Of a stretch of DNA of 32,581 nucleotides, positions 1 to 32,581 are shown piece by piece. Origin of the DNA: Candidatus Hadarchaeota archaeon (GTDB taxonomy: Archaea > Hadarchaeota > Hadarchaeia > Hadarchaeales > JAGGTB01). Position numbers and translations under genes: made by a program. The notes below the pieces were generated by a model that was not told where the DNA came from, searched no databases, and saw nothing but the letters and a program-made list of their open reading frames with translations. The stretch lies in contig CAZKND010000006.1 of the NCBI GenBank assembly GCA_964554215.1, forward strand, positions 1 to 32,581, in the 5' to 3' direction. Within the stretch, counting starts at the first letter, position 1. The number at the start of each line of letters is the position of its first letter.

Positions 1-1
1 T

Positions 2-457
2 CGCCATAACTATAGGAATCACAAAGCATAGAACCGCTGCCAAGGGTTTTTTCTTCCCACCCTCTTCGTCAGTCTCTATAGGGGTGACGACAACGAAATT
101 TTCATTGTCATCCAACTCTCTAATATTCCGCCAAGGCCCAAAAACCACGACAGTTTGTCCAGGTTCAAGTGATTGGTCCGAAAAATCTTCTTTCTCTTGT
201 TGTTCTCCAGTTAGCAACATGATAGGCTCGGCCCTGTATTTCTTTCGAAATTCAAGCTCTCTGAAGGTTTTACCTAAAAGTGGGGCTCTCGGAGGGATTA
301 CAACTTCTGCAAAACCTGCCTCTTCCCCACTTTTCAAATCTCGAATCCTCGCACTTTCTTCGCTTAGTGTTAGTTCAAAATCTTCTGCGAATCTTTCCAC
401 GTCTTCTTCTCTACCTAGAAGGAGGAGCTTTCGATCCTTTCCCAGTTTAGTGTGTCG
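2..457 (-). pseudogene. Same-frame continuation, downstream of an in-frame TAG, of the DASS/SLC13-type permease. Covers the rest of TrkA-C domain 1, TrkA-C domain 2 and the start of the second membrane half; runs off the left edge.
   Basis: My minus-strand translation in the frame of ORF 458..1312 is stop-free from 457 to 2: RHTKLGKDRKLLLLGREEDVERFAEDFELTLSEESARIRDLKSGEEAGFAEVVIPPRAPLLGKTFRELEFRKKYRAEPIMLLTGEQQEKEDFSDQSLEPGQTVVVFGPWRNIRELDDNENFVVVTPIETDEEGGKKKPLAAVLCFVIPIVMA. This shows the RCK-C/TrkA-C pattern (GKT..EL ... L..G. hhhhG). The listed + ORF 84..506 is its antisense shadow. Confidence 0.7.
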
Positions 458-1312
458 CTATAAAAAAAAAAAAAAATCTTTGCCCTTAGCAAGAGCGAGA
501 AGGTGAAGGTCATATTCTTTCCAAATTCCCACTTCCTCAGGAGTTTTGCCTATAAGATTGCTCTTTTCAGAGATTTCGCACTCGTATATATTCCCAGGTA
601 AATCCCAAGCTTCTCCAATCTCTTCACTAGGCCCATTTTTCTGACCAACGGTTCCTTCTTCTTTCTTGGGTAGAACAAACTTTCCGAGAAATAAAAAATA
701 AAGCACCCCTCCACCTAACAGTACTACACCTAGTGGAGTTACGGAAAAAACGCCAAGAGGTGGAAGACCCTCTTGAGCTAGAAGGTCGTTCAGCATTATC
801 AACGGACTTGAGGCGAAGAGAGTCAAAGTTCCACCTAAAATCGCCGCGAATCCCATAGGCATCAGGAGAAGAGATGGAGATAGTTTTAGCCTTTTGGAGA
901 TCCTCAACATCGAGGGGAGGAAAAGTGCAGCGGCACCAATATTTTGCATGAAAGACGAAAGCCCCCCAACGGTGAGGGATACAAGTCCAACTAGTCTTTT
1001 CTCACTGGATCCGGCAAAATCCATAATACGCTTCGTTATTCGCTCCATCACACCGGACTTGTCAATACCGTAGCCAAGAATCATGATCGCGATAACAGCT
1101 ATTACTGCGTTACTGGCGAAACCCGAAAAAGCTTCCATAGGGTCAATCAGACCCAACCACGGAAGAGTAATCATTACTAGAATAGCGACAACATCCACCC
1201 TGAAAATCTCCGTGACAAAAAGAACAACCGTCAGAAGAAGGACTAAAAGAGTTAAAAATATTTCCAGTGAGATAATATCCCCAACTTCCCTTCTAAACTT
1301 ATTTAGCTCCAC
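458..1312 (-). CDS. DASS/SLC13-family anion permease (N-terminal membrane half plus the beginning of TrkA-C domain 1), terminated prematurely by TAG at 458-460.
   Basis: GTG start at 1312. Multi-TM N-terminus (LTLLVLLLTVVLFVTEIF, AVIAVIAIMILGYGIDKSGV, GGLSSFMQNIGAAALFLP, MPMGFAAILGGTLTLFASSP) is followed by a soluble segment (GNIYECEISEKSNLIGKTPEEVGIWKEYDLHLLALAKGKD) typical of the central TrkA-C pair of YbiR/CitT-like permeases. It ends FFFFL* inside that domain. Confidence 0.8.
   Translation of the reverse strand: MELNKFRREVGDIISLEIFLTLLVLLLTVVLFVTEIFRVDVVAILVMITLPWLGLIDPMEAFSGFASNAVIAVIAIMILGYGIDKSGVMERITKRIMDFAGSSEKRLVGLVSLTVGGLSSFMQNIGAAALFLPSMLRISKRLKLSPSLLLMPMGFAAILGGTLTLFASSPLIMLNDLLAQEGLPPLGVFSVTPLGVVLLGGGVLYFLFLGKFVLPKKEEGTVGQKNGPSEEIGEAWDLPGNIYECEISEKSNLIGKTPEEVGIWKEYDLHLLALAKGKDFFFFL
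462..476. repeat. A15 homopolymer (T15 on the coding strand) inside the permease gene, immediately 5' of the in-frame TAG.
   Basis: Read directly: gctat-aaaaaaaaaaaaaaa-tctttgcc. It is the longest homopolymer I saw in the window. Confidence 0.98.
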
Positions 1313-1576
1313 TCTTCTTTAGTCTTGTGTAGAAGCCAAAATCTTTGAAGAATTTAAGATTTTGTAGCTACCTCGCTTCCCTCTCAAAAACACTTTACAA
1401 TCCAAATTTGAATTTAAACTCTTTTATGAAAGATAAACAGTATTACATCGAAAAATTATCTTATCCTCAGTTCTTCCGCAATATCGAAACTAGTCTGATA
1501 GATAGGATAAATCATATTGCCATAGTCTCTAAAATAAAATAGTGAGGGAAAACATTTACTAAAAGGGGAATCACCA

Positions 1577-2047
1577 ATGGATAAAATTAACTTTGAGGAT
1601 ATGGATGAAAAAAATATCCTTGAATTATCAATAAAGTCGGAAATAGAAGCTCAAAAAACATACAAATTGCTTTTAGAACAGGATATTTCTGAAGATATCG
1701 AAAAAAAGATAAAAAATATCCTCAAAAAAGAAAAAAGCCATGAAGAGAGTTTGAGAAACATCTATAGTGATTGGTATCCAGACAAGGAACCAAAAATAAC
1801 AAGAGAATCTGTCGATATAGAGGGCCAAATAAAAGAAGCGGGCGATGAAATAAGCAAATTTCTGAGAAAGGCTATGAAAGACGAAAAAAACGCCGAGGAA
1901 ACTTATTCTAAGCTAGGAGATAAACTTGAAGATAAGACCCAAGCTAGAGTTTTTAAACATTTGGCATATACTGAGCGGGAACATTACGAAGCATTGAAGA
2001 AAGAGTTAGAAAATCTCAAGGATGAAAAGTCCTCAAACGAGGATTGA
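1577..2047 (+). CDS. Ferritin-like / rubrerythrin-family four-helix-bundle protein (putative di-iron site).
   Basis: ATG preceded by AAAGGGGAATCACCA. There are two E...ExxH half-sites: SEIEAQKTY ... KEKSHEESL and DEKNAEETY ... TEREHYEAL. The stop overlaps or abuts the next gene. Confidence 0.65.
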   Translation: MDKINFEDMDEKNILELSIKSEIEAQKTYKLLLEQDISEDIEKKIKNILKKEKSHEESLRNIYSDWYPDKEPKITRESVDIEGQIKEAGDEISKFLRKAMKDEKNAEETYSKLGDKLEDKTQARVFKHLAYTEREHYEALKKELENLKDEKSSNED

Positions 2048-2052
2048 ACTGG

Positions 2053-3102
2053 ATGCCCAATCCACTTATTTTTCAAGACTTTTTTGAATTATTTGTAGAA
2101 GAATTGTTGCTCATACTTGGGGTTATTTTGCTCGGTCTCTCCATTTTCTACATAGTTTCAATCTACCATCACAGAAAAGAGAAAAAGAATTCTTCAAACA
2201 GAAAAGAAAGATGGGAAGAAAAGTTAAGAAAGGCTTCTCAAGATAAAAATCCAAAAGCCATATCAAAAATTGACAGTTCCCATAGAGATAAATTCAAAGC
2301 ATTTTTGGCCAAAGACGGACCCGATATCTGCTCTGACTCGAAAATACTGAAAAAAATATACAAAAATCAAGGTTTCTTCAAAGAAGACTTAGAACTTATA
2401 AAGGAAGGAAGTTGGTGGGAGAAAACTAGGGCCATCGTTAGATTAAAGAAATTAAATATAGAGGAAGCAGAAGAAAATATTTCCAATCTCCTTACTCATG
2501 AAAGACTCGAGATAAGACTGGCTTCCCTCGATTATCTCTCTAACATTCAAAGTTCTAAGATTGAAAACTATTTAGAAGACTTATTTGAGAAAAACAGTGA
2601 AAATTTAGATCAATTCTTGCTGATTAGGCTCTTTCTCGCAGACCTCCGACCTCAGAGTCTTGAAAATTTCGTCCACTCCTCTAAAACAAGGTTGAGAAAA
2701 GCTGCCGCCATAATTTTAGGCAAAGAAGGTCAGGAAGAAGGTTTACCACTCCTGAATATCCTTTCAGAAGATGAAGACCCGAAGGTGAGGTTGGAAGTGG
2801 CACGTTCTATCGGAAGAATCGGTTCTAAGAAGGGCCTAGACCTACTATCTAAACTTAAAACCGACGATGACGCAGATGTCCGAGGAGAGTTGGCTAAGGC
2901 CGTTGGTAAAATAGGAGATGTTGATGGATTGAGTTTACTGGAAGAACTCGCCCAAGATGAAGCTAAAAAGGTAAAACTACAGGCTTTTCTATCGCTATCG
3001 AAACTCGGCGAACCTGGGAGAGAAATCATTTCAAAATACAGAAGTGAGGATCCTAAAGCCAGCAGAGAAGCTTTGTTGAGTTCTTTCACGGGGGAGGTGT
3101 AG
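2053..3102 (+). CDS. Membrane-anchored HEAT-repeat (PBS-lyase HEAT-like) protein.
   Basis: N-terminal TM (LLLILGVILLGLSIFYIVSIY), then repeated DxxVR/G..G units: EDEDPKVRLEVARSIGRIGSKKGLDLL, DDDADVRGELAKAVGKIGDVDGLSLL, DEAKKVKLQAFLSLSKLGEPG. The ORF track starts at TTG 2044. ATG 2053 has GAGGA about 10 nt upstream, so I prefer it. Confidence 0.7.
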   Translation: MPNPLIFQDFFELFVEELLLILGVILLGLSIFYIVSIYHHRKEKKNSSNRKERWEEKLRKASQDKNPKAISKIDSSHRDKFKAFLAKDGPDICSDSKILKKIYKNQGFFKEDLELIKEGSWWEKTRAIVRLKKLNIEEAEENISNLLTHERLEIRLASLDYLSNIQSSKIENYLEDLFEKNSENLDQFLLIRLFLADLRPQSLENFVHSSKTRLRKAAAIILGKEGQEEGLPLLNILSEDEDPKVRLEVARSIGRIGSKKGLDLLSKLKTDDDADVRGELAKAVGKIGDVDGLSLLEELAQDEAKKVKLQAFLSLSKLGEPGREIISKYRSEDPKASREALLSSFTGEV

Positions 3103-3105
3103 AAC

Positions 3106-4557
3106 TTGTATACTAATATCCTTTTCACAATATTGATCATATATAGCGCGTTGGTCTTGATCTATTTTCTAGTGCTGAACTCCACCTATTTTGTATTATT
3201 GATCCTAGCCACTACAGAAATGATATACGAAAATAGAAAACCGGAATTTGGAGTATGTAAAGGTGAAGCATGTGACCTTGCACCAAGCATCAGCATACTA
3301 GTTCCTGCTTACAACGAAAAGGCAACAATAGCGGAAAGCATCTCAGCTTTACAAAAATTGGATTATCCTCAGTTGGAGATTGTAATAATCAACGACGGAT
3401 CAACGGACACTACCATGCCCGAATTAAAAAAAGAGTTTAAACTTATCAAAGTTTCACGGGACATCAAAGAGGATTTACAATACGAAAATGTCAAACAAGT
3501 CTATAAATCGGTGAACGACGATAGAATTCTCGTCATAGATAAAGAAAACGGTGGAAAAGCAGACTCGTTGAACGCTGGACTAGACTATTCTCGAAGCGAC
3601 CTCTTCATAGCAATTGACGCAGACAGTTTAATAGAAAAAGGAGGACTTCAGAGCCTCGTCCAACCTTACATAGAAAAGGACTCAGAGGTCGTAGGAATCG
3701 GAGGGATCGTTCGAGTGACTAACAACTGCAAAATAAAAGATGGTCAAGTAGTAAAAGCTCAACTCCCAGACAAAATCCTCCCTGCGATACAGGTGATGGA
3801 GTATATACGCGCATTCCTCTTCGGAAGAGCAGGATGGAGCAAAATCAATGCTCTACCCATCATATCCGGAGCATTCGGACTATTCAAAACAGACAGAGTG
3901 ATAGAAGTCGGTGGATACCGTACCGACACCGTTGGAGAAGATTCCGACCTAGTCGTAAGGCTTCACAGATTAATGCGGGACAGAGATATAGACTATGAGA
4001 TAGCTTTCAAACCTGATCCGGTATGCTGGACACAAGTACCGGAATCCCTCAAAATACTCGGACGTCAAAGAAACAGATGGGAAAGAGGACTGATCGAAAC
4101 CCTAACATACCACCCTAAAATGATTGGAAACCCAAAATACGGATCTTTGGGCATATTAGCCCTTCCTCACTTCCTTCTATTCGAAATGCTTGGACCCATT
4201 GTGGAATTAACAGGTCCTTTTGTAATACTGATCTCCTTTTTAATGGGATGGCTCGATGTAAATTTTGCTCTGCTTTTCCTAGGGGTAACAGTGATGTACG
4301 GATTACTGATATCTCTATGGTCTCTTACCCTTGAGGAGTTCATCACAAAAAGATATGAGAAACCTATGGATAGAATCAAGCTAATCGGTACAGCAATACT
4401 GGAGAACTTCGGCTACAGACAACTCCACTCTTATTGGAGACTGAAAGGAATCTTCGATTTCCTAAGAAAAGAAAACTCTTGGGGGGAAATGGAGCGAGAA
4501 ACTTTCGATTCTAGCGAAAAAAGTTCAACTGAAACAACATCAGATTCACCTGAATAA
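3106..4557 (+). CDS. Processive family-2 glycosyltransferase (PgaC/IcaA/NodC/cellulose-synthase-like polysaccharide synthase).
   Basis: GT2 hallmarks in order: ISILVPAYNE, IVIINDGSTDTT, IAIDADS (DxD), VGEDSDL, LGRQRNRWERG (QxxRW). TM helices flank them at both ends. TTG start with GGGGAGGTG upstream. Confidence 0.85.
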   Translation: MYTNILFTILIIYSALVLIYFLVLNSTYFVLLILATTEMIYENRKPEFGVCKGEACDLAPSISILVPAYNEKATIAESISALQKLDYPQLEIVIINDGSTDTTMPELKKEFKLIKVSRDIKEDLQYENVKQVYKSVNDDRILVIDKENGGKADSLNAGLDYSRSDLFIAIDADSLIEKGGLQSLVQPYIEKDSEVVGIGGIVRVTNNCKIKDGQVVKAQLPDKILPAIQVMEYIRAFLFGRAGWSKINALPIISGAFGLFKTDRVIEVGGYRTDTVGEDSDLVVRLHRLMRDRDIDYEIAFKPDPVCWTQVPESLKILGRQRNRWERGLIETLTYHPKMIGNPKYGSLGILALPHFLLFEMLGPIVELTGPFVILISFLMGWLDVNFALLFLGVTVMYGLLISLWSLTLEEFITKRYEKPMDRIKLIGTAILENFGYRQLHSYWRLKGIFDFLRKENSWGEMERETFDSSEKSSTETTSDSPE

Positions 4558-4713
4558 CCAGACCATACCATATCTGACTTGTTCCTTTTTAGAAATCCAA
4601 ATGAACTGAAGCTGAAAGGTCTTAACTCACTCATCTTAAGATCTGAAGATATTTCCAAAACAATTATCGAAATATAAAAAAGCCAAGTGGATTAAATAGT
4701 TTTGAGGAAATAA

Positions 4714-5016
4714 TTGATGGATCTTAAAAATGAAAAATTCAAGGATTCAATCGGATTGTTTCTCCTCTTACTCGGGGCTGCTTTACTGATACTAACTTTC
4801 TTCACAACTTACAAGGTGTTCATGAACCCTGCTTCATTAGAAGGTTTTGCTCAACTCGTCACACCTTCGGACGGACAAGGGGTTGGAAAGATTCTAAAAG
4901 TCGCAATTTACCCGATAGCAGGACTTTTGCTCTGGGTTATGGGAAGTGTTAGCGGCAGGCTCGCCAATCAGGGATACAAGATGTATACGACTGAATTCGA
5001 TTCGGAAAAAGACTAA
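4714..5016 (+). CDS. Small two-TM membrane protein (hypothetical; positional analogue of IcaD/PgaD).
   Basis: 100 aa with two hydrophobic spans (IGLFLLLLGAALLILTFFTTY; AIYPIAGLLLWVMGSV). GAGGA lies 5-8 nt upstream of the TTG/ATG at 4714/4717. Same strand, directly after the GT2 gene. Confidence 0.55.
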   Translation: MMDLKNEKFKDSIGLFLLLLGAALLILTFFTTYKVFMNPASLEGFAQLVTPSDGQGVGKILKVAIYPIAGLLLWVMGSVSGRLANQGYKMYTTEFDSEKD

Positions 5017-5023
5017 AAATCAG

Positions 5024-7150
5024 TTAGTTTCCCGTATCTAGCGAAATGGCATAAGTCGTGATGGATTTCTCTTCTGCAGTTGCTTTGAAGACTCCGTCTG
5101 AGATCTGAATGGTCGAAACCTTCTCAAGATTTTCCTCCATGGATGTCCTATAAGAAACCGCCTGCCCATTTTCGAGAAATTCTCCCACATAGTATTCATA
5201 ATTATAGTCATAGTTTTCGTCGTTAACTACAACTATCACCAGTTCGTTATCTTTCGAATCATGTGCCATTACCACGTTCGTTTTGCTAGATTTCAATATA
5301 CGGCTTCCTGGATCTATGAATCGGCTGTAATTGGACATCGCATAGTACTTTTTTGTGATGTTATAATTCTCATGTTCGTTCGTTAATATCAGACCCCAAT
5401 CAGGGCCGCCTTCTTTAGGTACGTTATTTGGGGCCGCTTGCCATATGACCCATCCGTTAGCTCCTAACGTATTGATATCTTTGGATATTTCGTCACCTAA
5501 TATAAGATAATTCTTTTTGTCGGAGTAACTGAATCCGGTATCGTACTCTGATTGATACAGTTTCTTATCATGAGACCTTGCAAGTTTTCTCAAAGCTCTC
5601 CGATCATTCTGAGAAGCGCTGTAAGCATGGGTCGCTATCGTGGAAACGTATGACTTCGCGTTTTCATCATAGTACCTGAAAGAACTTTCCGAAGAACTGA
5701 TCTCAGGAGGGTGATATATAGAATCAAGCGAAGAACCCATCCAGTACTCTTCAGGAGCATCTACACCTATCGGAAGGTCTCTGGATTCCAACTCCCTTCC
5801 AACTTTTTTGATGATGAGGTTTTGCTTTTCCAAGGTGAAATGACACCCCTCCTGTCTCCCATATTTAAACCAAGGGTTCGAAGGCTCATTCAGAGGGGCC
5901 AGAGCGTCGAAAGTGATGCCCCAATTCTCGTGGAAGTGTTCCACCACCGTGACTAGATAATCGGCAAAGTTATCGTAATAATCGGGATGTAGATTGTTCG
6001 TGTACCCCAAAAGAGAACCAGACGCACACCCACTTCTTGTCATCCAATAGGGAGGGGAGTTCGAGAAGGCTATCAACTTATCTGCCCCTCTATCTATAGC
6101 TCCTTTGAGCACAGTCCTCTGATAATTATCTCGAGACCAGTCATACCCCTCATTTTCTCTTGGTCTATAGCCCTCCATCTCCCAATTTTCAACCATGTGA
6201 TCATGTGAAGGGTTTTCCCCTCCTCCGATGTTGTACCTCACTATGTTGAAGTTTAGATTGTCCGAACCGAAAACGAGACCGATAACCTCCCTTCTTTTGG
6301 ATCTGTCCCATCCTTCGATGGATTTGGGCCACCACGCCAAAGAGGTCCCGAAACCGTCGAAGACTTGCTGTTTATTTTCCGATTTTACGGAAATGGTCTG
6401 CAGATAGGTAGGGTCACTGGAATCTGGAGAATCCGTAGACCCTAGATAACCATGATTGGAAAAGTCAGAGTAGTCATAGACGGTCTGATTTTGAGCTTTG
6501 TCAAATTTCCAATATCCAACTAGAGCAGAATTATCTACGGACTCACGATTGTAGAGAGTATTGATCTCAGAGGCTGAGAGAGAACGGCTGTAAATCCTCA
6601 GATTATCGATAGCCCCATCAAAATACTCGCTGTCCGTTTCAATATTATAGCCCAGGGCCATCTCACCATTCTTTGAAGCGAAGACATCCGAAGTCGTATT
6701 ATCCTGCTTAGTTCCATCTACCCATAGTGAAATTTCACCAGTAGGTTGAACATATCTACCGACTAGGTGTTTCCACTCCCCTTCCTGAAGCACATTTTCT
6801 GATTCAACAGATTTTCCAGACTCATCATCAAGAACTAAAAACTGGCCATGATTATCCTCGGAGATTCCTAAACCCACTCGAAGATCTCCCTTTTCGAGGA
6901 TCGTTTGACGATTCTCTTTCAATCCATCCGGTTTCACCCAAACAGAAAAAGTAATCGACTCATCGATGTCTATGGAATCAGAGTTTTCAAAAGTAACATA
7001 ATCATCTACACCATCAAAACCAAGATAAAAATCTTGAGTAGTAGTTTGTCCAGGTATGATACCGAAAATCAGTACTACAAATATTATCACTAGAGCGAAT
7101 AATACGGTAAATAAGCTTATAGCTTCTCTGGAAGATGAAATATTCGACAC
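5024..7150 (-). CDS. Membrane-anchored extracellular LamG (concanavalin-A-like lectin) plus GH30-family glycoside hydrolase.
   Basis: N-terminal anchor (LFTVLFALVIIFVVLIFGIIPG). LamG_3-like motifs: ITFSVWVKPDG, WKHLVGRY, FDGAIDNLRIYSRSLSASEINTLY. GH30-like motifs: QVFDGFGTSLAWW, NIVRYNIGGG, FSNSPPYWMT, LAPLNEPS (acid/base Glu), LYQSEYDTG (nucleophile Glu). Confidence 0.8.
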   Translation of the reverse strand: MSNISSSREAISLFTVLFALVIIFVVLIFGIIPGQTTTQDFYLGFDGVDDYVTFENSDSIDIDESITFSVWVKPDGLKENRQTILEKGDLRVGLGISEDNHGQFLVLDDESGKSVESENVLQEGEWKHLVGRYVQPTGEISLWVDGTKQDNTTSDVFASKNGEMALGYNIETDSEYFDGAIDNLRIYSRSLSASEINTLYNRESVDNSALVGYWKFDKAQNQTVYDYSDFSNHGYLGSTDSPDSSDPTYLQTISVKSENKQQVFDGFGTSLAWWPKSIEGWDRSKRREVIGLVFGSDNLNFNIVRYNIGGGENPSHDHMVENWEMEGYRPRENEGYDWSRDNYQRTVLKGAIDRGADKLIAFSNSPPYWMTRSGCASGSLLGYTNNLHPDYYDNFADYLVTVVEHFHENWGITFDALAPLNEPSNPWFKYGRQEGCHFTLEKQNLIIKKVGRELESRDLPIGVDAPEEYWMGSSLDSIYHPPEISSSESSFRYYDENAKSYVSTIATHAYSASQNDRRALRKLARSHDKKLYQSEYDTGFSYSDKKNYLILGDEISKDINTLGANGWVIWQAAPNNVPKEGGPDWGLILTNEHENYNITKKYYAMSNYSRFIDPGSRILKSSKTNVVMAHDSKDNELVIVVVNDENYDYNYEYYVGEFLENGQAVSYRTSMEENLEKVSTIQISDGVFKATAEEKSITTYAISLDTGN

Positions 7151-7268
7151 CTTGAATCCAAAAGTCTATTTTGACTCTATTAGTTATTATTGTTAAACAT
7201 AGGAACCGCTCTAAGCAATTAGTAAAGATTCTTTAATTTGTAAGGTCTACTCAAAAACTGGGGATACA

Positions 7269-7652
7269 TTGAAAAAAGTAAAACAAATGCTTATTTCCAT
7301 CCCTCTAATTTTTTCTCTCGCCCTAGTTATCGAAGCATTCAACATATGGGTTATTGGATGGTGGGAATTTCAAAGCAGATTAGCGCTCGGAAAAACACTC
7401 CTGATTTGGATAATTCTCGGCACGATTATAGGATCTTTAAATGTTTGGGAAAAAGAGAAAGCGATCGGACCAATAATCGCCTTATGGGGAATTTTCATAG
7501 AAACTATAAATCTCTATCTTCTGAATCTATGGACTTTTCCATCTAAGTTAACGATGGCAGGGACTTACATAGTATGGGTATTACTGGGATTGTCCATTTA
7601 TCTCGATCAAAAGACTCACCTAACAAAGAAATTTCTCAAAATTAAGAAGTAA
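7269..7652 (+). CDS. Four-TM membrane protein with an internal two-TM duplication (hypothetical).
   Basis: TTG start with GGGGA upstream. The halves NIWVIGWWEFQSRLALGKTLLIWIILGTIIGSL and NLYLLNLWTFPSKLTMAGTYIVWVLLGLSIYL align residue for residue. The nested ORF 7346..7546 is an out-of-frame overlap. Confidence 0.6.
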   Translation: MKKVKQMLISIPLIFSLALVIEAFNIWVIGWWEFQSRLALGKTLLIWIILGTIIGSLNVWEKEKAIGPIIALWGIFIETINLYLLNLWTFPSKLTMAGTYIVWVLLGLSIYLDQKTHLTKKFLKIKK

Positions 7653-7812
7653 ACCCTCCATTTTCTCCAGATATATTCTTAAGATGGCTCTATATCCTAA
7701 ATAAAATAATTTCCTCTTGAGAAAAGACTCTATCATTGCAATTAACACTGTAAAACTTCGAAATAATTATAAAAATGCCCTCATTACTAAAGGTCGAAGG
7801 GAGGTGTTACAT

Positions 7813-8100
7813 TTGGAAGAAGAAATTTCTCTAGAAGAATATCAGGACGCTTACAGAAAAATGAGAATGGAAGAGGAGAAGAAAGGATTCTGGAGTCACT
7901 TAACAGTTTTCATACTGATAAACATCATGTTCATCGTAATCAATTATCTATATACTCCAGGAAACCTCTGGTTCTTCTACCCGTTGATCGGTTGGGGAAT
8001 CGGAATAACACTACACTACATGAATACTACACGCTGGGTCAAAAGTGAACTAAAGGAAAAAGAAGCAATAGCAGAAAAAAGGGCCAAAGAAGAGAAATAG
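7813..8100 (+). CDS. 2TM-domain family small membrane protein.
   Basis: KKGFWSHLTVFILINIMFIVINYLYTPGNLWFFYPLIGWGIGITLHY matches the 2TM domain pattern as I recall it. The ORF is open from 7717, but AAGGGAGGTG sits 6 nt before TTG 7813, so the start is uncertain. Confidence 0.6.
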   Translation: MEEEISLEEYQDAYRKMRMEEEKKGFWSHLTVFILINIMFIVINYLYTPGNLWFFYPLIGWGIGITLHYMNTTRWVKSELKEKEAIAEKRAKEEK

Positions 8101-8245
8101 ACCTTTTACCATCTGGTGCTGATTTCTTAAACATCAGAGCTAAGGGTGTTTCAATATAGAATCTCCATTTCAGAATAAAAACAGATGCTTTGCTTTAAAT
8201 CATAATTTACAGCGAAAAAGAAAAATTTCTCTCAGTGAACAGATT

Positions 8246-9613
8246 TCAAACTTCTTTCCAGTTACCCATCGAATTAGTTATAACCTCAGACAAAGCAGGA
8301 TGAATATAAATCGAATTGAAGAGGGGATCTATAGTTCCCTCACCAACATACATAAGATTCACAATCTGCTGAACTAGCATGGCTGCATGAGGGCCTACGA
8401 TATGCGCTCCCAAAATAGTCCTATCATTTTTGTCTACAATGATTCTGCAAAATCCATCCGGTTCTCCCATAGCATAGCCTTTAGCAGTATCGGAATACCT
8501 ACCTTCCGAAACCAACAATTCATGGTCCTGCTTGGCTTCTTCCACAGTCATCCCCACACCGGCGACCTGCGGCCTAGTGAAGATAGCATAAGGCACCGCA
8601 TGATAATCCACAGGGACTTCATGATCGGAAAAAATGTTATGGGCCATTATAGAAGCTTCATGGTTCGCCATATGTTTCAACATAGGGTCTCCAATCGCGT
8701 CTCCACCCGCCCAGATATTTTCCTTGCTCGTCCGAAGATGCTCATCCACCTTAATCCATCCGTCCTCGTCGGTCTCCACTCCAGTATTTTCAACTTCTAA
8801 AAGGTCTGCATTAGATTTCCTTCCCGCGGCAAGCAATATTTCCTCACTTTCTAACTCTTTCACTTCACCCGATTCGGACTCAGCTTTTACAAACTTCATG
8901 CCATTTTCCTCACCCACCTCAATCACCGTATGATTCGTTAAGATATCCATTCTTTCGGAAAGTTTCTCTTCAAGAAGCTCGGAAACCCCAGAAGCCTGTC
9001 CTGGGACCAAACCATCAGTCATCTCTACGATTGTAACTTCAGTTCCAACAGCTGAAAAAAGATGAGCGAATTCAATACCGATATAACCACCGCCTATTAT
9101 CACAAGACTCTCCGGTTTCTCTTCCATATCAAAAATATTCCGATTGGTCAAATAATCTACTTCCTCAATACCCTCAATAGGAGGTACAACGGGACGTGCG
9201 CCCGAAAAAAGAACTATTTTATTCGCACGGATAGTTTCATCCCCCACCTCCATTGTATAATCATCTACAAACTTTCCAACCTCGTTATAGAAATCAGTAT
9301 TTTCATCCTCTTCAACCGCTTCTAACAATTTTTTCTTAGAAGATCTGTAACTATCTCTAGTTCTCTCCATAATCTTTTGAAAATCGATCTCGATATCTTT
9401 AACATCCACGCCAATCCTCTCAGCCTCCGTCGCCTCCTGTATCACGTCCCCAGGATAAATCATGGCTTTTGAAGGTACACACCCGCGAAGTAGACAGGTC
9501 CCTCCAAACTCGTCTTTGTCGACTAGAGCAACATCTAATCCTTTTTCAGACGCTTGAGAAGCAATCTTTTTTCCAGTTCCAGAACCCACAACTAAGAAAT
9601 CATACTCTTTCAT
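8246..9613 (-). CDS. Class I FAD-dependent pyridine nucleotide-disulfide oxidoreductase (dihydrolipoamide dehydrogenase / glutathione-mycothione reductase-like).
   Basis: FLVVGSGTGK (FAD fold), redox-active GGTCLLRGCVPSK (CxxxxC), VIIGGGYIGIEFAHLF (NAD(P) fold), IWAGGDAIG, and C-terminal dimerisation HPALSEV (His-Glu pair). GGAGG lies upstream of the ATG. Confidence 0.85.
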   Translation of the reverse strand: MKEYDFLVVGSGTGKKIASQASEKGLDVALVDKDEFGGTCLLRGCVPSKAMIYPGDVIQEATEAERIGVDVKDIEIDFQKIMERTRDSYRSSKKKLLEAVEEDENTDFYNEVGKFVDDYTMEVGDETIRANKIVLFSGARPVVPPIEGIEEVDYLTNRNIFDMEEKPESLVIIGGGYIGIEFAHLFSAVGTEVTIVEMTDGLVPGQASGVSELLEEKLSERMDILTNHTVIEVGEENGMKFVKAESESGEVKELESEEILLAAGRKSNADLLEVENTGVETDEDGWIKVDEHLRTSKENIWAGGDAIGDPMLKHMANHEASIMAHNIFSDHEVPVDYHAVPYAIFTRPQVAGVGMTVEEAKQDHELLVSEGRYSDTAKGYAMGEPDGFCRIIVDKNDRTILGAHIVGPHAAMLVQQIVNLMYVGEGTIDPLFNSIYIHPALSEVITNSMGNWKEV

Positions 9614-9702
9614 CCCGATCCTCCCTCTACAAACTAACTCATCCTAACTAAAAAACAACACGAAATCAATGACCCAAAAACCAATTCTACATGTCAATAA
9701 CT

Positions 9703-11790
9703 TTACTCGTTCCGTATAACCACGTTTTCAGGCAATTCGTCCACTCCGAGCGTCCAAGCAGTGTAATAATCCTTCACATTGACCTCATTAGCATCCTCTA
9801 CAACAACGTTTTCCTGGAACGGTGACAAAGAAGCAACCTCAGAATATTGCGACACTCTCTCAAGATGAACGTCGTAAACATTTCCATCCTCTTCACTCAC
9901 TCCCATCGAAACGTCGTCACTCCATATAATCGGATCCTCATAAATCATCCTGAACATCCCCATCCTATTCCCACCAATGCTGGATTCAATATTGATCAAA
10001 TTGTTTACATCCGAACTGTCCATTTCAAAAGTTTCGAAACTTCCCTCCGACAAAGTCTCAGAAGTGCCGTATTTTGTACCGTTAATAGTCAAATAAAAAT
10101 TCTCAGTACTGACCCCAGTTTTATCCCCTCGCATCACAGACCATTCATCCATATAACAAGTTACATCCTCATTCTTAGAATTCCATATCGTCTTTATTAT
10201 CCATGCCTGATCGTTCTCAGGAACGGTGAAACTGCCCTCATACCATTGATAGTTCTCCGTAAGGTCAATATCTTCTATCACCTTCGTTCTACCCATCACT
10301 TCCCGATCTATATTCTCCGTCAAAACCTTCACCGAAACATCCATCGCATTTTCAACCACTTCATCAGCTTTCACCTTCACCCTTATGTCGTACTCGCCAC
10401 CGGGAACAGCCCAAGGGGTCGTACTCCAAGGTATCTTACCGCCTACATGAGCATAACCAAGACTATCCGGCCCTCCAGTTCGCTCATACCATGTGGCTGC
10501 AGCTAAATTGTCTACTCCGTAAAATTTTATCTGTCCATTTTCACTGTACTTCGCAGGGTCCAAACTATCTTCAGATGGTTTTCCATTATTGAAATCGTTT
10601 TCATACCCGAGCCACATATCAGTATAATAATTGAACTTCCTGTTTATCCAAACTAGTTCAGTATCATCTTCGCCTTCTCCAATCAGTTGGACCTTGTAGT
10701 TTTCAGAAACAATTTTATTTTTCCACTCTATAGTCTCTCCATCTTGAGTTATGTGAGGATTCGAAATCCATTCTAAACCTTCCGGGTGATATGTAGAATC
10801 GACTTTTTTGTCCATCAGATGATTGTATCCTATATCAAAAATGTTATTATAGAATCTAATCTTTACATGATTTTCATTTATCTTATAGTGAGTAACACCA
10901 GCACTGTCTCCATGAGCATGCATAGCATTCTTTATCACGTTCACCCCAAACTTCTCAGCATTATACGGTTTTCCAGTGATGTTGTGCCCATGAGTGTAAA
11001 GCAATATCTGGTCATTGTTCTCCAGAAAACCTTCCCACCAAGAATAGGTATCCATCGAATACTTGTACGGTGCCTGAGTGCTGAAAAGGGTCGAACCGTG
11101 AGGGGGCCTGTGAGTCATTATGAAGGTGGTCTTATCAGGATAGATTTCAGTGATTTGCTCAAGCCAATCCCTCTGGGCCCGGTTCAAAACATTATGATTA
11201 CCTAAACCCGTAGAAACCATCAAAAAGAGCAAATTATCGTATTCGTAAGAATAAAACGGAGCGTTCCTACCCATCTCCTCCATATCCCTAGGAACCCAAT
11301 ATGGCTTATCAGGATTGCCCTTGTACTCCTTCTCGAAGGGGCTCTCAAAAACAACATTGAAAAATGTCTCCTTAAACATGCCCTCATAACGATAAGGATA
11401 AGAAGTAGCATCATGGTTCCCCCACAATACAAAATAAGGAAGATGAAGGTCTCTCCATGCGTACTCCCTATCCGGGTCCTTCATAAAATCACGAAGAGAA
11501 TTCTCGGTGGGTGTCTCCCTTCCACCATGCAAGTCCCCGACGTGAACCACAAAATCAACATTGGGAAAACTTTCATCTTTCATAAAATCCTCGACAGCTT
11601 TAGAAACTTTCAAACCCGGCAGAATGTAACCTTCTCTCTGAGAATCAGCTACCACTGCAAACTCCAAACTAGACTCCGAACTTTCACTTGGACCACTCAA
11701 ACAATCCCAATCAACAGAAGCTGTAAAATAGATACCCACACCTAAAACGGCCACGAGTAAGATTAGTAAAAATAGGCGATCCCAGTCCAT
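9703..11790 (-). CDS. Membrane-anchored extracellular calcineurin-like metallophosphoesterase with a long beta-rich C-terminal extension.
   Basis: Anchor LFLLILLVAVLGVGIYF. Metallophosphoesterase motifs in order: VVHVGDLHGG, VLWGNHD, IMTHRPPHG, YTHGHN. About 350 further residues have no motif I recognise. Confidence 0.75.
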   Translation of the reverse strand: MDWDRLFLLILLVAVLGVGIYFTASVDWDCLSGPSESSESSLEFAVVADSQREGYILPGLKVSKAVEDFMKDESFPNVDFVVHVGDLHGGRETPTENSLRDFMKDPDREYAWRDLHLPYFVLWGNHDATSYPYRYEGMFKETFFNVVFESPFEKEYKGNPDKPYWVPRDMEEMGRNAPFYSYEYDNLLFLMVSTGLGNHNVLNRAQRDWLEQITEIYPDKTTFIMTHRPPHGSTLFSTQAPYKYSMDTYSWWEGFLENNDQILLYTHGHNITGKPYNAEKFGVNVIKNAMHAHGDSAGVTHYKINENHVKIRFYNNIFDIGYNHLMDKKVDSTYHPEGLEWISNPHITQDGETIEWKNKIVSENYKVQLIGEGEDDTELVWINRKFNYYTDMWLGYENDFNNGKPSEDSLDPAKYSENGQIKFYGVDNLAAATWYERTGGPDSLGYAHVGGKIPWSTTPWAVPGGEYDIRVKVKADEVVENAMDVSVKVLTENIDREVMGRTKVIEDIDLTENYQWYEGSFTVPENDQAWIIKTIWNSKNEDVTCYMDEWSVMRGDKTGVSTENFYLTINGTKYGTSETLSEGSFETFEMDSSDVNNLINIESSIGGNRMGMFRMIYEDPIIWSDDVSMGVSEEDGNVYDVHLERVSQYSEVASLSPFQENVVVEDANEVNVKDYYTAWTLGVDELPENVVIRNE

Positions 11791-11850
11791 TTACAACACC
11801 ATATCCACTAAACACTTTAACAATTAATAGTTCGAGCCTGTATTTAGGTT

Positions 11851-13026
11851 TTATTTGGAGAAGTATTCAACCATTTTCAAAAAAACCGCGTTAGTCCAAC
11901 CAAAGCCAGATTGTGTAGGATACCTTCCAATTCGACTCACCTTCCCTTCCTGGACATCGTATTTCTCCCAAAACTTTCCCGTGTCCTCAAAAATCTCTCG
12001 GCAAAGCTCAATCCACTTATTCGCTATTCTCTCAGCGTCCTCTTTATACCCATAATTGAGAAGACCTCTGAAAACTATCCAATGCAGAGGGGCCCACCCG
12101 TTCGGCCAATCCCATTGTCTTTCTTCATCCAGATACTTCTTGTCAGTTGTCGCTAAGCCGTAATCTTCTTCGAATAGGTCTAATTTCTCTTTCGCTCTTT
12201 CCGCCTGTTCTTCTGAGGCGAGTCCGGCCCATAGAGGGAAGTAACCTGCTAGGGAGTAGACGTTTGTTCTTTCCCCTGAACAGTGATCATAATCAAAGAA
12301 GAATCCTTTCTCGTCGCTCCACATATATTCGTCTATTAGTTCTTTTCTCCGGGAAGCTTTTTCTCCCCAGACTTTTTCCGCTTCGTCGTTTTCCAGTTCT
12401 GAATGGATGTAGGAGAGATCGGTTTCGTATTTATAGAGCAGAGCGTTTAGGTCGACTGGGTTTATGTCCAAGCATTTGTTGAAGAAGCGTGAAGTCCTGT
12501 CCCATCCTGATTCGTCTTCTGCTTGTTGATGGTAATGGGTTTGATCGAAATACCTGTTTAAACCGTTATCCGTAGTCCTCTTCCTCGAGTTCCAAACCTT
12601 TTCGTATTCTTTCTCAATGACTTCCACCTTCTCTTCAAGCCATTCCTTATCTCCGGTCTTTTTGTAAATCTCCGATACCATCGAGGAGAAGAATGGCGGC
12701 TGGGATTTCGCCAGATGGTAGAAACGATTGCTCGCTGGTACTATGTTATACTTCCCTATCAGATATGAGAAGTTCTCGACGACTTCTTTAGCCAGTTCAG
12801 TTCTATCCGAGGCTAATAGGCCTAGAATTATGAAGTAACTATCCCAATAATACATCTTTTTCTGGAACTCTTCGTGGTGAGAGGGAGCAAGATATCTTTC
12901 GGGAAGACCTATTAGGAGTCCGTCATCTTCCTCTGTCCTGAACGTAATTTTGTCCCAGTAATCTTCTATAAACTCCAAGGACTCTTCATGCCTTTTCTCC
13001 AGACCCAATGACGCTGATTCCATCAT
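11851..13026 (-). CDS. Trehalase, glycoside hydrolase family 37 (compact, cytoplasmic form).
   Basis: Both GH37 signatures are present: LPERYLAPS...MYYWDSYF (PGGRFxExYYWDSY-like) and ERQWDWPNGWAPLHW (QWDxPxGWAP), plus ESGWD. No signal peptide. Confidence 0.85.
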   Translation of the reverse strand: MMESASLGLEKRHEESLEFIEDYWDKITFRTEEDDGLLIGLPERYLAPSHHEEFQKKMYYWDSYFIILGLLASDRTELAKEVVENFSYLIGKYNIVPASNRFYHLAKSQPPFFSSMVSEIYKKTGDKEWLEEKVEVIEKEYEKVWNSRKRTTDNGLNRYFDQTHYHQQAEDESGWDRTSRFFNKCLDINPVDLNALLYKYETDLSYIHSELENDEAEKVWGEKASRRKELIDEYMWSDEKGFFFDYDHCSGERTNVYSLAGYFPLWAGLASEEQAERAKEKLDLFEEDYGLATTDKKYLDEERQWDWPNGWAPLHWIVFRGLLNYGYKEDAERIANKWIELCREIFEDTGKFWEKYDVQEGKVSRIGRYPTQSGFGWTNAVFLKMVEYFSK

Positions 13027-13171
13027 ATCTAAAAGACCTCTAAAATGTTTATCGACAAACCTATTCGATTTCTAATTCCCTTTTCTTTGATTATGATTCT
13101 ATATAACCATTATTAAAATAGAAATCTGAATCTTTTTTTGACAGTAAAAGTTAGGTATCTTGAGGATTCAC

Positions 13172-15208
13172 ATGAATTCAGATCCTGTGTATCTAGAATC
13201 GATCGATTCACTGGATGAGGTTATAGGTGTAGGCGATAAAACTTCTAGAAAACTTGAAACACATTTTGATTCCGAAAAGTCCGCACTGGAAAAAATAAAA
13301 AATGCCGACATTTTAGAAATTTCCAAAACACCTGGAATCTCTTTTGCCGATGCTTCCAGGATAGTGAAGAAGAACATAGAAGACGAGTATGGCTCCGATA
13401 AAATTTTAGAAACTGAGTCTCTTGAAAAAATCTATCAACGTTTATTAGATAAGATAAAGGACAGGGCCCGAACAAGCTACGGTGAAGCTAGATTAAACAT
13501 CTACTTTCCCACATCATCTGAGGAGAGAGTAAAAGAAGTAAGAGATTGGGTTAGAAAAGTTCTCGAAATAGATGTTCAAGGGAGTGTCGACGAGATAAGA
13601 AATGTGAAACCCATGGAAAAACCGAAGAACTTTGACGTTTTTGATAGGGTTATTTTGACCGAAGACTTCGAAACTTCCGAGAGGATTCAAGATAAGGTGT
13701 CGGGAATCCCGGTGGAAACCATTCAAAACCCTCAAGAAATTCGTAAATATCTCGAAGATTATCAAAATATCTTCATAGTTAGCGAAAAAATGAAGGATAT
13801 AGGGTTAGAATCCGAAAAAATCAGTCACTTGACACCTCCACTGAAAGATGTTACGAATATTTTTCCGGAGAAGATAATTTCATACTTTACGAGGAATCTA
13901 GCATCTATCAAAAGTAGTTTAGAGGTCTTCAAAAAAGTTAGAACTCCTCTGTTCCCTGATATTTCGGAGGAAAAAATAGAAAGATTAGAAAATCTCTTGG
14001 ATAAAATCGATTCAGACGGAGAGATAACGCAGAATGAAGGACTTAAAAGATTGAGAAGAGCTTCTGAAAATCTTACTCAGGTCATTGAAGAAAAAAAGGA
14101 GCAGGCAAACGACGAATTAGAGAAATTGGTTAGTGAAAAAGAAATAAAAATAGAAGGAACTGAAATAACCAGTTTATTAAAAAACAGAAAAAAAGCCGAA
14201 GAAATCGTGAGATCAGAATTATCCGAAGATTATGAAGAGATAATAGAAAGAATCACTGAAGAAACCATAGAAGACCTAAATTTGAAAGGTGAAGAAGAAA
14301 ATCTAGCGAAAGAACTGTTCCCTAACGAACTAAAGATTCCTCTAAAACCGGACGAAGAAATCAAGAAGAAACTCATCCGGAAAATAGACAGTAAGCTTTC
14401 TCAAAAGTCACTGAAATCGAAAAAAGAATTTGCAGAAGAACTGGAAGACTACAAAAAACTTTCAGAGAGGATAGTAGAGCTAGTTTTAGAAATCGACGCA
14501 GCTATTGCCATTAAGGAGTTTTCAGAAGATTTTGATATGGAGATGGCGAATTTAAATGATGAGTATACTGAGATAGTGAACGGTAGAAACCTTTTCATAG
14601 AAAACCCTGATCCCGTTGATTATAAGATAGAAAATGTCCGTCTTTTGACCGGAGTGAATAGCGGAGGTAAAACTTCCACCTTAGACTTGCTGGCGCAAAT
14701 CTATATCTTAACTCTAATGGGTTTACCCGTACCTGCAGACGAAGCCAAGATTTCCTCTGTGGAAAAGATCTACTACTATCGAAACATCAAGAAAACGATG
14801 AGTACCGGAGCTTTAGAACATATTCTCATTAGATTTAACAACCTCTTATCCTCGGACAAAAAGAAGCTAGTTCTGATAGACGAACTGGAAAACATTACAG
14901 AACCGGGGGCTAGCGCGAAAATAATGTCTGGTATTTTGGACATTTTAGAAGAAAGAGAGGATATAGCCATATTCGTATCCCATCTAGCTGACAAGATAAG
15001 AGAAAAAACGGAAAAAGAAATTCCTGTAGACGGAATTCAACCGCAGGGCCTGGATGAGAATCTGAATTTGAAGGTTGATAGAACACCTAAAAGGAACCTT
15101 CTGGCTATGAGTACCCCTGAACTGATTGTTGAAAAACTATCTGAAAAAAACGATTCTCATTTTTACAGGAAATTGTCCGAGAAGTTTGAAGACAAAAATC
15201 AGGATTGA
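13172..15208 (+). CDS. Archaeal MutS-like ATPase: N-terminal helix-hairpin-helix pair, long E/K-rich coiled coil, C-terminal MutS domain V. No mismatch-recognition domain.
   Basis: HhH-like VIGVGDKTSRKL and ISKTPGISFADASRIV. Walker A LLTGVNSGGKTSTLD (compare MutS GPNMGGKST), Walker B LVLIDELENITEPGAS, then IFVSHL. ATG 13172 has GAGGA 5 nt upstream; the track starts at TTG 13160. Confidence 0.75.
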   Translation: MNSDPVYLESIDSLDEVIGVGDKTSRKLETHFDSEKSALEKIKNADILEISKTPGISFADASRIVKKNIEDEYGSDKILETESLEKIYQRLLDKIKDRARTSYGEARLNIYFPTSSEERVKEVRDWVRKVLEIDVQGSVDEIRNVKPMEKPKNFDVFDRVILTEDFETSERIQDKVSGIPVETIQNPQEIRKYLEDYQNIFIVSEKMKDIGLESEKISHLTPPLKDVTNIFPEKIISYFTRNLASIKSSLEVFKKVRTPLFPDISEEKIERLENLLDKIDSDGEITQNEGLKRLRRASENLTQVIEEKKEQANDELEKLVSEKEIKIEGTEITSLLKNRKKAEEIVRSELSEDYEEIIERITEETIEDLNLKGEEENLAKELFPNELKIPLKPDEEIKKKLIRKIDSKLSQKSLKSKKEFAEELEDYKKLSERIVELVLEIDAAIAIKEFSEDFDMEMANLNDEYTEIVNGRNLFIENPDPVDYKIENVRLLTGVNSGGKTSTLDLLAQIYILTLMGLPVPADEAKISSVEKIYYYRNIKKTMSTGALEHILIRFNNLLSSDKKKLVLIDELENITEPGASAKIMSGILDILEEREDIAIFVSHLADKIREKTEKEIPVDGIQPQGLDENLNLKVDRTPKRNLLAMSTPELIVEKLSEKNDSHFYRKLSEKFEDKNQD

Positions 15209-15339
15209 GCTTTGCACTAAACCGAATACGATTCTTTCAAAACTGTCAAAACGAGAAATTCACATTACGTCTCTTTTCTACCATGCAAAAACAATAGGCA
15301 AAATAGATTAATCGAAAAAACAGAAGGTGTTACGGACAG

Positions 15340-16584
15340 GTGATTCTTATTGTAAGTTATCGCCGGAAGATGTTCCTGAAATTTTCTAGCTATGGATTTC
15401 TAAAGAATCTAAGATTTTTCGAACCGTTTCTTTACCTTTTCTTCTTGGCTTCCGGACTTTCCTACTTTCAAATAGGACTTTTGATAGCAATCCGGGAAGC
15501 TTTCGTGAACGTATTCGAGATACCATCCGGGATAGCAGCAGACCTCACAGGTAGGAGGAGGGTAATGGCCATAGCTTTTCTCTCCTACATGGTCTCGTTC
15601 ATCATATTCTACCTGTTCGGTAACTTTTTCATATTCATACCGGCAATGATTCTCTTCTCTCTGGGAGAAACCTTCCGGTCAGGGACTCACAAGTCAATGA
15701 TAATGGAACACCTAGACCGGGAAAACATGGAAGACCAAAGAGTGGACTTCTATGGAAAAACGAGAGCAGCTTCTCGGTTGGGTTCGGCCATCTCCGCCAT
15801 CCTAGCAGCTCTAATAGTGTTCTATTGGGGAGGTTACAACATAATCTTCCTTGCAACCTTAGTACCCTACAGTCTAGGTTTTGTCCTCATGCTCACCTAT
15901 CCGAAAAAACTGGACGGAGAAACCTCGAAAAGTCCAATGAGTGAAATGTGGAGTCATACAGTCAGTAGTTTCAAACAACTGATTTCCGAATCACACCTAA
16001 AGAATATGTTTTTGAACTCTTCAGTCTACGACGCATTTTTCAAAGTTTCTAAGGATTATCTATCCCCGATAGTGGAATCTTTCGCATTATCCATACCTCT
16101 ATTCTTCGGTCTGGCTGGAGAACAAAGAACCGCCATCATGGTCGGAATAGTTTACTTTTTCGTCTATTTGAACAGTTTCATATCTTCCATGAAGTCTTCC
16201 GACCTCTTAGAGAGAATAGGTAATCTTCCAAGAGCTCTGAACGTGTTATTTTTCTGCTTATCGGGTCTTTTCTTTTTAGTAGGGATATTTTTCAACTTGG
16301 ACATCACTATCCTTTCCATAATATCTTTCTTATTCCTCTACACTCTGAAAAACATCAGACGACCCATGGTGGTAGGTTATCTCAGTGACCATATAGAACG
16401 TCAGAAGAGAGCCACGCTTCTGAGCGCAGAATCACAACTTAAAGCCATCTTCGGAATGGTGATAGCACCTATTTTAGGATTCATCGCCGACGCTGCTGGA
16501 TTGGACTATACCTTCATCATCGGAGGGGTAATGCTACTCGTATTAGGACTGCTTCTCCGTATCAGCGAGCCGGAAAACGATTGA
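15340..16584 (+). CDS. Major facilitator superfamily transporter.
   Basis: About 12 hydrophobic spans. MFS loop 2-3 motif EIPSGIAADLTGRRRVM (G-x-x-x-D-x-x-G-R-R). GTG start with GAAGGTG upstream; alternative ATG at 15370. Confidence 0.75.
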   Translation: MILIVSYRRKMFLKFSSYGFLKNLRFFEPFLYLFFLASGLSYFQIGLLIAIREAFVNVFEIPSGIAADLTGRRRVMAIAFLSYMVSFIIFYLFGNFFIFIPAMILFSLGETFRSGTHKSMIMEHLDRENMEDQRVDFYGKTRAASRLGSAISAILAALIVFYWGGYNIIFLATLVPYSLGFVLMLTYPKKLDGETSKSPMSEMWSHTVSSFKQLISESHLKNMFLNSSVYDAFFKVSKDYLSPIVESFALSIPLFFGLAGEQRTAIMVGIVYFFVYLNSFISSMKSSDLLERIGNLPRALNVLFFCLSGLFFLVGIFFNLDITILSIISFLFLYTLKNIRRPMVVGYLSDHIERQKRATLLSAESQLKAIFGMVIAPILGFIADAAGLDYTFIIGGVMLLVLGLLLRISEPEND

Positions 16585-16666
16585 AGATATAAAAAACCTA
16601 TCCAAGTGATTCTACATGATTATATATCTGGAATCACAGAAAAATAATCAAATCGGGTGAAGATTT

Positions 16667-17869
16667 TTGAAAACTAGTCGGATTATAGTCATAATACTGC
16701 TTGTAATCCTAGCCGTAGGATTCATCGCTACATATTCAGACGAGGTACAGGACCGAGATATATCCTTCAACAGATTCTTCCGACAAATAGGTCAAAACCT
16801 CCCAGAAGTGGACGAAAAAATACCGATAGGGGAGGAGGACAAGACCATCGACTCCCCGATCTACGGCCCAGCGGAAGCCCCAGCCGTATTGGATTATAAA
16901 GTGCATTCTTATGAAGAAAAACCAGACTCGACTGCTTATTTCAAACCTGGACTCAAATATTCTATAGAATATAGCTTGTCCGGCCTTTACCCTAATCACG
17001 GAGTCGCGGAACTTAAATTAATCAACAGAGGAGACAACCCAATCTTTGTCTATTCCGTAGGTTTGAGAGGAGATTGGATGGAAGAAGGATACTGGTACTC
17101 CAAAAAGACAGGTTTCGAAATTAAACCAGGTGATTCAAAAAACCTAGGGCTGCTATCATTCAGAAGCCCAAAAAATCCAGGAAATCATGACATAAAAGTC
17201 GGAGTATCCGTATTATCAAAAAACAATAGAGGAAATTGGTACGATTACGGAACAAGATATCTAGATTCAAGAGAATACAAGATAAAACCTCTAGCAGAAG
17301 AAAAAGACATCAAAATGGAAAAAGAGGATTATTACTCGGACAAAATCAACGAGCTGATAAATCCGGAAAACCCGGAAATCAAGTCGCAAGCAAACGAAAT
17401 AATCGAGAACTACAGCGGCGAATACAACGTTTATCAGATATGCGCTCTTTTCGATTGGGTCAAAAACAACATTTCTTACGTCAGTGACCCGGAAGGAGAA
17501 CAGGACTGGTCAACTCCTAACGAAACATTGGAACTCGAAGGCGGCGATTGTGAAGACCAAGCGATACTTCTAGCCACGATGATTGAATCAATTGGTGGGC
17601 AAACCCGAATACTTCTCACGGACAATCATGCTTATAGCACTGTTTATATCGGTCCCCCAAATCATGCTGAGAACGTCATGAGTGCTATAAGAAAGTATTA
17701 TGGAACAGAATTATCCTTTGCTTATAGAGTAATAGAAAACCAAGCGTGGTTGGTCCTAGAAAGCTCTGGAGGTCTTTATCCTGGAGATTACCCTGTAGGG
17801 GCAAAACCTACAGAGAGCGCATGGGCATTCACAAACACTGAGAAAATCACCTACGTGACTCCTGAATAA
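16667..17869 (+). CDS. Membrane-anchored transglutaminase-like (papain-fold Cys-His) protein with an intervening beta-sandwich-like region.
   Basis: Anchor IIVIILLVILAVGFIATY. Transglutaminase core GGDCEDQAILLATMIESIGGQTRILLTDNHAYSTVYI (catalytic Cys, then His) and a later WLVLESSGG. TTG start with GGGTGA upstream. Confidence 0.7.
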   Translation: MKTSRIIVIILLVILAVGFIATYSDEVQDRDISFNRFFRQIGQNLPEVDEKIPIGEEDKTIDSPIYGPAEAPAVLDYKVHSYEEKPDSTAYFKPGLKYSIEYSLSGLYPNHGVAELKLINRGDNPIFVYSVGLRGDWMEEGYWYSKKTGFEIKPGDSKNLGLLSFRSPKNPGNHDIKVGVSVLSKNNRGNWYDYGTRYLDSREYKIKPLAEEKDIKMEKEDYYSDKINELINPENPEIKSQANEIIENYSGEYNVYQICALFDWVKNNISYVSDPEGEQDWSTPNETLELEGGDCEDQAILLATMIESIGGQTRILLTDNHAYSTVYIGPPNHAENVMSAIRKYYGTELSFAYRVIENQAWLVLESSGGLYPGDYPVGAKPTESAWAFTNTEKITYVTPE

Positions 17870-17971
17870 ACAGCAGACTAATTTATTTACTATTTTTGAC
17901 GCCTAAACAGCTAAAATTATGAAGATTTTAGTAAAATAACCGGGAAATATCAAAAGGGGAAAATAAAGCAG

Positions 17972-19063
17972 ATGAAAAAGGAAGTAATTGTCCTTGGGGG
18001 AGGTTTTTGTGGAATTACAGCAGCAAAAAATCTGGAGAATAAAAAAGAGATAAATCTGACTTTGATAGATAAAAAATCCTATTTTGAATACTATCCAGGA
18101 CTACATGAACTCATTGCTCAACCCAATCTTTACAAAAATATGATTATACCATTCAAAGAAATTTTGAAAAACACAAACCTCATCCATGAAAAAGTGGAGA
18201 AAGTCGAGCCTCAGAAAGTAAAAACTGAGAAAAGAACAAAAGAATTCGATTATTTAATCATAAGCGCAGGCGCCAACTATCCTATATTCATAGAGGATAG
18301 GAATGTTTTCACTGTAACTTCAGTCGAAAATACCCTAAAGTTAAGCAAGAAGGTCCGAAATTCGGAAAGTATCGCAGTAATCGGCGGAGGTCCAATAGGA
18401 ACCGAAGTCACTGGAGAACTGATCACGAAGACTTCAGGTAAAAAAATCACATTGATTCACCTAAGAAATAGACTCTTGGAAAGAGGGCCAAAAAAAGCTT
18501 CCAACTACGCTAAAAATCTCCTGGAGGAAAATGGAGCAGAAGTTGTGTTGGGTGAAAAAATCGTTGAACATCCGCCCGGAAAATTTCTAACAGACAAAGG
18601 GAAAGAGATTGAGGCAGATTTAGGAATATGGTGTGGAGGGATAAAACCTAATATTGAATTTATGGAAGGCTTTGAAGATTCAATATACTCTGAAAATGGT
18701 GCTTTGAAGGTAACTAATAAACTAAACCTAACAGGACACTCAAATATCTTCGCCGGAGGGGATCTTAATAGCATCCCCGAAGAAAAAACCGCCCACAATG
18801 CAGAAATCCATGGTTATACGATTGCAGAAAATATACTCCGCTCTATAAAAGGAAAAAATCTAACCGAACACTACCCACAGGAAAGCCCCCTACTGATAAG
18901 TCTAGGTTCTCACAATGGAATGCTAACTTTCCAAGACTGGACATTAGACGGATATCCTCCCCTTCTGATGAAGGACCTGATCAGGAGATGGACCATGTTA
19001 AAACTCAAGAGTAAACGACTCCCCAAATTAGAAAAATTCCTATTAAAAAACTCCCCATTATAA
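17972..19063 (+). CDS. FAD/NAD(P)-dependent oxidoreductase of the NDH-2 / AIF-like family.
   Basis: Two Rossmann GxGxxG motifs (VIVLGGGFCGITAA; IAVIGGGPIGTEV) and IFAGGDL. AAAGGGGAAA lies upstream of the ATG. Confidence 0.75.
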   Translation: MKKEVIVLGGGFCGITAAKNLENKKEINLTLIDKKSYFEYYPGLHELIAQPNLYKNMIIPFKEILKNTNLIHEKVEKVEPQKVKTEKRTKEFDYLIISAGANYPIFIEDRNVFTVTSVENTLKLSKKVRNSESIAVIGGGPIGTEVTGELITKTSGKKITLIHLRNRLLERGPKKASNYAKNLLEENGAEVVLGEKIVEHPPGKFLTDKGKEIEADLGIWCGGIKPNIEFMEGFEDSIYSENGALKVTNKLNLTGHSNIFAGGDLNSIPEEKTAHNAEIHGYTIAENILRSIKGKNLTEHYPQESPLLISLGSHNGMLTFQDWTLDGYPPLLMKDLIRRWTMLKLKSKRLPKLEKFLLKNSPL

Positions 19064-19173
19064 GAAAAATCTCAAAACAAAAGAAGGTAAAACAAATTTA
19101 TACCGTATCAGGTAATCAAACAATCAAGCTTAAATGATAGAACTTATGTACTTTCACAATAAGTTCGAGAAAG

Positions 19174-19644
19174 ATGAAACCTGAAAAGATTGAAAAGGTC
19201 CTAATCCCCTACACAGGAGAAAAATTACCGGAAAAAGCAGAAAAAGAGGCCCTAGATAGGCTGGAAAAAGGGGGTAAGCTTTTCCTTCTACACATTGTAG
19301 ATGAAGCGCCAAAAAGAAGTTTAAGATATAGGACGGGCCAAATCGGCGAAAATAGCCAGATAGTCAAAACATTTGAAGAAACCATGTCAAAAACTCAGAA
19401 AAGAGAAGCGAAAGAATACGTTGAAGAAGTAAAGGAAAGAGCCGCTAATAAGGGAATTTCAGTCGAAGCTATTTACGCAGAAGGATCTCCAGGAGAAGAA
19501 ACCGTAAAAGCTGTTGAGGAACACTCTATTCAACTAATCCTCATGGAAGAAATAAGAAACAAAATAACTGAAATCTTTGCTGGCGATGAAGTAGACTATA
19601 TAGATAGTAGAGTTCCTTGTGGAATAGAAACTGTTTCTACATAA
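19174..19644 (+). CDS. Universal stress protein (UspA-fold)-like protein.
   Basis: KVLIPYTGE ... LFLLHIVDE ... EGSPGEETVKAVEEHSIQLILM ... VPCGIETV follows the Usp strand/helix pattern. The G-2x-G-9x-G(S/T) ATP motif is degenerate. Confidence 0.5.
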   Translation: MKPEKIEKVLIPYTGEKLPEKAEKEALDRLEKGGKLFLLHIVDEAPKRSLRYRTGQIGENSQIVKTFEETMSKTQKREAKEYVEEVKERAANKGISVEAIYAEGSPGEETVKAVEEHSIQLILMEEIRNKITEIFAGDEVDYIDSRVPCGIETVST

Positions 19645-19647
19645 ACA

Positions 19648-21090
19648 CTACCATAGCCCTATAAGCTTCCACCAACCGAGACCTATGGTTAAAAACACGA
19701 CTATGCTCAGTAAACCAAGCACAATGCCGGCCTTGAGCAAATTCTTCAAATCAATTCTTCCAGTTGAATAAACCAGTGCTGCACTCGGGGTCGCCACAGG
19801 AAGCATGAAAGCCATAGCTGCTCCCATTGCGATCAAAAATGTAGATACTTGAGGAGAAAAAGAAGCAGCCAAGGTTGGAATAGCTATAGGAAGTATAACA
19901 GCTGTAGCTGCAGCATTACTCATCACGTTAGACAGAAAAACGATCAAGACCAGGAAAATCGCCAAAAGCAAAAACGGATAGCCAGGACCTATAACGGAAG
20001 TAAGTCCACTAGCTATGAAATCAACGGAGCCCGTCACTTGCAAAGCATGGCTGATAGAAAGAGCACCACCATATAGGAAGAGAATACCCCAAGGCATGTT
20101 CTGTTCGATATCTCTCCAGGTGATGGTCCTTGTAAGATATAGCAAGATCATGCCCCCTACCGCTACCGTGGCAAGCCCTATTCCGGTACCAACAGTCACC
20201 CACAAAATTAAAGCAAATGCAAATATTATCGCAGCCTTCTTCTCATTTCTACTCATCGGGCCCAATTCCTCCATCTCCTCTTCTAATTCTCCCTTGACCC
20301 TGTCAATATCTATTTCACCCCACGGAAATACAACTCTAAGGACTAGAAATGTAAGAACCAAAAGAGCCAGTGATATCGGCACCCCTGCAACCATCCACTC
20401 TACAAAACCTAAAGATATACCTTCCAAACTTTCCAGAATACCTATTGCCAAAACGTTCCTAGCCCCTCCTAAGAGCGAAGCAATACTACCTACCGACGTC
20501 CCATAAGTCAAAGCCAAAAGGAGAGAGATAGTGAAATTAGAATCATCCGCTACTTTCCCCGCCTCAAGTATTCCCAAAACAACGGGCAAAAGAAGAGCTG
20601 CCACTGCATGACAGGGTATAGTCCACGAAAGTAAACCACTCAAAATTATTAAACCAAAAATAAGCGTGGTCGAATTCCGACCAAAACTTCTCAAGAATTT
20701 TACCGCCACCCTTTTGTGAAGATTTGTCTTCTGCATAGCTGTGGAAAAAGAAAATGCACCTAATAGGAAAAACAAGGCCGTGCTACCAAATCCAACAAAA
20801 GATTCCTCAGGATTCACAATACCCAAAGTAGGAAGGAAAATCACACCCAGTAAAGCCGTAACACCCATAGGTAGCGCTTCAGTGACCCATAAAATTCCGA
20901 CAAAAGCCAGAATACCTAAAGCTCTTTGCCCTTGAGCAGTGAGAATTTCAGAAGTGGGGATTATTGAGATTACAAAAAGTGCAATCAGTGCCAAAATGAT
21001 ATACTGAACACGTCTTTTCAACTCGGAACTAGAAAATTCGTCAGTCTTACCTTCTATTATAGAATCATCATCACTCGCCATCTTCCTCAC
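19648..21090 (-). CDS. DASS/SLC13 (ArsB/NhaD superfamily) anion:sodium symporter-type permease, without TrkA-C domains.
   Basis: Polytopic. The signature-like SNVMSNAAATAVILPIAIP lies near the C-terminus, with a matching first-half repeat GSIASLLGGARN. GTG 21090 or ATG 21081 start. Confidence 0.8.
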   Translation of the reverse strand: MRKMASDDDSIIEGKTDEFSSSELKRRVQYIILALIALFVISIIPTSEILTAQGQRALGILAFVGILWVTEALPMGVTALLGVIFLPTLGIVNPEESFVGFGSTALFFLLGAFSFSTAMQKTNLHKRVAVKFLRSFGRNSTTLIFGLIILSGLLSWTIPCHAVAALLLPVVLGILEAGKVADDSNFTISLLLALTYGTSVGSIASLLGGARNVLAIGILESLEGISLGFVEWMVAGVPISLALLVLTFLVLRVVFPWGEIDIDRVKGELEEEMEELGPMSRNEKKAAIIFAFALILWVTVGTGIGLATVAVGGMILLYLTRTITWRDIEQNMPWGILFLYGGALSISHALQVTGSVDFIASGLTSVIGPGYPFLLLAIFLVLIVFLSNVMSNAAATAVILPIAIPTLAASFSPQVSTFLIAMGAAMAFMLPVATPSAALVYSTGRIDLKNLLKAGIVLGLLSIVVFLTIGLGWWKLIGLW

Positions 21091-21163
21091 ATCTCTTTCT
21101 TAACAACTTTCGATATACTGAAATAGACCATTGATTATTTTCAAAACTAAAAAATATTATATG

Positions 21164-22006
21164 CTAACCTAAAATTCCACCGAGCTTAGCCCCTTCGTCT
21201 GAAATTTTAAATTTCCTAATCTTCTTACTGTGATCAGAACCTCTCATCTTCAGAACACTTATACTCTTATTGACCTCATTTTCCTCCTCGATATACCTCA
21301 GTAAAATAATTCCATCGGTCAAAGAACTCAATCTGAGGTCACCTGTCTTCATTGAACTCAAATGAGATTTTGAGTCCTCATTGAACATAGGCCTAGCCAT
21401 ATGGGTCATCAAACAAGTGATCCCTCTAGGTTTCAATATAGAGTTCAGCTCCAACAATAATTCCCTCAAATCATCCTTACTCATCTCAGCAGATGGAATA
21501 GAAGAAATCGAATCCACCACCATCCGCTCCACATCCACCGCATCAACTACATCTCTAACATCATGGAGAAACCTGTCAGGATAAGTATCTATCAAATTAG
21601 GCGTGATAAACTCCAAAAGACCATCATCCATATATTTTTCGAAATCCCAACCGTGAGATCTGGCAATGCTTCTAATCTGAGGTGTTGGCTCTTCTAGATT
21701 TACAAACAGAGCTGGCTCCCCCTTCTTCATCCCCTCAACTAAAAATTGCATTGCTAAAGTCGATTTCCCGGTTCCAGTATTACCTGATAAAATAATATTA
21801 TGCCCTTCGGGATATCCTCCATTAAGCATTTCATCCAATTTGTCTACACCGGTTCCTTTTCTATCTTCAAAATCTGTCTCGGCAATAGTCTTCCTAGGAA
21901 TTATTTTGGGATATAGACAAATCCCGTTGGATGTTATATTGAAATTTATCTCACCACTTTTGTAGTCAACCCCCCTCATCTTAAGCACATTTAAGGATCT
22001 GACCAT
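21164..22006 (-). CDS. KaiC-like RecA-superfamily ATPase, C-terminal fragment: tail of domain 1 plus complete domain 2.
   Basis: Begins MVRSLNVLKMRGVDYKSGEINFNITSNGICLYP, which is the C-terminal KMRG..H...F.I...GI element of a preceding KaiC domain. Domain 2 follows, with Walker A ILSGNTGTGKSTLAMQF, Walker B RMVVDSIS and a second SVLKMRGSDHSKKIRKFKISDEG. Confidence 0.8.
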   Translation of the reverse strand: MVRSLNVLKMRGVDYKSGEINFNITSNGICLYPKIIPRKTIAETDFEDRKGTGVDKLDEMLNGGYPEGHNIILSGNTGTGKSTLAMQFLVEGMKKGEPALFVNLEEPTPQIRSIARSHGWDFEKYMDDGLLEFITPNLIDTYPDRFLHDVRDVVDAVDVERMVVDSISSIPSAEMSKDDLRELLLELNSILKPRGITCLMTHMARPMFNEDSKSHLSSMKTGDLRLSSLTDGIILLRYIEEENEVNKSISVLKMRGSDHSKKIRKFKISDEGAKLGGILG

Positions 22007-22017
22007 CTTTCTCTCTC

Positions 22018-22617
22018 CTAAACATAATCCAATTCTATAATCCCATCTGAGATGAAATCCTCCACTTCAAAACGGGAGGAGTACTCCTTCTCTGAAATCA
22101 GAAAAGTCGTGCAACCTAAGCCACTGAGAACAGTTCCTAATCTAAAAATAAAATCCCTAAACAAACCCTTATCACCGAAACGTAATCCCGCAGCTGTTAT
22201 GGAATCTATCACTAATCTTTTAGCATCATAATCCTCAACAAAATCTCTAATTACATCTACAAGATTATCCACATCTTCCCTAACAACATCTTCACCGCCC
22301 TTAATCCCCAAAGCATCCATAATGCTACGAAGATCTGTGACCTTAATATTCCCTTCATTCAAAGCCTCCTCATCGAAAAAGTCCATAGAATTCATATTCT
22401 GAAGAGCTTTTTCAAAAGGCTCAGTAGCAGCTATATATATTCCTGATTCATCAAACTGCTTCTGACCTTCAAATAACCATTGCATTGAAAGAATCGTCTT
22501 ACCGGTTCCTGCTTTACCTCTCAGCAATACAACATGACCCTCTGGGATTCCTCCCTGCAAGGTCTCATCCAATCCATCTATACCTGTCTGTCTAACTTCC
22601 CTATCTAAATCGTTCAT
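22018..22617 (-). CDS. KaiC-like RecA-superfamily ATPase, N-terminal fragment: domain 1 lacking its KMRG tail.
   Basis: GIDGLDETLQGGIPEGHVVLLRGKAGTGKTILSMQWL (Walker A), RLVIDSIT (Walker B). It ends DGIIELDYV* just before the expected KMRG element, which is found in the -1 frame 11 nt downstream. Confidence 0.8.
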   Translation of the reverse strand: MNDLDREVRQTGIDGLDETLQGGIPEGHVVLLRGKAGTGKTILSMQWLFEGQKQFDESGIYIAATEPFEKALQNMNSMDFFDEEALNEGNIKVTDLRSIMDALGIKGGEDVVREDVDNLVDVIRDFVEDYDAKRLVIDSITAAGLRFGDKGLFRDFIFRLGTVLSGLGCTTFLISEKEYSSRFEVEDFISDGIIELDYV

Positions 22618-22883
22618 AAAATCAACCTCAATCGATACCAGTTCCTTTCTACATTCTATTTATTATGATAATCAAGCTTAAAATCTCTATGATATTACCT
22701 TCCTAAAAAGAAAATTCTATTTTTTGACTTTTAAAAGGTTCAAATCAAATCTCCAAATAAGTGAGAAGTTCGAAATATTAATAATTCTCGTTCAGAGTGA
22801 GCTGGTGTCCTCATCAATCAGGAAATAAAACTTTCATCATCACGAGCATCCTAAAATTATTCAAACTGTCCTAAAACTTATTT

Positions 22884-23387
22884 TCATCGATTAGTCCTAG
22901 ACTTTTCAAATATCCAAATCTTATAATTCACCACCCTAACATTCCCTCCTGCCTCAACCACAGTCACACCACCTTCCGAAGGAATACTCCCCCCATAATA
23001 GGCGTTTTCAGGATAAGAAACAGTCCACCTAGCAGTTCCACCATTATCCATCTCCAAACTCATTTCAAGAGCAGCACCTTTTCTCGGAGGGGATAAAAAC
23101 TCCAGCACATTTTCCATCCAGCTATGCAAATATTCATTTTCAACCCTGGGGTTCTTCAAAATCAACTGTTCCGCAGAAGCTTCAAGGGCCCCTACCCCAG
23201 GCCTAGGTTCAGAATGTCTCAAGGTCCCAGCCAAATTAATCCTCTGCATCTCTACTCTACGATTATTCGAAGCTTTGAGCGGGTTGATATTGTAACCGAA
23301 TAGAAGACTCACTGTGATTACAAGAAATAAAAACAGAAAGACAACTACCACTATATCTGAAACACCTTTCTGATCTAACTGTACCAT
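22884..23387 (-). CDS. Pilin-like protein with a class III (type IV prepilin-like) signal peptide; cassette position C'.
   Basis: N-terminus MVQLDQKG|VSDIVVVVFLFLFLVITVSLLFGY has a charged residue, then Gly, then a roughly 20-residue hydrophobic helix. GGAGGT lies 6 nt upstream. The start is nested 13 nt inside the preceding gene. Confidence 0.65.
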   Translation of the reverse strand: MVQLDQKGVSDIVVVVFLFLFLVITVSLLFGYNINPLKASNNRRVEMQRINLAGTLRHSEPRPGVGALEASAEQLILKNPRVENEYLHSWMENVLEFLSPPRKGAALEMSLEMDNGGTARWTVSYPENAYYGGSIPSEGGVTVVEAGGNVRVVNYKIWIFEKSRTNR

Positions 23388-23803
23388 GCTATAACCTCCA
23401 GTTTCGCGGGTTCTCTCCCCTCAGCCATTGTCACAGGAACGGAGATGGAACTTTTCATAGCGTTTCCAGGAGGCGAATTGTCAAAGTAAGCAATCTGTCC
23501 TCCGCTAAAATGTTCTAACCTAATTTTGTACTCGAAAGTCTGACCGGCTAGTTCTCTTTCAAAATCAATCTTCTCATTATCAAGCTTGTTCCTATCCAAC
23601 ATGTATTCCACCGGATTGTTTTCAGCTCCTCTTTTGACAAGGACCCTTGTCGATAAATCAGAAGCAATGCTGGTAGTTGCATCCGAAAGGGTAGTCATCT
23701 CCTGAACTCGCCTATTCTGCCTGTAAGCTGCCAGTGTAGAAGCTATGAAAGTGACCACGAATATTAGTATTATTAAAACTCTAAGTATTCGGGAAATCTC
23801 CAT
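23375..23803 (-). CDS. N-terminally anchored small protein (putative minor pilin / filament accessory); cassette position B'.
   Basis: MEISRILRVLIILIFVVTFIASTLAAY anchor. GGGAGGTCTGAGG lies upstream. The start is 2 nt after the stop of the preceding gene. Confidence 0.6.
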   Translation of the reverse strand: MEISRILRVLIILIFVVTFIASTLAAYRQNRRVQEMTTLSDATTSIASDLSTRVLVKRGAENNPVEYMLDRNKLDNEKIDFERELAGQTFEYKIRLEHFSGGQIAYFDNSPPGNAMKSSISVPVTMAEGREPAKLEVIAWYS

Positions 23804-23805
23804 CC

Positions 23806-24189
23806 TCAGACCTCCCTAACTTCTATCAAATACTCATCATTATCCTCATACAGACTAAATCTTAGATTATAAACACCGGCAGAAAAATTATTTTCCACAT
23901 AAGAATACTGATCCTTCACATCTAGAGTTTCGGTTGAACCATCAATGCTCACAGAATTCTCCTCAAATTTTAGTTGATATCCAGAAGGGACTTCTACCTC
24001 TAATTCAAAATTTTCCCGTGGGTTACCAGGGGTCAAAAAATTCTTAATAACTGCATCATCGATATCTTCCACAGCATCCTGTGCATCCAAATGCGCCTGA
24101 TAATCCTGAAACTGTCCATAACCAACTATGAAACCTAAAACAGAAATACTAGCTAAAACGACCAATCCTACCAATTTTAGAGCATACAT
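23806..24189 (-). CDS. N-terminally anchored small protein (putative minor pilin / filament accessory); cassette position A'. Paralogue of 28717..29070.
   Basis: MYALKLVGLVVLASISVLGFIVGYG anchor. GTGAGGA upstream. Shares V.LASI, IK...TP.N, NFE..V, LKFEE/G.N and G...L.F blocks with the 117-aa protein at 28717. Confidence 0.6.
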   Translation of the reverse strand: MYALKLVGLVVLASISVLGFIVGYGQFQDYQAHLDAQDAVEDIDDAVIKNFLTPGNPRENFELEVEVPSGYQLKFEENSVSIDGSTETLDVKDQYSYVENNFSAGVYNLRFSLYEDNDEYLIEVREV

Positions 24190-24211
24190 AAGTCCTCACA
24201 CTTATCTCGAA

Positions 24212-26173
24212 TTATACACCGATGACGCTCAAGAAGGAAAACCCTAGATAAGACAGAGTAAAGATCGTCGTTCCAGAGATTACAGCCAAAGGCACTTTAT
24301 CCCAGAACTCAATCGGATCCCTTCCTACCTTGATGACAGAAATATGTCTCACGACGATCAAAATCAAAGAGATAACAGTTATACCCATAACTAGAGTCAA
24401 AAGCGCCAACTGTCCCTCTGGAAGCGAACCCGTCAATAATGGGATACCCGACAATCCCGCTCCCTCTGCCGTTTGCTCAACAGATATAGAAATCTCACCC
24501 ATGAAATCCATAACCCAAACCGATAAAGCACAAACCACCGGCAATAGAATCAGTCCCATCATCCAAAGATTTCCCGTAGCATCACCTATCCTCTCTCTAA
24601 ACCTCCTCTCGACATCATTCAAAGTATCCAAAAAATCAGCCGCCTGCATAGAAGCCCTGCCAGCAGCTTTCTCAGAACCCTTCTTAACACGAGTTATCAC
24701 TCCCAACAGATTCGCCACAAGTGGATTGTATATATTACCTAACAATCCCGTCTCGAAAAACGCATAACTAGCATTGGTAGAAAACTTATCCATAGTATCA
24801 GTAGCCTGAGTCAAAATCCGCCCGACATCCGACCCCTCCATCAATCCAGAAGTCTCTTTCATAGCTTGCCTCATAGGTCGACCATCGATGATTCTCGAAC
24901 CGATCACGTTCAAAGCCATAGTCCAATCGCGAGTCGCTTCTCTAATCTGATCCCTAATCTCCGCTCTAGGCCCGACTTTCAAATGCGCATAAACGGCTAT
25001 ACCGCCGGTCAGACCCCAAACTATCCAGAAAGTATTCGGCCAAGCGACCAAAACAGACTCGGCGAAAATATCAGCTAAATAGAAGAATCCTGGAAGTGAA
25101 ATCAGGAGAAATGTGACTAGCGAAGGAATCCAAATCGAAACATTCCTTCCAAGAATTTTTGCCTTTCCGGAAGGGGGAACCCGAGGGTCATCTTGAGGGA
25201 TACTTGGAGGTGGAACGGTAGCAGGACGCTTACGTCCGATGAAAGTGGTAAAAGCAAGGAAACTTATGATAATCGCTGCTGCAGCTAAAGTGAAATACCT
25301 TATATCGATAAAGTTCATGCCAATCAGTCCAAAAATAGGCGACAGCCCTATAACCCCGACAATCACCAAAGAACCGAAAACCATGAATGTCATTGTCGGC
25401 ATCACTAACGAATCCAATCTAGAACCTAACTGTCTCTCCGCACTATCGAGAACTCTATCCGGAGCTTTAGCCACATCCTGCTGACGTAAAGTTTCTTCAG
25501 TCTGACCGGTTGAACGTAAAATATCAAAAATTGCCCTTCTCACACCCTCATCTATCTCACCCCAATTATGGGCTATTACTGTCAATAATTCTCTAACCGA
25601 TTCATAACTCCTCCTCTGATCCATCTCCAAAAATCCTTCTCGAATATCCTCCGCCAGTTTTCCATCGCTTGCATTGGAAGCAAAAATTGCAGCCCCTCTC
25701 AGATCCGGTCGATGATGAAGGGCAAAACTCATCAACATAATGGTTTCAATAGCCCTTGACTGAGCTTCGGACTTAGCTATATCAGCAGAGCTGACCGGAT
25801 AATAATAGAAAACTGCTCCGCACAGGCCTGAAAGCACAACACCCAAAATTGGAAGATACAATATCGAACTGAGTGAAGTCCCCAAGAACAATAAAACTAT
25901 CAATGGAACAATAGTTGCTATAATAGGCAGAAATATTGATGAAAAGAATCCGGCCCACCACTCTGCCGGCGTTACTCTGAGACCCGCCAATGAAATCTTT
26001 TTCCTGGTTTCCTCTTCTAACTCCATACCTTCAGTTAGGCTTCCAAAGATTAGCACTGAAAAACGGCAAATTTTTTCATAAAATGTAAGTGGCTCTTCTT
26101 CCTTTTTTTTAATTTCTTCCAAAATTTCTTTTACGTCTCGAGATACCTCCGGTAAAATATCCGGTTCTTTCAA
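24212..26173 (-). CDS. Polytopic membrane platform protein of the T2SS-F / TadC / FlaJ(ArlJ) / PilC family.
   Basis: 653 aa with a duplicated architecture: TM pair, about 100-aa cytoplasmic helical domain, then TMs. The TTG start overlaps the ATPase stop (TTGA), with GGAGGGTG upstream. Gene order (ATPase, then platform) is canonical for type IV filament systems. Confidence 0.7.
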   Translation of the reverse strand: MKEPDILPEVSRDVKEILEEIKKKEEEPLTFYEKICRFSVLIFGSLTEGMELEEETRKKISLAGLRVTPAEWWAGFFSSIFLPIIATIVPLIVLLFLGTSLSSILYLPILGVVLSGLCGAVFYYYPVSSADIAKSEAQSRAIETIMLMSFALHHRPDLRGAAIFASNASDGKLAEDIREGFLEMDQRRSYESVRELLTVIAHNWGEIDEGVRRAIFDILRSTGQTEETLRQQDVAKAPDRVLDSAERQLGSRLDSLVMPTMTFMVFGSLVIVGVIGLSPIFGLIGMNFIDIRYFTLAAAAIIISFLAFTTFIGRKRPATVPPPSIPQDDPRVPPSGKAKILGRNVSIWIPSLVTFLLISLPGFFYLADIFAESVLVAWPNTFWIVWGLTGGIAVYAHLKVGPRAEIRDQIREATRDWTMALNVIGSRIIDGRPMRQAMKETSGLMEGSDVGRILTQATDTMDKFSTNASYAFFETGLLGNIYNPLVANLLGVITRVKKGSEKAAGRASMQAADFLDTLNDVERRFRERIGDATGNLWMMGLILLPVVCALSVWVMDFMGEISISVEQTAEGAGLSGIPLLTGSLPEGQLALLTLVMGITVISLILIVVRHISVIKVGRDPIEFWDKVPLAVISGTTIFTLSYLGFSFLSVIGV

Positions 26174-28416
26174 TTAACACCCTCCAACCAGCTTTCCCAA
26201 TTGGATAGCGCTTCCTCATAATCCGGTGCATTTTGATCCACCTCGACAAAGTACTTGTCGTAAGCCTTAGTGACAAAAGGTAATTCCAAATATTTGTCAT
26301 CGTCTTCCTCTCTAGCCAACATCAATATTTCTGATTTCATTTTTGCCTCCGCTAATATTTTCTTCAATAAATCATCCGGATCGATAGCCAATCTCTCACA
26401 TTGTCTGTAAACTTTTCTAGAACCTCCGTCCTCCGGAGATAAGAAGCTGAGTTTTTCCGCAGCTTTTTCAACATCCAAATCTGTTAGATCGTAAGAATTA
26501 ACTTTCTCAATCCATTTGTCCGGACCTGAAAAGAGATTAGCAGGTTCAAGAATGTCTTCTGATCTATTATCGGAGAAAAGTTCAACATATTCCGGATCTT
26601 CAGTCCAATCCTTCAAAATTTCAGATACTTCAGTGATTCTCCGGATGGTACCTTCAGAAGTTTCAAACTTACCTGTACTCACGATAAAGTCCACATACTT
26701 GTAAGCCGCCTCATGGAGACCCATTATATTCACGACCAGATCATACATCTGTCTCTTTGTCCTAGCATGGAAACTTGACAATACCGGCTGACTACCTCTC
26801 CGAGCCGCCGCACCGAGTGCTGACTTCACAGCCTCCGTTGAACGGACCTCCGTAATAAGCCAATAGGCAGCACCACCCCGAAGGAAGGCATTTACCTGAT
26901 CCTGAAGATGTTCGGCGTCCATTACCCGAACATTCTCTAACTCATAACCTGTATCTAGGAAATCATCAAACTGAACTTCTTCAGTATCCTGGAATGTAAT
27001 AATCCTGTCTCGAGACCCAATCTCCGGAATTTGAGTAATTAGATAAGAAGTTTTAGCAGTTCCAATGTCTCCAATCGTAAACAAAGAGGAACCCATCCTA
27101 ATCATATTACTAACAAATGAAGATGCTAACGGGGTAATAGATCCCTTTTCGAAAAACAAAGGCTGTGTCCACGGATCTCCCCTTCTCTTACGGATAGCCG
27201 CAGCAGCAGAATTTTCAGTCCAAAGAACAGGATGTCTACTTATGAAAAGCCTCAATCCCAACTCCGGAATTTCAGCATCCAACTGAGGATCAGGCTCATC
27301 GAAAGTTCTACCCAATTTTGAAGCTAGAGTTTCTGCCAACCCCATCAGAGAGGGTGAATCCCAATAAATACCGGTTTCACAGTTCCCCCATTTCTGATGA
27401 ACAATCCTAACGGGCTGCTTTTCGGGCGGGGCCTCTACATAGATATCTGTTATGTTCTCATCCTTACTGATCGGTTCTAAAATCTTATAGTTCAACCACT
27501 TGGCCATCGTCTCCGCTAAGCTTCTAATCTTGTCTGATGGTAAATTCAGGTCTGATTTTTCTTTGACGATATGCAGCAGGGTGTTGTACCAGTCTTCTGC
27601 GAATCCTCGGATCCGGGAGGGTTCGGCAAATCGAGCGTGGGAAGGTGCCGTGTCTATCTCCATCTTGTAGGCTTCGTAGAGGAGGTCGACTTCTTCTTTC
27701 GACAGGTCGAATTCCGGTATTTCTAAAGAGTAGAGAGGTACGGGTCTGTCTTCCTGTTTGTATATTTTCACTTCTCCTCTTTCTTCTTGGAGCGGGTAGG
27801 AGTCCAATAGTTCCAAGTCCCCTTCTGGAGGCTTCCAAACTCCTTCTACGAAAAACGGTTGGATCTTGACATCTAAAACATCGTTATAGTTTGAAGAATC
27901 TAAATCTTTGAAACCTGGAATGCTTTTCAAAGAATCTTTTATTCCGTTTATCAGTGCGAAAAAGTTCTCATCTGAACATTCTGAGCATTCTCCATTTGAT
28001 TGTTCCTCTTCTTCTTTCACCTTGTCTAGAGGTGAGAAATCTTGCGGATTTTTCATTATTTCGGGCCATATCTCTTTCATCTTCTCCATTCGCCGGTCTA
28101 TGCAAGATTCACATTTATCTAACTCCGATTCTGGACTATAGTACGTTCTGTCCCATACATTTGCCTTCAAAACTCCGAGAGTTCGGGCTATCTTTGAGAT
28201 TTTAGAAGTGGAGTAAATATTATCGAAACTAGTGCTCAAAACGACTCTTTCGACTTCCTCCTCACCTGACAAACCTTCAAATACGCATCTTCGACAATTT
28301 TCCGAATCCAGAGAACTTGCCTCCACACACCCATCACAGTCACACTTAGCTACATTTATTGGGCCTGATTTGGTTATATCAGAGCGAGACTCAAATCTTT
28401 CGGTTATAGGTTCCAT
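26170..28416 (-). CDS. Type II/IV secretion-family hexameric ATPase (ArlI/FlaI / PilB / TadA / VirB11 superfamily) with a long Cys-rich N-terminal extension and a C-terminal extension.
   Basis: Core alignment to the family by motif: ITDIYVEAP...VRIVH; AIRKRR; Walker A-like FTIGDIGTAKTSYL; Asp-box/Walker B RIITFQDTEEV; LRGGAAYWLITEVRSTEA (compare LR..PD.IhhGEhRG.EA); His box SSFHA. 748 aa against about 500-550 for typical family members as I recall them. Confidence 0.8.
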   Translation of the reverse strand: MEPITERFESRSDITKSGPINVAKCDCDGCVEASSLDSENCRRCVFEGLSGEEEVERVVLSTSFDNIYSTSKISKIARTLGVLKANVWDRTYYSPESELDKCESCIDRRMEKMKEIWPEIMKNPQDFSPLDKVKEEEEQSNGECSECSDENFFALINGIKDSLKSIPGFKDLDSSNYNDVLDVKIQPFFVEGVWKPPEGDLELLDSYPLQEERGEVKIYKQEDRPVPLYSLEIPEFDLSKEEVDLLYEAYKMEIDTAPSHARFAEPSRIRGFAEDWYNTLLHIVKEKSDLNLPSDKIRSLAETMAKWLNYKILEPISKDENITDIYVEAPPEKQPVRIVHQKWGNCETGIYWDSPSLMGLAETLASKLGRTFDEPDPQLDAEIPELGLRLFISRHPVLWTENSAAAAIRKRRGDPWTQPLFFEKGSITPLASSFVSNMIRMGSSLFTIGDIGTAKTSYLITQIPEIGSRDRIITFQDTEEVQFDDFLDTGYELENVRVMDAEHLQDQVNAFLRGGAAYWLITEVRSTEAVKSALGAAARRGSQPVLSSFHARTKRQMYDLVVNIMGLHEAAYKYVDFIVSTGKFETSEGTIRRITEVSEILKDWTEDPEYVELFSDNRSEDILEPANLFSGPDKWIEKVNSYDLTDLDVEKAAEKLSFLSPEDGGSRKVYRQCERLAIDPDDLLKKILAEAKMKSEILMLAREEDDDKYLELPFVTKAYDKYFVEVDQNAPDYEEALSNWESWLEGVN

Positions 28417-28716
28417 TTTTGTTCCCCTTTTACATTAATGACTAATCGTTTTGGATTTTATCCTTCAGATCAAACGAGTTCATCTGTTATGTTTTAAAAG
28501 GCTGTTTTAATTTATGTGTTTTCTTTTTACCTGGTTTGATGAGTGGAAGAACCATTCAATCTATTTCTCCAAAAAGATGAAAAATAAAGAGTTTAAAAAG
28601 CTATTTCAAGAACAGAAAGACCTCAAAATTATCAAAATTCCAACATGGAAAATTATCTTAAAAACATAAGCCCATAGACAGATTAATCTAGAATAACTAA
28701 AATTAAAAGGGATAAA
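28417..28716. promoter_or_regulatory. Divergent intergenic control region between the two filament operons.
   Basis: 300 bp and very AT-rich, the longest non-coding stretch in the window. It separates divergently oriented first genes. Contains TATA-like TTTTAAAAGG (28492-28501) and TTTAAAAAG (28592-28600), which sit in similar 18-19 nt contexts exactly 100 bp apart. Exact promoters were not determined. Confidence 0.5.
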
Positions 28717-29070
28717 TTGTCCACAGCAATGAAATTATTGGCTAGCGTCATCCTGGCTAGTATCTTCCTCACCATCGCCGGTGCTATAGGAGTTCGACTG
28801 AACACTCAAATAAATAGAGAAGAATTCAAAAGCGAGAGCGAATCTCTAGCAAACACTATAAAGGGTGGCATTACCCCAGAAAACAATTTCGAAATAACAG
28901 TCCCCAACGATTGCAAATTAAAATTTGAAGGGGAAAACATAATCGCTGAAATAAATGAAGTTCAACATCATTATCCTGCAGGAGTTCCGGTCTACGGAGA
29001 TGATTTAGAGCCTGGAACTCACAAATTAAACTTCAAAGAGAATGAGAGAGGAGTGACAATATATGGATGA
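28717..29070 (+). CDS. N-terminally anchored small protein (putative minor pilin / accessory); cassette position A.
   Basis: MSTAMKLLASVILASIFLTIAGAIG anchor. AAGGGA upstream of TTG 28717 (alternative ATG 28726). Paralogous to 23806..24189; see the motif blocks listed there. Confidence 0.6.
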   Translation: MSTAMKLLASVILASIFLTIAGAIGVRLNTQINREEFKSESESLANTIKGGITPENNFEITVPNDCKLKFEGENIIAEINEVQHHYPAGVPVYGDDLEPGTHKLNFKENERGVTIYG

Positions 29071-30082
29071 TAAAGGAAAGATTATCTGGAGACTCCTCTT
29101 CGGAGTCGTCATGGCGGCCCTGTTGATAGGCGTATTGTTAACCTACACTTACACCCAAAGGCAGTTCGCCGAAGAAAAAGAAGCTCAAAACTTAGCCGAC
29201 GACCTATCGAAAACTGCATTTTCAGCCATAGATAGGCAGGAAAGATCTATGACCCTTCCAACAGAGATAGGCGATTCATCTTACAGATTGAAAGTGGATG
29301 AAGATCAGAACGAGTTCCAGATTGAAATTTCAAAAGAGGGAGAAGAAAACAAGACGTTTCGTTCTACCGCGGGAATCAACCTTGAAAACAAAGGGCAGGT
29401 CCCCGACCCCGGAGAAGAGATATATTTCAGAGGGGATGGAGAAAAAGTCTTCTTCTCAGAGGACCCAATAGAAACATTGCCGTCGGATGGAGATGTGAAC
29501 GGGATAGAATATAATTGTCCGGAAAAATTCTACGAAAAAAACAAAAATGAACCGGAAAACTCTACAGGCCTAATTTACGCTTATTTTTACGCAAGGGACC
29601 AAATTGGGGCTGATGTCGATGTTGAGGAATACAAATGGGAGAGTTCTGACAAGTTATTGGTTAAGATTTCTGGAGAAACTTACAGAATCGAATGGAACGA
29701 TTTGCCCGCAGATGAATTTTCTGGTAAAAAAGTAACAAACATAACAGAACCCGAAAACCCTCCTGAAAACGGGTTTAAAGAACCGGGCTATTCGATTAAA
29801 GAAGCCTATGAAGGCGGATGCCTCTACTCCCCGGAAGAAGCAAAAAGCAACATAATGAGAAGGACTTGGGAAGACTATGACGGAAATATAGCTGAATTAT
29901 CCAACATACAATTCGAAGAGGATATTACCGCCACCATAATCGAAACGGATGTCTCAACATTTTCAACATGGAGATTGGAATTCGAGGATTACACATTTTA
30001 CCACGGAACAATGCCTTGGAAACCGGAAGACAACGATCCAGGATTCGCTTTTTACTCGATCGATCATTTGGAGGTGGTGTGA
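29063..30082 (+). CDS. N-terminally anchored 339-aa acidic protein (putative filament-associated / adhesin-like); cassette position B.
   Basis: MDDKG|KIIWRLLFGVVMAALLIGVLLTY. GAGAGGAGTGA upstream. The start is nested 8 nt inside the previous gene. A post-anchor Y.Q.R...E...DLS segment resembles the 142-aa protein at 23375..23803. Confidence 0.6.
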   Translation: MDDKGKIIWRLLFGVVMAALLIGVLLTYTYTQRQFAEEKEAQNLADDLSKTAFSAIDRQERSMTLPTEIGDSSYRLKVDEDQNEFQIEISKEGEENKTFRSTAGINLENKGQVPDPGEEIYFRGDGEKVFFSEDPIETLPSDGDVNGIEYNCPEKFYEKNKNEPENSTGLIYAYFYARDQIGADVDVEEYKWESSDKLLVKISGETYRIEWNDLPADEFSGKKVTNITEPENPPENGFKEPGYSIKEAYEGGCLYSPEEAKSNIMRRTWEDYDGNIAELSNIQFEEDITATIIETDVSTFSTWRLEFEDYTFYHGTMPWKPEDNDPGFAFYSIDHLEVV

Positions 30083-30759
30083 TGGATTTCTCAAAACCCG
30101 GAGAGAAGGGAGCAGCACCGACACTCATAGTCTTTATCCTGTTCGTAATGGTGTCGACAACACTCGTGATTAGTTACATTCAAACAACCGAAGAATCAAC
30201 AGTCAGCAGCATCCAAATGGCTAACGCATCCGACACAACTAGAGCTACTCTTAATTCGATAAACTCCGAGTTGGAAGAAGCCCTCAGAAAATCGGCTACT
30301 GCTGCAATGTACGATGTGGGTATGGGTGGAGGAACTATAGACGAGGTGGAAAATAAGACGAAGGAGTATATGAACAATAGGATAGAAAGAGGCTGGGATT
30401 ACGCCAATTTGGACACTAATATCCCTAAAATAGGCGAAGGTACAAATAATTCCATAGAATTCATAGAACAGCCAAACGGAAGTCTGTTGATTAGACTAAG
30501 ATTGGAAGACAGCGAAATCAAGCATGCATTAGGACCCACAGCCTACGGAACCTATCTACAGGTTAATTTATTCCCTAGATTCAGGAGAATAGAAAGTTTA
30601 GCAAAACAGATCGACAAAGATTTAGAGGACACTGACGATCTTCAAAGTTTAGAGGATAACTACAATGAGAAATACAAATACGAGGGAATAAAAGTCGAAA
30701 TAGAACCCGATAGCATAATCGTAAGAGATCTTTACGCCGGAAGAAGAGTAATAGTTTAA
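30082..30759 (+). CDS. Pilin-like protein with a class III signal peptide; cassette position C.
   Basis: MDFSKPGEKG|AAPTLIVFILFVMVSTTLVISYI resembles the archaeal pilin N-terminal motif (RG-x-S-P-V-I-G-hydrophobic). ATG 30082 overlaps the upstream TGA by 1 nt and has GGAGGTGGTG upstream. I treat the track's longer ORF from 29968 as a spurious 5' extension. Confidence 0.65.
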   Translation: MDFSKPGEKGAAPTLIVFILFVMVSTTLVISYIQTTEESTVSSIQMANASDTTRATLNSINSELEEALRKSATAAMYDVGMGGGTIDEVENKTKEYMNNRIERGWDYANLDTNIPKIGEGTNNSIEFIEQPNGSLLIRLRLEDSEIKHALGPTAYGTYLQVNLFPRFRRIESLAKQIDKDLEDTDDLQSLEDNYNEKYKYEGIKVEIEPDSIIVRDLYAGRRVIV

Positions 30760-30770
30760 AAAATTAAACC

Positions 30771-31487
30771 TTACAGTATTTCTTTCAAATCTTCCAAACT
30801 ATCTACTTGTAAATCCGCTTTTTCACTGTCGTGCCAATCACGACGTTTGACTAAAATAGTCTTCATCCCAACAGCGTTCGCTCCCTTAATATCAGTGAAA
30901 GGCTTATCCCCAACCATACAAATTTTCCCGATCTCAACCCCCAACTCTTCAGCAACCATGCTAAAACATTCAGAATCAGGCTTCGGTTCTTCAGTGTCTT
31001 CGCCGGCAACGACTACAGAATCAAAAAGATCATAGAAGTTTAAAGGTTCAATTCTGTCGATTTTAGAACCTCCAAAATTATCCGTATCGGTCAATAGACC
31101 GAGTTTGTAACCTTTAGAATCTAAATAATCAAGGACAGACTCCGAACCCGAATAGGGTACCGCTGAAACCTCATAGTTATCCCAATATATATCGGTCAAC
31201 TCTTCAACCAAATCGGAATCCAACTCGTCCTCTATACCTATAATGTCAAAAAAAGATGGCCACCACTCATCTCTATCATACTCCCTCTTACGATTCTTTT
31301 CGTCGTCAAAATCGGACAGTTTTTTGACCAATTCATTAAGTCCCATGTCCAACTCTTCGGAATATCTCCTGAAAATTTTCCCTGCCACGGCCTTTTGAGC
31401 TGCTTCTAAACCTTTCTGAGCATCGAGAAGGGTTTCATCCAGATCGAAAACCACGGCTTCAACATCTTCGAAATCGGAACCACTCAA
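30771..31487 (-). CDS. HAD-superfamily hydrolase (subfamily IA-like phosphatase).
   Basis: Motif I VVFDLDETLLD (DxDxT), motif II LGLLTDT, motifs III/IV K...VGDKPFTDIKGANAVGMKTILV. The TTG start overlaps the upstream TGA (TTGA). Confidence 0.85.
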   Translation of the reverse strand: MSGSDFEDVEAVVFDLDETLLDAQKGLEAAQKAVAGKIFRRYSEELDMGLNELVKKLSDFDDEKNRKREYDRDEWWPSFFDIIGIEDELDSDLVEELTDIYWDNYEVSAVPYSGSESVLDYLDSKGYKLGLLTDTDNFGGSKIDRIEPLNFYDLFDSVVVAGEDTEEPKPDSECFSMVAEELGVEIGKICMVGDKPFTDIKGANAVGMKTILVKRRDWHDSEKADLQVDSLEDLKEIL

Positions 31488-32134
31488 ACTACCTCACCAC
31501 CACAAAATTCGGTGACATAATCCAGCATGATTTCTCTAGCCTTGTCCAATTTTCCACCCACACCAGGGATTCCGCAAACCATCAGCAAAACATCCGTCGT
31601 ATCAGTGGTGATCTTTGTCTCTTCAGAATCTCTGTAAGGGTAGATAGCTACTATCTTCTCGGAATCCGAAACCACGATTTCATCACCTGAGAGTTCCTTA
31701 GGTTCGTCCATTCCGATTCCTCGAAAGACCTCACCTCTCTCCGAAAAACGCAACTCCAAATCTCCTTCTAATGTCTCGTAATCGAAAGCGGCCAAAGGTA
31801 TCTCTGACTTGATAGAAGCCAGGTTGTAAGCATCGACAAGGGTATTGATCGATGGAATCTCTTTCCCTTGAAGGATCCTTCGGATGAGAGCTTCGGAAGC
31901 CGGTCTCGTTTTAGTAGGGTCTATCTCCAAATCCCAGAAAAAATCTCGATACTTCCGGAAGATGGAAACATCTTTCAATTCGTCCAAATCTCTCTTCTCC
32001 CGGACTTGCGAAATCACTTCATCCTTAAACTCTTCTAACTCCCCCGAACCACTCTCGATGTTTACTCCTTCTACCCGGTTTGTCAAGACTTTCAATCCGG
32101 GGAATTTTTCTCTAACCTTTTCGCTATATTCCAA
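31484..32134 (-). CDS. Stand-alone B3/B4 domain protein (PheRS beta-subunit editing/tRNA-binding domain-like).
   Basis: TRPASEALIRRILQGKEIPSINTLVDAYNLASIKSEIPLAAFDYETLEGDLELRF ... IVVSD ... VAIYPYRDSEETKITTDTTDVLLMVCG matches the B3_4 pattern as I recall it. GGGTGTGA lies upstream of the TTG start. Confidence 0.7.
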   Translation of the reverse strand: MEYSEKVREKFPGLKVLTNRVEGVNIESGSGELEEFKDEVISQVREKRDLDELKDVSIFRKYRDFFWDLEIDPTKTRPASEALIRRILQGKEIPSINTLVDAYNLASIKSEIPLAAFDYETLEGDLELRFSERGEVFRGIGMDEPKELSGDEIVVSDSEKIVAIYPYRDSEETKITTDTTDVLLMVCGIPGVGGKLDKAREIMLDYVTEFCGGEVV

Positions 32135-32194
32135 TATTCACACCCAATCCAAAGTTACAATTTTTAGATAAACAATCTTTCAAAGAAAAAATAT

Positions 32195-32581
32195 TCATTT
32201 TTCGTTCAGCTCGAATTCAACTCTATTCCTATCTTCCCCTTTATTCACCATGTTCTTGATTTGGAACTCGCCCAGTTCTTTCGTGTTCTTCACATGCGTT
32301 CCGGCACATGCCGTTTTGTCTAAGCCTTCGATTTCGACTATTCTCAGTTCTTGGACCGAATCCGGTAGAAGATCAATCCTCGTCCGTTCCTTGTCCAATT
32401 TTTCAACTGCTTCCTCTCTCGACATGGTGTAAATGTCGACCTCTCTCTCATCTTTCACAACTTCGTTCACTTTCTTCTCAATCATCTCGACCTTATCCGA
32501 GATGCTCTTAGAGAAATCTATCCTCGCCCTATCTTCATGGATCTGATTACCCGTCGTCCTACCTCCAACCTCGTCGAGAAC
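32195..32581 (-). CDS. alaX: AlaX-like alanyl-tRNA editing protein (Thr/Ala-tRNA synthetase second additional domain); 5' end lies beyond the right edge.
   Basis: KTACAGTHVKNTKELGEFQI (CxxxH zinc/editing motif) with NRVEFEL. The frame stays open upstream of the listed Met to 32581 (VLDEVGGRTTGNQIHEDRARIDFSKSISDKVEMIEKKVNE), which matches the family's ...R.DF......-E..VN region. Confidence 0.75.
   Translation of the reverse strand, partial: VLDEVGGRTTGNQIHEDRARIDFSKSISDKVEMIEKKVNEVVKDEREVDIYTMSREEAVEKLDKERTRIDLLPDSVQELRIVEIEGLDKTACAGTHVKNTKELGEFQIKNMVNKGEDRNRVEFELNEK

Follow-up and report, generated by a model that had tools for sequence, protein, structure and literature searches.

A type IV pilus-like gene cluster conserved across Hadarchaeota

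Eight genes within a 32,581-nt stretch of hadarchaeal DNA (the window) belong to a conserved type IV pilus-like gene cluster that spans Hadarchaeota, including the brine-pool lineage MSBL1. Most of the encoded proteins have diverged so far that databases label them hypothetical. Its core is an invariably linked pair, consisting of a secretion-superfamily ATPase and a membrane protein of the GspF/PilC fold, and small proteins anchored by their N-termini accompany this pair as a modular set. We consider it likely that, within the type IV filament superfamily, the locus represents a lineage-specific form, conserved across Hadarchaeota, which would build a surface fibre. Its most likely role is attachment or cell-cell contact in a free-living anaerobe, rather than motility.

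Gene organization and distribution of the locus

An earlier note, made from the sequence of this DNA, had described eight genes in two operons diverging from a 300-bp AT-rich spacer. All eight ORFs, with the same coordinates and lengths, as well as the junction sizes and the spacer, were reproduced on the sequence (Table 1). On the minus strand, the ATPase and platform genes overlap by 4 nt (TTGA), a gap of 22 nt separates the platform from the 127-aa gene and one of 2 nt the 127-aa from the 142-aa gene, and the 142-aa and 167-aa genes overlap by 13 nt. On the plus strand, the overlaps are 8 nt between the 117-aa and 339-aa genes and 1 nt between the 339-aa and 225-aa genes. The spacer presumably carries promoters for both operons, and the divergent arrangement recurs in four related loci (L002, L003, L035 and L049). 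A GGAGG-type ribosome-binding site had been ascribed to every gene; the full GGAGG is present at four of the eight, and the other four have the partial forms GGGG, GAGG, GGAG and AGGG.

Table 1. Features of the locus and its flank (dN/dS ratios approximate; arrow, predicted or probable class III junction)
Feature	Position	Strand	dN/dS	Remarks
Two-domain KaiC-family ATPase gene	21164..22617	-		Immediately downstream of the locus, across a 266-nt AT-rich gap
m167, pilin-like, 167 aa	22884..23387	-	0.06	Canonical class III signal peptide; invariant junction
m142, N-terminally anchored, 142 aa	23375..23803	-	0.12	Conserved family; 16 orthologues
m127, leaderless pilin-like, 127 aa	23806..24189	-	0.17	M-Y-A-L-K start, then hydrophobic helix
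Polytopic membrane platform, 653 aa	24212..26173	-		TTG start; GspF/PilC/TadC/FlaJ-like by fold only
Assembly ATPase, 748 aa	26170..28416	-		Secretion-ATPase superfamily, 'long' archaeal type (Pfam T2SSE, profile matches, motifs)
Divergent intergenic spacer	28417..28716	.		300 bp, 27.7% GC, several TATA-like A/T runs
p117, leaderless pilin-like, 117 aa	28717..29070	+	0.22	TTG start; m127 paralogue (hhalign 99%)
p339, N-terminally anchored, 339 aa	29063..30082	+	0.09	First ~130 aa homologous to m127/p117
p225, 225 aa	30082..30759	+	0.05	Probable class III-type junction MDFSKPGEKG↓AAPTLIVFILF; 20 orthologues

The eight ORFs are under purifying selection, with dN/dS of 0.026-0.22 against relatives ~92% identical in ATPase and platform, ratios that are approximate because dS is near saturation. 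Together with orthologues of each gene in other assemblies, far beyond chance, these values bear out the earlier view that the genes are real. All six small-protein families are conserved in Hadarchaeota loci in fixed gene orders, contrary to the possibility that the small ORFs might lack conservation in relatives. The ATPase and platform genes are adjacent in 45 of 48 related loci, all Hadarchaeota, and the commonest hadarchaeal layout is a single operon of ATPase, platform and then five small pilin-like genes. 'Type B' Hadarchaeota loci lack m142, m167 and a pilin gene, p150 (see below).

Every close homologue, like all 45 related genome loci, comes from Hadarchaeota, Hadesarchaea or MSBL1, and a nanohaloarchaeal or other DPANN host was therefore rejected. 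The earlier suggestion of a host-contact apparatus, read as that of an ectosymbiont, thus loses its basis.

A divergent assembly ATPase paired with a GspF/PilC-fold platform

Membership of the type IV filament superfamily, as previously proposed, is upheld by the Pfam T2SSE match of the ATPase (28.4 bits; gathering score 24.9) and by the fold of the platform. The ATPase core is flanked by a ~290-aa N-terminal extension with Cys clusters and a ~130-aa C-terminal tail, and its motifs deviate (Walker A GDIGTAKTS, Asp box FQDTEE, Walker B WLITEVR, His box SFHAR). In searches of the PDB, the family profile matched Archaeoglobus fulgidus GspE (2oap; 1.8e-21), FlaI (4ii7; 2.1e-21) and CpaF (5e-17).

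The enzyme had been called atypical, and this can now be made more specific. A Walker A G(T/S)AKTS and an Asp box FQDT are invariant in the family (28 homologues), so that a Gly-to-Ala change in Walker A and a Glu-to-Gln change in the Asp box are both fixed. More distantly related 'long' archaeal ATPases, ~120 of which have a readable motif, include one with the Ala and one other with the Gln: Walker A is G(S/A)GKTS in all but P0205 (locus L053), and the Asp box is IEDT wherever readable, except for IQDT in P0258. These substitutions suggest altered, possibly slower, ATP turnover. The ATPase could therefore work unlike canonical assembly ATPases, which weighs against a pilus.

Could the locus instead encode an archaellum, intact or degenerate? 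The ATPase scores highest with FlaI among the NCBIfam models and has FlaI as one of its two best PDB matches, a KaiC/ArlH-like ATPase adjoins the locus, and the small anchored proteins superficially resemble ArlF and ArlG. However, the ATPase scores 71.8 bits against a FlaI cut-off of 550, and the KaiC ORFs score 44 bits against an ArlH cut-off of 215. Archaellin and Arl/Fla accessory models listed no match among the tested proteins, and the enzymes most closely related to the ATPase are of the 'long' non-archaellum kind; the ATPase was thus not found within an ArlI group with archaellin genes nearby. MSBL1 genomes, moreover, lack the motility cluster and possess pilus-assembly genes (PMC4725937). 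A rotary motility organelle is thereby effectively refuted, in line with the earlier note. The ATPase also scored under the curated cut-offs for TadA (47 bits; cut-off 373) and VirB11 (35; cut-off 250), had no match to the BasE model, and gave no score with GspE models at the reporting limit of E <= 1; no curated FlaI, TadA, VirB11 or BasE cut-off was attained.

The description of the neighbouring protein as a TadC/FlaJ-like platform stands at the level of fold and fails at the level of sequence. The platform has no Pfam or NCBIfam match; Pfam T2SSF matches only three members of the family out of 30 (best E 0.0038), and no internal duplication is detectable, both of which speak against a pilus. 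Its AF2 model (pLDDT 80, pTM 0.74) contains predicted cytoplasmic domains that match those of EpsF, OutF and PilC in Foldseek with a probability of 0.99-1.00 and TMt of 0.70-0.77: the EpsF cytoplasmic domain (2vmb/3c1q; probability 1.00, TMt 0.70), OutF (5nbg; TMt 0.77) and the PilC N-domain (2whn; TMt 0.73), with SpoIIIAB also found. It is homologous from end to end with a 649-aa Methanolobus protein that adjoins a long ATPase (hhalign 99.6%).

Pilin-like and leaderless small proteins

The six small proteins had been described together as anchored. Each has exactly one hydrophobic segment, at the N-terminus, as claimed; as a set they are heterogeneous, comprising one canonical class III protein, one probable one, three leaderless paralogues and one that is unplaced. 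All six families are absent from Pfam and have no match to Pilin_N or any other pilin family, which agrees with the earlier statement that no recognisable major-pilin family is present, and which counts against the pilus reading. None of the six could thus be assigned to a described pilin family that would make the locus known biology.

The canonical signal peptide is that of m167, with a predicted cleavage at MVQLDQKG↓VSDIVVVVFLF and a family junction of (K/R)G↓VSD. Across 15 orthologues there is no variation at G8, S10 or D11 and almost none at V9, confirming the class III junction proposed for this gene. The junction resembles the RG↓VSPV of a control Pilin_N protein (L034:13024-13458; Pilin_N E 2.1e-15), and the m167 family itself has no Pilin_N match. 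The class III-like junction proposed for p225 is probable: position -1 is G or A in all 20 orthologues, followed by (A/S)A(P/A)(T/L)L. Of the small components, p225 is the most broadly conserved; it occurs in all three locus types and always closes the small-protein gene set. Its AF2 model (pLDDT 69) has an N-terminal helix at residues 12-48 and then an alpha/beta globule, with no Foldseek or PDB match and no match to any known pilin, a further point against a pilus. The third proposed junction, DKG↓K in p339, is not conserved in distant orthologues, which start MSDTYELPF, and is therefore probably not a cleavage site.

In relatives, a canonical pilin, p150, with an Ig-like domain and an ERG↓VEP junction, is encoded between the platform and m127 genes. 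Like m167, it has an archaeal class III signal peptide of canonical form, and it is the only clearly canonical pilin of the locus family. The p150 gene had been overlooked in the earlier note. Alignments indicate that m127, p117 and the N-terminus of p339 are mutual paralogues, weakly homologous to p150, and that they start where a mature pilin would, with no leader. The m127 N-terminus aligns with the mature N-terminus of p150; nearly all of the 22 family members start M-x-A-(L/M)-(K/R), and an in-frame stop lies three codons 5' of the m127 ATG. Similarly, the p117 N-terminus (M-STAMKLLAS) aligns with mature p150 from +3 on (VEPTVMKILVG). With hhalign, m127 matches the p117 family at 99%, the N-terminal 130 aa of p339 at 94% (110 columns) and p150 more weakly, at 52% (E 1e-4). 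The C-terminal ~200 aa of p339 form an acidic domain, its nine orthologues each follow a p117-type gene, and its sole Pfam match is a faint one to DUF7266, below threshold (E 0.0026). As for m142, it has neither a cleavage motif nor a Pfam match, and its 16 orthologues in Hadarchaeota loci always sit between those of m127 and m167.

The p150 gene is lost from the window's clade, being absent from the window and from three independent close assemblies, an observation against the pilus reading. A decaying remnant that now builds nothing would account for this loss and for the state of the adjoining KaiC gene, which a stop codon together with a change of frame divides in the window into ORFs of 199 and 280 aa (Pfam KaiC, 5.6e-47 and 8.2e-56). 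Yet the eight genes are intact, with dN/dS of 0.03-0.22, 'type B' loci do without p150, m142 and m167 as well, and pilins can come in trans (PMC4858521). Close relatives L050 and L051 moreover have an intact, 484-aa KaiC in the same position, so the break is either private to the window's assembly or an assembly error. Decay is accordingly very improbable.

Neighbouring genes and the nature of the fibre

The downstream KaiC gene had also been overlooked. KaiC-family ATPases have been reported near archaeal type IV pilus loci (PMC4858521), and this one is a possible regulator, its membership in the machine being putative. Among the window ORFs tested, none matched Peptidase_A24, archaellin or Pilin_N, consistent with the earlier statement that the window holds no prepilin peptidase. 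The flanks of the related genome loci, passed through a crude filter, yielded none either, which tells against the pilus reading.

The window also encodes N-terminally anchored glycosidase, phosphoesterase and transglutaminase-like proteins. These are the candidate cargo if the locus forms not a long adhesive pilus but a short pseudopilus or surface-organising system, type II secretion-like or Sulfolobus bindosome-like, in which about five pilin-like proteins would make a small fibre that pushes or arranges exported surface proteins. The five small pilin-like genes that follow ATPase and platform in the commonest layout do recall GspG-K, although the ATPase has no BasE match and lies far under GspE-type models. 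A 708-aa LamG and GH30 protein (5024-7150) has a class III-like N-terminus (SSREA↓ISLFTVLF), but this is a single loose pattern match, and the exported enzymes are not linked to the locus elsewhere. In the window's clade, from which the Ig-like putative major pilin is missing, the remaining genes are still under selection, and a secretion role has been proposed for MSBL1 pilus genes (PMC4725937); archaea, however, have no outer membrane to cross. We regard a pseudopilus as unlikely.

Proposed mechanism

In the preferred reading, a surface fibre, the ATPase hexamer would dock on the platform's cytoplasmic helical domains, and ATP-driven movements would raise processed pilin-like subunits from the membrane into a helical fibre. 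In the window, the subunits would be m167 and probably p225, and a pilin encoded elsewhere may contribute, as in Haloferax PilB3/PilA. By contrast, m127, p117, the p339 N-terminus and m142 would keep their N-terminal anchor and stay membrane-bound, forming a base or collar similar to that of ArlF/ArlG or of GspL/M and PilN/O. The acidic C-terminal domain of p339 is a candidate surface-exposed or adhesive part. Cleavage of signal peptides would require an A24 peptidase from outside the window.

Relation to known systems

The euryarchaeal 'clade 2' pili (Haloferax volcanii PilB3/PilC3 with PilA; the PilB4 locus), catalogued by Makarova, Koonin and Albers (2016; PMC4858521) in a census older than the Hadarchaeota genomes, likewise have a tightly linked ATPase/TadC-like pair and nearby KaiC-family ATPases, and some of their ATPases have extra N- and C-terminal domains. 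Their pilin sets, as here, are modular, exchanged between ATPase/TadC modules and sometimes supplied in trans (PMC4858521). They differ in that the platform and small proteins here are undetectable by Pfam/NCBIfam models, the ATPase has the Walker A Ala and Asp-box Gln, and several pilin homologues are leaderless.

A 'long' ATPase with a ~650-aa platform also occurs in Methanolobus zinderi (WP_176964379), Methanosarcina, Altiarchaeales and other uncultured archaea. The ATPase architecture is the same (N-terminal Cys clusters, core, C-terminal W..W tail), and the outgroup locus L054 shares the divergent layout with small anchored proteins. Identity is only 27-31%, however, and in Methanolobus the pair has no small genes beside it. 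As far as could be determined, we traced no characterisation of these systems.

ArlF and ArlG are bitopic proteins whose N-terminal anchor is not cleaved and whose external domain is rich in beta structure; they are relatives of filament subunits kept at the base, a role that we propose by analogy for m127, p117, m142 and p339. In the NCBIfam search, ArlF/ArlG models were not listed as matches for these four, and the setting differs, as the ATPase is not ArlI and there are no archaellins. Type II secretion (GspE, GspF, GspG-K) and Tad pili (TadA, TadB/C, Flp, TadE/F) have in common with the locus the ATPase superfamily, a GspF-fold platform and an operon with about five pilin-like genes; the secretin, outer membrane and Flp pilin are all absent here, and the ATPase is far below the TadA cut-off.

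Methanococcus Epd pili ('clade 1') also have about five minor pilin-like proteins per locus. Unlike them, the hadarchaeal locus lacks the EppA peptidase, FleN/MinD and split TadC genes, and the pilins share no sequence similarity. The Epd/'clade 1' pilin junction is G↓Q; here it is G↓V or G↓A. A DUF2341 domain is predicted to mark the pilus-tip adhesins of 'clade 1' (PMC4858521), and the related locus L053 carries an extra, 1306-aa DUF2341 protein.

Eight conserved genes in two divergent operons

All eight ORFs of the locus lie at exactly the coordinates and have exactly the lengths that the earlier note had read from the sequence, and the junctions within the operons are also as claimed there, with overlaps of 4, 13, 8 and 1 nt and gaps of 22 and 2 nt. 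The same note had assigned a GGAGG ribosome-binding site to every gene; a complete GGAGG precedes four of the eight, but the other four have only partial Shine-Dalgarno-like motifs. Each of the six small proteins does carry one hydrophobic segment, at its N-terminus.

Positions of the locus genes and of neighbouring features in the window
Feature	Position	Strand	Length	Remark
ATPase	26170-28416	-	748 aa	
Platform	24212-26173	-	653 aa	TTG start
m127	23806-24189	-	127 aa	
m142	23375-23803	-	142 aa	
m167	22884-23387	-	167 aa	
Divergent spacer	28417-28716		300 bp	GC 27.7%
p117	28717-29070	+	117 aa	TTG start
p339	29063-30082	+	339 aa	
p225	30082-30759	+	225 aa	
KaiC-family gene	21164-22617	-		two-domain
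LamG + GH30 glycosidase	5024-7150	-	708 aa	
Metallophosphoesterase	9703-11790		695 aa	single N-terminal anchor
Transglutaminase-like protein	16667-17869		400 aa	single N-terminal anchor

Relative to two close relatives (L049 and L050, ~92% identical to the window in ATPase and platform), dN/dS is 0.026 for both the ATPase and the platform, and the six small genes range from 0.05 to 0.22; all these values are approximate because dS is close to saturation. All eight genes are genuine: conservation and low dN/dS rule out spurious small ORFs, and the conservation and selection of all parts of the locus can be regarded as established. The selection on the genes also contradicts the idea that the locus is a decaying remnant, which we therefore consider very improbable.

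Every named homologue of the ATPase (91) and of the platform (92) comes from Hadarchaeota, Hadesarchaea, Hadarchaeum or 'candidate division MSBL1', and a scan with family-specific peptide patterns, in which each GTDB species was represented by one genome, returned 45 loci, all from Hadarchaeota. Because the patterns are family-specific, the scan is no proof of absence in other lineages. Given these homologues and loci, a nanohaloarchaeal or DPANN attribution is unsupported. Two loci with an ATPase identity of 81% (L002 and L035) are organised as in the window, and flanking HAD-hydrolase and B3_4 genes are common to the window, L002 and L049. In public annotation the ATPase is named generically, and the source-named homologues of every other component are hypothetical proteins.

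A remodelled secretion ATPase paired with a putative GspF-fold platform

The Pfam T2SSE model matches the window ATPase with 28.4 bits (gathering score 24.9). When a profile of 28 family sequences was compared with the PDB, it matched A. fulgidus GspE (2oap, 1.8e-21), S. acidocaldarius FlaI (4ii7, 2.1e-21), CpaF (5e-17) and VirB11 (4e-7), with the matches confined to profile positions 275-615, which contain the Walker A, Asp box, Walker B and His box motifs. These similarities indicate that the window ATPase is a member of the secretion superfamily (GspE/PilB/FlaI/VirB11).

The earlier note called this ATPase atypical, and rightly so. Walker A is invariant in the family alignment as G-x-x-G-(T/S)-A-K-T-S, in which Ala replaces the usual P-loop Gly, and the Asp box is invariant as F-Q-D-T, in which Gln replaces the usual Glu; Walker B (W-L-I-T-E-V-R) and the His box (S-F-H-A) are likewise invariant. 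When 1.84 billion cluster representatives were searched exhaustively, 86 proteins came up at E ≤ 1e-30. Beyond the Hadarchaeota family, scores drop to ~200 bits and identity to 27-31%, and these distant matches make up a broad set of 'long' archaeal ATPases of 690-840 aa that have the N-terminal Cys-cluster region and the C-terminal tail in common. Those with a source name include proteins of Methanolobus zinderi, Methanosarcina and Altiarchaeales as well as of other uncultured archaea. Among the matches listed, a motif tally found the combination of Ala in Walker A and Gln in the Asp box in the Hadarchaeota family only. The ~118 other matches listed have GK(T/S), and their Asp box, where readable, is ED except in one ATPase homologue (P0258, IQDT); one intermediate (P0205) combines AK in Walker A with ED in the Asp box. 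The two substitutions are derived and lineage-specific, and they may affect function.

Two further features of these ATPases were observed. A second Hadarchaeota subfamily (loci L041 and L043; proteins P0086-P0091) is ~660 aa long and 36-40% identical to the window's ATPase; the ATPases of the L041/L043 type are without the second N-terminal Cys cluster, and their partner platform is more divergent (27-30% identity). Several 'long' archaeal homologues of 1100-1800 aa (P0217, P0256 and others) contain one or two large intein-like insertions, which in P0217 apparently split the Asp box, as it reads ...VQEDS|VTGD...HNTLELPV.

The platform is far harder to recognise. The 653-aa window protein has no match in Pfam or NCBIfam, T2SSF matches 3 of 30 relatives with a best E of 0.0038, a family profile searched against PDB sequences returned designed helical repeats only, and hhalign of the N-terminal against the C-terminal half detected no internal duplication. 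Its AF2 model (pLDDT 80, pTM 0.74) is all-helical, with transmembrane helices between two cytoplasmic helical bundles. At a Foldseek probability of 0.99-1.00, these bundles match the cytoplasmic domain of EpsF/GspF (TMt 0.70), OutF (TMt 0.77) and the N-domain of PilC (TMt 0.73), as well as SpoIIIAB. The platform gene adjoins the ATPase gene in 45 of 48 loci. By predicted fold and by context, we accept the 653-aa protein as a putative GspF/TadC/FlaJ-type platform, though at the sequence level it falls outside the families of that type. We take as established the superfamily of the ATPase, its obligate pairing with the platform gene and, at the level of predicted fold, the GspF-like nature of the platform.

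The ~650-aa platform family reaches beyond Hadarchaeota. An unannotated 649-aa protein of Methanolobus zinderi is homologous to the window platform over its full length (596 columns, hhalign probability 99.6%, E 1.6e-24). In that genome (CP058215.1; L052:10001-14447, plus strand) the gene for this membrane protein stands with that of an 839-aa long ATPase as a pair alone, with no adjoining pilin-like genes.

Small proteins with and without class III-type leaders

Iterative searches over the ORFs of the fetched loci defined seven small families, namely the six of the window and p150, a pilin-like family of relatives. None is matched by a Pfam or NCBIfam model; across the orthologues of every small family, Pfam gave faint sub-threshold signals only (DUF7266, DUF7285, DUF7289 and Ig-like domains). 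Pilin_N (PF07790) matched none of the six window proteins, none of 15 members of the m167 family and none of the other orthologues tested.

The earlier note had proposed class III (archaeal prepilin) signal peptides for three of the window proteins, and two of these stand. In m167 the junction (K/R)G|VSD, in which the bar marks the predicted cleavage site, is invariant and is followed by a hydrophobic stretch of ~20 residues; at the motif level it conforms to the archaeal class III pattern. As a control, a Hadarchaeota pilin recognised by Pilin_N (Pfam E 2.1e-15) reads KRG|VSPV. In p225, position -1 is G or A in 20 of 20 orthologues, and (A/S)A(P/A)TL comes next, ahead of a hydrophobic stretch; since position -2 varies, cleavage is probable, short of certain. 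The third junction, DKG|K in p339, is unconserved. The conserved class III-type junctions can themselves be considered established.

By hhalign, m127 and p117 are paralogues at 99% probability, and the N-terminal ~130 aa of p339 group with these two at 94%. Nearly all members start with M-x-A-(L/M)-(K/R), and because their N-termini align with that of a canonical pilin in its mature form, they are leaderless; a longer m127 ORF is excluded by an in-frame stop three codons upstream. No cleavage motif is present in m142.

Searched against PDB sequences, the m167, p150 and p225 profiles returned nothing except, for p150, a weak Ig/cadherin signal. An AF2 model of p225 was built from a 13-sequence alignment (pLDDT 69) and shows an alpha/beta globule that follows a long N-terminal helix; its fold could not be placed, since the best Foldseek match in the PDB had an E of 0.13 and a probability < 0.25.

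An invariant acidic residue lies shortly past the predicted cleavage site in both m167 (Asp +3, G|VSD) and p150 (Glu +2, G|VEP; e.g. L017:12161-12598). Bacterial type IV pilins have a conserved Glu5, which this residue recalls.

Modular layouts and a clade-wide loss of p150

In many Hadarchaeota the gene for p150 (~150 aa) directly follows the platform gene. Its product starts ...ERG|VEP(T/L)(V/A)MK(I/L)..G.(I/V)L... and has an Ig-like beta domain at the C-terminal end, which makes it the obvious candidate for the major pilin. In the window, tblastn with the p150 proteins of relatives found no copy, and only 22 nt lie at the expected position. The same p150-less state is seen in L049, L050 and L051; as three independent close assemblies are alike, the loss is real and clade-wide, and an assembly artefact is ruled out. 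Candidates for the fibre subunit of this clade are m167, p225 and a pilin supplied in trans.

The loci follow three layouts, and this modularity is established. In the first, ATPase, platform, p150, m127, m142, m167 and p225 form one operon; in the second, ATPase and platform are accompanied by a trio of p117-like, p339 and p225 genes, nearby or divergent; the third has both small-protein sets, and the window corresponds to it minus p150. The ATPase, the platform, one m127/p117-type protein and p225 are constant across layouts. A metagenomic relative (L053) has an ATPase merely 28% identical to the window's, yet it has the full small-protein set (HMM E 1e-39 to 1e-103). There, a 1306-aa DUF2341 protein precedes the set (L053:2390-8700, minus strand), and an Exosortase_EpsH-like gene lies beside them (L053:1828-2475, plus strand). 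DUF2341 proteins are predicted tip adhesins of archaeal type IV pili, systems in which ATPase/TadC modules and pilin sets swap, pilins are encoded in trans and KaiC-family genes are neighbours (PMC4858521).

Comparison with known systems

Two features of the type IV filament superfamily are found in the locus: a superfamily ATPase and, at the motif level, class III pilins (m167 and p225, with p150 in relatives). Together with the GspF-like fold predicted for the platform, they bear out the earlier assignment to this superfamily. We then compared the locus with individual members, and the window ATPase stays far below every curated cut-off.

An archaellum fails every test and has a negligible chance of being correct. 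The FlaI model NF058587 gives the window ATPase 71.8 bits against a cut-off of 550, the neighbouring KaiC ORFs reach 42-45 bits with the ArlH model (cut-off 215), and the Pfam and NCBIfam matches listed for the proteins of the locus include no archaellin, ArlC/D/E (or ArlX), ArlF or ArlG. The earlier statement that nothing here resembles archaellins or the ArlC-H order holds. Among the Pfam and NCBIfam matches listed for 20 window ORFs there was likewise no A24 prepilin peptidase, archaellin or archaellum accessory model, and a crude filter (at least 4 hydrophobic segments plus GxGD/GxHD, short of an HMM test) found no A24-like peptidase in the ORFs of L001-L048. At L034:11671-13458 (minus strand), the ATPase-platform pair is closely followed by a KaiC-like gene and by the Pilin_N pilin with KRG|VSPV; pilins of the standard archaeal type are thus present in Hadarchaeota, presumably with a processing peptidase.

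A Tad (Flp) pilus is ruled out by TadA TIGR03819 (47 bits against a cut-off of 373) and by the lack of T2SSF and Flp matches. Type IV secretion or conjugation is excluded as well: the ATPase reaches 35 bits with VirB11 TIGR02788, for which the cut-off is 250, the window ORFs tested contain neither VirB4 or VirD4 nor a relaxase, and the membrane partner has a GspF fold. BasE scores rule out the Sulfolobus bindosome assembly system (Bas), as NF053672 (cut-off 1000) leaves the window ATPase unmatched at E up to 1 and gives its long-clade relatives 28-102 bits. A pseudopilus or a bindosome-like surface-organising system is an unlikely reading of the locus.

Euryarchaeal clade 2 type IV pili combine an ATPase of arCOG01817-01819, 05609 or 05558 with the cognate TadC arCOG (PMC4858521), and the window locus is alike in organisation, as judged by the description in that paper (Makarova et al. 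2016). In MSBL1 genomes the motility cluster is absent and pilus-assembly genes are widespread, the latter being analysed no further there (PMC4725937).

A likely type IV filament machine of Hadarchaeota

Based upon these comparisons, we think it likely that the locus encodes a lineage-specific type IV filament machine. In such a machine, a hexamer of the ATPase would act on the platform, and processed subunits would be drawn out into a fibre, possibly with an adhesive role. The leaderless paralogues may stay in the membrane and form the base, in a role analogous to that of ArlF/ArlG or GspL/M, and leaders would be processed by a peptidase encoded elsewhere. A less probable version, to which we give little weight, is a partly peptidase-independent type IV filament variant, in which the universal small subunits are the leaderless m127/p117-type proteins and p225, and the remodelled ATPase is possibly slow or switch-like. 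Leaderless subunits would require no prepilin peptidase, and, if true, this would be a modified form of the type IV filament mechanism, more than a divergent pilus.

The lineage-specific filament machine that we favour is of a kind already known; as it works by the modular logic documented for archaeal type IV pili, it refines existing knowledge and does not overturn it. On the limited literature covered, it is an uncatalogued, phylum-wide variant, which may have been described earlier elsewhere. Three things distinguish it: current family models recognise neither the platform nor any of the small subunits, the leader has been lost in several pilin homologues, and the Walker A and Asp-box motifs of the ATPase are remodelled. 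Both the pilin paralogues without a leader and the invariant changes in the two ATPase motifs are mechanistic peculiarities open to testing.

Hadarchaeota and MSBL1 are uncultured, cosmopolitan archaea of the subsurface and of brine pools, and we know of no description of their cell surface. The locus is a phylum-wide surface-fibre candidate for Hadarchaeota, and the seven protein families with their gene order, together with the ~650-aa platform family, offer concrete targets for annotation pipelines and metaproteomics. The module of long ATPase and ~650-aa platform in Methanosarcinales, Altiarchaeales and other archaea marks a wide branch of type IV pilus-like systems in archaea that is poorly annotated.

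Neighbouring genes

An AT-rich gap of 266 nt separates the m167 gene from the next gene downstream, which encodes a two-domain KaiC-family ATPase and is split into ORFs of 199 and 280 aa by a TAG stop and then a frame change near 22006-22018. It is intact (484 aa) at the equivalent position in L050 and L051 (~92% identical in ATPase and platform), and the split in the window reflects either recent pseudogene formation or an error of sequencing or assembly.

Further away, the N-terminus of the LamG and GH30 glycosidase, MSNISSSREA|ISLFTVLFALVIIF, fits a loose class III pattern, and the metallophosphoesterase and the transglutaminase-like protein are two more large enzymes with a single N-terminal anchor. 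From this single pattern match, all three could be clients of pilin-type export.

Follow-up and report, generated by a model that had tools for sequence, protein, structure and literature searches.

Analysis of a 32,581-nucleotide stretch of DNA (the window) from a Candidatus Hadarchaeota archaeon (contig CAZKND010000006.1, positions 1 to 32,581 of the forward strand) revealed a modular archaeal type IV pilus locus with paralogous genes for minor-pilin-like proteins, a case of ordinary paralogy and gene shuffling. Hadarchaeota are an uncultured subsurface phylum. A reading made from the sequence alone (the sequence-only reading) had interpreted two trios of small genes, one on each side of a secretion ATPase gene and a membrane protein gene, as the mirror-image duplication of a three-gene cassette (A-B-C and A'-B'-C'). 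Of the three pairs, one (A/A') is homologous, and B/B' and C/C' are at the level of noise. The mirror arrangement is a gene order specific to this lineage and was not left behind by an inverted segmental duplication; its apparent symmetry is a by-product of one old gene duplication and rearrangement. Taken jointly, this explanation, the A/A' paralogy and the assignment of the locus, by inferred function, to a Hadarchaeota-type type IV-filament (pilus-like) cluster are likely to hold.

All six small open reading frames were confirmed at the coordinates and lengths first reported. On the plus strand, A (28717..29070, 117 aa), which represents the A subfamily of an A/A' family, has an N-terminal anchor and a predicted pilin-like shape. 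The acidic, anchored B (29063..30082, 339 aa) overlaps it by 8 nt, and C (30082..30759, 225 aa) follows with the class III-like N-terminus EKG|AAPTLIVF. The C start overlaps the B stop as TGATG, with GGAGGTG just upstream, and the gene overlaps indicate an operon organisation. An AT-rich intergenic region of 300 nt (28417..28716) separates the A-B-C operon from the divergent ATPase operon and presumably holds the promoters of both; a sigma-70 promoter and terminator scan, the model of which is not applicable to archaea, gave counts near those of shuffled sequence (28 promoter-like sites against 20.6±5.2). On the minus strand, an ATPase of the GspE/FlaI/CpaF superfamily (26170..28416, 748 aa) with a Cys-rich N-terminal extension is translationally coupled to a polytopic membrane protein, the presumed platform and FlaJ/TadC analogue (24212..26173, 653 aa). 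Then come A' (23806..24189, 127 aa), the paralogue of A, the anchored B' (23375..23803, 142 aa), which has its own family, and the pilin candidate C' (22884..23387, 167 aa) with the conserved class III-like N-terminus QKG|VSDIV. The six small proteins have one N-terminal hydrophobic segment apiece and fall into at least five families. No prepilin peptidase gene was found within the window.

The type IV-filament-like setting was borne out. The six small genes flank the genes for an ATPase of the FlaI/GspE type and for a polytopic membrane protein. The ATPase matched Pfam T2SSE at 28.4 bits, over the gathering cut-off of 24.9, and its PDB matches were GspE (2OAP, E 2.5e-15), CpaF and FlaI. An assignment as the archaellum FlaI orthologue was rejected, the score against the NCBIfam FlaI equivalog (71.8) being far under the cut-off of 550. 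All ATPase orthologues found are from Hadarchaeota/MSBL1. The membrane protein has roughly 6-7 hydrophobic segments, and its gene lies immediately after that of the ATPase in ~85 loci. Together with its orthologues (n = 13), it gave no match to Pfam T2SSF, and no PDB sequence relative was retrieved with either the single query or a 13-sequence profile. We presume that it is the platform on the basis of its position and polytopic topology.

We surveyed gene order within ±10 kb of the ATPase gene in 113 related loci. The commonest complete layout in relatives is a single operon, ATPase-platform-X-A'-B'-C'-C, where X is a further pilin candidate; it was found on one strand in 16 loci, nine of them species-level genomes. 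C' is followed directly by C in 16 loci, and C never occurred twice in one locus among those examined. Since C' and C are neighbours within this single operon, C is not a duplicate of C'. It is the single-copy and best conserved small protein of the system. The placement of the A-B pair with respect to the motor genes takes at least five forms; depending on the lineage, the pair is divergent, convergent, distant or alone. C-B-A is divergent from the ATPase gene in L026, L003, L005 and L049, C on the plus strand is convergent with B-A on the minus strand in L008, L044, L045 and L063, B-A stands alone in L029 and L105, and B stands by itself in L037 and L039. The A-B-C operon was seen again on independent contigs. 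In the window lineage, C lies behind A-B and X is absent from the locus. Relatives had been expected to carry one or two copies of the same cassette; they show these varied layouts and a single-copy C instead. A further 41 loci have the ATPase and platform genes and no small genes within ±10 kb, which shows that the pilin-like genes often lie remote from the motor genes.

These layouts bear on a different explanation, namely that A-B and X-A'-B'-C' are alternative sets of equivalent function, each used with the shared C and the same motor to make a different filament or tip, and that the window lineage keeps both and is losing one, X having already gone. L003 has only C-B-A beside the motor genes, only X-A'-B'-C'-C is seen within ±10 kb in nine species, and L026 and the window have both modules with a single C. 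Archaeal ATPase/TadC pairs have been proposed to serve different pilin sets, and the use of a single motor for several sets of pilins is well established in archaeal type IV pili (PMC4858521). However, these counts cover ±10 kb, so a module that seems to be missing may be encoded in another part of the genome, and there are 41 loci whose motor genes have no small genes nearby. We consider this explanation unlikely. The more general proposal, that one Hadarchaeota motor runs two ancient interchangeable modules (A-B and X-A'-B'-C') that share C, with genomes carrying either or both, is doubtful; if true, the window lineage, which has both modules but has lost X and has C joined anew to A-B, would be midway in a switch between two filament or tip types.

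Class III-like [KR]-[GA] motifs, of the kind that closes a short charged leader just ahead of a hydrophobic stretch of ~20 aa, are conserved in C' (KG|VSD), C (KG|AAPTL) and X (RG|VEP), as assigned by inspection and not with FlaFind, and the class III-like N-termini that the sequence-only reading had reported for both C and C' are thus present. No [KR][GA] cleavage motif was seen in A, A', B or B' when their family alignments were inspected in the same way. The AlphaFold2 model of A' (35-sequence MSA; pLDDT 92, pTM 0.76) has a 51-residue N-terminal helix (residues 2-52) followed by seven β-strands, a predicted architecture that fits a pilin-like protein. A Foldseek search of this model against the PDB gave no significant match (best E 0.39, TM ≤ 0.29). 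The top matches, all with E ≥ 0.39, were SusE, a VirB8 domain and GFP-like barrels, and no solved pilin, FlaF or FlaG was among the 50 matches listed. The A/A' profile retrieved nothing meaningful from the PDB sequences; its best match was the N-terminus of an archaeal flagellin (E 0.044), and FlaF and FlaG were absent from its matches. The single-sequence AlphaFold model of C (pLDDT 55.5) was too poor for a fold search.

The lack of a [KR][GA] motif would also suit a role for A, A', B and B' as membrane-anchored assembly or stator proteins, like archaellum FlaF/FlaG or bacterial PilN/PilO, and A' combines a TM helix with a beta domain, as in the FlaF/FlaG pair. FlaF/FlaG are nevertheless missing from both the profile matches to PDB sequences and the Foldseek matches listed, and a continuous N-terminal helix of 51 residues is more typical of pilins. 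Such a role is conceivable but improbable.

A and A' resemble each other well beyond chance. BLASTP aligned them at E 2e-5, in an alignment that takes in the TM helix, and the hhalign profile-profile comparison reached 98.8 % (E 4e-17) over 117 columns, the full length. With the TM helix cut, the score was 63.7, far over that of column-shuffled controls (10.5±1.5, max 14.2; z = 35; 97.5 % probability), and the alignment is collinear over the full length (22 and 35 sequences). All four sequence blocks that had been quoted as shared are present and lie on conserved columns of the 22-sequence family alignment. A library of 1.84e9 representatives contained 23 A-type and 13 A'-type members. A neighbour-joining tree separates A, A' and the N-terminus of B into three clades; the duplication is ancient, because A and A' are separate clades that each extend across many genomes, as does the B clade. 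Judged by these profiles, A and A' are true and ancient paralogues, members of one small pilin-like family that is restricted to this lineage.

B is highly acidic, as had been noted from its sequence (pI 4.3; 72 D+E vs 33 K+R). Its residues ~5-130 are A-like, with an hhalign match to A of 94.8 % (E 5e-8, 114 columns) and a TM-cut score of 35.3 (z 10.9); against A', the TM-cut score is 23.5. Residues ~130-339 form a conserved, W/Y/P-rich domain with no known relatives. Between B and B', BLASTP (E 0.3) aligned only the TM helix, hhalign gave 12.7 % over 24 TM columns, and the TM-cut score of 18.0 was inside the shuffle noise (12.8±2.6, max 19.4; z = 2.0). The homology proposed for B and B' therefore finds nothing above shuffled controls, and the members of the pairs are not mutual closest paralogues: the best partner of B is A, followed by A', and not B'. 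The DLS(K/T) motif said to be shared by B and B' is conserved in neither family alignment, which have DDLAKT (B) and NxLVL (B'). B' is best described, from these comparisons, as a separate family that has nothing in common with B beyond the TM helix, and it has a weak resemblance to A (91 % full-length; TM-cut z 6). When full-length B was aligned to the A/A' family with MAFFT, the last strands of A were misplaced, and this alignment was left out of the modelling.

The C family alignment has a mean column identity of 53 % and a conserved G[AS]A motif, and the C' family has invariant G8, S10 and D11. Comparison of C with C' gave no BLASTP match (E 32), 1.6 % in hhalign and a TM-cut z of 1.1. The pairing of the two is at noise, and their common feature is limited to the [KR]G-hydrophobic class III-like N-terminus. 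No relatives of C' were found above threshold in Pfam or by profile in the PDB, and the C profile retrieved nothing meaningful from PDB sequences. The sequences identify C' and C as unrelated families with N-termini resembling class III signal peptides, and X as a further such family. Matches below threshold linked B to Pfam DUF7266 (4/14 members, best E 3e-5; 17.9 bits for the window B vs a cut-off of 27.6), B' to DUF7285 (4/19 members, 20 bits vs 27) and DUF7287 (2/19 members), and C' to DUF7289 (1/17 members). Because these matches lie outside the TM helix, remote homology of B, B' and C' to DUF7266/DUF7285/DUF7287/DUF7289 is possible. A literature search for these DUF names found no papers.

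The pairwise test of the cassette was thus passed by A/A' and failed by B/B' and C/C'. It could be argued that one A-B-C module was duplicated in inverted orientation and that B/B' and C/C' then diverged past sequence recognition, as A and A' are true paralogues, both trios are ordered small anchored, anchored and class III-like protein, and homology of the other pairs could escape profiles of 14-25 sequences. The weak similarity between A and B' also suggests that all the anchored proteins may be distantly related. However, B scores better with A and A' than with B', where the score is within noise, and C' and C stand side by side in 16 loci, with C never duplicated. Moreover, the main operon of relatives has five small genes (X-A'-B'-C'-C), not three, and several lineages have A-B without C or with C on the other strand. 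At the DNA level, no inverted repeat links the cassettes; the only matches were chance matches of 16-24 nt, which are uninformative for an ancient event. An inverted duplication of the whole module is very unlikely. That the likeness of A and A' is a chance result or an artefact of hydrophobic-helix composition, as the TM helix in the BLASTP alignment might suggest, can be dismissed given the TM-cut score and the collinearity over the full length.

We favour an origin by gene duplication and rearrangement, in which A and A' would derive from one old duplication within a lineage-restricted pilin-like family, and B would be a relative of A, in tandem with it, to which a C-terminal domain of ~200 aa was added. 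A-B would form a separate two-gene module as old as the ATPase-platform-X-A'-B'-C'-C operon. In the window lineage, the single-copy C would have come to follow A-B, which would make A-B-C one operon, translationally coupled and running divergently from the ATPase gene, and X would have been lost from the locus. The motor would consist of the FlaI/GspE-family ATPase and the coupled polytopic membrane protein. A prepilin peptidase encoded elsewhere may cleave C', C and X, which the ATPase and platform would pull from the membrane and polymerise. As they have no cleavage motif, A, A', B and B' may be uncleaved, minor-pilin-like priming, tip or anchoring subunits, with the extra domain of B as a candidate distal or adhesive part.

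Known systems offer partial parallels to this arrangement. The bacterial T2SS pseudopilus (GspG with GspH-I-J-K) and the ComG operon combine an ATPase and a platform with a single major pilin and a set of four minor pilin-like proteins; these minor pilins are distant paralogues of each other, and GspK is enlarged by an extra domain. The Hadarchaeota locus follows the same operon logic, with B comparable to the enlarged GspK, but it has an archaeal host, no sequence or fold match to these systems, non-canonical N-termini in A, A', B and B', and in A-B a detachable module encoded away from the motor operon. In the archaellum, FlaF and FlaG are a paralogous, N-terminally anchored, beta-rich pair beside a FlaI-type ATPase and a FlaJ-type membrane protein. 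A and A' are likewise a paralogous anchored pair encoded near a FlaI-type ATPase and a membrane protein, although they lie in different operons, and FlaF/FlaG appear neither among their profile matches to PDB sequences nor among the Foldseek matches listed for A'. Also unlike the archaellum, the locus lacks an archaellin gene, and a KaiC gene that is not conserved is the nearest it has to FlaH.

Archaeal type IV pilus loci, such as the Epd system of Methanococcus maripaludis, resemble this one in that a VirB11/FlaI-family ATPase is coupled to a polytopic membrane protein and that some five small proteins come next, each with a hydrophobic helix at the N-terminus (PMC4858521). These loci are also known to have several minor pilins, pilin genes that duplicate readily, pilin sets shuffled as modules relative to the motor and, occasionally, a KaiC-like neighbour (PMC4858521). 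In contrast, the small-protein families described here have no Pfam, NCBIfam or PDB relatives, the DUF7266/DUF7285/DUF7287/DUF7289 matches being below threshold only, and no class III cleavage motif can be recognised in four of the six small proteins. No T2SSF/TadC domain was detected in the membrane protein, and the ATPase stands out by its unusual length and its Cys-rich N-terminus.

The text of the 2016 census of archaeal type IV pili (Makarova, Koonin & Albers; PMC4858521) mentions neither 'Hadesarchaea' nor 'MSBL1' (0 times each), and Hadarchaeota are not covered. Seven families of small proteins that had no annotation (X, A, A', B, B', C' and C) are defined here, together with their conserved order, in a pilus-like system that we found in Hadarchaeota only. 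Our analyses identify C as its universal single-copy component and flag a motor membrane protein without a detectable T2SSF domain. The mirrored-cassette reading is corrected to that of a modular type IV-filament cluster, typical of archaea, in which a single pair of pilin-like paralogues arose by an old duplication. The current understanding of type IV filaments is not overturned by these results, the positive value of which is modest.

Beyond C' on the minus strand lies a gene for a two-domain KaiC-like ATPase (21164..22617), which matched Pfam KaiC twice (E 6e-47 and 8e-56). It is frameshifted in the window, where the frame shifts at ~22010, and is intact as a 485-aa open reading frame in a related locus (L048). 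We rejected this gene as a FlaH-like core component, given its conservation in the nearest relatives only. It is probably a regulator or a neighbour and not a conserved part of the system; an association of KaiC with archaeal type IV pili has been described (PMC4858521).

The plus-strand small genes A (28717-29070, 117 aa), B (29063-30082, 339 aa) and C (30082-30759, 225 aa) lie on one side of the ATPase gene (26170-28416, 748 aa), which opens a minus-strand series. It is followed there by the gene for a 653-aa polytopic membrane protein, the presumed platform (24212-26173), and, each closely behind the last, by A' (23806-24189), B' (23375-23803) and C' (22884-23387). The ORF list agrees with the coordinates of all six small genes named in the sequence-only reading. 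Each encoded protein has a single N-terminal hydrophobic segment; B is, in addition, markedly acidic. Genes A and B have 8 nt in common, and the B stop and C start share TGATG, preceded by GGAGGTG; A-B-C is therefore a translationally coupled operon. HAD-hydrolase and B3/4-domain genes beside C (30771-32134, minus strand) are syntenic with those of L026 (6187-7553, plus strand), a related locus with 81 % ATPase identity, which indicates a stable chromosomal position of this operon in the lineage. Downstream of C', a gene for a KaiC-like two-domain ATPase (21164-22617, minus strand) has a frameshift near 22006-22018 that breaks its reading frame in two. The corresponding ORF is intact (485 aa) in L048 (6296-7750), a 92 %-related locus, so either the window gene is a pseudogene or the assembly is in error here.

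A-B-C and A'-B'-C' had been proposed to be a mirror-image duplication of a three-gene cassette around the ATPase-platform core. We built profiles for seven families (A, A', B, B', C', C and X, a small gene of relatives) from ORFs called up to 10 kb on both sides of the ATPase gene in 47 related loci from species-representative genomes and 62 from metagenomes. A and A' matched by BLASTP (E 2e-5, 34 % identity over 76 residues) and along their full length by hhalign (98.8 %, E 4e-17, 117 columns). A also matched residues ~5-130 of B (94.8 %, E 5e-8) and B' (91 %, E 1e-6, 93 columns). For B/B', the BLASTP (E 0.3) and hhalign (12.7 %, E 0.0023, 24 columns) matches were confined to the transmembrane helix, and C/C' gave no BLASTP match and 1.6 % by hhalign (E 0.031, 22 columns). 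Because shared hydrophobic helices can inflate hhalign scores, the N-terminal helix was cut from every family and real scores were compared with 20 column-shuffled controls. A/A' then scored 63.7 (controls 10.5±1.5, z 35), A/B 35.3 (12.6±2.1, z 10.9), A/B' 22.5 (11.0±1.9, z 6.1) and A'/B 23.5 (12.7±1.8, z 6.0). B/B' scored 18.0 (z 2.0), below the control maximum of 19.4, and C/C' 15.0 (12.9±1.8, z 1.1). The motif offered as common to B and B' is conserved in neither family alignment. Judged from these comparisons, A/A' is the sole solid positional pair, and the N-terminal third of B is A-like.

Relatives do not show one or two copies of a constant cassette: they carry an X-A'-B'-C'-C operon, A-B in various arrangements, or both, with exactly one C in every locus having C. 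ATPase-platform-X-A'-B'-C'-C forms a single co-directional operon in 16 loci, including nine species-level genomes (L011, L013, L016, L020, L023, L024, L025, L036 and L043), and the flanks retrieved for these loci contain neither A nor B. C' and C are neighbours within this one operon, so C is not a product of C' duplication. The A-B-C operon is divergent from the ATPase gene in the window, L026, L003, L005 and L049, and lies on independent short contigs in L111/L112 and L114. In L008, L044, L045 and L063, B-A and C face each other in convergent orientation, separated from the upstream motor genes by several kb and by unrelated genes. B-A has no C nearby in L029 and L105, and B stands alone upstream of the ATPase gene in L037 and L039. 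Both C-B-A and X-A'-B'-C' are present in L026; L048 and L049 (92 % identical to the window) share this layout minus X, as in the window. In 41 loci the ATPase-platform pair has no small genes nearby. With modules so freely shuffled, the apparent mirror symmetry of the window is one lineage-specific arrangement. The three-gene duplication is thus not supported, with B/B' and C/C' at noise and C' adjacent to C; the part that stands is A/A', which supports the duplication, long ago, of one gene belonging to a pilin-like module.

In a neighbour-joining tree, A, A' and the B N-terminus form three separate clades, each with many genomes. When 1.84 billion representative proteins were searched exhaustively by HMMER with a joint A+A' profile, only 39 matched at E ≤ 1e-3, which marks the family as small and lineage-restricted. 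The matches separate cleanly into an A-type group of 23 and an A'-type group of 13 (about 112-133 aa, except one A-type of 196 aa), and the other 3 are large repeat proteins with marginal scores. The separate clades and clean division indicate that the duplication is older than the diversification of the Hadarchaeota sampled; at the nucleotide level, no inverted repeat was found between the two cassettes. In the three very large proteins (P0126, P0127 and P0129, 571-2292 aa), repeated segments weakly match the A/A' beta domain (profile ~54-119, E 4e-4 to 9e-4), which hints at a generic Ig-like or beta-sandwich module.

None of the six small proteins or their family members reached Pfam/NCBIfam thresholds. 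Sub-threshold Pfam matches outside the transmembrane helix differ by position (B, DUF7266; B', DUF7285/DUF7287; C', DUF7289), a further argument against equating B with B' and C with C'. Conserved [KR]G-hydrophobic N-termini occur in C' (G8, S10 and D11 invariant in the family alignment), C and X, and are absent from A, A', B and B'. C is the best-conserved small protein (53 % mean column identity); its single-sequence model was of unusably poor quality. The AlphaFold2 model of A' (35-sequence alignment, pLDDT 92, pTM 0.76) has a continuous helix at residues 2-52 followed by seven β-strands, a predicted architecture like that of a type IV pilin. Foldseek found no solved structure like this model (best E 0.39, TM ≤ 0.29), and the best PDB sequence match of the A/A' profile was an archaeal flagellin N-terminus, at only E 0.044.

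The ATPase clears the Pfam T2SSE threshold, and its closest solved structures are Archaeoglobus GspE, CpaF and FlaI. Its close homologues are all from Hadarchaeota/Hadesarchaea/MSBL1 assemblies, which assigns the window to this phylum; low GC and acidic proteins suggest a halophilic Hadarchaeota host. A Cys-rich stretch at ATPase residues ~1-50 (28270-28416, minus strand; C25, C27, C30, C41 and C44), with C27, C30 and C41 near-invariant across 27 orthologues, may bind zinc; a similar extension is recorded in a Thermoproteales T4P ATPase (PMC4858521). The 653-aa protein matched Pfam T2SSF in none of 13 orthologues (the window protein and 12 others) and found no sequence relative in the PDB. Its putative platform role is deduced from topology and from an unvarying association with the ATPase; the protein is either a FlaJ/TadC that has diverged to an extreme degree or another kind of membrane partner for a T2SSE ATPase.

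We infer that the locus most likely encodes a type IV-filament machine. A prepilin peptidase encoded elsewhere would process the class III-like C', C and, where present, X, which the ATPase and membrane-protein motor would polymerise. A, A', B and B' would be uncleaved, pilin-shaped subunits with minor-pilin-like priming, tip or anchoring roles, and the extra domain of B could sit distally. In such roles these four would resemble bacterial GspH-K or ComGD-G, or FlaF/FlaG of the archaellum. The locus patterns are compatible with A-B and X-A'-B'-C' being alternative modules with a common C and one motor, a reading we consider improbable. The archaeal T4P census, whose data set lacks Hadarchaeota, records loci in which minor-pilin-like genes number five or more, pilin genes prone to duplication, motors paired with varying sets of pilins, TadC derivatives of high divergence, Cys-rich ATPase N-terminal extensions and KaiC-family neighbours (PMC4858521). 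As most features of the locus appear there, the general phenomenon is already known.

X, a candidate major pilin and the best one, is a ~150-aa protein with an S/T-rich Ig-like domain and a textbook class III N-terminus (RG|VEP). It lies between the platform gene and A' in most relatives (L026:14241-14696, L002:5816-6286, L004:4175-4663). It is missing from the window and L048, where the platform-A' gap is 22 nt (24190-24211) and 14 nt, respectively, and no homologue was found elsewhere in the window. In L031, a classical archaeal pilin (KRG|VSPVV; 13024-13458, minus strand) and a second, shorter T2SSE-type ATPase (14744-16447, plus strand) followed by a 591-aa ORF adjoin the Hadarchaeota-type ATPase-platform pair, which places two different T4P-like systems side by side. 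A second, divergent X-like gene without the canonical RG|VEP N-terminus lies directly upstream of the ATPase gene in some Hadarchaeota (L023:3164-3661, L035:7476-8009, L036:6468-6974, L080:5648-6193 and L086:4571-5161). An X-like domain also occurs in a 706-aa protein (L020:13219-15339 and L076:10405-12525, both minus strand), whose gene runs antiparallel to the X-A'-B'-C'-C operon and lies some 2.5 kb past its end.
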